This document shows, one piece after another, positions 1 to 52,880 of a stretch of DNA of 52,880 nt. The stretch is from Erysipelotrichaceae bacterium UBA3379 (GTDB lineage Bacteria > Bacillota_I > Bacilli_A > Erysipelotrichales > Coprobacillaceae): assembly GCA_002359025.1 (NCBI GenBank), contig DEPZ01000001.1, positions 1 through 52,880 of the forward strand. Direction: 5' to 3'. Both the position numbers and the translations under genes were made by a program. The notes beneath the pieces were generated by a model. That model searched no databases. It was not told where the DNA came from and worked only from the letters and a program-made list of their open reading frames with translations. The first letter of the stretch is position 1, and the number at the start of each line of letters is the position of its first letter.

Positions 1-785
1 ATATTACTTGAAATAGATATAGGAACTTCATAATCTAATAATAGTTTTAAACATGATAAAATATATGAAGCGCTATTATTTTTTTGCTTTTCATTTTTCA
101 TAATATAAGATCTTGTCTCTTCGTTGGCAACAGAACTATCGATTGTCGTGGCAATTGATCTAATTATTTTTCTATTAATTATAATTTTTTTCATAAAATA
201 ATCTAAATTTGTTCCATTAGTTATAATATGAATTTTAATAATATTTTCTTTACAAAAATCGAAAATTTTATCAATAATTAATTCATTAGATATTAAAAGT
301 GGTTCACCACCAAACAAACCTAATTCAATAATTTTATCTGGGTATCTACTTTGGTATTCTTTTATAACACTGAATATTTTTTCTAAGTTTATATCAGATA
401 TGATTCCTTTATTTAAAACTGGATTACATTGTTGATAACAATAAGTACATCTTAAGTTACAGGCATATGTAATGGCCAATATAATTGTTACAATAGATTG
501 ACTTCTATTAATTTCATCTTGATTATATAGTGTTTCTTTCAAAATATTTTCATTCTCAATATTAAAAATGTCTGGGGTAGTAAAATACTTTTTTATAGAA
601 GATGGTATTCGATTATTGTCAATATAATCTTTGTTCAGAACCATACACTTATCCATAAAAGAATTTATGACCAAATAATTCTCGTTGTCATAATTCTTAA
701 TGTATATATTTTCAGGTATTTTAAATTCTTCTATTTTTTCTTCATTAAGGCTATATAATTTATTATTTTCTAAAATACAATTCAT
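1..785 (-). CDS. Radical SAM enzyme, N-terminal 261 codons (C-terminus lies beyond the left window edge); RiPP-maturase-like
   Basis: Not in the supplied ORF track because it has no stop inside the window. Translated by hand from ATG 785-783; the frame stays open to position 3 (checked codon by codon). Contains AITYACNLRCTYCY (CxxxCxxC at Cys109/113/116) and GGEPLL. About 100 aa precede the cluster. RBS GGAAAGGTGA lies upstream. Confidence 0.8.
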   Translation of the reverse strand, partial: MNCILENNKLYSLNEEKIEEFKIPENIYIKNYDNENYLVINSFMDKCMVLNKDYIDNNRIPSSIKKYFTTPDIFNIENENILKETLYNQDEINRSQSIVTIILAITYACNLRCTYCYQQCNPVLNKGIISDINLEKIFSVIKEYQSRYPDKIIELGLFGGEPLLISNELIIDKIFDFCKENIIKIHIITNGTNLDYFMKKIIINRKIIRSIATTIDSSVANEETRSYIMKNEKQKNNSASYILSCLKLLLDYEVPISISSN

Positions 786-816
786 TTTCTTTCACCTTTC
801 CTAATACATATTTTTA

Positions 817-855
817 TATAAAAACTCAACTACTTAAAATAGCTGAGTTTTTATA
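817..855 (-). terminator. Intergenic hairpin between the short ORF and the radical SAM gene (possible attenuator/partial terminator)
   Basis: TATAAAAACTCA (817-828) pairs perfectly with TGAGTTTTTATA (844-855). On the minus-strand RNA only, three more pairs including one G-U wobble extend the stem to 15 bp with a 9-nt loop. U-rich sequence follows. Confidence 0.45.
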
Positions 856-864
856 GTTTAATTT

Positions 865-990
865 TTAGTAAAGTCTTGGATGTTCAGCTAACCCACTGAT
901 TTCAAATTTTTCATCATTAATTGAGAAATCTAATGAATCATTACGTTCCATTTCCTCTAATTCTTCTGCTGAAAAAATTACTTTACTCAT
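865..990 (-). CDS. 41-aa acidic small ORF, candidate RiPP precursor peptide
   Basis: ATG 990 to TAA 865 gives MSKVIFSAEELEEMERNDSLDFSINDEKFEISGLAEHPRLY. A G-rich SD (GGGGGGGTGA) sits just upstream. It lies directly 5' of the radical SAM gene on the same strand. Too short for the ORF track. Confidence 0.55.
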   Translation of the reverse strand: MSKVIFSAEELEEMERNDSLDFSINDEKFEISGLAEHPRLY

Positions 991-1020
991 TATTTCACCC
1001 CCCCCAAAAAATATTTTTTA

Positions 1021-1037
1021 TAATACTAAAAGTATTA
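1021..1037. promoter_or_regulatory. Perfect palindrome TAATACT-N3-AGTATTA in the regulator/short-ORF intergenic region (possible regulator box)
   Basis: Read directly: TAATACTAAAAGTATTA, 31-47 nt upstream of the small ORF start. It overlaps TATTAT/TATAAA -10-like hexamers on the minus strand. Confidence 0.3.
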
Positions 1038-1068
1038 CGTTATTTATCTTACCAATTATTAATAATTT

Positions 1069-2019
1069 TTAAATAGCGAAATCGCCATTATTAAAATACA
1101 CTTGATAATCAGCATGATAAACTCTTTGATATTCTTCTAAATTATTTTGGAGTTTGAATACGCTTTTACAGTTATATAAATATTCCTTAGCCTTATCATA
1201 ATTTTTCATCATAGAAAGGCAGCAGGCTGAATTATAGTATAGATAGGGTAAATAAATGAAATTGTTTATGTTTCTACAAAATTGTATTGCTTCTTCGCTA
1301 TGGTTTAATGAATTCAAATAATCTTTATTAACTAGAAACATCGTACTTATATTATATGAGATTTTTGGATATATATAGTAAAAAGTTTCTTCATCAGTAT
1401 AGTTATTGTCTTTATTCTCTAAGTAAAATAATATTTCTTTCCATAATGGATTATGTAAAGAAAAACAACATATAGAATAGTCTATCAAAATTTCTATTTG
1501 TTCCTTTGATAAATTAAATTTATTATATTTTTTTATTGAGTATCCTGATAATTCAAATGCTTGCTCTAATAAACTTTTTGCTACATTAAAGTTGTGATTT
1601 TTTTGAGCTTCAATAATTGCAAGAATATGAGTAGATAATTGTTTGTATTTGTTTAATTCATTTACTTTTTCGTTTGAAATGATTTGTTTATATAATTCTG
1701 TCAATTCAGTGAAATTTCTTTTTAATCTAATGATTTCAAATTGATTATAATATTCATCCAATTCTAATAAAGCTTTTTCTTTACTTAATTGTATAACTTG
1801 ATCAAAACTAATATCTAGTTTTATACAACATAAAACAAGTATGTCTAACTTTATGCTTTCTTTGCCATTGCACATTCTATTAAAATGAGAGTAGTCATAA
1901 ATTCCTTCAATCAATTTAGATTGAGATATTCCCTTATTATATGCTTTATCTAATATAATTTGTAAAGCCTTGCTTTTATCAAAAAATTCATCCATATTTT
2001 TCTTAGCCTCTTCTTTCAT
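1069..2019 (-). CDS. Rgg/RRNPP-type peptide-sensing transcriptional regulator (XRE-like HTH plus helical-repeat domain)
   Basis: 316 aa. The N-terminus GISQSKLIEGIYDYSHFNRMCNGKESIKLDILVLCCIKLDISFDQV matches the Rgg/MutR HTH pattern. The remaining ~240 aa are TPR-like helical repeats. Size and neighbourhood (small peptide genes) fit the family. Confidence 0.7.
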   Translation of the reverse strand: MKEEAKKNMDEFFDKSKALQIILDKAYNKGISQSKLIEGIYDYSHFNRMCNGKESIKLDILVLCCIKLDISFDQVIQLSKEKALLELDEYYNQFEIIRLKRNFTELTELYKQIISNEKVNELNKYKQLSTHILAIIEAQKNHNFNVAKSLLEQAFELSGYSIKKYNKFNLSKEQIEILIDYSICCFSLHNPLWKEILFYLENKDNNYTDEETFYYIYPKISYNISTMFLVNKDYLNSLNHSEEAIQFCRNINNFIYLPYLYYNSACCLSMMKNYDKAKEYLYNCKSVFKLQNNLEEYQRVYHADYQVYFNNGDFAI

Positions 2020-2176
2020 TTTTTATAATATAATAAAGTAAACATTAAAATCATTAGTATCCATTTTTTATTTTTTGGATATTATATTTATAACAATAGC
2101 GGAATGGCTATATATTTTTTTATTTGTTTTTTATATAATACCTTCGTAAAATAAACAATACAAGGAGGGGATACAT

Positions 2177-2323
2177 TTGAAAATCAAAGTCTTAATTGCT
2201 TTACTACTGATGAGTTCGGTAGTTAGTGGTACAACATTAGTTAATGATAATTTCGTTAATGTATCATCTGAAAAAACAGAATACACAGAAATTAATCCAC
2301 TTATTTTTGATTTTTGGTGGTAA
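2177..2323 (+). CDS. 48-aa secreted pro-peptide, candidate signalling pheromone (C-terminus ...EINPLIFDFWW)
   Basis: TTG start 6 nt after AAGGAGGGG. Product is MKIKVLIALLLMSSVVSGTTLVNDNFVNVSSEKTEYTEINPLIFDFWW, with a Sec-type signal (K-rich n-region, hydrophobic core, SG) and a hydrophobic/aromatic tail. Divergent from the regulator and followed by a strong terminator. Not in the ORF track. Confidence 0.55.
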   Translation: MKIKVLIALLLMSSVVSGTTLVNDNFVNVSSEKTEYTEINPLIFDFWW

Positions 2324-2330
2324 ATCTTCA

Positions 2331-2373
2331 GAAACCTTTTCCTTATTCTATGTGAAAAGGTTTCTAAATTTTT
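2331..2373 (+). terminator. Rho-independent terminator after the pro-peptide gene
   Basis: Perfect 11-bp stem GAAACCTTTTC (2331-2341) / GAAAAGGTTTC (2354-2364), followed by TAAATTTTT. Confidence 0.7.
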
Positions 2374-3028
2374 ACAAAGATTGTAATGTAATTTTAATTT
2401 TATATTTTTTAGGCAAAAATTCTTTAATTAATTCATAATCATATAGAATTTCATTTTCAACTATAATGGTATATCCCCTAATACTATTGTCATGCAATAT
2501 GTCGACCTTACTAATAGCATAATTGATAATACTATTAATATACATATATTCATTTACTAATAAATCAACATAAGCCTCTCTTGAATATTTAATATTTCTA
2601 TATTGCTCTAGATGCTCTTTTTTAATGTTTCCCAAGAATCAACAACCATGTAATTATTAACAACTCTTTTTTTGAAACTAAACCATCAAAATATATTCTT
2701 CCAACTTTAAATGGGTTCAGAAAGTTTGGTTTAAATGTAATTGAATAGCTGTCAGCAATACATTGGCATAAATATTTTAATGAACATAATGATGAATCCT
2801 CATAAAGGTTATGATTCATGAAATCATATAATATATCAACTTTTTATCTATGTTCATAAACCGAAAGTTTTTCCAGTACTTTATTGAAAAAAAGCAATTC
2901 TTCCATCTTTCAAATCCACCATATTTTGATAAGTAATATCTATTTCTTTATCTAATCGCAAGTAAGAAATTTTTTTGTTTTTGTAATTTAGTTGTGTATG
3001 TAGCTACTGACATTTTTATTTCATCCAT
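2372..3028 (-). pseudogene. Decayed gene of unknown function (several frameshifts and an in-frame stop)
   Basis: Track ORFs 2372-2635 and 2622-2819, plus upstream pieces starting at ATG 3028 (MDEIKMSVATYTTKLQKQK...), join into one ~215-aa reading only if frames are switched at A/T homopolymers and one stop is ignored. Confidence 0.45.
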
Positions 3029-3259
3029 TAATCATATTATATAATAAATTGTTCTAAAATCATATTTAATGTTATAATAACTTTGGAAGATCAAATAAAA
3101 TAGAGTTAAAAACTAAATTTATTACTTTTCAAGAACTAGCAGATGCTCTTGGGTGAAGCCTTCAGTAAGTTGCTCAAGTACATTCTAAAAGAATTATAAA
3201 AGTATTTCATATTGATAAGAAAAGATTACTTAAAGTAGGAATGTCCCCTTTGAATTTGT

Positions 3260-4502
3260 TTGAAAAGTATTTTGATCAATCTGTTGATATTCAATCAAAT
3301 GAAAAGACTATCTAGTCCATCGCCAAACTTTCTAGATAGTCACTCACGAAAAGAGACATATTTTTATAATGCTCTTTCAAAGAGAATTATATCAGACAAC
3401 GTATCTCCTTTCAAACCAAATTTTAAGAAAGGAGTTTTTATATACCGATAACTCAAAAAGAATTATTGGAAAAAGAAAGAATTATAAACGTAGGGGGTTT
3501 AAAAGCAAAAAAGCAGCAAAATTAGCAAAAGCAGAATTTTTTGAAACAATATAATAATATTTTACCAACTCGTATAAAATTAAATGATTTGATTAAGGAG
3601 TATCATAAAGAAGCTCCCAATCGCATTAAATTATCTACTCTCAAGGCTTATAAGAGATTTAAAAAAATGTCATATCACCTAGTTTTGGTAATCGTTATAT
3701 TGATGATATTACAACATTAGAAATTACACGTTGGATTAATGCTATTTCACAAAATGGATATGATGGCAGAATTTATGGTGAATCATCTACACGTAATATT
3801 TTACTGCACCTGTCTGGTTTATTCACATATGCTGTTGATCATGACTGGTTACAAAAGAATCCATGTCATAAAGTTAAACCACCCAAAGATTCAAATAAGA
3901 TTATAAGAAGACAATCTAGTGAAGAAAACTTCTGGGAAATAGATGAGTATCGCAAATTTATTAATACTGTTGAAGATGAATATAAAAGGGATATTTATGA
4001 ATTTATGTTTCTTACGGGTTTACGTATTGGTGAATTCTGTGCTTTACAATGGAAAGATGTCGATCTTATTAATAATAAATTAAGAATATCTAAATCATTA
4101 AGTGCGATTACATCAAAAATAACGTCACCCAAAACTTCACGTTCAAATAGAACTATTCAGTTACCAGATAGACTGGTAGAAAAATTAAAAAAGCAATATA
4201 TTATTATTTTTCAACAAGATGGATTTAATGATGATTATTATTTATATAAGGATCAAACTTATATCTCTATAGCTACACTTAGAAGATGGTTTAATGAAGA
4301 TGTAGAAAAATCTGGTGTAAAAAGAATAACAGTACATGGACTAAGACATTCTCATGCAAGTTATTTGTTATCAAATCCAATGATTTCAGAATTGTTAATA
4401 GCTGATAGATTAGGGCATAGTGTAGAAATGTTAAGAAGTACGTATGCACATATATATGAAAAAAGTAGAAAAAATCTTATAGATTTTATAGACGAATTAT
4501 AG
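3260..4502 (+). pseudogene. Tyrosine recombinase (phage-type integrase), disrupted
   Basis: The C-terminal catalytic half is intact in 4005-4502 (LTGLRIGEFCAL..., HGLRHSHASYLL, LGHSVEMLRSTYAHIY). The N-terminal arm/core-binding parts (KRRGFKSKKAAKLAKAEF; ITRWINAISQNGY) sit in other frames. Frame switches occur at the T-run 3537-3542 and the A-run 3661-3667, with a probable further one near 3450. An xis-like scrap lies at ~3100-3240. Confidence 0.8.
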
Positions 4503-4515
4503 TCATATAATCTAT

Positions 4516-4567
4516 AAAAACACACTGTCATTAATAACAATTATATTTTTTGACAGTGTGTTTTTTC
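4516..4567 (+). terminator. Rho-independent terminator downstream of the integrase remnant
   Basis: AAAAACACACTGTCA (4516-4530) pairs with TGACAGTGTGTTTTT (4551-4565), then a T-run. Confidence 0.75.
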
Positions 4568-4836
4568 ACTAATCAATATTAATCATTGATTTATATTTTT
4601 ATTGAATAATTCGTAATAAAAAAGATATTGTAAAGTATGCACAATACAATATCCCATAAAGATTAGAAAAGATTTCCAATTCTAATCTATATTTTATTAT
4701 ACTCATTTCCTTAAATTTTATTAAAAAAAAAGAAAAGTTGCACCATTCTTTTTTTTGTTAACAAAACGAATAGACTGAGCATTTCCTTTTGCATTAACAT
4801 TATATCTTAAAAACATCAAAAAGTCAATAATGATTT

Positions 4837-5562
4837 TTAATGAACTATCTTGAATCCAAATCTCGATTCCATTGATAATTTCCCATCATATAAGCACTCC
4901 TTTATAATCGGCAACAAGGTATATTCTTTTTGTTGAATATGTAATGCTTCTCTTGCTAATGGATTCGGGAAAAAATCTGCAAATTGCACACCTAAATTAT
5001 TATCAGACTTAGGAATAAAATTTATTGTGGTTAAATGCTTTTGAAGAGATTCCTTGCTATAAAACAATGTTCCTGTAGCTTTAAGCTGATGAAATAAATT
5101 CTGTAGTGTTGTATTGCTTCCAGAATCTGTGCTTTCTAAATAGACACTACCACATGCATTATTTGAAATAAGGAAGTGGTTATAATTTTCCATTAATAAT
5201 TGTAAAGAAATATAATAAATTTGATTAGTTTCCTCATTTCCATATAATTGCTCAAAATCATCAATGTTAATCGAAACAGCTAAAACATGCAATTCTACTT
5301 TCTTGAATAACTCTTCAATCTTTTGAAAAAACAACTTATATTGCTCTCTTGTTCGCCCTGCAAATTCACCTTTAGCTTTTCTTATATCAATTTCATGTAA
5401 TATTATTTGTTCATTACCAAAGCATTCTTTCTTTATTGATAATAATTCTGGCTTTAGTTTATTCTCATATTCTTCCTTACTAATAGCATATCCTGCTAAT
5501 GTAAAATTTTTGAAATTGGTATTTGGTTTTGATTCATCTAAAAATAAGTAGTATTCATTCAT
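4837..5562 (-). CDS. DUF3800-like protein
   Basis: Start moved to ATG 5562 (MNEYYLFLDES...), which is preceded by AAAGGAGGAATAAT. N-terminal LFLDES and C-terminal GVQFADFF motifs fit DUF3800. Last gene of the XRE-ImmA operon. Confidence 0.65.
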   Translation of the reverse strand: MNEYYLFLDESKPNTNFKNFTLAGYAISKEEYENKLKPELLSIKKECFGNEQIILHEIDIRKAKGEFAGRTREQYKLFFQKIEELFKKVELHVLAVSINIDDFEQLYGNEETNQIYYISLQLLMENYNHFLISNNACGSVYLESTDSGSNTTLQNLFHQLKATGTLFYSKESLQKHLTTINFIPKSDNNLGVQFADFFPNPLAREALHIQQKEYTLLPIIKECLYDGKLSMESRFGFKIVH

Positions 5563-5585
5563 ATTATTCCTCCTTTTTACTTTTG

Positions 5586-6242
5586 CTACCACCATTCATC
5601 TCTTTTACTTTGCATATCATATTCTTCATCAAAATAATCAATTTCTGCAAATTTATTTGGTGCAATCATATCTACAAATTCACTGAATAAAATATTAAGA
5701 CTTTCATCATCTTTTTTATAGTTATATTCATAATTTTTGTTTAATGTTTCTAATTTTTTTATTGCAGCTTCTTCAGATACATTAAAATTTCGTATTATAA
5801 AATCGACTGTAATATTATATCCTCTTTCTATAGCAATATTTATTATTTGATTAGGTATCAAAAGTTGTGCTGCAAAAAAGTTTGCTTCTACTTCCATTTT
5901 TGAATATAATTGTTCATCTATATTTTCGAAACTATGTTTCATAACAATATGCCCTATTTCATGAGTTATTGTCCATCTCTGTCTTGTTTTCAATTGATTA
6001 TCATTATAAAATATTATATATTTATCACCTCTTTTTATGGTTTCACCATCATTACTTCCTAGTTTAGAAGGATCTATGCCATACTTTTGTTTTGCCTTTG
6101 AATATGAACAAAGTGAAATATTATATAATGTTATTCTTTTTAAAAGCTTCTTTAAACTAAAAGGGAACTGTGTTATACCTGCACTTAATAGAAAAATATT
6201 GGCTGTACTAGTTGCTGATTTAAAATCAGGTTTATATATCAT
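5586..6242 (-). CDS. ImmA/IrrE-family (COG2856) zinc metalloprotease
   Basis: HEIGH motif (WTITHEIGHIVMKH). The likely start at 6242 (MIYKPDF) overlaps the XRE stop by 11 nt. Confidence 0.8.
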   Translation of the reverse strand: MIYKPDFKSATSTANIFLLSAGITQFPFSLKKLLKRITLYNISLCSYSKAKQKYGIDPSKLGSNDGETIKRGDKYIIFYNDNQLKTRQRWTITHEIGHIVMKHSFENIDEQLYSKMEVEANFFAAQLLIPNQIINIAIERGYNITVDFIIRNFNVSEEAAIKKLETLNKNYEYNYKKDDESLNILFSEFVDMIAPNKFAEIDYFDEEYDMQSKRDEWW

Positions 6243-6576
6243 CTTCATCGTCCTCATCTTCAAAAATATTATCAAACATAGTTCCTAATATTACAGTAGC
6301 TTTTTTGACTTCTTCTTGATTTAATTTATTTAATCCCCTATGTAATATTTCTATTTCAGATACAGAAGAAACCTCGTTGCCTAACAAATAATCAATTGAA
6401 ACCGAAAATATTGAAGATAACTTCTTTAAAATATCTGAATTAGGAACAACTCCCAAATTCTCCCAATTTGCTACTGTAGCCTTTTTTACATTAAGTTTTC
6501 GTCCTAACTCTTCCAATGTATAATCATTATTTCTTCTCAGTTGCCTTAAACGATTTGAAAAATTTTGATTTGCCAT
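6232..6576 (-). CDS. XRE-family HTH repressor (ImmR-like) with acidic tail
   Basis: LRQLRRNNDYTLEELGRKLNVKKATVANWENLGVVPNSDILKKLSSIFSVSIDYLLG is a canonical Cro/C1 HTH. AAGGAGG RBS. Confidence 0.85.
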   Translation of the reverse strand: MANQNFSNRLRQLRRNNDYTLEELGRKLNVKKATVANWENLGVVPNSDILKKLSSIFSVSIDYLLGNEVSSVSEIEILHRGLNKLNQEEVKKATVILGTMFDNIFEDEDDEDDI

Positions 6577-6609
6577 AAAATTACCTCCTTCTTATATTAT
6601 ACATTATAA

Positions 6610-6649
6610 ATATACTTTGTCAACAAAAAGTATATTTGTGATATACTTT
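6610..6649. promoter_or_regulatory. Three 9-bp operator half-sites (ATATACTTT / AAAGTATAT) interleaved with the XRE promoter hexamers
   Basis: ATATACTTT at 6610-6618 and 6641-6649, with the inverted copy AAAGTATAT at 6627-6635. A minus-strand TTGACA (6618-6623) and TATAAT hexamers lie within or next to them. Confidence 0.5.
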
Positions 6650-6862
6650 GTTTGTAATTATTTTTCTAGTAGCATACCTTTATTTAAATCATTGTATGCC
6701 ATTTGTATGCCACTTTCAAAGCATATGTCTTAGACTAAATAAAAAAGCATAACTTTCTAACACTCATAAAGTCATCAAATTTCGCTTCATGATTTAGAGA
6801 TATTATGCTTTTATTTTATCTATCAATTTAAGTTTAAAATCAAAATTATCTTGATTCTATCA

Positions 6863-8624
<1,762 letters not shown>

Positions 8625-8630
8625 GACTTG

Positions 8631-8660
8631 TATTATATAAATAAACATATATATTGTCAA
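8631..8660 (-). promoter_or_regulatory. SigA-type promoter of the lysS leader
   Basis: Minus strand TTGACA (8655-8660), 18-nt spacer, TATAAT (8631-8636). Confidence 0.6.
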
Positions 8661-8687
8661 GCAAAGTCTATATTTTTCATGAAATAA
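8660..8687. repeat. Left copy of a perfect 28-bp direct repeat AGCAAAGTCTATATTTTTCATGAAATAA
   Basis: Identical 28-mer at 14215-14242, read base by base. Abuts the lysS -35 hexamer. Confidence 0.95.
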
Positions 8688-8741
8688 ACATTAAATTTAT
8701 AATAAAAAGAATGAAACACACTGTCCATTCCTCAATATAAA

Positions 8742-9530
8742 TTATTTACATTTTCCAATAGGAATAATCATTGGCCGTTGTGTTATAGGATCTTTAATAA
8801 TTTTACTATTTAAACCATAAACTTCTCGTATGATTTCTTCATTAATTATTTCTTCTGGTGTTCCATGAGCTAGTAATTTTCCATTAGATATCGCAAATAT
8901 ATAATCTGCGTAGCGAGCAGATAGATTAATATCATGTAATACCATGGCGATGGTTGTACCTTTTTTCTGATTTAATTCAGTTAATAAGTCTAAAATTTCG
9001 ATCTGATAAGATATATCTAAAAAAGTTGTAGGTTCATCTAACAACAAAATATCTGTATCCTGTGCTAATGCTAAAGCTAGCCATACTCTCTGTCTTTGTC
9101 CACCGCTTAATTCATCTACACATCGATCAGCTAAATCAGAGATACCCATCATATCCATTGCTTCACTAACAATTTGATAATCTTCTTTGCTCATCCCTTT
9201 TAGTGGCTGACGATATGGAAATCGACCTCTTGCGACCAAATCAGCAACAGTTATTCCCTCAGGTACAATAGGTGACTGTGGCATTAATCCTAAGTTTTTT
9301 GCTAATGCTTTTGAAGGATATTTATGTATGTCTTTATTATTCAAATATACAGCACCATTTGAAGGAAGAACTAATTTGCATAATGTTTTCAATAAAGTTG
9401 ATTTCCCACATCCATTTGAACCAATTATTACACTAATTTTATGCTCTGGCAACACTAGATCGACATCCTTCACAATTGTATGATTTCCATATCCTGAGGA
9501 TAAATGTTCTGCATATAAACAATCTGTCAT
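8742..9530 (-). CDS. Iron-siderophore-type ABC transporter ATP-binding protein (FepC/FhuC-like)
   Basis: Walker A GSNGCGKST, signature LSGGQRQR, Walker B ILLLDEPT. Last gene of the operon with FecCD permeases. Confidence 0.9.
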   Translation of the reverse strand: MTDCLYAEHLSSGYGNHTIVKDVDLVLPEHKISVIIGSNGCGKSTLLKTLCKLVLPSNGAVYLNNKDIHKYPSKALAKNLGLMPQSPIVPEGITVADLVARGRFPYRQPLKGMSKEDYQIVSEAMDMMGISDLADRCVDELSGGQRQRVWLALALAQDTDILLLDEPTTFLDISYQIEILDLLTELNQKKGTTIAMVLHDINLSARYADYIFAISNGKLLAHGTPEEIINEEIIREVYGLNSKIIKDPITQRPMIIPIGKCK

Positions 9531-9531
9531 A

Positions 9532-10560
9532 TTAGCCTCCTTTATGATTCATTCTAAATAGCATCAGTAATAAATATGGTGCTCCTAAAATACCTGTAAT
9601 AATTCCTACTGGATAACGAGCTGGTAATAAATTTTGGGCAACTAAATCTCCCGCTAATACAAGAATAGCTCCCATAAGACCGGCTTGTAACATATTAGCC
9701 TGATTTCCTTTGCAGATTCTAGTAATGATAGGACCAGATAAAAAGGATACAGCTGCAATTGGACCACTGATGGAAGTTGCTACAGCAGAGAGAATAATTG
9801 CATTAACAATCAACAGTAACTTTGTTCTTTGAATATTTAAACCTAAAGTAGTCGCAAAATCTTCTCCCAACTGTAAAAGCATCAGTCTTCTACTTAAATA
9901 TACTAGAGAACTTCCCATGAAAATTACTACAATTACAATTCGAACCGCTTCTTCTATTGTGACATTATTTAAACTTCCGCTTAACCACCGTAAGGCATTT
10001 GCTACATCATATTGTGCTGCACGAAGTATAATATAAGAAATCACTGCTTGTAAGAATGCCTGAAATCCTAAACCGATTAAAATCATTCTGCCATTATTTG
10101 ATCCGATTCCCTGCGATAGACGATAGATCAGAAATGCTACAAGCATTCCGCCTAAGATTGCGCCAATAGAAACAGCATTTCCACTCCAATGAAGGATAAG
10201 AATACAAAATACAGCTACTGTACTAGCTCCAGATGTTACGCCTATAATATCAGGACTAGCTAATGGATTACCTAACATTTTCTGAAAGGTATTTCCTGCC
10301 ATACCAAAGGCTATTCCACAAAATACGCCTGCTAACATTCTTGGAAAACGTAATGTATTAACAGTAAATGATGCTCCTGGTATATTTTCATACAATAAGG
10401 ACTGAATAACAGTATTTAGAGAGTAAAAAGTATTACCAAGCATCATGGATAGTGCCATAAGTATACATAATATAATGCATAATATGATAGTAATGGTTAT
10501 AATTCTTTTTCTCTGGTGATGATAAACACGTTCTATAATTTCTCTTGTCTGTTTTTTCAT
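9532..10560 (-). CDS. FecCD-family iron-chelate ABC permease
   Basis: 342 aa polytopic protein with typical FecCD C-terminus (GIITGILGAPYLLLML). Confidence 0.9.
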   Translation of the reverse strand: MKKQTREIIERVYHHQRKRIITITIILCIILCILMALSMMLGNTFYSLNTVIQSLLYENIPGASFTVNTLRFPRMLAGVFCGIAFGMAGNTFQKMLGNPLASPDIIGVTSGASTVAVFCILILHWSGNAVSIGAILGGMLVAFLIYRLSQGIGSNNGRMILIGLGFQAFLQAVISYIILRAAQYDVANALRWLSGSLNNVTIEEAVRIVIVVIFMGSSLVYLSRRLMLLQLGEDFATTLGLNIQRTKLLLIVNAIILSAVATSISGPIAAVSFLSGPIITRICKGNQANMLQAGLMGAILVLAGDLVAQNLLPARYPVGIITGILGAPYLLLMLFRMNHKGG

Positions 10561-11552
10561 AAACTACGTATTTTCACCTTTCTAACAATATAAATAAAGA
10601 CTGGCGCTCCAAGAATTGCGGTTATAATTCCAACTTCTAATTCTGCTGGACTTGCGATTACTCTTCCAATAATATCTGCACCTAGTAACAGTATGCTTCC
10701 TCCCAATGCAGATAATGGAAGGAGATAATGCATATTCGATCCTATTAATAATCGCATAATATGGGGAACCATTAATCCAACAAAAGCAATTGGACCAGCT
10801 AATGCTGTTGTAGCACCACATAATAGTACTCCTGCAAATGCTGCCATTGCTCTTACTTTCTTACTATTTATTCCTAAGCTTGTGGCTAATTCATCGCCTA
10901 ACGCTAAAGTATTTAATGAAGATGATAAATAAAATGATAGAAGTAATCCTAAAATGAAATACGGAAGCAGTACTAAAATCATATTCCACTTAGCTCCGCC
11001 AATACTTCCTGTTTGCCAAAAACGAAAACTATCCATTACCTGTGAATTTGGTAACATGATTGTATTCACTAATGACATAAGTGCCATCGATGTTGCAGCT
11101 CCTGCTAGTGCTAACTTAATTGGAGTAGCTCCACTTTGTCCTACAGAAGCAATACCATAAACAAGTATTGCAGTTAATATAGCCCCTGTGAAACCAAGCC
11201 AGATATACTGACTTGGTGAAGAGATTGAAAAGAACGCAATTCCCACAACCACAAAGAGAGAGGCTCCTGTATTTATTCCTAAAATACTAGGATCTGCAAT
11301 TGGATTTCGGGTAATTGATTGCATCAGACAACCAGATACTCCTAAAGAAGCTCCAGCTAAAATACCAAACAAAGTTCGTGGTATTCTTGCCTGAACAACA
11401 CTAATAGAAAAGCTTTCTTTGTTGGTAAATAATGCATCAAATAATGTCTCCATATCTACTGATTTAGAACCATATAAAATAGACAATGCAGAAACAACAA
11501 TTAGACATAGAGAAAGAATCACAAACAAGAAATAAACATTCTTTTTTCTCAT
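10557..11552 (-). CDS. FecCD-family iron-chelate ABC permease
   Basis: 331 aa, paralogous to the neighbouring permease (GIITAILGAPVFIYIV). 4-nt overlaps at both ends. Confidence 0.9.
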   Translation of the reverse strand: MRKKNVYFLFVILSLCLIVVSALSILYGSKSVDMETLFDALFTNKESFSISVVQARIPRTLFGILAGASLGVSGCLMQSITRNPIADPSILGINTGASLFVVVGIAFFSISSPSQYIWLGFTGAILTAILVYGIASVGQSGATPIKLALAGAATSMALMSLVNTIMLPNSQVMDSFRFWQTGSIGGAKWNMILVLLPYFILGLLLSFYLSSSLNTLALGDELATSLGINSKKVRAMAAFAGVLLCGATTALAGPIAFVGLMVPHIMRLLIGSNMHYLLPLSALGGSILLLGADIIGRVIASPAELEVGIITAILGAPVFIYIVRKVKIRSL

Positions 11553-12571
11553 TCGTTTACCTTATCTGCAGCCTGTCCAATTAATGATAAATACTCATCA
11601 ATTGTTGCAGAAATACCTAAAACTGTAGGAGTCGCAGAACCTGCTAATGCACTATTACTATCAATAACTACTACTGACCCACGTTTAATAGCTGGAATCT
11701 TTCCAAAGATAGCATCTTTCTGTAAAGCTTTTAGGGTTGTATCATCACCATAAGTAACTAAAATATCTACATTATTTAAAATATCTGCATTTTCTGCGGA
11801 AACCGTCAAAGAGAAAGTCGTTTCATCTTTTCCCATTTCCTTAATATTTTCAGGGAATGATAAACCTAAGTCTGTAAGATAGGAAGCTCTAGGATCACTA
11901 GTTAAATATACATAGAATGAGCTAGTATCTGCTGGATTAACCCAAAGGAAAGCTCCGCTTTTGCCTTCTATCTGAGGATATTCTTTCAATTTATTCGCAA
12001 TTAATTGTTCAGTTTCTTTAACCAATGCTTCTCCTTCATCTTTCATCCCCATAGCTTCTGCATTAATCGTAACTTGCTCTCTCCAATATGTCTGCCATGC
12101 TACACGTGGATATGCAACTACAGGAGCAATTTTACTTAAGGTATCATACTCTTCTTGTGTTAATCCTGAATAAGCAGCTAGAATGATATCCGGATTACTA
12201 TCCGCAATAGCTTCATAATCTAACCCATCTGTATCATCATAGACTACTGGCTCTGTTACTCCTAATTTTTTAAATGCCTCCTGTGTCCATGGTGATAACC
12301 CATCTTTCGTTAATTCACCGAAATTTCCTTTTGAAACACCAACTGGAGCAACTCCCAATGCCAATGGGACATCCTGATTTCCCCAAGCTATGGTTGCTAT
12401 GCGCTCTGGCTTTTCTGTAATCGTTGTTTCTCCAAAAGCATGTTTTATTGTAATTGGAAATTGTGTAGATGTATTTGTATTTTTATTTTCATATTCATTA
12501 GTTGACGATGATGAACAAGCTGTTGTCATCAATAAGAAACCTGTAACTACTACAGCAAAAAATTTTTTCAT
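11549..12571 (-). CDS. Iron-siderophore ABC substrate-binding lipoprotein
   Basis: Start moved to ATG 12571 (MKKFFAVVVTGFLLMTTACSS, lipobox-like), which follows GGAGG. Periplasmic-binding-protein type 2 pattern. Confidence 0.85.
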   Translation of the reverse strand: MKKFFAVVVTGFLLMTTACSSSSTNEYENKNTNTSTQFPITIKHAFGETTITEKPERIATIAWGNQDVPLALGVAPVGVSKGNFGELTKDGLSPWTQEAFKKLGVTEPVVYDDTDGLDYEAIADSNPDIILAAYSGLTQEEYDTLSKIAPVVAYPRVAWQTYWREQVTINAEAMGMKDEGEALVKETEQLIANKLKEYPQIEGKSGAFLWVNPADTSSFYVYLTSDPRASYLTDLGLSFPENIKEMGKDETTFSLTVSAENADILNNVDILVTYGDDTTLKALQKDAIFGKIPAIKRGSVVVIDSNSALAGSATPTVLGISATIDEYLSLIGQAADKVNE

Positions 12572-12587
12572 ATAAACCTCCATACAT

Positions 12588-12605
12588 AGTTAGTTTTAAC
12601 TAACT
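12588..12605. promoter_or_regulatory. Perfect 8-2-8 palindrome AGTTAGTT-TT-AACTAACT between promoter and RBS of the iron ABC operon (candidate metalloregulator operator)
   Basis: Read directly. Lies 10-27 nt downstream of the -10 hexamer. The TTAG..CTAA architecture recalls DtxR/IdeR-type boxes rather than a Fur box. Confidence 0.4.
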
Positions 12606-12614
12606 TATGAAATA

Positions 12615-12643
12615 ATAATATCAGAACATAACATTTATGTCAA
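12615..12643 (-). promoter_or_regulatory. SigA-type promoter of the iron ABC operon
   Basis: Minus strand TTGACA (12638-12643), 17-nt spacer, TATTAT (12615-12620). Confidence 0.5.
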
Positions 12644-12692
12644 TACTATATTAATTTTGAGTTTCGTCTGATTCAAATATGATAATGTCTTA

Positions 12693-14214
12693 ATATACCC
12701 AAGTTGAATATGTCCTGCATGCAAGACATATTCAAAAATAAATGTTATGATATAACCTCACTTTTATTTGGAGGTTATTGTATGAGAAAGGTTGAATTAA
12801 GAATGAATGAAGAAAATAAATACTTGATTATTAAAAAGCTTGTAGATACCAACGGTAATAAAAAACGTGCCGCCATCAAACTCAACTGCACTGTGAGAAC
12901 TGTAAACAGGATGATCATTAGATATAAAACTTATGGGAAAGCCGGTTTTATTCATGGTAATAGAGGCAGAGCTCCTGCTACAACTATTCCTCTTGATATC
13001 AAAAACCAGATTATCAAGCTTTATGTTGAAAATTACAGTGATGCCAATTTTTCACATTTCTGTGAAATTGTTCAGGAGGATCTCAATGTCAAAATCAGTG
13101 ATACTACTCTAAACAAATGGCTTAGAGATGAAAATATCATCTCTCCCAAGGCTACTAGAAAAACAAGAACTATTCTCAAAAGTCAGCTTAAGGCGCAGCT
13201 GAAAAGTACTTCTTCTAAAAAAATTCAAAATGAAATCAAGGAAATCATTGCTTCCGTCGATGAGAGGGATGCTCACCCCAGAAGGCCAAGATGCAAATAT
13301 ATGGGCGAAATGATTCAAATGGATGCTTCTTCATTCGAATGGATTCCTGGTCATATCTGGCATCTTCACCTCGCTGTCGATGATGCAACTGGTGAAGTCG
13401 TTGGTGCCTGCTTTGATTATCAGGAAACCTTAAAAGGATACTATAATGTACTTTATCAGATTCTCAACAATTACGGCATACCTGCTATGTTCTATACTGA
13501 CAGACGCACTGTATTTGAATATAAAAGAAAAAACAACACCTTTGATGACGAGGATACATTTACACAATTTTCGTATGCTTGTCATAATCTTGGCATTGAT
13601 ATAAAAACAACGAGCGTCGCTCAAGCCAAAGGCAGAATCGAACGAATGAACCAAACATTCCAGTCAAGACTGCCTGTCGAACTTAAACGCGCTCATATCA
13701 ATGATATAGAGTCTGCCAATGAATTTTTAAAATCCTACCTAAAAAAATTCAATGAAAGATTTGCTCTACACATCAATAGTACCAAATCCGTCTTTGAAAT
13801 GCAACCTACATTGGAGCAGATCAATTACACACTGGCTGTTCTTTCACCAAGAAAGATTGATTCCGGGCATAGCATCAAATTCAAGAACAGGTTGTATATT
13901 CCGGTCACATCAGATGGAACGCCATGTTATATGAAGAACAGGATGGATTGCATGGTTATAGAAGCGTTTGATGGGAATTTATATGTGAATATACTTGATC
14001 AGATCTATTTGATGCAGGAGATTCCAGAACATATGCAATATTCAAAAGAATTTGATGAAGAGATAGAACCAAAGAAGAAAAAAGTCAAGTATGTTCCGCC
14101 AATGAGCCATCCATGGAAACAAGGTTCATATTTAAATTATCTTGCAAAACAAAAGCACCGCAATTCTGGTGCTAATGTTTAACATTTTTTAGGACATTTT
14201 CAATTTTGCTTGAC
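12693..14214 (+). mobile_element. Insertion sequence, IS1202/ISNCY-like
   Basis: Terminal inverted repeats share the core TTGAATATGTCCT (12704-12716) versus the reverse complement of AGGACATTTTCAA (14191-14203), 12/13 identical; the outer ~11 nt are only weakly matched, so the exact ends are uncertain. One transposase gene. The left end forms an 11-bp perfect hairpin, TTGAATATGTC-N10-GACATATTCAA (12704-12735). Confidence 0.75.
12782..14182 (+). CDS. DDE (rve/integrase-core) transposase with N-terminal HTH, ISNCY/IS1202-group-like
   Basis: Start moved to ATG 12782 (MRKVELRMNEE), which follows GGAGG. HTH ...AAIKLNCTVRTVNRMIIRYKTYGKAGFIHGNRGR..., then the DDE core (IQMDASSFEW ... YTDRRTVF). Confidence 0.85.
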   Translation: MRKVELRMNEENKYLIIKKLVDTNGNKKRAAIKLNCTVRTVNRMIIRYKTYGKAGFIHGNRGRAPATTIPLDIKNQIIKLYVENYSDANFSHFCEIVQEDLNVKISDTTLNKWLRDENIISPKATRKTRTILKSQLKAQLKSTSSKKIQNEIKEIIASVDERDAHPRRPRCKYMGEMIQMDASSFEWIPGHIWHLHLAVDDATGEVVGACFDYQETLKGYYNVLYQILNNYGIPAMFYTDRRTVFEYKRKNNTFDDEDTFTQFSYACHNLGIDIKTTSVAQAKGRIERMNQTFQSRLPVELKRAHINDIESANEFLKSYLKKFNERFALHINSTKSVFEMQPTLEQINYTLAVLSPRKIDSGHSIKFKNRLYIPVTSDGTPCYMKNRMDCMVIEAFDGNLYVNILDQIYLMQEIPEHMQYSKEFDEEIEPKKKKVKYVPPMSHPWKQGSYLNYLAKQKHRNSGANV

Positions 14215-14242
14215 AGCAAAGTCTATATTTTTCATGAAATAA
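14215..14242. repeat. Right copy of the perfect 28-bp direct repeat
   Basis: Identical to 8660-8687. Directly abuts the right terminus of the IS. Confidence 0.95.
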
Positions 14243-14257
14243 TCAGTATTTTTATAT

Positions 14258-14974
14258 TTAATGACAAACACTGCATGCCTCATAACCTTGGCTTATTGCC
14301 TTACTTTTTGAAATTGCAATTTTACTTTTTCTTAAATATCTGCATCCTGCTTCATGATATTTATTTCCTGTCTTTGTAATATATACTGTAGAACTTACAT
14401 TATTTTGCTTTGTTGTATTATTTTTTTGACTAGATGACTTAGTACTACTACTTTTCTTTGAACTTGTTGATTTATTCGATGTACTGTTACTCTTTTTAGA
14501 ATTAGTACTATTTTTATTTGATGTATTATTCTCACGAATAGGGTTATCTGTGTTTGGATCATTTACAGTCACTTGGCAACTTGTTGTCTTACCATCTACA
14601 CTTGCATGAATAATAGCATGACCTGCTTTTAATGCTTTTACATTCCCTTTAGCATCTACACTTGCAATAGTATCATTACTTGATTTATATACTATGTCAT
14701 GAGGACTATTTGTTTCTACTTGTAACACTTGACTTGCATCTTTATTCAATTTTATAGAAGTAACTGATGGTTTCAATGTCACCTCTTCAATATTTACAGG
14801 TATATCTATATGTGCTTCGTTTCCATATAAATCTTGTGCAATTACTTTTGCCTGATATTTTCCTGGAGTTGCATAATCCACCTGATCATCTTCAATTATT
14901 GTTTTATATTGTGATTTGTCTTGTACATCTATATATTGACTATAATCAATATTATTATTTTGTAAAACATTCAC
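14258..14974 (-). CDS. Surface-protein fragment: Ig-like (Big_2-type) domain, S/K/N/T-rich linker, C-terminal Cys motif; probably 5'-truncated
   Basis: Big_2-like VYKSSNDTIASVDAKGNVKALKAGHAIIHASVDGKTTSCQVTV; tail YITKTGNKYHEAGCRYL...ACSVCH. GTG start only and no signal peptide. The frame is open a further 55 codons upstream, to the dusB stop. Confidence 0.6.
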   Translation of the reverse strand: MNVLQNNNIDYSQYIDVQDKSQYKTIIEDDQVDYATPGKYQAKVIAQDLYGNEAHIDIPVNIEEVTLKPSVTSIKLNKDASQVLQVETNSPHDIVYKSSNDTIASVDAKGNVKALKAGHAIIHASVDGKTTSCQVTVNDPNTDNPIRENNTSNKNSTNSKKSNSTSNKSTSSKKSSSTKSSSQKNNTTKQNNVSSTVYITKTGNKYHEAGCRYLRKSKIAISKSKAISQGYEACSVCH

Positions 14975-15139
14975 GGGTTCTTTTAATGTAAGTATAGGTT
15001 TAACAGTATCTTTTACCTCTACTTTTAAAGTTTCTGTTTTGCCTCCAGATTGAAAATCAATGCTATATGTACCAACTTCGAGGACCTTATTAAAGTCATC
15101 AATATCTTGACTTGAATAATCTATATTCTTTTTATCTCC

Positions 15140-16156
15140 CTATTTTTCTCCTAATCTATCAAATTCACTTCTATCTCCTGTATGTAAATACATACGATAA
15201 GCCTCTAAAACAGCTACCATCTCATCAAAGGTATCAATCTTAGATAACCTATTTTTGACTTGCGATGCAGATTTTAACCCCTTGATATACCATGGAGCAT
15301 GTCCACGCATCTGTCTAATTGCATTTTTTTCTCCTTCGACTGGTAACAATCTTTTCGCATGTTGAATACATTGATCTATCTTCTCATCTGCACTAGGTTC
15401 ATCTAATAAAACATCATGTTCAACATATTCTACCATTTGTTTGATAACCCAAGGATTTCCTAATGCGGCTCTTCCTACCATCACTGCATCACATCCTGTT
15501 TCTTCCAACATTCGCTTTGCATCTTGCGGTGTTTTGACATCACCATTACCAATAACAGGTATAGAAACAGCTTCTTTCACTTTTTTTATCCATGTCCAAT
15601 CAGCTTCACCCTCGTACATTTGTGAACGTGTTCTCCCATGAACAGCAATTGCACTTGCCCCGGCTTTTTCAATAAGTTTTGCTATTTCAACACAATTAAT
15701 ACTTTCAAAATCAAAACCAATTCTAATTTTTACTGTCACTGGTTTACTCACAGCTTCGACCACATTTTTAACAATATCATAGACAAGATCAGGATATTTC
15801 AACAAATAACTTCCTGCTTTTGCCTTTAGAACTTTATTCACTGGACATCCCATATTAATATCAATAATATCACAATTAGAATTTTCATCTACAAACTTAG
15901 CTGCTGTGACCATAGACTCAACATCTCCACCAAAGACTTGTATACTCACTGGATGTTCATCACTATCTATTTTCAACATATCTATTGTTTTTTGATTACC
16001 ATAAACAAGAGCTTTGTCACTCACCATTTCACTTACAACTAATCCAGCACCAAACTCCTTAATAATTTTACGGAAAGCTATATTTGTAATACCAGCCATA
16101 GGTGCCATAACGATTCTATTTTCTATTTCAATATTTCCTATTTTCCATTGACTCAA
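15140..16156 (-). CDS. dusB: tRNA-dihydrouridine synthase
   Basis: 338 aa with the [14 protein letters not shown]-terminus and TIM-barrel Dus motifs. Position next to lysS as in Bacillus. Confidence 0.92.
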
Positions 16157-16340
16157 TTTATATCACCTAACATAATATAACATTTTTTCTTGATAAATCA
16201 AAGATAAATAACTGTTATATTTAAAGCATAGGAGGCGATGCAAAAAAAGAAAAATATAAATATCTCCCTCTTCCAATATATTTTTCTTATTTTATAAAAT
16301 TTAATGTATAAACATAAATAGAATGGGTAATATACATATA

Positions 16341-16470
16341 GATAACTTACTCGTTCCCCTCTATTTTCCTCCCCATTAAATAGAAGTAAGTTATCGATTC
16401 ATTATATTCCTAATATTAATAAACACGAAAAGAAAGCATATCCCATCATGCTTTCTTTTCCTATTTCTTA
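16341..16470 (+). ncRNA. Candidate small RNA: 11-bp hairpin with a C-rich 33-nt loop, then a 13-bp terminator hairpin with a CCC loop
   Basis: GATAACTTACT (16341-16351) pairs with AGTAAGTTATC (16385-16395); the loop contains UUCCCCU and CCUCCCCA. GAAAAGAAAGCAT (16427-16439) pairs with ATGCTTTCTTTTC (16448-16460), loop AUCCCAUC. No convincing ORF and only a weak promoter (TAATAT 16328-16333). Confidence 0.3.
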
Positions 16471-16540
16471 AGAAATATTAAGATTTTCTTTCATAATTCT
16501 TCCATATGGAGTTGTTATAATGTAGGTGGAGGGAAAAAGT

Positions 16541-19354
16541 ATGCTAGAAATAAAACATTTATCAAAAATTTATAAAAGTAAAAATAATATTGTCAAAGCA
16601 TTAGATGATATTAATCTGACGATTCAAGATAAAGGTATGATCTTTATCTTAGGTAAAAGTGGGAGTGGAAAATCTACATTATTAAATGTATTAGGTGGTT
16701 TAGATCAATTTGATGAAGGAGAAATTATTATTTGTGGCAAATCTAGTAAAGATTTTAAACAAAGTGATTTTGATTCATACAGAAATACATTTATAGGATT
16801 TATATTCCAAGAATATAATGTTATGGAAAACTTTACTGTTAAAGAAAACATTGCATTGGCCTTACAATTACAAGGAAAAAAAGCAACAAATGAAGCTATA
16901 CAAGATATACTTAAACAAGTAGATTTAGAGAACCTAGGCGATAGAAAACCTAATGAACTTTCAGGTGGACAACTTCAAAGAGTTGCAATCGCGCGTGCAT
17001 TAATCAAAAATCCGGAGATTATTATGGCTGACGAGCCTACTGGTGCATTAGATTCTAAAACAGGAAAACAAGTCTTTGAAACACTTAAAAAGTTATCACA
17101 ACATAAACTTGTTTTAATTGTTTCTCATGATAAAGAATTTGCAAAAAACTATGCTGATCGTATTATTGAATTATCTGATGGAAAGATTATAAGTGATACA
17201 AGTAAAGAAACTTGTCAACCAGATACATTAAGTGATGGTGTGACAATTGTTGATCAACAATTTATTAATATACAAGATACTCAATCTTTATCTCAGCAAG
17301 ATATTCAAAAAATTATTGACGAATTAAAAAAACATTCGGGTGAAACAATTATTTCTTTTAATAAGAATACAAATAGTGAAATTAAGAAAGTGAATCATAT
17401 AGATGAAAATGGTTCTATCGAAGTTTTTCATCCAACAACAGATCAACATCTTCATTTAAAAGACTACACATCAAAAACAATTTCATTTATCAAATCTAAA
17501 TTACCATTTAAAAGTTCTATGAAACTTGCCTTATCTAATCTAAAACTGAAACCATTTCGTTTATTTATGACAATTATGTTATCAGTTGTTTCATTTACTC
17601 TTTTTGGTTTAACAAATACTTTATCTCAATACAATAAAAATATAACAACATATAATTCTGTCAAAGATAGCCAAATAGATTATTTATCTATATCTAAAAA
17701 TGATATTATCAATTATGATGATGAAAACTATTCATATGAATCAGATGCTAAACTCAATACATCTGATATACAGCTTATTCAAGATAAATACAAGAATATA
17801 CCATTTATACAAACATTTGACTCTTCTAATGATGGATATTCAGGTGATTTATCTCTTCATCTTACAAATACAGAAAAAATGTCTGAAACTGAATATCGTT
17901 TAAACAATATATCTCTATCAGCATATGCTTCACTTAATGAAGACATTATAAAGAAAAATGGCTTTACTTTAAAAGGAAAGCTTCCTTCAAACAATAACGA
18001 AATTGTTATTACTGAATATATTGCTGATTCATTTAAAAAGTTTGGATATTCTATTACTGATAGTAAAGGTCAAACAAAGAACTATAAAATTCAAAATTCT
18101 CAAGATTTAATTGGTAAGAAATTAAATGTAACTATTCACCATGAAATTGTACCATTAACAATTACTGGTATTTTAGATACTCATATTGATTTATCTCGTT
18201 ATCAATCCTTAACTGATGATAAAAACAATGATGGTATGTCTTCATATATATTAGAAAGTGAATTCATGCAACTTGCTCATTATGGTTATCACTCTTTAGG
18301 ATATGTTAATAACGAGTTACTTCAAGATATGATTTCAACCTACGCGTCATATCCAACAAATCTTAAAGGATATTATTTAGACTTTATATTAGATGAAAAT
18401 TATTATTCTCCATTCTATTTCTATAACTATAATGATTTAGACAAAGATCATGTCATTGAATTCAACAATAATGGTCAAGTCTATGTCAGCTATGATGCAG
18501 TAAAAGACATAAAAATTGATAAGAATATGACAATTGAAGATTATGTTAACTCTCAAATCACTCAACCTGATAATGAAAAAGAAATGATGAAAGCAATCAA
18601 TAATGCTGTTAAAAAATATCAATCAAAAATTATTACTTCACCATTTAAAATAAGCTATTCAAATTATGATGATTATAAAGAAAATATCATTGATAAAATA
18701 GCTGGTGTCTTTATTGAAACATCAATTGATAAAATACCTACATTTGCATTAAAAGAACCTATGATACAAAAATATCATCTAGAAAAAGAAGGTTACAGCA
18801 AATATATTGTTGCTCCAATGACAGATGATGATACATTAAAAGAAGTCATCTCATATACTTATGATGATGGCATTAAAGAATCAAATTATGCTTTAAATAA
18901 CCAAGTTATGCCAATGATTGTATCAGTGAATAGTGTTGTTGATACACTTGCGTCAGTCTTTCTTGTTGGTGGAGTCGCACTTGCTATATTTGCTTCTGTT
19001 ATGTTCTGTAACTTTATTGCGACAAGTATTGCTAATAAAAAACGTGAAATTGGAATTTTAAGAGCAGTTGGAGCGAGAGGTTTAGATGTCTTAAAGATTT
19101 TCTTAAATGAAAGTTTAATTATTGCTATAATTAACTGGCTATTAGCTGTTATTGTTTGTCTAGCTGGAACAAACTTTATGAATCATTACATTAGAACAAA
19201 ATTCAATGTTCTTGTAACGATTTTAGACTTTGGTCCTTTACAAATTATTGTCATTTTGATTATCTCTATTGCAGTTGCCTTTATTGCTTCAGCATTACCA
19301 GTATTCAATATTTCTCGTAAAAAACCTATAGATGCTATTAAGAATAGAAAATAA
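16541..19354 (+). CDS. Fused ABC ATPase / FtsX-MacB-type permease with a large extracytoplasmic domain
   Basis: Start moved to ATG 16541, which follows GGAGGG. Walker A GKSGSGKST, signature LSGGQLQR. TM near residue 345, a ~440-aa external region, and a C-terminal FtsX three-TM bundle. Confidence 0.85.
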   Translation: MLEIKHLSKIYKSKNNIVKALDDINLTIQDKGMIFILGKSGSGKSTLLNVLGGLDQFDEGEIIICGKSSKDFKQSDFDSYRNTFIGFIFQEYNVMENFTVKENIALALQLQGKKATNEAIQDILKQVDLENLGDRKPNELSGGQLQRVAIARALIKNPEIIMADEPTGALDSKTGKQVFETLKKLSQHKLVLIVSHDKEFAKNYADRIIELSDGKIISDTSKETCQPDTLSDGVTIVDQQFINIQDTQSLSQQDIQKIIDELKKHSGETIISFNKNTNSEIKKVNHIDENGSIEVFHPTTDQHLHLKDYTSKTISFIKSKLPFKSSMKLALSNLKLKPFRLFMTIMLSVVSFTLFGLTNTLSQYNKNITTYNSVKDSQIDYLSISKNDIINYDDENYSYESDAKLNTSDIQLIQDKYKNIPFIQTFDSSNDGYSGDLSLHLTNTEKMSETEYRLNNISLSAYASLNEDIIKKNGFTLKGKLPSNNNEIVITEYIADSFKKFGYSITDSKGQTKNYKIQNSQDLIGKKLNVTIHHEIVPLTITGILDTHIDLSRYQSLTDDKNNDGMSSYILESEFMQLAHYGYHSLGYVNNELLQDMISTYASYPTNLKGYYLDFILDENYYSPFYFYNYNDLDKDHVIEFNNNGQVYVSYDAVKDIKIDKNMTIEDYVNSQITQPDNEKEMMKAINNAVKKYQSKIITSPFKISYSNYDDYKENIIDKIAGVFIETSIDKIPTFALKEPMIQKYHLEKEGYSKYIVAPMTDDDTLKEVISYTYDDGIKESNYALNNQVMPMIVSVNSVVDTLASVFLVGGVALAIFASVMFCNFIATSIANKKREIGILRAVGARGLDVLKIFLNESLIIAIINWLLAVIVCLAGTNFMNHYIRTKFNVLVTILDFGPLQIIVILIISIAVAFIASALPVFNISRKKPIDAIKNRK

Positions 19355-19380
19355 GCAAGCCAAAACGGCTTGCTTTTTAT
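19353..19380. terminator. Bidirectional terminator between the ABC/FtsX gene and hslO
   Basis: AAGCAAGCC (19353-19361) pairs with GGCTTGCTT (19367-19375), then TTTT. Confidence 0.7.
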
Positions 19381-19411
19381 AAACATATCAAACAAAAATT
19401 ATTAAATATCT

Positions 19412-20281
19412 CTACATTTGATTTAATAGTTCTTTTAATTCTTCTTCACTAAACTGATATTTTGTATTACAGAAATGACATGTCATTTCACAACCATGAT
19501 CTTCATCAATCATAGCTTGAATTTCTTCTTTACCAACAGTCATTAATGCACTTGTCATTTTTTCTTTAGAACAATCACACTCAAAGAATAAATCTTGTGT
19601 ATCTAAGATTTCAACGTCATCAAAAATCATTTTTAATATTTCTTCTGGAGTTTTTCCTTCATGTACTAAAGAAGATACAGGTGGAAAATCTTTCATTTTC
19701 TCTTCAATATATTGAATATCTTCTTCACTTGCTTCTGGTAACAACTGAATAATAAATCCTCCACTAGAAAGAATTTCATTCGTATCATTGACCAATACAC
19801 CTACTGAAACAACAGATGGTATTTGTTCAGAAGCCATAAAATAATATGAGAAATCATCTCCAATTTCACCACTACTTAAAGGAACTGTTCCAACAAACGG
19901 TTCTTTTAATCCCATATCTTTAATAACTTGAAGTGTTCCTTCTTTACCAACAGCATACCCTACAGCTAATTTTCCTGTATCATTATATGTATAATGTACT
20001 TCAGGATTGGCTGCAAAAGCTTTAATTTTCCCATCACTATTTGTTGATGCTAATAAAGTTCCAATAGGACCACCACCATTAATTGTAACAGTCATTTTTT
20101 CATGGTTTTTATTCATAGCACCCATCATTAATGTCGCTGACATCAAACGACCTAATGCCGCTGAAGCAGTTGGCCATAATCCATGTTTTTGTCTTGCAAC
20201 TTCTAATAGATTTGTTGTTGTACAAGCAAACACACGACAATTCTTAGATTCTACAATACCTCTTACTAAATAATCTTTCAT
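19412..20281 (-). CDS. hslO: Redox-regulated chaperone Hsp33
   Basis: 289 aa with the C-terminal zinc centre CDCS...CHFC. Confidence 0.93.
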   Translation of the reverse strand: MKDYLVRGIVESKNCRVFACTTTNLLEVARQKHGLWPTASAALGRLMSATLMMGAMNKNHEKMTVTINGGGPIGTLLASTNSDGKIKAFAANPEVHYTYNDTGKLAVGYAVGKEGTLQVIKDMGLKEPFVGTVPLSSGEIGDDFSYYFMASEQIPSVVSVGVLVNDTNEILSSGGFIIQLLPEASEEDIQYIEEKMKDFPPVSSLVHEGKTPEEILKMIFDDVEILDTQDLFFECDCSKEKMTSALMTVGKEEIQAMIDEDHGCEMTCHFCNTKYQFSEEELKELLNQM

Positions 20282-20284
20282 ACT

Positions 20285-20377
20285 CTAACCTCCAAATGCA
20301 AAATAGCTTAACAAAGGAATAATCATACACAATATAATAATACATACTAATAATTTACTCATTGTACTTCTTTTCAT
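20285..20377 (-). CDS. 30-aa hydrophobic small ORF upstream of hslO
   Basis: AAGGAG RBS 7 nt before the ATG. Product MKRSTMSKLLVCIIILCMIIPLLSYFAFGG. Its stop lies 3 nt before the hslO ATG, and its last codons contain the hslO SD. Confidence 0.3.
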   Translation of the reverse strand: MKRSTMSKLLVCIIILCMIIPLLSYFAFGG

Positions 20378-20390
20378 AATTTTCTCCTTG

Positions 20391-20418
20391 CACAAAAATA
20401 AGCGCATAGCGCTTATTT
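20391..20418 (-). terminator. Terminator overlapping the ftsH stop codon
   Basis: AATAAGCGC (20397-20405) pairs with GCGCTTATT (20409-20417); a U-run follows on the minus strand. Confidence 0.7.
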
Positions 20419-22362
20419 CATTTCATCTAATAAATCATCATCCAAATCAACAGGTGCAGACTCTTCTATTGGAGGATTTTGATTGTCATGATCATCATGA
20501 CCATCTTGTGTTTCTAACATATGCCCTGTATTATATAAAGATTCAATTTGTTCATTATTTAATGTTTCATATTCTAATAAAGCATTAGCAATGATTTCTA
20601 ATTTATCTTTTTGTTCAGTAATGATTTTTCTACATTCTTCATAACATTCATCAATAATCTTACGAACTTGTTTATCAATTTCATAAGCGATTTGACCAGA
20701 ATGTGTATTACTTGTAGATGAATAATCTCTTCCTAAGAAGACAGCATCTTGACCTGATGCATATTTAATAGGCCCTAAATCAGACATACCTAATTCAGTA
20801 ACCATCAATCTTGCAATACGTGTTGCTTGCTCAATATCATTATGAGCACCTGTAGTCACATCACCAAAGAAGACTTCTTCAGCCACACGTCCACCCATAT
20901 ATCCAGTAATGCTTGCCATTAATTGTGATTTTGTTTGGAAATATGTTTCTTCTTTCGGTGTCATTAAGTTATATCCACCAGCTTCACCACGTGGAATGAT
21001 TGTAACTTTTTGCACTTTATTTGCATCTTCTAAAGTCAATCCAATAATCGCATGTCCTGACTCATGATATGCAACAAGTTTTCTTTCTTTTTCAGTGTAT
21101 TTACGAGATTTTTTAGCAGGTCCACCGATAACACGATCGATTGCTTCATCTACATCTTCTAATGTAATTAATTTATGATTTTGTCTAACAGCAAGCAATG
21201 CTGCTTCATTTAATACGTTAGCAAGTTCAGCACCTGAGAATCCTGGTGTACGTTGTGCAATATTATCGAAATTAACATCTGAAGTAAATTTCTTATTTCT
21301 TGCATGTACGCGTAAGATTGCAGCTCTTGCTTTCTTATCTGGATTAGCAACCATGATTTGTCTATCAAAACGACCAGGTCTTAAAAGTGCAGGGTCTAAG
21401 ACATCAGCACGGTTTGTAGCAGCTAAGATAATAATACCTTCATTACCACTAAATCCATCCATTTCTACTAATAACTGGTTCAATGTTTGTTCACGTTCAT
21501 CATGACCCCCACCTACACCAGTTCCTCTTTGACGACCAACAGCATCGATTTCGTCAATAAAGATGATACATGGAGCATTTTGTTTTGCTTTTTTAAACAT
21601 ATCACGCACACGTCCAGCACCAACACCGACGAACATTTCTACGAATTCAGAACCTGAAATTGAATAAAATGGAACATTTGCTTCACCAGCAACAGCTCTA
21701 GCAAGTAAAGTTTTCCCTGTACCTGGTGGACCAACAAGTAAAACACCTCTAGGAATTTTAGCGCCCATATTGACAAATTTCTTTGGATTTTTTAAGAAAT
21801 CAACCAATTCTGTTAATTCTTCTTTTTCTTCATCAGCTCCAGCAACATCACTGAATCTAGTTTTACTATCTTTTTCTAATTTTGCACGAGAGTTTCCAAA
21901 GTCAAATGCTTTCGCATTGGCTCCACCTCCGCCTCCAATGCTCTTCATCACAAAGAACATTGCTCCAATTAATAAGACATATGGTAAGATACCAAGTAGA
22001 ACATCCATAAGCATATTTTCACTTTTTGCATCTAGGACTTCTACATTAATATTTTTGTCTTCTAAAAATTGCATTAAAGAATTAATTTCTTCATCTGTTT
22101 TAGGAACATTTGTTTCAAAAGTATTTGTAACTTCTTTACCATCTTTCTTTGTTTTATATGTTCCTTCTACCTTTGTTACATATACACCTGGCATGATTGA
22201 AACTTCTTCAACATCTTGTTTGTTGATAATTGTAACAAATTCATTATAGTTAACATGTGCAGTCGCTCCAGTATTCAGCAACGGAACAAGAGCACTCAAC
22301 AACATAATGACAACAAGCCATGGCAATATTGCTTTCATTAAGCTTTTATTTTTATTGTTCAT
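20413..22362 (-). CDS. ftsH: ATP-dependent zinc metalloprotease FtsH
   Basis: 649 aa: AAA+ Walker [19 protein letters not shown] zinc site. Confidence 0.97.
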
Positions 22363-22375
22363 AGGTTCTCCTTTT

Positions 22376-22906
22376 CTATTGATAACATTCTTCTTTTAAT
22401 ATACCTACATAAGGTAAATTTCTATACTTCTCATTAAAGTCTAGTCCAAATCCAATCACAAATGCATTAGGAATTTCAAAGCCAACATATTTTGCTTCAA
22501 TTGGATATACTCTTCCTTCTTTTTTATCTAACAATGTCACAATTTCTACAGAAGAAGCTCCTCTTTCTTCTAACATTGCTTTTACAGTCGATAATGTTTT
22601 CCCTGTATCTAAAATATCTTCAACAAGTAAAATATCTTTTCCTTCTACATCTTGATCTAAATCTTGTTTAATTGCAAGTGAGCAAGATTGTACACCTTCA
22701 TAACTACTCACATCCATATAACCAAAAGTAATATCAAGTTCAATATTCTTAGAAAGTTCAGCTAAAAAAGGAACAGATCCTTTCAATAATCCCACTAAAA
22801 TCAATTCTTTTCCTTGATAATCATTGTCTATACGTTTTGCTAATTCTTTACATTTTGCACTAATTTCTTCTTGTGAAATTAATATTTCTTTAACATCTTT
22901 ATGCAT
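22376..22906 (-). CDS. hpt: Hypoxanthine phosphoribosyltransferase
   Basis: 176 aa with the PRPP-binding loop LLVEDILDTGKT. tilS-hpt-ftsH synteny. Confidence 0.93.
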   Translation of the reverse strand: MHKDVKEILISQEEISAKCKELAKRIDNDYQGKELILVGLLKGSVPFLAELSKNIELDITFGYMDVSSYEGVQSCSLAIKQDLDQDVEGKDILLVEDILDTGKTLSTVKAMLEERGASSVEIVTLLDKKEGRVYPIEAKYVGFEIPNAFVIGFGLDFNEKYRNLPYVGILKEECYQ

Positions 22907-22932
22907 TCCATTTCACTCCTTATAACGATTAC

Positions 22933-24183
22933 TTATTTTATCACAAATACATTAGGTTTTGTAGTCAAATAATCAATGTTTTTTGCAATATGTGGAACTA
23001 AAACTATTGTTTGGTCTTTGTTTAAAACAACTGGCCATGTTTTTCGTTTTAAAGCAGGTATTTTTGCATTAATAAACAACCTCGATAACTTCTTTGTACC
23101 TGAAGCTGTCATAATACAATCTCCTTCTTTCATTGTCCTAATCGTAATAGGATAGTCATCTTTGCTCAAATAAACACCTTCATTGATATGACCATGTTCT
23201 AATAAATGAAAATGTTCACAACCAAAGAGTGTAAACTCTTTAAATTCATAACAATAACTCTTTGTTTGATCTTTATCGATGATATAGATATTATCGTATT
23301 CTTTTATGAACAGATAATTAACTGGAAGATTCATTTGAATATTTGGTTTCACACTATGAATCTGATGTTTAATTTCTTCTATTAATGAACATGAAATTAA
23401 TGTTGGATGCATAACATCTTTTAAAATCAAATATAAAAATATTTCTCTTAATTCTTTAGGAATATAGTAATAATAGATTTGCCCATCTGATTTATATTGT
23501 TGGTAATATGGTTTAACTTTAAACTCTAATTCCTTAACTCTTTGATTATGTTTTGTAGCTTTTTCAATTAAAGATATTTTTTCTTCCTTTGAATAATGAC
23601 ACATAACAGTATTACGTACTTTATCACGTTCAAATTCTGTTTCAAAATTTGTATAGTCATCACGATAAGGAATTCCCTCTTTATGACAAATATTTCTAAT
23701 ATCCTCTTTATACATATCCATTAATGGTCTAATCACACGCATACCTTTCACTCTATTTTCTGATCTAATGCCTAAATAATGAATGGTATTATGATGTTGA
23801 AGCTGCATATAAATTGTTTCTAAATTATCATCAAGATGATGTCCAAGTATTACACCATCACATTTATATAACTGATATATCTCTTTATAAAAGTCATAAC
23901 GTAGACTTCTTGCCTTAGCTTGAAAATTGCCCTCATGATAATCATTTTCATGAAAAACTTTATAATAAAATGGCAAAGCATGTTTTGCACAATATTCACA
24001 TACAAGCTCATAATCCTGATAACTATCATGACGTAAGTTATAATTGACATGAGCAACCAGTAGCTTATAACCTAATTGTCGAAGTGTATCAAGTAAATAC
24101 ATAGAATCACATCCACCTGAAACACCAATTACATAATATTTTTCTTTATCTAATAAATTTAAATTCACTTTTATCACATCCAT
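22933..24183 (-). CDS. tilS: tRNA(Ile)-lysidine synthetase
   Basis: PP-loop VGVSGGCDS at the N-terminus, 416 aa, conserved position. Confidence 0.9.
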   Translation of the reverse strand: MDVIKVNLNLLDKEKYYVIGVSGGCDSMYLLDTLRQLGYKLLVAHVNYNLRHDSYQDYELVCEYCAKHALPFYYKVFHENDYHEGNFQAKARSLRYDFYKEIYQLYKCDGVILGHHLDDNLETIYMQLQHHNTIHYLGIRSENRVKGMRVIRPLMDMYKEDIRNICHKEGIPYRDDYTNFETEFERDKVRNTVMCHYSKEEKISLIEKATKHNQRVKELEFKVKPYYQQYKSDGQIYYYYIPKELREIFLYLILKDVMHPTLISCSLIEEIKHQIHSVKPNIQMNLPVNYLFIKEYDNIYIIDKDQTKSYCYEFKEFTLFGCEHFHLLEHGHINEGVYLSKDDYPITIRTMKEGDCIMTASGTKKLSRLFINAKIPALKRKTWPVVLNKDQTIVLVPHIAKNIDYLTTKPNVFVIK

Positions 24184-24234
24184 CCCAATTATAACAAAGA
24201 AATCACATCAAAAAAAGACGTACATACGTCTTTT

Positions 24235-26439
24235 CTATTGTTTACATAATTTCAATACAATTAATGTCATATCATCAACTCTATTTTCTGGTTTAGAAAG
24301 ATGAGTTAATAAATGAGCAATTTCTTTAGGATGATCTTCATCTATTAAATATTGATTTTCTTTTAGAAAAGAATAAAAATCACATTGTATTCCATCACTC
24401 ATAATAAATATAATATCATTCTCTACTAATTGTATTTTTTGCGTATATGTTTCTAAAGGAGAAACAATGCCCATAGGTAGTGTCTTTGCTTTAACTTCAA
24501 TAATCTCATGATTTCTTAATATATATGATGGACAAGATCCATACTTCACAAAATAAGCTAATCCTTGTACAAGATTCACCTGTAACATATCAAGTGTCGT
24601 AAACATATCATTTCTATTTTTAATCTTTAATAATGCATTAACTGATTGTATTGTATCCTTTAAAGAAATCCCATTCATAATCAGTTGTTTAATCACATCT
24701 AAAGTCAGCTTTGAATCATCACTTGCCTTTTGTCCCTGACCCATACCATCACTCAATGCAAAATATTGATTTTCATTCATAGAAAAAAATGTATAACTAT
24801 CACCACAAGCAACTGTTTCTTTAGCATATTGACTCACTCCGTATTGAACATAGTATTTCGCATGATGTTTCAATACAACATAAGTATAGCCTAATTGATG
24901 CATCGGTGTTTTTAACACTTGTATATCTAAACTTTCATTTAAATAAGTTTCTAGTATAGGCACAAGTTCATTTTCTATTTCATTTTTACTGACTTCATAT
25001 AAACCTATTTCTATATAATATATTGATTGTGATTCATAGTATTTTTTTAAATGAGCGATTTGAAAGTGATATCCTCTTAAATGTTCGTAGATATGTTTTT
25101 CTTCTACATTTCCTAATTGTAATTGATGGGAGAATTGATTAAAGACATCATTTAATAAAGAAAATTGATGATATAAATCTTTTCTCATTGTCTGGTATTC
25201 TTGTTGGATACGATAAACTTTATGATAGTCTTTATGATAATCTTCTATACTTTGTATATATTTTTGTGGTTGTAAGCAATACTGATGAATAAATTCTAAA
25301 TCTTCTTGATTATACTTTTCTTTTAAGCCTTTATTCATTAATTTTACCAAACGATTAGGACCATATTTTTGATGGAAACATGTAGATTGACTACTACAAT
25401 TTTGACAAACATCTTCATATATGTAACCGATATATTCTAAAGAATGATTATGTAAGGGCGTTTCATTAAATAGAGCAGTCATTTGTTCAAACAGATGACA
25501 AAAAGCATCTACTTGTTTAAAGACTTGTTGTTTCATTGTCATTTCCTGATAAGACGATGATAGAACAGGCTTGTATTTATGAATGGGTATAACCGCAAAA
25601 ATCAAACCACTTGCAACAATAATAAGACCATAATACTGATAAGAGAAATCCACAAAAAATGGTAGAATTAAATGAGAAAGAAAATAGAGTACTGTAATTG
25701 TTAGCTTGGTTTTACATTTCAGCATATAAAAGAAAAATAACGGTACCAGTAAAGTCAAAATATCATCTTTATATCCTTGATTGATAAGTAACATCAACAT
25801 AGATACATAAAATAATCCCGGTAACAAATCATCCTGACACTCATGATAAATCATCACCAATACAAACACTCTAAGCAAAATCATTGTAAGTTCTGTAGAA
25901 TAAGGTAATAAACTCATAATACACACCATAATCACAACAACCAATGCCTTCATACGTTCATGTGTCAACAATTCCGCCTCACCATGCATAAACAAAGGAG
26001 CTAAATATGCAAAAATCACAGTATTACAATATGTTAATAATGTCATAAGTAATGTCGAAAGCAAATATAACTCGCTATAAGCATAGTACACCCCTGCAAT
26101 CAAAGTTATTAAATAAGGAATATATCTTGCTTTCATAGACTGGAATATGAGACAAAACTGTAATAACACAAAAGTAATCATACACATAATAACAAGATCA
26201 AAAGAGCGATACAATAAGACATATCCTATTAATCCAATAAAAAAACTAAATAATGTCCTATACCCACACATAAAACATAAATAAAAGAAAGGTAATACAA
26301 ATAATAATGATGTTTTATGTATGTGTACTAATGATATTAAAAAAGATATGCATATGATATAAATCATGAATTGTAGTTTTATTCTTTTCATGCGACTTTC
26401 ATTGATTATCAATTCCATAAGAATCACCTCAAAACTCAT
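24235..26439 (-). CDS. spoIIE: Stage II sporulation protein E (membrane PP2C phosphatase)
   Basis: About 10 N-terminal TM segments plus a C-terminal PP2C domain (CGDSY...LSDGMGQG). Located upstream of tilS as in Bacillus. The exact start is uncertain. Confidence 0.8.
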   Translation of the reverse strand: MSFEVILMELIINESRMKRIKLQFMIYIICISFLISLVHIHKTSLLFVLPFFYLCFMCGYRTLFSFFIGLIGYVLLYRSFDLVIMCMITFVLLQFCLIFQSMKARYIPYLITLIAGVYYAYSELYLLSTLLMTLLTYCNTVIFAYLAPLFMHGEAELLTHERMKALVVVIMVCIMSLLPYSTELTMILLRVFVLVMIYHECQDDLLPGLFYVSMLMLLINQGYKDDILTLLVPLFFFYMLKCKTKLTITVLYFLSHLILPFFVDFSYQYYGLIIVASGLIFAVIPIHKYKPVLSSSYQEMTMKQQVFKQVDAFCHLFEQMTALFNETPLHNHSLEYIGYIYEDVCQNCSSQSTCFHQKYGPNRLVKLMNKGLKEKYNQEDLEFIHQYCLQPQKYIQSIEDYHKDYHKVYRIQQEYQTMRKDLYHQFSLLNDVFNQFSHQLQLGNVEEKHIYEHLRGYHFQIAHLKKYYESQSIYYIEIGLYEVSKNEIENELVPILETYLNESLDIQVLKTPMHQLGYTYVVLKHHAKYYVQYGVSQYAKETVACGDSYTFFSMNENQYFALSDGMGQGQKASDDSKLTLDVIKQLIMNGISLKDTIQSVNALLKIKNRNDMFTTLDMLQVNLVQGLAYFVKYGSCPSYILRNHEIIEVKAKTLPMGIVSPLETYTQKIQLVENDIIFIMSDGIQCDFYSFLKENQYLIDEDHPKEIAHLLTHLSKPENRVDDMTLIVLKLCKQ

Positions 26440-26499
26440 TATAGTCTGAATGAAGTAAATTATTTGTCAGTTTTGAGATTAAAGAAAAGGAATTTTATT

Positions 26500-28419
26500 C
26501 TAAAATTCAAAATAGAATAAAACTCCTTTTTCTGTATTTTCTACACCATATTTAAAATTATGTAATTCCAATATTGCTTTACATATTGCAAGACCTAATC
26601 CAGTTCCTTCATCATTTCTTGATTTATCTACTTTATGAAATGTTAACCATACTTTTTCAAGATCTTCTTCTGGAATTTGTGCTCCTTCATTTTCAACTGA
26701 GAATCTATTTTCATCTAAAGTTACATAAACTTTATGTCCTTGTTCTGTATATCTTAATGCATTCGAAATAAAGTTTGTAATAACCATTTCCATCTTAAAT
26801 TGATCAGCTTCAACATCTGCTATGTCTAAAGAAGTCACAAGTTCTATATTCTTCTTTTCAAATAAGTAAGCCATAGAATCTAAACATTCATCAACTATAT
26901 CTAATAAATCAATTTCCTTTTTCTGTAATGCAATATTTTGTGATTCTAGCTTAGATAAGTCCAACATAGCTAATACAAGTTCATTGATTCTCTTTGTTTC
27001 ACTTTGAATGACTTGAATATATTCGTTTCGTTTCTTTTCATCTTTTTCTAATTCTACTAATTCACTAAATCCATTAATGATTCCTAATGGTGTTTTAATT
27101 TCATGAGTGAAATTAGAAACGAATTCTTTTCTTAAGCCTTCTAATTTTTGAACACGTTCTATCTCTTGATGTAAGTTGTTAATTGTTTTTTCTAATTCTT
27201 TACTCATACGATCTATACTTGTCGCTAAGTCTCCTATTTCATCATGCCTGGATGTATCTATTGGATAATCAAACTCTTTTCTAGCAATATGCTTTGCTGT
27301 CATTTCAATACGTCGAATAGGTTTAATAATAATATAAGCCATAGCTAAACAAATACATGCTATAAGAAGTAAAGCAAGTAAATAAGTAGAAGCATTATCT
27401 AACATGAATTGTTTAAATGTTGTGACTAAAAGATTATGGTATTCTTGAGTAACAAAGATATACCCGACTGTCACTTTTTTCATCACCATTTCACTAGACA
27501 TATCTGAAGTCACATCTTCTTGTGATAACATATTCCAATCATATAATCTCATCATCACAGTAGAATATTGTTTACCATGGTATAGATATGGTTTCATTAA
27601 ATAGTAGTCCATATAATTTGTAGATGTAAGTAACTGTGCCGATTGAATAAACTTATCAAAATCATCAGTAATCTTCTGTTCCACAGCTTCCATAGCATCT
27701 TTATAGTTAAAAACAATTAAGTTCTCTTGACCACTTGATAGAGATGATCTTAAAGTAGCAATATCAGAAGCATTAGGTAATACGATTTCCATTTCATAAC
27801 TAGAAAAACTTGTTACTGTTCCTTCAACAGTAATTGTTTTCTTTGATGTTTTATGACTCGTTATTGTTTGGTTGTTAACTACCATAGAAACAATATTTAA
27901 ATCATCAAAAATTCCTTCTTCTACATTTGAATTGACTTCAAATTCCATACTCATATTGACTGTTTCATCATAAGAATCTAAAAGGATATTTTGTAATTGT
28001 CCAAGCTCATTATCGGCTAAACTACCGATATCAAAATAACCCACAGAAGCATGAATACCCATAAAATCTTCTACAAATAATCCAATAACTGGTGATTCTA
28101 CACCTTCTCTTGTAATATCTATAATGTTTCCTTTAGCATCCGTTAAACACTTGATTTTTGTAAAATCATCTGATAATGCTGTTTGATACATATCTTGAAA
28201 TTTTTGAGAATCAAAATCCACACTATTAATCATATATGATTCTATATAAGATTTTGAAAACTTATCTAAATTTCTAATTGTTGCCTCAGCATCTGTTTCT
28301 AATGTATTTTTTGTATATCTATCAATGCCTAATCTTATTTCATTACTCAAAACAATCGCAAATGCTAAAAAAACAATACCTGCAATCTTAATTAATAAGC
28401 CAAAACGTATTTTTCTCAT
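26500..28419 (-). CDS. Sensor histidine kinase (two TM, ~300-aa external domain, HAMP, HisKA, HATPase)
   Basis: H-box FVSNFTHEIKTPL; G-boxes GTGLGLAICK. Confidence 0.88.
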   Translation of the reverse strand: MRKIRFGLLIKIAGIVFLAFAIVLSNEIRLGIDRYTKNTLETDAEATIRNLDKFSKSYIESYMINSVDFDSQKFQDMYQTALSDDFTKIKCLTDAKGNIIDITREGVESPVIGLFVEDFMGIHASVGYFDIGSLADNELGQLQNILLDSYDETVNMSMEFEVNSNVEEGIFDDLNIVSMVVNNQTITSHKTSKKTITVEGTVTSFSSYEMEIVLPNASDIATLRSSLSSGQENLIVFNYKDAMEAVEQKITDDFDKFIQSAQLLTSTNYMDYYLMKPYLYHGKQYSTVMMRLYDWNMLSQEDVTSDMSSEMVMKKVTVGYIFVTQEYHNLLVTTFKQFMLDNASTYLLALLLIACICLAMAYIIIKPIRRIEMTAKHIARKEFDYPIDTSRHDEIGDLATSIDRMSKELEKTINNLHQEIERVQKLEGLRKEFVSNFTHEIKTPLGIINGFSELVELEKDEKKRNEYIQVIQSETKRINELVLAMLDLSKLESQNIALQKKEIDLLDIVDECLDSMAYLFEKKNIELVTSLDIADVEADQFKMEMVITNFISNALRYTEQGHKVYVTLDENRFSVENEGAQIPEEDLEKVWLTFHKVDKSRNDEGTGLGLAICKAILELHNFKYGVENTEKGVLFYFEF

Positions 28420-29081
28420 ACTTTTTCCTTAACATCAAACATATATCCAATTTTTACGACTGTTTGAATATATGAAGATGCATCTTTTAATTTCTTTCTT
28501 AACTTTTTAACATATGTATCTACAATTCTTTGATCACCATAATAATCATATCCCCATATTTGATCTAATAATTGATCTCTGGATAAGATTTTTCTTCTAT
28601 TCTCTATAAAATACATTAACAATAGATATTCTTTATGTGAGAGTTGTATTTGCTCATCATTTACAAAAACCTCATGAGTATCTTCATCAACTCTTAGTAT
28701 TCCTACTGTTAATGAGTGCTCTTCTTTTGTAAGTCTTTTTAATAAAGCATTACATTTTGCATAAAGCAATGAAGGTGTAAAGGGTTTAGAAATAAAATCA
28801 TCTGCTCCGACATCATATCCTTTCAGTTTATTTTCATCTTCACTTAATGCACTGATAAATAAAATAGGGACATCATTTTTTTGTCTAATCATTCTACAAA
28901 CTTCATACCCATCAATACCAGGCATCATAATGTCTAATAGCACAATATCATAAGTCTCATCTAATAAAGATAAAGCTTCATATCCATCAGATGCTTCTAC
29001 AACTGTTGCACCCTGTTTTGTAAAATATTCCACAATAAAAACTCTTATTAATTTTTCATCCTCTACTAACAATACTTTCAC
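28416..29081 (-). CDS. OmpR-family response regulator
   Basis: Receiver domain (LLDIMMPGIDG) plus a winged-helix C-terminus. GTG start after GGGGG. 4-nt overlap with the kinase gene. Confidence 0.92.
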   Translation of the reverse strand: MKVLLVEDEKLIRVFIVEYFTKQGATVVEASDGYEALSLLDETYDIVLLDIMMPGIDGYEVCRMIRQKNDVPILFISALSEDENKLKGYDVGADDFISKPFTPSLLYAKCNALLKRLTKEEHSLTVGILRVDEDTHEVFVNDEQIQLSHKEYLLLMYFIENRRKILSRDQLLDQIWGYDYYGDQRIVDTYVKKLRKKLKDASSYIQTVVKIGYMFDVKEKV

Positions 29082-29115
29082 ACTTTAGCCCCCTTTTTTT
29101 TCATTATATATCAAA

Positions 29116-29137
29116 GATATGAAAAAGATATGAAAAA
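29116..29137. promoter_or_regulatory. Exact tandem 11-bp repeat GATATGAAAAA x2 in the two-component-system promoter (candidate response-regulator box)
   Basis: Read directly. Sits where a -35 would be relative to the minus-strand TATAAT (29103-29108). Confidence 0.35.
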
Positions 29138-29174
29138 AGTATCTTTTATAAAAAAAAGTAGAAGTTTATCGCTT

Positions 29175-29672
29175 CTACTCTAATATCTTACTATAACCAA
29201 CATCACCATAAAAATAAGACTCTTCAAACTTATGAAACCCTAATTTCTTTAATAAATGAATTGATCTTTCATTTTCTTTATATGCATAACATAAAACTTT
29301 TTGAAAATGATTGATATCATGCATATAGTGTAAAAATGCATCAACCATTTCACTTGCATAACCACAAGACCAATATGTACTATCTAATGTATATCCTAAT
29401 ACAAAAACATTTTTATTTAATACATCAACAAATAAATCACCAATAAGAATATCGTCTGTTTTTAAGACTATACCTAAATGATAATTTGTACGTGGTTTTT
29501 TATAATCTTGAACTGTTAGACATGCCTGAATACGTTTTTTAGCAGTTGAGACTGAATAAGTCTTCCATGATTGATATTTCGCAACCTCTACTTTTTGACG
29601 ATATTCACTCATTCTATATGCATCTGTTTCTTGTAATGGCCTTAAATAGAGCCTTGGTGTTTCTAGTATCAT
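29175..29672 (-). CDS. GNAT N-acetyltransferase (RimJ/RimL-like)
   Basis: 165 aa with a typical LETPRLYLRP N-terminus and acetyl-CoA fold pattern. Confidence 0.8.
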   Translation of the reverse strand: MILETPRLYLRPLQETDAYRMSEYRQKVEVAKYQSWKTYSVSTAKKRIQACLTVQDYKKPRTNYHLGIVLKTDDILIGDLFVDVLNKNVFVLGYTLDSTYWSCGYASEMVDAFLHYMHDINHFQKVLCYAYKENERSIHLLKKLGFHKFEESYFYGDVGYSKILE

Positions 29673-29684
29673 AGTTCTTGTCCT

Positions 29685-30539
29685 TTAATTTAAATGATAA
29701 TATATAAATAACATTCTATCTTTACCATTTATATCTTTGATAATATCATAGGGAGTATCTGGAAAATAATGCGCCAATGCTTCTTCCATTAATTCTCTTT
29801 GATCAAATCCCATTTCAAAAGCTAATAAAGCTCTATCATTAATAACTTCTTTGACTTGTGAGAAGATTTTACGATAGAAATATAATCCATCATTTCCACC
29901 AAATAAAGCAACATGTGGTTCATTGTCTTTGACCACTGCTTCAATATCTTGAGTATTAGGAATATAAGGTGGATTAGATACAAAGATATCCACTTTGATA
30001 TTATTTTCTATTAATGGTTGTAACATATCTCCTTGATAGAATTGAACATGAGCGCCTAATTCTTTGGCATTCATTTTAGCCACTTCTAAAGCATCATTTG
30101 AAATATCTGTTGCTGTGACATGAAGTTTTGGTTCTTCTAAAGCCAAACTAATAGCAATTGCTCCTGAACCTGTACCTACATCACATAATTGTATAGAAGA
30201 ATAATCTTCAAAGTAATCATCTATCTTATACAAAATATTCTCTACAAGTTCTTCTGTTTCATATCTAGGTATCAAAACATTTTCATTAACAATGAAGTCT
30301 CTAGAAAAGAAAGTTTCTTTTCCTTTAATATATTGAACAGGTTCACCATTCAAATATCTTTGCATACATTCATGAAATTGTTTTAATAATTCTTCATCTA
30401 CTTCTTCATCCATCATTAAATATAATTCATGAGGTTCTTTATTCGCAAGATGATAGAATAAGACTTTAGGAACATTACAGTCTTTATTATTTTCATCTAA
30501 CAATGCTTCACTTTGACGAATTAATTCTCTAACAGTCAT
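29685..30539 (-). CDS. prmC: Release-factor glutamine N5-methyltransferase
   Basis: SAM motif DVGTGSGAI and NPPY. Overlaps the prfA stop by 1 nt. Confidence 0.9.
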   Translation of the reverse strand: MTVRELIRQSEALLDENNKDCNVPKVLFYHLANKEPHELYLMMDEEVDEELLKQFHECMQRYLNGEPVQYIKGKETFFSRDFIVNENVLIPRYETEELVENILYKIDDYFEDYSSIQLCDVGTGSGAIAISLALEEPKLHVTATDISNDALEVAKMNAKELGAHVQFYQGDMLQPLIENNIKVDIFVSNPPYIPNTQDIEAVVKDNEPHVALFGGNDGLYFYRKIFSQVKEVINDRALLAFEMGFDQRELMEEALAHYFPDTPYDIIKDINGKDRMLFIYYHLN

Positions 30540-31615
30540 TATTCTTCTTCTCCTGCAAGTTTTAATCTTTGTTCTTCATTGATTAAAGCTTCAATAATAT
30601 CTTCTAATTTTCCTTCCATAATACGATCTAATTGTTGAATTGTTAAACCAATACGATGATCAGTCACACGGTTTTGTGGATAGTTATAAGTTCTAATTTT
30701 TTCACTTCTATCGCCACTACCAATTTTACTACGTCTTTCACTTCCTAGTGCTTCTTCTTGTTCACGAATTTTCATCTCATATAATTTTGCACGCATTGCA
30801 CGCATTGCTTTGTCCCTATTGTCATGTTGACTACGTCCATCTTGGCTTGTTGTCACAACCCCAGTAGGAATATGAGTAATACGTACAGCTGAGTCAGTTT
30901 TATTAATATGTTGTCCTCCGGCACCAGAAGCACGATAAGTATCAATTCTTAAATCACCTGGATTAATTTCCACATCAACTTCTTCAGCTTCAGGCATAAC
31001 CAATACAGTAGCTGTAGAAGTATGAACACGTCCTTGTGTTTCAGTCTTAGGTACACGTTGTACACGATGTGAACCTGATTCAAATTTCAACTTAGAATAA
31101 ACGCCTTCTCCTTTAATCATGAATGAAATTAAAGCATATCCTCCAGCATCAGATTCTTGAGCTTCCATAACTTCGATTTTCCATCCTTGAGATTCTGCAT
31201 ATTTCACATACATTCTATATAAGTCACCAGCAAAGATATTTCCTTCATCTCCACCTGCAGCTCCTCTAATTTCTACAATAACATTTTTATTATCGTTTGG
31301 ATCTTTTGGAATAAGTTCTAAGTGAAGTTTTTCTTCAATAAGAGGTTTCTTTTCTTCTAATTCACTTAATTCTAATTCCGCCATTTCCTTGATTTCCGGA
31401 TCTTTTTCTTTTAATAATTCTTTAGCTTCTTCAATACCATCTAATATCTTTTTATATTCTTGATATAAATGATATGCATTTTCCAAAGAAGCTTGTTCTT
31501 TAGATGCTTCAGTCATCTTTTCTATATCACTTGCAATACTAGGATCCATTAAGATTTCATTTAATTCTTCATATCTTCTTGCGATTGTTTCCAATCTTTC
31601 CATCATATTATTCAT
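30539..31615 (-). CDS. prfA: Peptide chain release factor 1
   Basis: GGQ motif (SGAGGQHINK) and RVQRVP.TE..GR tripeptide region; 358 aa. Confidence 0.96.
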   Translation of the reverse strand: MNNMMERLETIARRYEELNEILMDPSIASDIEKMTEASKEQASLENAYHLYQEYKKILDGIEEAKELLKEKDPEIKEMAELELSELEEKKPLIEEKLHLELIPKDPNDNKNVIVEIRGAAGGDEGNIFAGDLYRMYVKYAESQGWKIEVMEAQESDAGGYALISFMIKGEGVYSKLKFESGSHRVQRVPKTETQGRVHTSTATVLVMPEAEEVDVEINPGDLRIDTYRASGAGGQHINKTDSAVRITHIPTGVVTTSQDGRSQHDNRDKAMRAMRAKLYEMKIREQEEALGSERRSKIGSGDRSEKIRTYNYPQNRVTDHRIGLTIQQLDRIMEGKLEDIIEALINEEQRLKLAGEEE

Positions 31616-31865
31616 AACATAACCTCCAAACCTCCTCCATTATAATATAAACTTTTAAAATAAGCAAAATAATAATGATGTATTCTTCGCTTTTTTCATT
31701 GACATATTTTTTATCAGTCCTACATTTAAAACATCAAACAAAAAATAAGATGCTCGAATAAAAGTTTGGATATAAATAAGGATATTTGTTATAATATAAA
31801 TGATTTATGTATGCTAGATAGAAGTTAATGTAAACTGATGAATATATTTAGAGGAGGAATAAAGG

Positions 31866-32519
31866 ATGATTAAAGCTGTTATTTTTGATATGGACGGATT
31901 AATGATAGATAGTGAAAGAGTGACTTTTGAAGGTTATCAAGAAGTTTTAAAAGAATTATCATTAACAATGAGTGAAGAGTTTTATAAATCTTTATTAGGA
32001 AAACCAATTAGAGATATACACCAACGTTTTTATGATGTCTATGGTAAAGATTTTCCAGTAGAAGATGTTATAAAAAAAGTACATCTCTATATGGAGAAAC
32101 GTTTTATCAATGAAGGTGTTCCTGTAAAACAAGGATTAATTGAATTATTACAATATCTTCAATCTCATAACTATAAAACAATTGTTGCAACATCTAGTCA
32201 TAGAAACAGAGTTGACCAAATCTTAAGTCTTGCAAATATTACACAATATTTTGATGACTCTATTTGTGGTGATGAAGTCACAAAAGGGAAACCAAATCCC
32301 GAAGTTTTCTTAAAATCATGCGAAAAACTTTCAGTAGATACCTCTCAAGCAATTGTCTTAGAAGATAGTGAAGCTGGTATTCAAGCAGCATATAGTGCTC
32401 ATATTCCAGTTATTTGTATTCCTGACATGAAATACCCAGAAGAAAATTATGCTAATAAAACAACAAAGATTCTATCTTCATTAGATCAAGTCATTGATTA
32501 TTTAAAAGAAAACGCATAA
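31866..32519 (+). CDS. HAD-superfamily phosphatase (beta-phosphoglucomutase-like subfamily IA)
   Basis: DMDGLMIDSE motif I; TSS; K...EDS motifs. Confidence 0.85.
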   Translation: MIKAVIFDMDGLMIDSERVTFEGYQEVLKELSLTMSEEFYKSLLGKPIRDIHQRFYDVYGKDFPVEDVIKKVHLYMEKRFINEGVPVKQGLIELLQYLQSHNYKTIVATSSHRNRVDQILSLANITQYFDDSICGDEVTKGKPNPEVFLKSCEKLSVDTSQAIVLEDSEAGIQAAYSAHIPVICIPDMKYPEENYANKTTKILSSLDQVIDYLKENA

Positions 32520-32520
32520 C

Positions 32521-32555
32521 AAACCCCATAAGTTCAAAACTCATGGGGTTTTATC
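32521..32555. terminator. Bidirectional terminator
   Basis: AAACCCCAT (32521-32529) pairs with ATGGGGTTT (32543-32551), then T-rich sequence. Confidence 0.6.
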
Positions 32556-32984
32556 TTATGATTTGATATCTAATGTATAGTTATAATGATCTTTACTATA
32601 GCCATTGGCTTCGTAGAAGCGATGGGCTTTTTTTCTATATGTTGATGTAGAGAGTTCAATTTGTTCTAAGTCATATTCTCTTGCAAGATTTATCGCATAA
32701 TCTAGAAATTGCTTTCCTATATTTTGACTACGATATTGCGGATCAACGATTAATTCTACAATTTCTCCTGTATCTTGATGATGATGTAAGTAATGGTGAA
32801 TATAAAAACTCATGAAGCCAACAATCTTATCTTGTATTTTATATACAAGGAAATGGATATCTTGTTGATTGAATGAATTATAAAAAACTGTTTGGAAATG
32901 ATCCTTGTTGATTTGTTTATCTTCTAATATACAAATCAATTCATAGATACGTTCTAAATCTTCTTTTTTAGCTAATGTAATCAT
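32556..32984 (-). CDS. GNAT acetyltransferase
   Basis: 142 aa with the RSQNIGKQFL acetyl-CoA binding pattern. Confidence 0.8.
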   Translation of the reverse strand: MITLAKKEDLERIYELICILEDKQINKDHFQTVFYNSFNQQDIHFLVYKIQDKIVGFMSFYIHHYLHHHQDTGEIVELIVDPQYRSQNIGKQFLDYAINLAREYDLEQIELSTSTYRKKAHRFYEANGYSKDHYNYTLDIKS

Positions 32985-33011
32985 ATGTTAAAAAGAAGCA
33001 TGAAGCTTCTT

Positions 33012-34472
<1,461 letters not shown>

Positions 34473-34574
34473 TTAATATATAAATAATACTATAATGAAT
34501 TTCATAATTTTTTCAAAAATTGAAATCTCTTGTTTATACATCTGTTTTCTTTTACAATATTATCGGTGATAGAA

Positions 34575-35702
34575 ATGAAAAAATTAGTACTTATAATGAT
34601 AGCTTTATCTCTTGTAGGTTGTAGTCAACCTCAAGAAACAAAACAAGAAGAATCAAAACAGACAGTGAAATGTACTTTTGTAGGTGATACTTTATATGAA
34701 GAACCTTATTATAAATGGATTGGTAATGCTCAAGAAGATAAGGGATATTATGATTCTATCCAATCCTATTTTCAAAACGATGATTTATCAATCGCAAACT
34801 TAGAAGTGCCTATAGGTGGAAAAGAATTAGGAATATCTGGTAGTGGCTATTCATTTAATACATCTTATGATATTGGAAATCAATTGGCTTCACTAGGTTT
34901 AGAAGTTGTCTCTACAGCCAATAATCATGCTTATGATAGAAAAGATAAAGGTGTTGATCATACTTTAGATTTCCTTCGTCAAAAGGATATCCTTGGAGTA
35001 GGAACATACTACAATCAACAAGATAGAGATGCAGGCAAATATAAAACAATTAATGGCATTAAGTTTGGATTTATATCATACACATATGATACAAATCAAG
35101 CCATTAGTCAACAAAGTCTAGAAAAAGTCGCTGTATTTTTAGATAATCAGAGAAATTTCACTCAAGAATATAAAGATCTTCTTACAAAAGAAGTCAGTCA
35201 AACAAGAAAAAATTGTGATATTTTGATTGCTATGATGCACTGGGGTAATGAATTTACATATCATGTAACCAATCAACAAAGGGAAGTCTCACAACTCTTA
35301 AGTGATTTAGGTGTTCATATTATTATAGGAAATCATTCACATTGCCCTCAACCAATAGAATATATCGGGAATACTCTTTGTATGTATTCTTTAGGCAATT
35401 TTATTAGCGCAGATCCTTATGTTAACCGTGCTACTAACGAATTTAAAAATGCGTATAATCTTTCATTTATGATACAATTAGATATTATAAAAGATAAAAA
35501 TCAAATATCTGTTCATAACATTCAATGTACACCTATCATCAATTATTATGATAAAAACATAGAAAACTTCAAACTTGTCCCTTATCAACAATACACTCAA
35601 GATTTAGAGACATCGCATTATCATTATCAAGATGGTCTTACCAAAGAATGGATTACAAAAACAACTCATAAACTGTTACCTGACAACATAACTATAAATT
35701 AA
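34575..35702 (+). CDS. CapA-family (PGA_cap) metallophosphoesterase lipoprotein
   Basis: Start moved to ATG 34575 (MKKLVLIMIALSLVGCS lipobox). STANNHAYD and MHWGNE motifs. Confidence 0.75.
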   Translation: MKKLVLIMIALSLVGCSQPQETKQEESKQTVKCTFVGDTLYEEPYYKWIGNAQEDKGYYDSIQSYFQNDDLSIANLEVPIGGKELGISGSGYSFNTSYDIGNQLASLGLEVVSTANNHAYDRKDKGVDHTLDFLRQKDILGVGTYYNQQDRDAGKYKTINGIKFGFISYTYDTNQAISQQSLEKVAVFLDNQRNFTQEYKDLLTKEVSQTRKNCDILIAMMHWGNEFTYHVTNQQREVSQLLSDLGVHIIIGNHSHCPQPIEYIGNTLCMYSLGNFISADPYVNRATNEFKNAYNLSFMIQLDIIKDKNQISVHNIQCTPIINYYDKNIENFKLVPYQQYTQDLETSHYHYQDGLTKEWITKTTHKLLPDNITIN

Positions 35703-35726
35703 AAAGAGACGTATGTCTCTTTTTCT
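35701..35726. terminator. Bidirectional terminator
   Basis: AAAAGAGAC (35702-35710) pairs with GTCTCTTTT (35715-35723). Confidence 0.65.
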
Positions 35727-35757
35727 TATGGGTATATTATTTTTTTATAGTAATACT

Positions 35758-35976
35758 TTATGCGATAAATAATGGCTTATCGTTACCAATGACATCGCCT
35801 GCTTTAGTAGTCGCAACATAATACACTGAACTATCTTCTGGTTTGTAGTAAACATCAAGTGTATCAATTGTTGTCATTTTCACACCTTGTGATTTTAAAT
35901 CTTCCTTTACTGTTTTTTCAATCACAGATGCTTCCACGTTTTTATTATGAAATTGTACTTGTAATTTTACTTTCAC
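35758..35976 (-). CDS. Small conserved-looking hypothetical protein (72 aa)
   Basis: Clean ORF with an RBS (GGAGGATGAGG). The pattern ...LDVYYKPEDSSVYYV... resembles small Firmicutes DUF proteins, but I cannot name the family with certainty. Confidence 0.5.
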   Translation of the reverse strand: MKVKLQVQFHNKNVEASVIEKTVKEDLKSQGVKMTTIDTLDVYYKPEDSSVYYVATTKAGDVIGNDKPLFIA

Positions 35977-36211
35977 ACCTCATCCTCCTTATATCCATTA
36001 TAAATGAAAGCGATTACGATTTCAACAATCGATTACTTTCATTTCCTATAATATATCACTTTTTTATATAAATGCAAAACATTTCTTTAGATATTTGTCA
36101 TTAACACATATTATTTCATATATATTGTTATAATCTTGGTTATACTTTTTATGTATAAATACACAAAATATATAATAAAATATAAAAGATCTTATGTAAT
36201 TATAATTCTAT

Positions 36212-36241
36212 AAAAAAAGCCATCAAATGATGATGACTTTT
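36212..36241 (-). terminator. typA terminator
   Basis: On the minus RNA, AAAGUCAUCA pairs with UGAUGGCUUU (one G-U), followed by U7. Confidence 0.65.
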
Positions 36242-36246
36242 ATACT

Positions 36247-38070
36247 TTATGAATTTATTTTTTTAGAATAAGCTTTTCTTCTTTCGTTTTCTGTTAATAA
36301 ACGTTTTCTTAGACGAATATTTTGAGGAGTCACTTCTACAAGTTCGTCATCATTAATATAATCTAGACAAGCTTCTAAGTTAAAGACTCTAGGTTTTTTC
36401 AATACAACTGTTGAATCTTTTGTAGAAGAACGAGTGTTTGTTAATTGTTTTCCTTTTGTCACATTAACAACTAAGTCATTATCACGGCTATGTTCTCCAA
36501 CAATCATACCTTCATAAACTTCTACACCTGGACCTACGAACATAACACCTCTGTCTTCTACTCCACCTAATGCATAAGCAGTTGTTTGTCCTGCATCAAT
36601 TGAAACAAGAACACCAAGTTGTCTTTTCCCAACTGTTTCACCTTCCATTGGTCTATAATCTATAAATGAATGATTAATAATACCATAACCTTTTGTCATA
36701 GTTAAGAAGTTTGTCATGAATCCCATTAAACCACGTGAAGGAATAGTGTAATGTACTTTTGTCATACCATCAACAGAGTCCATATTTTCTAATGTACCTC
36801 TTCTATATCCTAAAGATTCAATAACACTTCCAATGCATTCATCAGGTGCTTCAATAAATACTTCTTCATATGGTTCGCATAAAACACCATCAATTTCTTT
36901 GATGATAACTTTAGGTTTAGAAACTTGTAATTCATAACCTTCTCTACGCATATTTTCTACTAATATAGATAAATGTAATTCACCACGTCCTGATACAATC
37001 CATTCTTCACTATTTGGAATTCTTTCTACTTTTAAAGATACATCTCTATTTGTTTCTTTAAATAATCTTTCTTCAATCTTACTTGCTGTAACAAACTTAC
37101 CTTCTTTACCAGCGAATGGTGATGTATTTGTTCCAAATACCATCTGGATAGTTGGTTCATCTACATGTAATAATGGTAAAGGCTCTTCTTGTCCTAATGT
37201 ACATACAGTTTCACCTACACCAATATCAGCTAATCCTGCAATTGCGATAATGTCTCCTGCATGTGCTTCTTCGATTTCAATTCTATGTAAACCTAAGAAA
37301 CCAAATAATTTTTGAATTCTAAATTGTGTTTTTGTACCATCAGCTCTTAAACAAACAACAGTTTCATTGACTTTCATTGTTCCACGTTGAATTCTACCAA
37401 TTCCAATACGTCCTACATAATCATTATAATCTAATAAAGCAGGTTGGAATTGTAAACCACCGTTTTCATCTACTAATGGTGCTGGTATTTCATTGATAAT
37501 CATATCAAATAAACAATCCATATTGTTAACTTGTGTTGAAATGTCTGGATCTAAGCTTGATGTTCCCATTAATGCTGAAACAAATACAGTTGGGAAATCT
37601 AATTGATTATCATCTGCACCTAGTTCCATAAATAATTCAAGAACTTCATCCATAACTTCATGAATACGTACAACTGGTCTATCCACCTTATTAATCACAA
37701 CAATAGGTTTTACTTTTGCTTCTAATGCTTTTTTTAATACAAAACGTGTTTGAGGCATTGTTCCTTCATAAGCATCTACAACCAAAAGGACACCATCAAC
37801 CATATTCATAATACGTTCTACTTCTCCACCAAAGTCAGCATGGCCTGGTGTATCCATAATATTTATACGATAGTCTTTATAGTTGATTGCTGTATTTTTC
37901 GCAAGGATTGTAATTCCTCTTTCTCTTTCAATTGCATTACTGTCCATTGCTCTTTCAGCAATTTGTTCGTTATCTTTGAGTGTTCCAGATAATTTTAATA
38001 ATTGGTCAACCAAAGTTGTTTTCCCGTGGTCAACGTGTGCAATAATAGCTATATTTCTAATATTATTCAT
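36247..38070 (-). CDS. typA: Translational GTPase TypA/BipA
   Basis: 607 aa: [19 protein letters not shown]-motifs and EF-G-like domains. Confidence 0.96.
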
Positions 38071-38159
38071 AATATTGACAACTCCTTTTCGACTTTTAGA
38101 TTATAACATAATTATGTCAAAACACAATAATAATATATTGATGTTATGAAGGTTTTTTA

Positions 38160-38897
38160 TCATTTATTTGATACAAAGAATTGAACTGTGTGTAATATAA
38201 CTGATTGAATATGTTCTAGCGTATCATAATTATGTGATGCACCTTCTACAGGATAGAAAACAGGATTATGAAAAAGAGTTAAATATTTCTTAGATATATC
38301 ATAAGGAACTGTTTTATCTTCTGTTCCATGAATGATATATAATTCATTTTTATATATAGATAAATCTTTATACAAATCTCTACTTGCTATATCTTCTACA
38401 AATTCATGTGAAATTTCAAATCCACCATGATCATAATAAGCAGATTGTTTGACATGTCCTTTTAAATATTCAATAGCTTCAGGCAAGTTGAAAGCTGGTG
38501 CCCATAAGCACATCTTTTTAACATCTAAAGGATATATTTTAGCAATCTCACTTGCTATAGCACCTCCCATAGAATGTCCCAATACATAAATATCTGTAGT
38601 AGAAGGTAATTTCTTAATCTCTTCAAAAATCAAACGTGCACAACTTAACTCATCACGGAATGTCATGTCTTTAAATTCTAAATCAGATTGTCCTGTTCCT
38701 AGAAAGTCCATTCTGACACTACCAATTCCATAAGTTTCTAATTGTCTTGATATTTGTGTATATGAAAATTTGGTACCTGTATTACATCCTGTAAAGCCAT
38801 GAAATATAATACATACTGGAAATTTATCTAATTCTGGTTTATGAAAAAAACCTCTCATAATACCTTTATGTGTTGATATCTCATAATATTGTTGCAT
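38160..38897 (-). CDS. Alpha/beta hydrolase (serine esterase)
   Basis: Nucleophile elbow GHSMGG; 245 aa. Confidence 0.8.
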   Translation of the reverse strand: MQQYYEISTHKGIMRGFFHKPELDKFPVCIIFHGFTGCNTGTKFSYTQISRQLETYGIGSVRMDFLGTGQSDLEFKDMTFRDELSCARLIFEEIKKLPSTTDIYVLGHSMGGAIASEIAKIYPLDVKKMCLWAPAFNLPEAIEYLKGHVKQSAYYDHGGFEISHEFVEDIASRDLYKDLSIYKNELYIIHGTEDKTVPYDISKKYLTLFHNPVFYPVEGASHNYDTLEHIQSVILHTVQFFVSNK

Positions 38898-39552
38898 AAT
38901 TTTCCTCCATGTTATTTTTTAGTGTTTGAGCATATATTTGATATGCTTTTTCATTAATATGTAGTCCATCTTTAAAGTATTCTTCTATTGGTTGTCCCTT
39001 TTTATTACATAATGCAGGATAAACGTTAATGAAATGAACATAATCGTATGGAATCATCTTTTTATACTCTTTAAATACCATTTTTAATATATCATTGCTT
39101 CTGATTCCAGGTGTAACTTTATATCCATGATATTTTTCAAGACAAGGAATACAGCTAACAACATGAATTTGACATTGAGGTAAATTGTAATGTATGATTT
39201 CTACCATTTCTTTAACATGTAATGCTATATTTCTTGGACTTGACATTTCTGTATTACCCAAATCATTTGTTCCAATCATGATAAAAACACGAGATGGTTC
39301 ATATTTAATAACACCCTCATCAATAAAATTCAACAATACAGAAGATGTGATTCCACCTATTCCACAATTATATACATTTCCTAAATCTCCCATATACTTT
39401 TCAACATCAAATCCTTGAGTAATAGAATCCCCATAAAAAACAGTTCCACCTTTTTGATGACTTTTTTGTTGTTGTATAATTTCTAACATTCTTTCTAATA
39501 CAGATTCTCTTAATTGATATCTATTTGTATCATAAATCATACTTTCTCTCAT
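38881..39552 (-). CDS. SGNH/GDSL hydrolase
   Basis: Blocks YGDSITQG, GTNDL and DGLHIN. Confidence 0.75.
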   Translation of the reverse strand: MRESMIYDTNRYQLRESVLERMLEIIQQQKSHQKGGTVFYGDSITQGFDVEKYMGDLGNVYNCGIGGITSSVLLNFIDEGVIKYEPSRVFIMIGTNDLGNTEMSSPRNIALHVKEMVEIIHYNLPQCQIHVVSCIPCLEKYHGYKVTPGIRSNDILKMVFKEYKKMIPYDYVHFINVYPALCNKKGQPIEEYFKDGLHINEKAYQIYAQTLKNNMEENYATIL

Positions 39553-39555
39553 TTG

Positions 39556-39876
39556 TTATCCTCCTACAAACAAAACTTGTACACATAGCATATAAATCAT
39601 TGTTGCTCCAAAGATTGATAATAATGTATTACGTTTCCATAAATGCAATAATACAACACTTAAAACACCTATAACTTCACATATACCATGATTTCCATGC
39701 ATGAAATCTACGCTTTTTAAACAATATACAACAAGCATTGCCATAATAGAAAAAGGTAATACATCTCCTAGGTATTCTACTATCTTATTGTTGTGTTTTT
39801 TAAATAGTACAAACGGCAATACTCTTGTTAGAAATGTGATGATTGCAATAACACCAATAAGAACAAGTTCATACAT
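39556..39876 (-). CDS. azlD: Branched-chain amino acid exporter small subunit AzlD
   Basis: 106-aa, 3-4 TM protein that overlaps and follows an AzlC-like gene. Confidence 0.75.
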   Translation of the reverse strand: MYELVLIGVIAIITFLTRVLPFVLFKKHNNKIVEYLGDVLPFSIMAMLVVYCLKSVDFMHGNHGICEVIGVLSVVLLHLWKRNTLLSIFGATMIYMLCVQVLFVGG

Positions 39877-40555
39877 GACTCATCCCTCCTTTTTTATACA
39901 TCACTATCAAAATTATAATGATAGATATCATTGAAGGTATAATAAAGGAATCGGCCCCAAATACTATTAAACATAAAATACTGATAATAAAACCTATATA
40001 TGTATAAATATGTTTATGAGGTGTTAGAAACTGTTCTAATACAATTACAATAAATAATGCAGTCATCGCAAAATCTAATCCTTTTGTATTGATTTGTAAT
40101 AAAGAACCTATACATGATCCTATAATACCACCAATAATCCAATAACATTGATTAAAGAAAGAAATAAAAAATAAATAATACTTTTCATCACATCCTTTAG
40201 GAGCTTTTGAAGAAACTAATAATGAATATGTTTCATCTGTTAATGAAAATATCATATATGGCTTTAATTTTCCCATTCCTTCAAACTTTTTTATCATGGA
40301 TAAACCATAGACCAAATGTCTTGCATTAATCAATAATGTCATAATAATTGTAGTTATAATTGTTGCACCTGATGTCAATAAATCAATTGCTACAAACTGC
40401 ATGCTTCCTGCATAAATAAATACGCTCATAATCAGTGCATAAAAAACACCATACCCTTTACTTTCTAATAATATTCCAAACGCCATGCCTAAGACTATGT
40501 ATCCCATCATAATCGGCACAGAAGCTAAAAGGGCTTCTTTTATTGTTATCTTCAT
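39869..40555 (-). CDS. azlC: Branched-chain amino acid exporter AzlC
   Basis: 228-aa polytopic membrane protein paired with azlD. Confidence 0.8.
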   Translation of the reverse strand: MKITIKEALLASVPIMMGYIVLGMAFGILLESKGYGVFYALIMSVFIYAGSMQFVAIDLLTSGATIITTIIMTLLINARHLVYGLSMIKKFEGMGKLKPYMIFSLTDETYSLLVSSKAPKGCDEKYYLFFISFFNQCYWIIGGIIGSCIGSLLQINTKGLDFAMTALFIVIVLEQFLTPHKHIYTYIGFIISILCLIVFGADSFIIPSMISIIIILIVMYKKGGMSHV

Positions 40556-40812
40556 TTTTTCACCCCAAATCTATATTTTGTATTATTTTAACACTATAGG
40601 AGTATTTTGTCATATAAATTTAGTCAATAGAATTGAGTTAAATTATTTATTTGACAAGATTCGTTATTTTCGTATTGATAGCTATCTTGAAATTTATTTC
40701 ATAATAGATAGAGTATATATCAATAATTAAGAAGATAAAAATTCACTGTAACTTTAAAATAAAGAAAGACTAGAAATCAAAACATTTCTAATCTTCCTTT
40801 TAAAAACAACAT

Positions 40813-41790
40813 CTAAACATTTAATAATTTTAAATACATCTCTTGTTCCTCTTTTGAAATATTTAAAATATCCATCGCCTTTGTATAGCCAATATTCATA
40901 TTTATTGATAAATGAATAATAGCATCCATCATCTTTTTGTTATTATGTTCTCTCTCCATTTGAATACCTTGTTCTATGCCTTGTTTCATGCCTTGTTTCA
41001 TGCCTTGTTCTATGCCCTGTTTCATACCTTGCTCCATTGCTTTATTTCTAGCTTCCTCTATTCTAGCTCTTTGCTCAAGCTCCTTATGATATTCATTAAA
41101 CAGCCTCAAATCCTCGTCATTCTCGCTTAAATAAAATGTTATCTTTCTTTCCATAATTCTTGTCACCTCCGTTATTTTCCCTACTCTCTTCTCACTTTTT
41201 ATTATATCATATATATTGCTTTTAGCAAATATATAGATTAACTTTTCAAATTCACTTATATTTTCTATACCCTTTTGCTTAACAATTTTATCTATACTTT
41301 TAAGAAAAATCTCTACTCTTGTCCATGATTGCGTTGTAGTTCGACACTTATCGTCCTTAAACATGCTACATCTCTTTAAATCATCATTGTCCCCATGACT
41401 ATTAATGAATAAAATCTGAAGCACTTTTCTTGCTTCGTCATAATTCTTCACTCCAGCAATAAATATTTTAGACATATACATATCAAACCTAATTCCCATT
41501 TCATGATAAGTTTGATTTTGCATTTCCATATTAACCTTTATTTCATCACCCACATCAAAAAGTGCATCACAAATCATTTCCTTTTCATGTTCCTTTGTTG
41601 AAAAATGAGTATTGATACTGTAAATTTTTTGATACTGCATATCTAGTATTTCCTTTAACAGTAGATTGCATAGATATAAGCTGTCTTTATCCTGCGATAA
41701 GAAAACATACTTGAAGAATCTATCTCTTGTAAACATAAATTCTATAAGCTTGGGGTCCTTGAAAAAATTATTTTTCATAAATTCATTCAT
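40813..41790 (-). CDS. Rpn-family recombination-promoting nuclease / PD-(D/E)XK 'putative transposase'
   Basis: N-terminal nuclease core (CDALFDVGDEIKVNMEMQNQ) and the characteristic C-terminal EQG/KQG repeat region. Confidence 0.7.
   Translation of the reverse strand: MNEFMKNNFFKDPKLIEFMFTRDRFFKYVFLSQDKDSLYLCNLLLKEILDMQYQKIYSINTHFSTKEHEKEMICDALFDVGDEIKVNMEMQNQTYHEMGIRFDMYMSKIFIAGVKNYDEARKVLQILFINSHGDNDDLKRCSMFKDDKCRTTTQSWTRVEIFLKSIDKIVKQKGIENISEFEKLIYIFAKSNIYDIIKSEKRVGKITEVTRIMERKITFYLSENDEDLRLFNEYHKELEQRARIEEARNKAMEQGMKQGIEQGMKQGMKQGIEQGIQMEREHNNKKMMDAIIHLSINMNIGYTKAMDILNISKEEQEMYLKLLNV
40967..41038. repeat. Six in-frame 12-bp tandem repeats inside the Rpn gene
   Basis: CCTTGTTCTATG / CCTTGTTTCATG variants x6, encoding (M/I)(E/K)QG repeats. 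Confidence 0.9.
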
Positions 41791-41860
41791 ATTTCCTCCT
41801 CCAAAACCTACCCCTACTTATATATACACACATTTTTTTCATTTTTCTTTTTGAATAAAA

Positions 41861-41905
41861 ATTTCATAGAAAAGAAAAACCTAAAACTCATTTGTTTTCA
41901 ATAAG
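41861..41905 (-). terminator. Terminator of the HAD gene at 41988-42659
   Basis: AAACCTAAAACT (41867-41878) pairs with AGTTTTAGGTTT (41894-41905); a U-run follows on the minus strand. Confidence 0.7.
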
Positions 41906-41987
41906 TTTTAGGTTTATGATATAAATTTATATTTTCTAATCAATATAATTCTTTTATTTTCTATCTTATGTTTAAATTTTCAAATAC

Positions 41988-42659
41988 TTACTTGCTATAT
42001 TCCTCACTTTCCTTTGATAGCATTTCAATAGTGCTCTTTAATTCTTCTATATGAGAAACAATATAATCACAATCATATTCTTGAAATTCTTCTCTACTCC
42101 CATAACCAAAGAGAACGCCAATACATGGTATTTCATTTTCATGTGCACCTATAATATCATGTTTACGGTCTCCTACCATAATACAATCATGTGAGTCTAA
42201 GTGTTCTTGTTGTAAACAATATGCTATAACTTCACCTTTCGCATTTCTTGTACCATCTAATTCACTACCATAAATACCTTTAAAATAATGATCCAAATGA
42301 AAATATTGAAGTATTTCTCTAGCAAAAACAACAGGTTTACTTGTACATACATATAGTTCTTTCCCTTGATCTACAAAATCTTTTAACATACTTTCTATAC
42401 CTTGATAGACTTCATTTTCAAATATTCCTTTATCTCTATAGTACTCTCTGTATTTATCTACAGCTTTTAAACTATCTTCATTATTCATATGATAATATTC
42501 TTGAAAAGAATCTACTAAAGGTGGTCCTATAAAAACCTTTAAATCTCCTAAATCTGTTACTTCTATACCAAAAGATTTCAAACTATATTGGACTGATTTT
42601 GTGATACCAAGAAATGGATTTGTGAGTGTTCCATCTAAATCAAATAATATCTTATTCAT
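41988..42659 (-). CDS. HAD-superfamily hydrolase (phosphoglycolate phosphatase/PpaX-like)
   Basis: FDLDGTL motif I, TSK, GDRKHD. Confidence 0.85.
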   Translation of the reverse strand: MNKILFDLDGTLTNPFLGITKSVQYSLKSFGIEVTDLGDLKVFIGPPLVDSFQEYYHMNNEDSLKAVDKYREYYRDKGIFENEVYQGIESMLKDFVDQGKELYVCTSKPVVFAREILQYFHLDHYFKGIYGSELDGTRNAKGEVIAYCLQQEHLDSHDCIMVGDRKHDIIGAHENEIPCIGVLFGYGSREEFQEYDCDYIVSHIEELKSTIEMLSKESEEYSK

Positions 42660-42693
42660 AATACACCCCTACTACATTATAACATTTATAAAT

Positions 42694-42732
42694 AAAAAAG
42701 CGAAAGAGATGTTTTGGGGAAACATCTCTTTC
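42694..42732 (-). terminator. tdk terminator
   Basis: Perfect 13-bp stem GAAAGAGATGTTT (42702-42714) / AAACATCTCTTTC (42720-42732); a U-run follows on the minus strand. Confidence 0.8.
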
Positions 42733-42829
42733 TTAGGGATATATGATAGATTTGAGGGGAATCAATACTATCGTATTTGTCTTTCGACACGATTAATATA
42801 AATGAGAAATATGTACTGAAAATGAACTT

Positions 42830-43429
42830 TTAAATATTTTTGAATTTTTTTGGTTTATTTAATATTTCATGACAATGACGACATCTTGGTTCATAATGAT
42901 CTACCGCACCTACAAGTACAATTGGATCTTCAAAAGATGCTGGTTTACCATCTACAAGCCTTTGTGTACGTGTTGCTGGTGCTCCACATTTTGCGCAGAC
43001 AGCAGTTAATTTTGTCACAAATTCAGCGCGTGTTAAAAGTTCAGGTAAAACGCCAAAAGGTTCACCTCTAAAATCTTTATCCAATCCAGCTACCATAACT
43101 CTTAATCCTTTATCTGCAAGATATTCACATACATCTACAATATCTTGATCAAAGAATTGTACTTCATCTATTGCGACAACATCTGTATCTGATTTTATAT
43201 AATTTAAGATATCCTTAGAATTTTCTACAACAATACAAGGAACTCTTGTTCCTGCATGTGATACAATTTCTGTTTCTGAATAACGATTGTCTACTTTAGG
43301 TTTAAATACAATAATTTTCTTTTTTGCAAATGATAATACATTAATACGTCTAATGAGTTCTTCTGTTTTTCCGGCAAACATACAGCCACAAATGACTTCT
43401 AGCCATCCTTCTCTATATTGATTATACAT
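42830..43429 (-). CDS. tdk: Thymidine kinase
   Basis: P-loop [11 protein letters not shown]; C-terminal zinc ribbon CAKCG...CRHCH. Confidence 0.95.
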
Positions 43430-43528
43430 TTTTCATTCCTCCACAAATATCCATTATACAATAAACCTTTTGTCTTTTGTACATATTTCATTCATAATTG
43501 TTCTTTATAATGTGTTCAGGTGATAAAA

Positions 43529-43915
43529 ATGAATTGGCTTAGAAATTTTATGTATGGTAGATATGGTGTGGATCAATTGGGTAATTTTTTATTTATTGCT
43601 TATATTGTTTTATTTGTTTTATCTTTATTTATTCCTTTCTTATCTTTACCAGCTTATGTATTAGTTATTTTTTGTTTGTTTAGAATGTTTTCTAAACAAC
43701 ATTATAAGCGTAGCTTAGAAAATCAATTCTACTTAGAAAAAACAACTGGTATAAGAAAATTCTTTAACCGCCAAAAGAATAGATGGATATATAGAAAAAC
43801 ACATAAATATTTAAAATGTCCTCATTGTCATCAATATTTACGTGTACCTAGAGGAAAAGGTGAAATAACTATTACATGCCCAAAATGTCATAAACAATTT
43901 GATAATCGTACTTGA
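43529..43915 (+). CDS. Membrane protein with C-terminal zinc ribbon
   Basis: ATG 43529 follows AGGTGA. Two TM segments, then CPHC...CPKC. Confidence 0.6.
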   Translation: MNWLRNFMYGRYGVDQLGNFLFIAYIVLFVLSLFIPFLSLPAYVLVIFCLFRMFSKQHYKRSLENQFYLEKTTGIRKFFNRQKNRWIYRKTHKYLKCPHCHQYLRVPRGKGEITITCPKCHKQFDNRT

Positions 43916-43969
43916 AAGGCACAGTTGTGTCTTTTTTTTGTTATAGAAAAAGCTGGAAACTCGTCCAGC

Positions 43970-45340
43970 TTAAGTTCTTAAATCTTTTGTACTTTGTAAT
44001 GGATTGACCTGTTGATCACTACGAGCAGGATTTGCAAACTTACTGTATTGTTTTAAGAATACAAGTCGTATATCAGCAAGTGCACCATTACGATGTTTTG
44101 CAATAATGATATCTGTTGCCCCTTGTGTTTCTGCTTCCTTGTTTGGATTTTGATAATCTTCACGATGAATAAAAGAAACAATATCGGCATCCTGTTCGAT
44201 AGCTCCTGATTCACGCAAGTCAGATAGAACAGGTCTTTTATTATCACGTTTTTCTACCGAACGTGATAACTGACTCAATGCAATAACTGGCACACGTAAT
44301 TCTCTGGCAATCATTTTTAATTGTCTTGAAATATCAGAAACTTCTTGTTGTCTTGATTCTCTACTATTTGCAGGTCCTGAGATTAACTGTAAATAGTCGA
44401 TAATAATCATCTTTAGTCCATGATCTCTTTGTAATCTACGACATTTTGCTGCAATTTCTCCTACACGAATACCTGGTGTATCATCAATGTATAGATTACA
44501 TTTTGATACTTTGTCAGCCGCAGCATAATAACGTTCATTACTTTCTTTTAAAATAGAACCTGATCTTAGAGATTCTGCTTTTAAACTTCCAGCCGAACAA
44601 ATAATACGTTGAATTAATTGTTCAGCAGGCATTTCTAGTGAAAATACAGCGACTGCTTCGTCTGACTTATATGAAACATTATATGCCACATTAAGAGCAA
44701 AAGCTGTTTTCCCTACAGATGGTCTCGCTGCCAAAATAATTAAATCACCACGTTGAAAACCAGAAGTTAATCTATCTAAATCATAATATCCAGTCTTCAC
44801 TCCAGATATTTCTCCATCTTGTTTTTGCAACATAATCAATCGATCCGTAACGCTTTGAATAACTGATTTAACATCTTTAAATTCACCGGCATTACGATCT
44901 CTTGTTACATTTAAGAAATTCTTTTCTGCTTCACCTATAAAATCATTGATATTATCTATTTCACCATATGCATTTTCTATGATTTGAGTAGATTGTTGAA
45001 TTAATTTTCTAAGTAAAGACTTTTCATTTAATATCTTTAAATAATGATGACTATGAGCAGTCGTTGGAACAGATTCACTTAATTGTAATAAGTATTCTAC
45101 TCCACCAATCTTATCTAATGATTTTTTATCCATAAGATAAGATGTCAAAGTCGTTACGTCCACTGGATTATTCTGACTATCTATTGCTTTCATAGCTTCA
45201 AAGAGAATACGATGGCCTTCAAGATAGAAATCGTCCGGTGTAGCTAAACTTAAAATCTCATTGCATGCATCTTTAGATATCAACATTGATCCAAGCAATG
45301 ATCTTTCTGCTTCTATGTCATGTGGATATTCCCTTGCCAT
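43970..45340 (-). CDS. dnaB: Replicative DNA helicase
   Basis: 456 aa: DnaB N-domain plus RecA-like core (AARPSVGKTAFALN, IIIDYLQL). Confidence 0.96.
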   Translation of the reverse strand: MAREYPHDIEAERSLLGSMLISKDACNEILSLATPDDFYLEGHRILFEAMKAIDSQNNPVDVTTLTSYLMDKKSLDKIGGVEYLLQLSESVPTTAHSHHYLKILNEKSLLRKLIQQSTQIIENAYGEIDNINDFIGEAEKNFLNVTRDRNAGEFKDVKSVIQSVTDRLIMLQKQDGEISGVKTGYYDLDRLTSGFQRGDLIILAARPSVGKTAFALNVAYNVSYKSDEAVAVFSLEMPAEQLIQRIICSAGSLKAESLRSGSILKESNERYYAAADKVSKCNLYIDDTPGIRVGEIAAKCRRLQRDHGLKMIIIDYLQLISGPANSRESRQQEVSDISRQLKMIARELRVPVIALSQLSRSVEKRDNKRPVLSDLRESGAIEQDADIVSFIHREDYQNPNKEAETQGATDIIIAKHRNGALADIRLVFLKQYSKFANPARSDQQVNPLQSTKDLRT

Positions 45341-45351
45341 CTTATTCCTCC

Positions 45352-45798
45352 TTATTTTTCATGTAAATGAACTTTAATAGTTGCAATAACTCCTTTATAT
45401 AATTCAATATTTAATTTTGTATAACCTAATGCTTGAATTGGATGTGCATTAATAAACTTTCTTTTATCTATTTTAATTCCATGTTTTTTCATTAATTCTT
45501 CTGCAATATTTTTTGTAGAAACACTTCCAAATGTTCTTCCATCTTTACCAGAAGAAATAGGGAATTCTAAAGTAATAGACTCAATTGTTTCTTTAAGTTT
45601 TTCTGCTTCTTTTTTCTTTTCTAATTCTAATAATCTTTGTTCTTCTTTTTCCTTAGCAACCATTTGTTTTCCATGTTCAGTTGCAAGAATAGCTAAATTA
45701 TTCTTAATTAAAAAGTTTTGTCCATATCCATCAGCAACCTTTACAATATCCCCTTTCTTTCCTACTTTCTTTACATCTTGCAATAAAATTACTTTCAT
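45352..45798 (-). CDS. rplI: 50S ribosomal protein L9
   Basis: [25 protein letters not shown] is the canonical L9 N-terminus. Confidence 0.95.
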
Positions 45799-47768
45799 CC
45801 TATTTCACCTCTATCATCTAAATATTCACTAATCTTTTCTTCCAATAGAAGTCTTACATCTTCTATTGTTTGATTTTCAAACTGAGCAGCAGCCATACTA
45901 AAATGTCCACCACCACCCATACTTTCCATAATCATTTGAACATTAATATCCTTTGCACTTCTTGCACTTAAAGCAATCATATTCTTAGAAATACGACCAA
46001 TCGTAAAAACTGCTTTAATGCCACTCACTTCTAGTAGTGAGTTCCCTGCTTTGGCTAGCATTGTTCTTGTATATTCTTCTTGTTCATCACCACAAGCAAT
46101 CAATATATGATTATTATATTGATATGCACTTTGTGTTATAGAAAGCTTTTGTAATGTTTCTTCATATGAATCTTGTAAAAATTCATATGCCTGTATCATA
46201 CTTGCTTGTAATTCTTTTAAATATGCCGCAGATTGGAAAGTACGAACACCCACTCTTTGTCTAAAGTAATTGGTATCCACTAACATACCTGCATACATAA
46301 TTGTTGCATCTAATTCATTAATCTTCAAGTCTATATGTTGATATTCACATAACTCTACTATTAACTCTACGGTACTAGAAGCTCCTGGTTCTAAGTATGT
46401 CAATGTTGGTGCCACAATGAACTCTTCGCCTCTACGATGATGATCAATAACAACTTTTGTTCTAATACGGTCTAACAATGCACTAGATATTGCTAGACTT
46501 GGTTTATGATTATCTACAACTATCAATAGTGTATTCTTATCAACATGTTCTAATGCTTCTGCAGCAGTAATAATGAGATTCTTATACTTTGGCATAGATT
46601 TTACCATCACTGCAACATCTTTTGTCTTTTGTTCTATAGAATCAAAATCCAAAATAATTCTTGTTTTCTTACCATAAGTCTGAGCAATCTTGGCAACTCC
46701 AATCGAAGCTCCAAAAGAATCTAAATCAGAATTTTTATGCCCCATAATATAAACTTGACTTGAGTTTTTAATCAAACCAGCAAGTGATTGCGCTATAATT
46801 CTTGCACGAACCTTACTACTCTTTTCAAAAGTATCTGTATTACCACCAAAGAATTTAACATTTTCATCTCCTGATTTAACAGCTACCTGATCTCCACCAC
46901 GCGAATAAGTTAAATTCAATGCAGCAGAAGCCATCTCATCTAATTCTCTTAATACTCTAGAGTCTCTTCCTATACCAATACTTAATGTCATTACTTCTTC
47001 TAATTCTTTAGACATTTCTTTAAATGTATCTAGTATAGCAAATTTGTTTTCTACTTGTTTACGATAAATTCTTTCATTAAAGAAAGCCAAATATCCTCCT
47101 GATTTAAATCTACGAATAATCATCCCATTAGAATAGGCCCAATCAACAATCACTTGACGTGATTTAGATTGAATAAGTGCCATTTTAGGTTCATCTGCAT
47201 TTTCTAATGTTTCTTCATAGTTATCGATTGTAATATAAGCCATACAGACTTGTTGATCTGCATAATCTTGTTGTAAAGATAGAAACTGAGTGACATCTTT
47301 TAAATAAATAAGTTTTGTTTCTTTACTATTATAAGCTTCAAATTTTCGTCCTTTGATATCTATGACTTTGACATCTTCATCATCAAATAAAGATATTAAA
47401 TGAGGTTGCCACTCTAATAATTTAACACCTATAATATTAATATTTAATTCTTTAAACAAATCACTTGTCCATGTAATATTTCTATTTTCATCATATTGAA
47501 TCAAACCAATACCACCAAATAAAAATGCATTCTTTGCATCTGTATCCAATACCGCAGCAACACTTGTATTATTGGTTTCTATTAAATATGCTAAATAAGC
47601 TAACAACACACATAGAATAATATTCTTTATAAAAGCATAAATAGACAAAATAAACAATAAAGAAGTATTAAATAGAAGATACAAACCAAATAATAAAGTA
47701 CATTCCCCAAACAATAAAGCGACTATTATATTTCTCATTTGAACAGCTTTCTTTATCATAACATGCAC
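45795..47768 (-). CDS. gdpP: c-di-AMP phosphodiesterase GdpP (TM-PAS-degenerate GGDEF-DHH/DHHA1)
   Basis: 657 aa with two N-terminal TM segments, DHH motif (VIDHHRR) and GGGH at the C-terminus. yybS-gdpP-rplI-dnaB synteny. Confidence 0.88.
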
Positions 47769-47771
47769 CTC

Positions 47772-48671
47772 CTAAATATCTTTATTATACAATATATTCC
47801 TTCTTAAATCACTAAATATATCAAGTATTCCACTCGCCACATATAACACAGAATTCACAACCGGAATGAATACACCTATAAATACTAATATCATCAGCTT
47901 GTTTTTCTTCTTTAGTATACACAACCAACATAAAAATGCAAATCCTTGTACAGCTAATGTCAACATACTTAACAAATAAATATAATCAATCCATATACTA
48001 CTGATATAACGACTTAAAAAATAAGAACCAAACATACTTATAATCAATATCCAACCTACATTTTTAGATATATGCAATAAGGCAATATGAAAAACTCCTG
48101 GAAATTCTATTTTTAATCTTTTGAGAACAATCTGACATAACATCATAATAATATACATCTCTAATGCTGAGAGAATGATCATAAGTAATGGGAACAATGA
48201 CATAAATGTCTGAATAGTTATTTGTTGGTGAATTGCTGGATAAATTGTTTCTACCATAGAATATATTTCTTGCATTTCTTGATATAAATCTATTTGTAGT
48301 AAACCAGCAAAAACTTGATAAATCAATATATTTTTCAATAATGATGCAAGAAATGTCACGACAACCATTATTGATTGTTTGGCTTTTCTTTTCAAAGCTT
48401 CTGCTATAAAGAGACCTATAATACATGATGAAAACGCAGAAATAATGAAAAATGGTAATCCCACTAATCCTATGACAATCAATGAAACAATACATACAAT
48501 GATATTATCTTTTAAACCATATTGATATCCATACCATACAATAGGTATAGTCATGACATAACAAATCAATATATCAAATAAACTTCCTGTATAAGTATTG
48601 AATAAAGATAATGCTCCAAACATCGAAGCAATCATAGCACCTTGTACTAACTTTCTTGTTTGATTATTCAT
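47772..48671 (-). CDS. YybS-family (DUF2232) membrane protein
   Basis: 299-aa polytopic protein directly upstream of gdpP, as in Bacillus. Confidence 0.75.
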   Translation of the reverse strand: MNNQTRKLVQGAMIASMFGALSLFNTYTGSLFDILICYVMTIPIVWYGYQYGLKDNIIVCIVSLIVIGLVGLPFFIISAFSSCIIGLFIAEALKRKAKQSIMVVVTFLASLLKNILIYQVFAGLLQIDLYQEMQEIYSMVETIYPAIHQQITIQTFMSLFPLLMIILSALEMYIIMMLCQIVLKRLKIEFPGVFHIALLHISKNVGWILIISMFGSYFLSRYISSIWIDYIYLLSMLTLAVQGFAFLCWLCILKKKNKLMILVFIGVFIPVVNSVLYVASGILDIFSDLRRNILYNKDI

Positions 48672-48704
48672 AATGATCCCCTTTTTTCATATTATACAAT
48701 ATTT

Positions 48705-49619
48705 TTAATCATTTTCAATTGTCTTATCATACTGCTCCATTGCTTGTTTTGTGATGATTTCATCATCACATTTTCCACAATCACTACAACCATTACAAAT
48801 CAATCTAGAGCCACATTGTTTACAATGTTCTCTATAGTGAGGTGTATACCATTCTTGAAATAAAGAATAAGATTCTAAATTATAATCTATTGGTTTCCCT
48901 TTATGTTGTAGTCTAGAAAGATAAGCGAGTTTAGCTTGTTGTCTTTTAGAAGGAATATGATATGTTCTTCCATCTTTGACATAATAAGAACCTGTTTCTA
49001 TAAAACAAAAAAGAATATCATAGTATTTTGCTTGTTTATATAAGCTAACAATCCAATCATGGTGGCATGGTCGTGTTCCACCATAATTTTCACCACCTAC
49101 GACAACTTGTTCTATTTGAGAAGTTGCTAAATACTTTGATATATCTATTTTACCAATTAATGGTGCACACATAATGCCTTTATGTTTTGCTGGAGTTTCT
49201 AATAAGATAGGTATTCTTTCATCAGCTCTAGCTTGATTTTCACAGGTTACATTTAAAATTACATTTTCATAACCTTCATTCCAATCTTTAGGTAAGCATT
49301 GTTGTAAACGAGATGCACGTTTGGTTAATATATAGAATTTCACATCACTTCTTTTTCGAATGATTGACCAGACTTCATCTCTCCATGCATCTGCTTCTTC
49401 CAAGCAAAAATCAGAAGTCATGCATACACGAATCATTTCACCACTTTTTACTTTATATTCGTTGTTTTTATCTTTACTTAAAGGATAATCAAAGTTTTGG
49501 GTTTTATATATAGATGCACCATCTTTATCATACATCTGATCCATATAATACATATAACAATTTTGACATCCTTCACTGATTTTATAACATCCATGCCAAG
49601 GATTCCATATATCATGCAT
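48705..49619 (-). CDS. DUF5131 (phage Gp37/Gp68) family protein with a C-terminal Cys-rich extension
   Basis: N-terminus WNPWHGCYKISEGCQNCY is the family hallmark. The tail is CKQCGSRLICNGCSDCGKC. Confidence 0.8.
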   Translation of the reverse strand: MHDIWNPWHGCYKISEGCQNCYMYYMDQMYDKDGASIYKTQNFDYPLSKDKNNEYKVKSGEMIRVCMTSDFCLEEADAWRDEVWSIIRKRSDVKFYILTKRASRLQQCLPKDWNEGYENVILNVTCENQARADERIPILLETPAKHKGIMCAPLIGKIDISKYLATSQIEQVVVGGENYGGTRPCHHDWIVSLYKQAKYYDILFCFIETGSYYVKDGRTYHIPSKRQQAKLAYLSRLQHKGKPIDYNLESYSLFQEWYTPHYREHCKQCGSRLICNGCSDCGKCDDEIITKQAMEQYDKTIEND

Positions 49620-49782
49620 ACAACCACTTCCTTACATACAGTATACTTGACAAAAAGAAGGACATCAACTCTAAATAAATAATATAATCTTTTAGAAAAA
49701 GGGTGACTTATGAAGATATTATTGATAAAATGAGCCAAGAAATAGTTAAGTTATATGTATTAAATAAGTAAAGAATGAAAAG

Positions 49783-50532
49783 GTGGTTGTAGTGAAAGTA
49801 TTAGCAAGTGATTTTGATGGCACTCTCTTTTTTCATGATAAAGGTTTCAAAGAAGAAGATATAGAAAAGATTAAAGAGTTTCAACAGAAGGGTCATTTAT
49901 TTGGTATATGTTCTGGAAGAAGTTTAAAAGGTATTCAAGTTCAAATAGATCCTCGTATTCAATTAGATTTCTATATTATAAGTTCTGGTGCACAAATACT
50001 AGATAAAGATTTGAATATGATTTCTCAACATATTATTGATAAAAATGTTGTGATAAAGATTATATCTTTTATTCATGAAAAGATGGCTATTGATATAGAA
50101 GGAGTACATCACAGATTTAGTCTCAATAGAGATCATCCAAGAATAGATGATGATATTCTACTTTCTTCTATTGAAGAATTAAAAGAAGATGTTATTTCTT
50201 TTTCGCTCCATTTATCTAGTGAAAAAGAAGCTAAAAAATATACTGACTGGCTTAATGGATTTAAAGACATTCATGCATTTCAAAATAAAAAAGATATAGA
50301 TATCACAAAAACTGGTATATCAAAAGGAACTGGTATACAAGAAATAAAAAAATATTATCATATAGAAGATCATTGTTTTGCTGGAATTGGCGATGCTTTA
50401 AATGATTTACCAATGCTTCAAAGTGTTGATATTCCTTATACTTTTGAAGATAGTAGTGATGATGTTAAAAAATATTCTAAATATATTGTATCTAGTGTAG
50501 CCAAATGCTTAGAACATCTAGAAAGTTTATAA
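49783..50532 (+). CDS. Cof-type HAD-IIB phosphatase
   Basis: SDFDGTLF motif I, GDALNDLPM motif IV. GTG start (49783 or 49792). Confidence 0.85.
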   Translation: MVVVKVLASDFDGTLFFHDKGFKEEDIEKIKEFQQKGHLFGICSGRSLKGIQVQIDPRIQLDFYIISSGAQILDKDLNMISQHIIDKNVVIKIISFIHEKMAIDIEGVHHRFSLNRDHPRIDDDILLSSIEELKEDVISFSLHLSSEKEAKKYTDWLNGFKDIHAFQNKKDIDITKTGISKGTGIQEIKKYYHIEDHCFAGIGDALNDLPMLQSVDIPYTFEDSSDDVKKYSKYIVSSVAKCLEHLESL

Positions 50533-50553
50533 GAGAAGCAAATGCTTCTCTTA
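50530..50553. terminator. Bidirectional terminator between convergent genes
   Basis: TAAGAGAAGCA pairs with TGCTTCTCTTA as a near-perfect palindrome. Confidence 0.6.
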
Positions 50554-50934
50554 TTTCATTCTCTTCCAATATTGACCAACTGGTTCTTCTGGATGTTCTT
50601 GATTCCAAGGAACTTCATGTCTTTCAAAATAACCTATTACATGTCCCTGAAAATCACGTACAGGTACGAAGAACTCTCTTTCTCCATGTTTTGTATTCAA
50701 TGTTTCAAACATTTCATTTTCACCTTCATCAGCTCTTTTTAAAAACTCTTCTATCTTTGATTTTGAGTTTTCATTATGACAATTAAAGATGCTTCTTCCA
50801 ACTTGTACTCTTTCACCATATCTCTCTATAGCTGCTTGATTCATATAACGTACAATATGATTTCTATCAACAAATACAACTTCATAAACATATGCATCCA
50901 ATATACCTTTTAATACTTCTACTGTTATGTCCAT
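50551..50934 (-). CDS. Small stand-alone PAS-domain protein
   Basis: Start moved to ATG 50934 (MDITVEV), which follows AGTGAGGAAAG. PAS-like VVFVDRNHIVRYMNQAAIERYG... Confidence 0.6.
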   Translation of the reverse strand: MDITVEVLKGILDAYVYEVVFVDRNHIVRYMNQAAIERYGERVQVGRSIFNCHNENSKSKIEEFLKRADEGENEMFETLNTKHGEREFFVPVRDFQGHVIGYFERHEVPWNQEHPEEPVGQYWKRMK

Positions 50935-51143
50935 TTTTCTTTCCTCACTTTTTATATTCTCTTTTATTATACAAATAAATATCTTCATTGACAATTTTAA
51001 TATGTCTTTATATAAAAACATTTTAAACATAATTATTTCTATACAAATATGCTACAAATCTGAAGTATATTTCTGCTACTATTCTATTTATACACTGAAA
51101 GAGTTACTTTCTTATATTTAGAAAATAACTCTTTTTAAATGAT

Positions 51144-51794
51144 TTAAATTTGTAGTTCATCAATTGTAGAAATCAACCATTTTCCATCTGTATTAGTAAT
51201 AGTCATTTGCATTTTAAAATCTCGTGATGGTGTAGAATCAACTGCTTTTTTCATAGCATCAAAGAGCACTGGTGTCACATCCTCCATAACTTTTTGCATA
51301 ACAGCTTCTTCACCTTTTTCAGTCATAAGTTGACTATATTCTGAAAGATTCTTTTCGAGATATTCTTGTACTAATTGGTCTGTATCGACTTTACCTGTTT
51401 CTACATTCATTTGTTCAAAATCTATACATTTTCCACTTAATTCTACAGTCGCTTCATTATCATTCTCTGTGATTTTATCAATTGTATATTCAGTAATAGA
51501 TTTTGTCATAAGATAGTTTGCAAAATCCTGTGCTGCTTTATTGGCAGATTCTGATACTTCTTCTTCAGAAAAGAAATTTTTATATTCTTCTTGAATTCGT
51601 GATAACCCAAAGTTGTCCTTTAACTTATCTGCACCTACTGTAAATTCTAATGCTTGTGTATAATTCCCTTCTTTTACTGCAGACATATAACCATCTACAC
51701 TTGCTTTAATTTCTGCTTCATGAGATTCTCCGCCACACCCAACAAGTGTCACACAAAGCATAAAACCAACAAATACACTTAATAACTTTTTCAT
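51144..51794 (-). CDS. Lipoprotein of unknown function
   Basis: Signal peptide with lipobox LVGCGG; 216 aa, acidic. Confidence 0.7.
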   Translation of the reverse strand: MKKLLSVFVGFMLCVTLVGCGGESHEAEIKASVDGYMSAVKEGNYTQALEFTVGADKLKDNFGLSRIQEEYKNFFSEEEVSESANKAAQDFANYLMTKSITEYTIDKITENDNEATVELSGKCIDFEQMNVETGKVDTDQLVQEYLEKNLSEYSQLMTEKGEEAVMQKVMEDVTPVLFDAMKKAVDSTPSRDFKMQMTITNTDGKWLISTIDELQI

Positions 51795-51978
51795 AATACA
51801 CTTCCCCTTTCTTTATATATATTTTATCATAATTCTAAAATATTGTAATAAAAATAGCATAAAACAAAAAATACATCAAAAGTTATTTGCTTAGAACTTT
51901 TTGAGGTATATAAACTTATTAAAAATAAATTCACTAAATCTGTTATCTTTATTATCAATAGATTTCTTGAAAAGAAAA

Positions 51979-52716
51979 CTATCCTTCACATGTTGGACGA
52001 ATAACCAGATCAGACACATCTACATAATCAGGTTGAGAAATTGCATATAAGACTGCATTTGCAATAGTATCTGGTTGTAATCCAAATTTTTCATAAAATC
52101 CTTCTACTATTTTCTTATGTTCATTTTCTGCAACAGTATTTAATAACTCTGTTTTAATTGCTCCAGGATAAATTGTTGTTGTACGAATATTCTTTCCTTC
52201 TTGATTTGTTTCAATATTAAAAGACTGTAACATAACTTTTACGAAATGTTTTGTTCCACAATAGACAGCATTTCCAGGCACTAATGTCGTTCCTGCTTGG
52301 GATGATGTTACAATCACATACCCCGAATATTGATTATAGAACTCTGGAATCACTACATACATTGCATTTAAGACACCTTTGATATTGATATCAATCATAT
52401 TCATCCAACCAGTGATATCTAATTCAAACATGTTGCCGGCTAGCATAATTCCTGCATTTGCAAACAATACATCAATTTTCCCAAATTTTTCTTTCGCTAA
52501 TTTGACAATAGCCTTCATATCTTCTACATTCGTAACATCTGATTTGAGATAGATAGCAGATGTTCCCAATTCATTCGCTAGCTTTTCTAGACGATCTTCT
52601 CTTCTCCCACTTAATACAACTTTTGCTCCATTAGTAGCCAATACTCTTGCGGTTGCTTCTCCAATTCCTGAAGTTGCACCTGTAATCAAAACAACTTTAT
52701 TTTCTACATTTTTCAT
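51979..52716 (-). CDS. Short-chain dehydrogenase/reductase (SDR)
   Basis: TGATSGIG cofactor motif and YCGTK catalytic motif. Confidence 0.9.
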   Translation of the reverse strand: MKNVENKVVLITGATSGIGEATARVLATNGAKVVLSGRREDRLEKLANELGTSAIYLKSDVTNVEDMKAIVKLAKEKFGKIDVLFANAGIMLAGNMFELDITGWMNMIDINIKGVLNAMYVVIPEFYNQYSGYVIVTSSQAGTTLVPGNAVYCGTKHFVKVMLQSFNIETNQEGKNIRTTTIYPGAIKTELLNTVAENEHKKIVEGFYEKFGLQPDTIANAVLYAISQPDYVDVSDLVIRPTCEG

Positions 52717-52880
52717 TTTTACTCCTCCTTGATTTCTATGGTAGTGTCAAAAATAGTTAGTTTATTTATATATAAATTAACTTAAAACCCCTATTCTACC
52801 TTGGTTTTATTTATATTTTGATTAATTTCCCCTGGAATTAATCTATAAACTTAACCATTTTTCTATACAAAAAAGGTAAT

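Follow-up and report, generated by a model that had tools for sequence, protein, structure and literature searches.

The window analysed here, a stretch of 52,880 nucleotides from the start of contig DEPZ01000001.1 of Erysipelotrichaceae bacterium UBA3379, contains at its left end the four open reading frames, the CxxxCxxC motif and the hairpin that a preliminary description of this DNA had reported. On the minus strand, a regulator of 316 amino acids (1069-2019) is followed by a 41-residue acidic precursor peptide, MSKVIFSAEELEEMERNDSLDFSINDEKFEISGLAEHPRLY (865-990), a stem-loop and T-run (817-855) and the 5' part of a radical SAM/SPASM peptide maturase gene (1-785), and a 48-residue candidate pro-pheromone, (M)KIKVLIALLLMSSVVSGTTLVNDNFVNVSSEKTEYTEINPLIFDFWW, is encoded on the plus strand at 2177-2323. 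The left side beyond the window edge was recovered from near-identical metagenome contigs, in which a gene for an MFS exporter directly follows, and overlaps, the maturase gene; the order precursor, radical SAM enzyme, overlapping MFS gene was identical across all loci compared. The host is not a streptococcus, as had been suggested, and is probably a member of Erysipelotrichales; the SpoIIE gene that had been noticed lies at 24235-26439, and the backbone that had been called Bacillus-like is better read as Erysipelotrichales.

The radical SAM reading frame starts at 785 and leaves the window leftward, with 261 of its 469 codons readable. This fragment matches the Pfam families Radical_SAM and Fer4_12 and contains the motif C109-x3-C113-x2-C116, which is preceded by the N-terminal extension of about 100 amino acids described before. 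The part of the gene cut off by the window edge was obtained from contig L009 (99.6% identical), and the complete protein of 469 amino acids has a full SPASM domain (match to TIGR04085) with seven invariant cysteines (C358, C379, C414, C417, C423, C427 and C439). The NCBIfam model NF040899 (ryptide_rSAM, "ryptide class RiPP maturase") aligned to the complete maturase end to end (model positions 5-457 of 464) with 409.5 bits, which does not reach the curated whole-protein equivalog cut-off of 600 bits, and the fragment in the window scored 162 bits. NF040899 was the sole strong match, as no other RiPP maturase family exceeded the 80 bits of the second-best, TIGR04463. Ten further non-streptococcal relatives scored 301 to 490 bits with NF040899. 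Compared to the RrrB-type enzyme of the Streptococcus suis ryptide locus, the maturase showed 42% identity over 462 amino acids (E = 8e-121). The nearest structures to its AF2 model (pLDDT 92) are CteB and SuiB (5v1t), RRE-bearing peptide maturases with which the model aligns over its full length, and in this whole-protein comparison residues 1-95 form strands, then helices. Profile searches gave no PqqD/RRE sequence match to the maturase. The enzyme groups with RiPP maturases, in the ryptide (RrrB-like) clade, and not with non-RiPP enzymes.

The precursor carries the leader motif F-S-x-E-E-L-x-x-M, which matches the ryptide leader F-S/T-x-E-E-L-x-x-M, and ends in H-P-R39-L40-Y41. It belongs to the same length class as the known RrrA, described as a 41-mer (PMC9389541). 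The precursors encoded in S. suis, S. pseudintermedius, Lactococcus and three metagenomic loci share with it the leader motif and the C-terminal R-x-Y, and the endings found in relatives are PRLY, HRRY, VRLY, PRRY and RRRY. In an alignment of six precursors, M1, E9, E10, M14, R39 and Y41 were invariant, the Arg at Tyr-2 and the terminal Tyr being the sole invariant residues of the core. Two precursors outside this alignment likewise end in R-x-Y. The precursor of the window lacks the RRR motif after which the streptococcal subfamily is called (RRRY in S. suis and S. pseudintermedius) and has PRL instead. The 41-residue reading frame is annotated in public near-identical contigs and adjoins maturase relatives in other loci, which bears out its proposed pairing with the enzyme, and a dN/dS of 0.10 was determined in comparison with a locus encoding a 79% identical enzyme.

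Since the maturase matches the ryptide family and the precursor combines the leader motif with the R-x-Y end, the product is likely, as judged from sequence, an Arg-Tyr cyclised ryptide-like peptide and not new chemistry. The preliminary description had excluded thioether and Lys-Trp chemistry, had overlooked the Arg-Tyr (ryptide) class and had considered that product and crosslink could be new; the single strong family match, the relationship to the S. suis enzyme and the two precursor motifs argue against this. That the maturase installs an undescribed crosslink, or a clearly different ring, in place of the ryptide Arg-Tyr bond therefore seems rather unlikely. Radical SAM/SPASM relatives at such a distance sometimes differ in chemistry, and the moderate identity to the S. 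suis enzyme, the score under the equivalog cut-off, the core H-P-R-L-Y as compared to T-R-R-R-Y and the position of the window in a sublineage with Lactococcus, L093 and L105, which has its own type of MFS exporter, would be compatible with a different product. The Arg carbon in the ryptide crosslink has been given as C-gamma, in a 16-membered ring (PMC9389541), or as C-delta (PMC7670169, PMC11851443). By atom count a 16-membered ring implies an Arg at Tyr-3, and if the streptococcal crosslink uses that residue, the precursor of the window has a Pro there. However, the invariant Arg at Tyr-2 and the C-terminal Tyr, also present in the two further precursors, form the pattern that an Arg-Tyr crosslinking enzyme would conserve, and replacement of Arg by Lys or of Tyr by Phe was reportedly not tolerated by RrrB (PMC7670169).

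The minus-strand stem-loop between the precursor and maturase genes (817-855) has a folding energy of -19 kcal/mol (z = -6.3), which was equalled by none of 200 shuffled sequences. At the equivalent place, L090 has a hairpin of different sequence (-15.9 kcal/mol). This element is likely a partial terminator that holds the precursor transcript above the enzyme transcript. A second, two-way hairpin (2320-2375) is formed by an inverted repeat between the stops of the pro-peptide and a convergent 87-residue reading frame (-18.4 and -21.5 kcal/mol, z = -4.4 and -5.9), and is partly kept in L090. The ribosome-binding site of the precursor gene is a run of eight G (998-1005, minus strand), 7 nt ahead of the ATG, and the run is the sole indel in 6.85 kb among near-identical contigs, with G8 in the window, L002 and L008, G7 in L004 and G6 in six other contigs.

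This variable G-run, together with the spacing of about 1 kb between precursor and enzyme genes in L092, would fit a decaying remnant that makes no product. The locus lies on an integrated island, with the 3' end of lysS as insertion point, and the island integrase is broken into fragments at 3369-4502, indicating that the mobile element may be decaying. However, at least nine independent near-identical contigs, from different samples, carry all five genes in intact form, dN/dS values of 0.10-0.33 reveal purifying selection on all of them, and operators and promoters are conserved, making a dead locus extremely unlikely.

The regulator gene (1069-2019, minus strand) encodes an XRE-type helix-turn-helix ahead of a helical, TPR-like domain with Pfam TPR matches. 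The match to Pfam RNPP_C (PF18768) stayed under threshold (21.6 bits versus a gathering score of 26.5; E = 1.7e-4), and several close homologues of the regulator have a precomputed PF18768 match. A profile of the regulator family matches PlcR (2qfc) with E = 2e-9 over residues 20-276, which is nearly the full length. Using the AF2 model (pLDDT 89.8), Foldseek gave as best structure the PlcR-PapR7-DNA complex 3u3w (TM 0.70/0.78), together with PlcR 2qfc, followed by Rgg2, ComR, PrgX and Rap. A Pfam search found no Rgg_C match, and no BLASTP similarity was detected to the Rgg of the S. suis ryptide locus. An identity as Rgg was therefore rejected; the fold is that of an RRNPP regulator, as the preliminary description had supposed, and its Rgg label was wrong, as profile and fold are PlcR-like. 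The dN/dS for the regulator was 0.11.

The pro-peptide gene (2177-2323, plus strand) starts with TTG, 8 nt downstream of the Shine-Dalgarno sequence AAGGAGG (2162-2168). Its product shows a Sec-type signal, with a Lys-rich start, a hydrophobic core and V-S-G, and a conserved aromatic C-terminal end, ...NPLIFDFWW. Homologues are encoded divergently from regulator homologues in L102 (...EYTEVNPLIFDIWW), L090 (...EYTEINPYIFDFW...), L104 (...NPIESYDFGFIW) and L100 (...CEIPPTW). The peptide is thus conserved in position and C-terminal sequence, and its Trp-ending C-terminus changes together with the regulator. Conservation extends to the codon level, synonymous changes were seen (dN/dS 0.26-0.33), and the stop codon is kept in L102. 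Both small reading frames, of 41 and 48 residues, are accordingly more than products of chance. These properties support a Sec-exported candidate pheromone of the PapR type and not an SHP, as had been proposed.

Two regulated promoters are predicted at the locus. On the plus strand (2096-2139), the pro-peptide gene is preceded by the perfect palindrome ATAGCGGAATGGCTAT (2096-2111), a 22-nt spacer and TATAAT (2134-2139), the box being centred at about -42.5 and overlapping a -35-like hexamer of the predicted regulator promoter on the opposite strand. On the minus strand (1046-1088), the promoter predicted for the precursor-maturase-exporter operon consists of the palindrome ATGGCGATTTCGCTAT (1073-1088), which overlaps the final five regulator codons, a 21-nt spacer and the -10-like hexamer TAAGAT (1046-1051), and this arrangement is likewise found in L090 and L098. 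Both promoters therefore have a 16-bp palindrome ATAGC-N6-GCTAT centred near -42. Only three matches to ATAGC-N6-GCTAT occur in the 52.9 kb, all within 1073-2111, and two of them are placed 21-22 nt upstream of -10 hexamers. In silico, this operator geometry recurs in eight other loci with regulators down to 33% identical, and box, spacer and TATAAT are kept at pro-peptide or cargo promoters of L090, L102, L103, L104 and L097/L099.

Some RRNPP-like regulators are orphans, and the 48-residue reading frame might be an unrelated small secreted peptide next to a regulator that acts alone or with another ligand. The frame is not annotated in the near-identical public contigs, and the L090 homologue has lost its stop codon and continues for 19 more codons. 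We nevertheless consider an unrelated peptide very unlikely, as signal-bearing small reading frames were found beside regulator homologues across the whole range of divergence examined (divergent and upstream in four loci), the pro-peptide promoter has the family operator at an activator position, the C-terminus changes in step with the regulator, the Shine-Dalgarno sequence is strong, and size and layout match PlcR/PapR.

The same control cassette precedes other radical-SAM peptide operons. Its cargo is a Cys-rich peptide with a radical SAM enzyme, an ABC exporter and a CPBP protease in L104, a B12-type radical SAM operon in L100 and a secreted Cys-rich peptide locus in L103. It is conceivable, and we propose it only tentatively, that a portable quorum-sensing cassette has recombined with several unrelated radical SAM peptide operons in gut Erysipelotrichales-like bacteria and that the ring closed by the enzyme of the window, Arg(i)-Tyr(i+2), is smaller than that of the streptococcal ryptide. 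If so, the cassette would be an uncharted counterpart of the streptococcal Rgg/SHP RaS-RiPP network.

The analysis shows which genes are present, their homologies and folds, the purifying selection on them and the conserved geometry of operators and promoters; we infer how the peptide is processed and bound, that the regulator activates and does not repress, which crosslink is made and what role the product has. The 48-residue pro-peptide would be exported via Sec and cleaved extracellularly to a short aromatic C-terminal fragment, which, once taken up again by the cell, would bind to the PlcR-like regulator. With the peptide in place, the regulator would then occupy the palindromes about 42 bp upstream of the two start sites, a position typical of an activator that replaces a missing -35 element. 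At the pro-peptide gene this would produce positive feedback, and from the last codons of the regulator gene the operator would drive expression of precursor, radical SAM enzyme and MFS protein, with the hairpin 3' of the precursor gene maintaining an excess of precursor mRNA. The radical SAM/SPASM enzyme might recognise the conserved leader motif and, by analogy to RrrB, join the side chain of Arg39 to the Tyr41 ring carbon ortho to the hydroxyl, forming a small macrocycle, after which a protease would remove the leader and the MFS protein export the product. Neither a dedicated leader protease nor a peptide importer was identified. An RRNPP-type peptide-pheromone circuit ahead of a precursor and radical SAM/SPASM RiPP operon, the central proposal of the preliminary description, is supported, and a biosynthetic operon that is controlled by cell density and makes a ryptide-like ribosomal peptide is the best explanation of the locus and probably the correct one.

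To date, descriptions of ryptides come from streptococci, where Rgg/SHP systems control them. The precursor-enzyme pair occurs more widely in gut Bacillota, in Lactococcus, Butyrivibrio/Lachnospiraceae and Erysipelotrichales-like metagenomic contigs, and peptide-sensing regulators of at least three kinds have come to control it. As the control module is readable from sequence (pro-peptide, receptor and operator at a fixed distance from the -10), it offers a direct means of activating a cluster that would otherwise stay silent, either with a synthetic C-terminal peptide or with regulator and box in a reporter strain, and the same handle should serve the other radical-SAM peptide operons found with the cassette. 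The core variants PRLY, VRLY, HRRY, PRRY and RRRY provide a natural substrate panel for an Arg-Tyr crosslinking enzyme.

The closest known system is the ryptide (RRR subfamily) cluster rrrA-rrrB-transporter of S. suis, which is under shp/rgg control (Caruso et al., 2019, as summarised in PMC9389541, PMC7670169 and PMC12445099) and whose operon is described as peptide, radical SAM enzyme and transporter (PMC12445099). Both loci have a precursor of about 41 residues with the same leader, an Arg near the C-terminal Tyr and a stop right after it, a homologous enzyme of equal length and Cys pattern, an overlapping downstream MFS gene and a peptide-pheromone regulator immediately upstream. In contrast to S. 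suis, the regulator is PlcR-like and not an Rgg, the signal is a Sec-type pro-peptide and not the 22-residue SHP MKREKLVLLLIVLEGIIIIGVG, the core is PRLY and not RRRY, the MFS protein shows no BLASTP similarity to its streptococcal counterpart, the enzyme scores under the NCBIfam equivalog cut-off, and the locus resides on an island at lysS in an Erysipelotrichales-like gut host. From the streptococcal Rgg/SHP RaS-RiPP network in general, it differs by the lack of Rgg_C and by a pro-peptide of 48 residues as compared to about 20-25 for SHPs. With streptide (str/sui) it shares a quorum-sensing-controlled order of precursor, radical SAM/SPASM enzyme and transporter and the structural match to SuiB; the enzyme family is another one, and the precursor core lacks the Trp and Lys that are crosslinked in streptide.

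One-component peptide receptors beside RiPP clusters are known, as in the case of TprA/PhrA, which controls a lanthipeptide cluster in pneumococcus. A survey with RRNPP_detector catalogued 196 biosynthetic clusters beside RRNPP systems, RiPPs being the most frequent, and Erysipelotrichaceae are absent from the bacterial families that it lists (PMC10075063). As in those cases, receptor and pro-peptide adjoin a RiPP cluster that is presumed to be density-regulated. In the searchable literature, we found no description of this regulator subfamily, its operator or its pairing with a ryptide-type operon. The combination of a ryptide-type operon with a PlcR/PapR-style secreted-peptide sensor is new, though its parts are known and the kind of system is not new.

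Like PlcR/PapR of the Bacillus cereus group (2qfc, 3u3w), the locus combines an HTH and TPR-like fold with a small neighbouring gene for a Sec-type pro-peptide, the C-terminal end of which is the likely signal, and with a 16-bp palindromic operator before the pro-peptide gene and the target genes. PapR is also a 48-residue pro-peptide. However, the regulator shares just 15-16% sequence identity with PlcR, and its operator differs from the PlcR box, TATGNAN4TNCATA. The pro-peptide gene is divergent and upstream, whereas that of PapR lies downstream, and the target is one adjacent RiPP operon, whereas PlcR has a dispersed virulence regulon.

At the left end of the window, four ORFs were read. 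On the minus strand, a regulator gene (1069-2019; 316 aa) is followed by a precursor gene (865-990; 41 aa, MSKVIFSAEELEEMERNDSLDFSINDEKFEISGLAEHPRLY) and by a radical SAM gene that runs from position 785 past the left edge, with 261 readable codons and the motif C109-x3-C113-x2-C116. On the plus strand, a candidate pro-peptide of 48 aa (2177-2323) has a TTG start with AAGGAGG 8 nt ahead of it. One stem-loop lies between the precursor and enzyme genes (817-855; -19 kcal/mol, z = -6.3) and a second one after the 48-aa ORF (2320-2375); both were found by folding and had been missed by a simple terminator scan because their stems are AT-rich. The preliminary description of these ORFs, of the motif and of the hairpin was accurate, and its coordinates were confirmed. 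Between 18 and 26 public metagenome contigs contain the exact regulator and 41-aa peptide sequences, and several of these contigs come from gut samples; four contigs (L001, L002, L003 and L009) are 99.6-99.9% identical to the window across 6.85 kb. Leftward extension with such near-identical contigs yielded a radical SAM protein of 469 aa (L009:6064-7470), and a gene for a 381-aa MFS transporter overlaps the end of the radical SAM gene. Within the 6.85 kb of 99.6-99.9% identical sequence, the sole indel is the G-run in the ribosome-binding site of the precursor gene (998-1005, minus strand, 7 nt before the ATG), with eight G residues in the window and contigs L002 and L008, seven in L004 and six in six other contigs; this variation could be due to slippage-based expression tuning or to homopolymer sequencing error.

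The full-length enzyme matched the NCBIfam model NF040899 ('radical SAM/SPASM ryptide class RiPP maturase') from end to end with 409.5 bits, a score under the curated equivalog cut-off of 600, and the next-best family reached 80 bits. All scanned homologues score 301-490 bits on NF040899. The enzyme contains a SPASM domain (TIGR04085), and its seven cysteine residues of the canonical pattern are invariant over 43-52 homologues. With the enzyme of the Rgg-linked ryptide locus of Streptococcus suis, it shares 42% identity over 462 residues, and its predicted structure (pLDDT 92) aligns over the whole length with CteB and SuiB, both of which possess N-terminal leader-binding domains. Homologues of 35-50% identity are found in Lactococcus lactis, Butyrivibrio, Lachnospiraceae and many metagenomic bacteria. 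A search of genome contigs with the maturase alignment recovered only distant maturases (20-30% identity), since the back-translated patterns represent generic SPASM and radical-SAM motifs. Some database proteins of 550-675 aa (P0029-P0038, P0042 and P0055) combine HTH (or LysR) domains with a ryptide-like radical SAM domain; these may be genuine fusions or may result from gene calls that read through regulator, precursor and enzyme.

For seven relatives, the small ORFs adjacent to them were read. Precursors are MSKVVFSVEELNEMEKNDSLDFSINDEKFEISGLADHPRLY for comparison locus L090, MYDLEFTVDELEEMRENDLICIGSYVQEDANNPRRY for comparison locus L105 and MQIEFTSEELMQMKTIDELMSIVQDTPGEIVPAGPFITRRRY for S. 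suis, and the precursors of comparison loci L092 and L093, of Lactococcus and of S. pseudintermedius end in ...GLADHPRLY, ...VRITHRRY, ...KPTSPVRLY and ...SKYITRRRY, respectively. A leader F/L-S/T-x-E-E-L/F-x-x-M is common to all precursors and all of them end in R-x-Y followed by the stop codon; in a six-precursor alignment, residues M1, E9, E10, M14, R39 and Y41 are invariant. Compared with L090, the dN/dS of the precursor gene is 0.10. In L092 (enzyme 72% identical), the precursor gene ends about 1 kb away from the maturase gene, and the DNA between the two is apparently non-coding (L092:1-1064).

The ryptide enzyme RrrB is described as acting on a 41-mer precursor, making a C-terminal Arg-Tyr carbon-carbon crosslink, accepting N-terminally truncated substrates and rejecting Arg-to-Lys and Tyr-to-Phe replacements (PMC9389541, PMC7670169). 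Ryptide operons consist of genes for the peptide, for the radical SAM enzyme and for a transporter (PMC12445099). The known features of ryptide substrates match, and therefore a precursor lacking Cys and Trp is what a ryptide-type substrate looks like. It had been argued in the preliminary description that such a precursor excludes thioether and Lys-Trp chemistry, and the family scores of at most 80 bits for the respective enzymes agree; sactipeptide, ranthipeptide and streptide chemistry are ruled out on both grounds. The preliminary description had been led by the lack of Cys and Trp to expect a new crosslink; this is unlikely, since enzyme and precursor are a pair of the ryptide lineage. 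A difference from known ryptides is that their RRR motif is replaced by PRL in the window precursor. Reviews differ on the linkage, one giving C-gamma and a 16-membered ring (PMC9389541), the others C-delta (PMC7670169, PMC11851443). According to an atom count, Arg must be at Tyr-3 for a ring of 16 members; this position is occupied by Pro in the window precursor. If the streptococcal ring uses the Tyr-3 Arg, the sublineage of the window would close a smaller ring via the invariant Tyr-2 Arg.

Pfam searches with the regulator gave sub-threshold matches to RNPP_C and TPR and no match to Rgg_C. A profile built from 21 regulator homologues matched PlcR (2qfc) with E = 2e-9 over residues 20-276. 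The AF2 model of the regulator (pLDDT 89.8) is all helical and most closely resembles PlcR in complex with PapR7 and DNA (3u3w; TM 0.70/0.78), followed in the structure ranking by Rgg2, ComR, PrgX and Rap. An Rgg identity of the regulator was dismissed, as there was no Rgg_C match and BLASTP showed no similarity to the Rgg encoded in the ryptide locus of S. suis. At E <= 1e-30, the small regulator subfamily has 19 representatives among 1.84 billion, and it grades into a wider PlcR-like set (1242 at E <= 1e-3); a metagenome scan with the regulator alignment recovered only five loci.

Divergent from regulator homologues, there are small ORFs whose products begin with a Lys-rich stretch, contain a hydrophobic core and end in Trp. 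The homologous pro-peptides are MYLKIKFIITLLLMSSLVSITTLNNTNSINTSVNEIEYTEVNPLIFDIWW in L102 (regulator 72% identical), ...EYTEINPYIFDFW in L090 (also 72%), where the stop codon is lost, ...NPIESYDFGFIW in L104 (49%) and ...CEIPPTW in L100/L101 (33%). The TTG start in the window aligns with the ATG of L090 at the DNA level, and in the last 14 codons there are three synonymous and two conservative differences from L102, with the stop codon being kept. The dN/dS of the pro-peptide gene is 0.26-0.33. Layout and the size of 48 aa are reminiscent of PapR. In L090 (4438-4641), TGG TAA has changed to TTG TTA and the frame runs 19 codons further, so either the active peptide is released internally or this copy is degenerating.

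The palindrome ATAGC-N6-GCTAT (16 bp), searched with at most one mismatch, occurs three times in the 52.9-kb window, all copies being within 1073-2111, while about 1.4 copies anywhere in the window would be expected by chance. A perfect copy occupies 2096-2111, 22 nt upstream of TATAAT (2134-2139), ahead of the pro-peptide gene. Another copy (1073-1088) overlaps the final five codons of the regulator gene and lies 21 nt upstream of TAAGAT (1046-1051), ahead of the precursor gene. The third copy, with one mismatch (1286-1301; ATTGCTTCTTCGCTAT), is located inside the regulator gene and is found in L097 and L099 too; its conservation may be a coincidence of the coding sequence or may reflect a binding site within the gene. 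The arrangement of box, spacer and -10 hexamer recurs at the pro-peptide promoters of L090 and L102 and at the promoters of the operons placed behind the cassette in L090, L098, L103, L104 and L097/L099, and the box also follows the 33%-identical regulator of L100. A shared operator fits with the HTH region being the best-conserved part of the regulator family. The box-bearing promoters contain no good -35 element, and their boxes are centred near -42, where activators that contact RNA polymerase usually sit. Start sites are predicted at about 1039 on the minus strand and about 2146 on the plus strand. On the opposite strand, the box overlaps a -35-like hexamer of the predicted regulator promoter, and therefore autoregulation of the regulator is possible.

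Regulator, pro-peptide and box may form a movable cassette; the same combination precedes unrelated cargo in four loci. In L104 (2242-7628), it consists of two Cys-rich peptides of 41-44 aa, a 434-aa radical SAM enzyme, an ABC exporter and a CPBP protease; in L100 (3269-7540), of a 32-aa acidic peptide, a 564-aa radical SAM enzyme, judged from its sequence to be B12-type, and an MFS protein; in L103 (859-6461), of a 74-aa secreted Cys-rich peptide, a 433-aa protein and permeases; and in L102 (5704-9504), of a Cys-rich peptide with MFS and ABC genes. In L097 and L099, where the regulator is 72-75% identical, the cargo has possibly decayed. Conversely, ryptide-like operons are found with other sensors. 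Rgg-type regulators accompany those of S. suis, S. pseudintermedius and Lactococcus, and among these three loci a canonical SHP was read in S. suis only. Ryptide-like operons with HRRY and PRRY termini in L093 (1515-3454) and L105 (8030-10096), respectively, lie beside HTH/TPR regulators of 605-625 aa, apparently tandem HTH/TPR duplications, and in each case a small ORF with a signal peptide is nearby. In L105, the precursor gene is downstream of the MFS gene and not upstream of the enzyme gene.

The MFS exporter of the window locus is 40% identical to the Lactococcus exporter and 34% to that of L093, whereas no similarity was detectable to the exporters of S. suis and S. pseudintermedius, a pair that shares 58% identity. 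These similarities place the window in an R-[L/R]-Y branch, separate from the RRRY branch.

The MFS gene is followed by 59 codons of a class II aminoacyl-tRNA synthetase gene, a fragment that copies (177 bp, 93% identity) the last ~50 codons of lysS in the window (6863-8353); upstream of lysS lies a T-box leader (8387-8618, minus strand; Rfam RF00230, 98.6 bits). The region between the two lysS copies is therefore a ~9-kb island integrated at the lysS 3' end (~2372-6860 of the window plus L009:8603-9233 past the left edge), on which the whole locus lies. It also holds an HTH gene (6232-6576) paired with an M78 peptidase gene (5586-6275), a DUF3800 gene (4837-5595), a tyrosine recombinase in pieces (3369-3554, 3541-3720 and 4005-4502) and two small ORFs. 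At the same lysS site, L090 (enzyme 79% identical) carries a shorter island that lacks the integrase. The regulator had zero relatives among IMG/VR viral contigs, and locus DNA and enzyme had zero relatives among PLSDB plasmids, so in these two collections there is no evident sign of the island being carried by phages or plasmids. The window has a GC content of 23-35%, and its genes include lysS with T-box, ftsH, tilS, spoIIE, a histidine kinase gene, bipA and gdpP, indicating that the DNA is chromosomal and comes from a spore-forming member of the Bacillota. Where its protein clusters have named members, these belong to Faecalibacillus, Thomasclavelia and Massilimicrobiota, all Erysipelotrichales. 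Because the clustered genes concerned (GH1, iron ABC) could have been horizontally transferred, a host from the Erysipelotrichales is probable rather than proven. An iron-siderophore ABC transporter operon (8742-14182) has a GC content of 0.33-0.36, compared to 0.23-0.30 around it, and its permeases are identical to Massilimicrobiota and Thomasclavelia proteins and present on at least 1000 contigs, which suggests a recent horizontal spread of this operon.

Rgg/SHP-linked RaS-RiPPs, including ryptides, are well described in streptococci (PMC9389541, PMC13361665, PMC12445099), and RRNPP systems beside biosynthetic clusters have been catalogued across Bacillota, with Erysipelotrichaceae absent from the listed families (PMC10075063). 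In our literature search, no paper was found on the combination of a PlcR-like cassette with a ryptide-type operon. The general reading of the preliminary description, a peptide-pheromone circuit driving a radical-SAM RiPP operon, was right and the finding is real. Compared to the streptococcal systems, what is new is a PlcR/PapR-type cassette with a clearly defined operator in place of Rgg/SHP, the variant core PRLY, a different exporter and the island context in a non-streptococcal gut bacterium.

Follow-up and report, generated by a model that had tools for sequence, protein, structure and literature searches.

The 41-codon open reading frame (ORF) at positions 865..990 (minus strand) of the window, that is, of the whole 52,880-nucleotide stretch of DNA that was analysed, is by comparison with homologous loci a real, conserved gene under purifying selection, and it is quite probably the precursor (A) gene of a ryptide-type radical SAM RiPP operon. 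The product likely carries a C-C cross-link between Arg39 and Tyr41, as made by RrrB in ryptides. The peptide, from a gut bacterium, is related to the streptococcal ryptides, and the finding extends a known class and opens no new one. The original prediction had proposed a precursor peptide for the adjacent radical SAM enzyme, and this proposal is supported by synteny, by purifying selection, and by a C-terminus that is conserved across the family. Its further suggestion, that the product would lie outside the best-known classes, is not supported, since the only strong family match of the enzyme is the ryptide maturase, and the peptide has the 41-residue length of RrrA and the R-x-Y ending of a streptococcal homologue.

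The Arg-Tyr cross-link formed by RrrB was reportedly described by Caruso and colleagues in 2019 (J Am Chem Soc 141:16610). Ryptides are represented by the rrr (RRR-subfamily) RaS-RiPP cluster of Streptococcus suis, in which RrrB joins the Arg and the Tyr near the C-terminus of RrrA, a precursor of 41 residues (PMC9389541, PMC7670169, PMC11851443). RrrB rejects Arg-to-Lys and Tyr-to-Phe substrates and accepts N-terminally truncated ones (PMC9389541, PMC7670169). Ryptides have been described from streptococci only, with their function uncharacterised (PMC13361665, PMC12445099), and the mature natural product is undefined, even for the prototype (PMC13361665, PMC9389541).

The ORF is present as described in the original prediction, which left the strand unstated; it begins with ATG at position 990, ends at 865, and is translated in the ORF listing as MSKVIFSAEELEEMERNDSLDFSINDEKFEISGLAEHPRLY. 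Direct reading confirmed that the peptide lacks Cys and Trp and that its N-terminus is acidic, with 10 Asp or Glu among the first 30 residues (E9, E10, E12, E13, E15, D18, D21, D26, E27, and E30). The sole His, Pro, and Tyr of the peptide (H37, P38, and Y41) all lie within the last five residues. The leader comprises approximately residues 1-30, with the shared motif F-S-x-E-E-L-x-E-M-E-x-N-D, and the core ends in H-P-R-L-Y. The G-rich Shine-Dalgarno (SD) sequence was likewise found to be real; the coding strand 5′ of the start reads TTTTTTGGGGGGGGTGAAATA-ATG, the ribosome-binding site spans 991..1005 (minus strand), and a canonical GGAGGTG stands at the matching position of the homologous locus L007. 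The site contains a poly-G tract (998..1005), with 8 G in the window; metagenome contigs that do not differ elsewhere have 6, 7, or 8 G. The tract length also varies in contigs of runs labelled metatranscriptomic, and the spacing from its 3′ end to the ATG is constant; these length differences could reflect slippage-prone variation or a sequencing artefact.

The length of the ORF is not significant by itself, as the window DNA has a GC content of 23% and small ORFs are common. An antisense ORF of 51 aa, also listed (921..1076), was rejected as a gene because its frame shifts with the length of the poly-G tract and is, hence, not conserved. The 41-codon ORF is lifted above chance by its conservation, namely by its dN/dS, its synonymous bias, and the lack of conservation of the antisense frame. 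L007, whose enzyme is 79% identical to that of the window, carries a 41-aa ORF at the same position (MSKVVFSVEELNEMEKNDSLDFSINDEKFEISGLADHPRLY). The dN/dS of the peptide ORF against L007 (Nei-Gojobori) is 0.105, and the corresponding values are 0.104 for the enzyme, 0.109 for the regulator, and 0.198 for the transporter. Codons 18-41 show nine synonymous changes and a single Glu-to-Asp replacement (dN/dS 0.011); with approximately 19% synonymous changes expected by chance, binomial arithmetic gives P ~3e-6 for at least 9 of 10 changes being synonymous.

Two further lineages were informative. L011, a Coprobacillaceae MAG with an enzyme 60% identical to that of the window, contains the precursor homologue MSVKLSVEEIAEMNKVDQLDFSKNDKNLDDSGMAISPRLY, which ends in ...AISPRLY, and the L007 precursor ends in ...GLADHPRLY. 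In L009 (enzyme 72% identical), a tblastn search found ...GLADHPRLY followed by a stop codon at the very start of the contig, again with other synonymous codons for Pro and Tyr. Different synonymous codons are used for Pro38 (CCA/CCG/CCT), Arg39 (AGA/AGG/AGA), and Tyr41 (TAC/TAC/TAT) across three lineages. The conservation check that had been proposed together with the original prediction was, thus, carried out across homologous loci, and it revealed purifying selection and a C-terminus maintained family-wide; in the L007, L009, and L011 lineages, a disrupted ORF beside a conserved enzyme was not found. L009 had been considered as a locus without a precursor, which was rejected because the tblastn match places the precursor end ~1 kb before the enzyme gene. 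The intervening stretch (L009 1..1064) is unrelated in sequence and may be an insertion or an assembly join. The sole frameshifted copy of the peptide ORF is found in L012, which is near-identical to L011, lies at a contig end, and is labelled Anaerohalosphaeraceae. The frameshift looks like an assembly or consensus problem. The upstream ORFs of L012 and L011 are near-identical despite the differing phylum labels, and mis-binning or a chimeric long-read assembly seems likely.

A public collection (sources include NCBI) lists the exact peptide in 26 index blocks, and the peptide was present in 23 of the 23 contigs read; gene callers in public collections do call the 41-aa ORF. Several contigs with the identical peptide are labelled gut metagenomes, and RNA runs with the same DNA come from chicken or bird gut. 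A protein search with the peptide returned the window peptide and the L007 variant only, by a word index that misses distant short peptides, and NCBIfam and Pfam profiles gave zero matches to the 41-aa peptide and to the 48-aa ORF discussed below. The precursor family was recovered by reading the ORFs beside enzyme homologues.

The radical SAM/SPASM maturase (B gene; 1..785, minus strand) is cut by the window start after the first 261 of its 469 codons, and the full-length 469-aa enzyme was read from the L001 contig (6064..7473). Residues 5-460 match NF040899 (NCBIfam “radical SAM/SPASM ryptide class RiPP maturase”, ryptide_rSAM) with 409.5 bits; the next-best family reaches 80 bits, which leaves NF040899 as the sole strong family match. 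The score lies below the curated equivalog cut-off of 600 bits, and equivalence of function with RrrB is, therefore, not certified. With the same model, the Streptococcus sp. enzyme (L015) scores 957.6 bits and the nine non-streptococcal relatives tested score 214-392 bits. The window enzyme is 44% identical to the L015 enzyme over 439 residues. The CxxxCxxC cysteines (C109, C113, and C116) are invariant in 44 homologues, as are seven C-terminal cysteines (C358, C379, C414, C417, C423, C427, and C439; CX2CX5CX3C spacing), and the enzyme has a TIGR04085 SPASM match. The best full-length PDB matches of the AlphaFold model (pLDDT 91.2, pTM 0.90) are CteB and SuiB, followed by anSME. CteB and SuiB are peptide maturases with an N-terminal recognition (RRE) domain. 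Judged from its sequence, the enzyme belongs to the clade of RrrB, the ryptide maturase.

Small ORFs around enzyme homologues were read in 31 genome loci and several metagenome contigs. In ~27 of the ~30 loci with usable flanks, an ORF of 34-57 aa that ends in R-[R/L/K]-Y lies beside the enzyme, with the motif located at the very C-terminus or before a tail of 3-6 residues. The C-termini include ...NRTRRRY in Streptococcus sp., ...HTHRRY in Butyrivibrio, ...NGHRLY in Faecalibacterium, ...TTNRRY in Fusobacterium, ...NNPRRY in Lachnospiraceae, ...LGGRRY in Bdellovibrionales, ...HASGRLY in a Methanomethylophilaceae MAG, ...SIRKY in Elusimicrobia, and ...LLVRKY in Staphylococcus pseudintermedius. 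R-x-Y ORFs adjoin the enzyme in loci labelled Oscillospiraceae as well, the range of labels takes in a methanogen-related archaeon, and among the loci read, RRRY was found in the streptococcal member only. The leaders of the family are acidic and share the motif (F/L)-(S/T)-x-E-E-(L/I)-x-x-M-x-x-x-D. When 19 precursors were aligned, only Met1, Arg39, and Tyr41 proved invariant; position 37 is His in the window, Ser in L011, and Asn, Gly, Ala, Pro, or Thr in other members. The family of the regulator has varied downstream genes, and the R-x-Y peptide, therefore, travels with the enzyme rather than with the regulator.

The Arg39-Tyr41 cross-link is proposed because the enzyme falls in the RrrB clade and because, after Met1, only Arg39 and Tyr41 are invariant. 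According to the comparative data, the conserved partner of Tyr is probably the Arg that precedes it by two residues. Of the cross-link partners put forward in the original prediction (His, Arg, Tyr, or aliphatic carbons), Arg and Tyr stand, as they include the invariant pair, and His37, which is Ser in L011, is an unlikely partner. Several other classes were considered and rejected. Sactipeptides and ranthipeptides need a core Cys as the sulfur donor, and the peptide has no Cys; streptide has a Lys...Trp motif, and the peptide has neither this motif nor any Trp; and a His-Arg link of the triceptide type was rejected because His37 is not conserved and the triceptide models score far below their cut-offs.

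In the proposed mechanism, the N-terminal RRE-like domain of the enzyme would bind the acidic leader, and the 5′-deoxyadenosyl radical would take a hydrogen from the side chain of Arg39. The resulting carbon radical would add to the ortho carbon of Tyr41, with an auxiliary Fe-S cluster as the electron acceptor, and the product would be a small C-terminal R-L-Y cyclophane (-2 Da), with a 14-membered ring by our own atom count if Cδ reacts. The leader would be removed by a protease from outside the locus, and the MFS protein would export the product. A gene for a leader peptidase is absent from the locus. Many members of the family have a Gly at a distance of 7-10 residues from the C-terminus, but a cleavage motif is not conserved; the earlier idea of an SG-type cleavage that leaves the 8-mer LAEHPRLY found no support in the locus, given the missing peptidase and motif.

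The Arg carbon that reacts in the RrrB product is given as Cδ in two reviews (PMC7670169, PMC11851443) and as Cγ, with a 16-membered ring, in another (PMC9389541). By our own atom count, an R-x-Y link gives a ring of 14 (Cδ) or 13 (Cγ) members, and an R-x-x-Y link gives 17 (Cδ) or 16 (Cγ). The 16-membered Cγ ring, thus, needs an Arg at the third position before Tyr. In the window peptide, this position is occupied by Pro, so that the ring of the peptide could differ from that of the prototype and only Arg39 could act as the donor.

The full operon was read from longer contigs that carry the identical peptide. A divergent 48-aa ORF is followed by the gene for a PlcR-like regulator, the 41-aa peptide gene, a hairpin, the radical SAM/SPASM enzyme gene, and a gene for a 381-aa MFS transporter that begins within the 3′ end of the enzyme gene. 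The hairpin between the precursor and radical SAM genes (817..855, minus strand) has a U tract and was identified by folding (-19 kcal/mol, z = -8.0); a consensus terminator scan missed it, as the stem has few G-C pairs. Hairpins directly 3′ of the peptide stop codon were also found in L007 and L011 by folding, with differing sequences, and in L009 by eye. The window hairpin is likely an intra-operon terminator or attenuator, and its position suggests an internal terminator through which the precursor mRNA would be held in excess over the enzyme mRNA. At 1021..1037, ~30 nt before the peptide start codon, the sequence forms the palindrome TAATAC-N5-GTATTA. It has one match in the window at a tolerance of at most one mismatch, with 0.6 expected by chance, which is not significant. 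The arms are conserved in L007 with a different spacer; no copy precedes the pheromone ORF, and the loci of related regulators lack the palindrome. It can be regarded as a tentative candidate operator for the regulator.

The regulator gene (1069..2019, minus strand) was assigned by profile matches and fold as PlcR-like, of the RRNPP type (HTH + TPR). The longest ORF encodes 316 aa, and the start is probably at Met9 (position 1995), because most homologues have 308 aa. The match to Pfam RNPP_C (PF18768) reaches 21.6 bits, compared with a gathering score of 26.5, and the TPR matches are also weak; several homologues have a precomputed PF18768 match. A PDB sequence search with the regulator gave no useful match. 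Modelling with AlphaFold (17 homologues; pLDDT 89.7) and a Foldseek search identified PlcR bound to PapR7 and DNA (3u3w_A, TM 0.71/0.79) as the best match, followed by Rgg2, Rgg3, ComR, and PrgX. As modelled, the regulator is an RRNPP-type protein with an HTH domain and a C-terminal TPR-like peptide-binding domain. No significant sequence similarity was found between the regulator and the streptococcal Rgg beside the L015 ryptide enzyme.

The divergent 48-aa ORF (2177..2323, plus strand) is a candidate PapR-like pro-pheromone gene, with a TTG start, AGGAGG 8 nt before it, a signal-peptide-like N-terminus, the C-terminus EYTEINPLIFDFWW, and a hairpin after the stop codon. Counterparts at the same position end in ...EYTEVNPLIFDIWW in L044 and in ...EYTEINPYIFDFW in L007, where the stop codon is lost. 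The ORF follows the PapR pattern and not the SHP pattern. After secretion, the 48-aa pro-peptide would be processed to a hydrophobic fragment from its C-terminus (...NPLIFDFWW), which would be re-imported and bound by the regulator, and transcription would probably start at high cell density. The family to which the regulator belongs is modular; the closest relative of the regulator (86% identical) has only MFS genes downstream. Related regulators were also observed beside a Cys-rich 43-aa candidate RiPP precursor (…GTCSHYCGLYSYCGTQCLIDIFNV; L044 5760..5891) and, in L045, beside a 36-aa candidate precursor (2591..2701) that neighbours an ABC-2 transporter and another kind of radical SAM enzyme, of 358 aa.

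Expression was considered in metatranscriptomes from chicken gut. One 247-nt contig (depth 5) covers 849..1096, i.e., the peptide gene up to the hairpin, and another short low-depth RNA contig spans the pro-pheromone ORF. Two runs labelled metatranscriptomic (X1 and X2) cover the whole region evenly and are uninformative on expression. The chicken-gut contigs hint at transcription of the peptide gene, with DNA carry-over as a possible source.

The comparison with the streptococcal ryptides revealed shared and divergent features. Shared are the 41-residue precursor, whose leader is acidic and whose extreme C-terminus contains both Arg and Tyr, the radical SAM/SPASM maturase directly downstream of the precursor and followed by a transporter gene, and an upstream peptide-sensing RRNPP-type regulator. 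However, three features by which ryptides are currently recognised are absent from the window: the RRR motif (the core is PRLY, with a single Arg, instead of RRRY), a maturase score above the NCBIfam equivalog cut-off, and control by an adjacent shp/rgg pair, the regulator being structurally nearest to PlcR. The candidate pheromone has 48 aa and a signal peptide, compared with ~23 aa for SHP; no relationship between the MFS transporter and its streptococcal counterpart was detected; and the host is a low-GC gut bacterium with a Coprobacillaceae MAG as its closest genome match, not a streptococcus.

Two other systems provide partial parallels. PapR has 48 aa, like the product of the pro-pheromone ORF of the window. 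As in PlcR/PapR of the Bacillus cereus group, the regulator, whose model superposes best on PlcR-PapR7-DNA, adjoins a small ORF with a secretion signal and a conserved hydrophobic C-terminus. The regulator is, however, only 17% identical to PlcR, the pro-peptide gene lies in divergent orientation before the regulator gene and not downstream of it, the target is a RiPP operon, and TAATAC-N5-GTATTA is not a PlcR box. The streptide system (StrA/StrB/StrC; SuiA/SuiB) similarly combines a regulator of the quorum-sensing type, a short precursor, a transporter, and a C-C cyclophane-forming enzyme with RRE, radical SAM, and SPASM domains, and SuiB is among the best structural matches of the window enzyme; the absence of Trp from the peptide and a structure-based identity to SuiB of ~14-15% set the two apart.

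Alternative explanations of the locus differ in what they take the ORF to be. That it is a chance, untranslated frame could be argued from the abundance of small ORFs in the AT-rich window DNA, but the dN/dS of 0.10, the ratio of nine synonymous to one non-synonymous change in the C-terminal 24 codons, the conserved SD, the family-wide homology, and the unconserved antisense frame leave this reading with almost no probability, and the comparative data have effectively refuted it already. The ORF could instead be translated without being a substrate of the enzyme, for example, as a small regulatory or signalling peptide that is merely encoded upstream. The exchange of modules, evident from the quite different downstream genes with which the regulator family occurs, would allow for this arrangement. 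The R-x-Y ORF, however, accompanies the enzyme in distant and differently built loci, including L033, where it lies downstream of the enzyme, and the closest regulator relatives without the enzyme (L042 and L043) also lack the peptide; a non-substrate role is, accordingly, very improbable.

A genuine precursor might also receive a modification that differs from that made by RrrB, such as a three-residue cyclophane between His37 and Arg39 (triceptide type) or an Arg-Tyr link of other connectivity or ring size. The 44% identity to the streptococcal enzyme, the NF040899 score below the cut-off, the core H-P-R-L-Y in place of R-R-R-Y, and the split in the literature on the reacting Arg carbon and ring size are all compatible with such an outcome, and RaS-RiPP enzymes of similar sequence are known to perform different chemistry (PMC9389541). 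On the other hand, position 37 is variable, Arg39 and Tyr41 alone are invariant, and the triceptide maturase models FxsB and YhhB score only 26 and 34.5 bits on the enzyme, compared with cut-offs of 370 and 445. A different modification is, therefore, considered unlikely, and a ryptide-type precursor with an Arg39-Tyr41 cross-link is the preferred reading.

The genomic setting was also characterised. The lysS gene occupies 6863..8353 (minus strand), and a second copy of its last ~177 bp (6843..7019), which is 93% identical and has no mismatch in the first ~99 nt, follows the MFS gene ~2.4 kb outside the window start (L001 9077..9252). L007 shows the same arrangement. These flanking repeats place the RiPP locus on a ~9-kb island integrated in the lysS 3′ end. 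The integrase of the island appears to be split into a 61-aa Arm-DNA-binding fragment (3369..3554, plus strand) and a 165-aa catalytic fragment (4005..4502, plus strand), and the island is probably immobilised by this break. Further genes on the island are an HTH_3 repressor-like gene (6232..6576), an ImmA/Peptidase_M78 gene (5586..6275), and a DUF3800 gene (4837..5595), all on the minus strand; we take the HTH_3 and ImmA/Peptidase_M78 pair to be typical of mobile-element control modules. At 2372..2819 (minus strand), overlapping ORFs of 87 and 65 aa, frameshifted in the window, correspond to one intact 198-aa ORF in L007 (1858..2454). Immediately 5′ of lysS is a T-box leader (8387..8618, minus strand; Rfam RF00230, 98.6 bits). 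T-boxes are an ordinary means of regulating aminoacyl-tRNA synthetase genes in Firmicutes. The loci with the 86% identical regulator (L042 and L043) also lie beside lysS, with only MFS genes downstream, without the peptide or enzyme, and with an AbiH-like gene upstream; the lysS site, thus, seems to hold a family of variable islands. In S. thermophilus, 264 of 265 strains keep the transporter alone (PMC12445099), which is echoed by L042 and L043.

A broader reading, offered tentatively, is that ryptides are a widespread class whose minimal core is a C-terminal R-x-Y. The window peptide, with its single core Arg and with Pro three residues before Tyr, might then give a smaller or differently connected ring than RrrA does, under the control of a PlcR/PapR-type pheromone circuit on the ~9-kb island in lysS.

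The signature for mining in the comparative set is the C-terminal R-x-Y, not RRR, and the current curated models miss all of the non-streptococcal members tested, which score below 600 bits. With one core Arg and one core Tyr, the window peptide is an unambiguous substrate, which could settle which Arg reacts and which ring is formed. The apparent PlcR-like pheromone control on a mobile island offers, in addition, a simple route of induction, by way of a synthetic C-terminal fragment of the pheromone.
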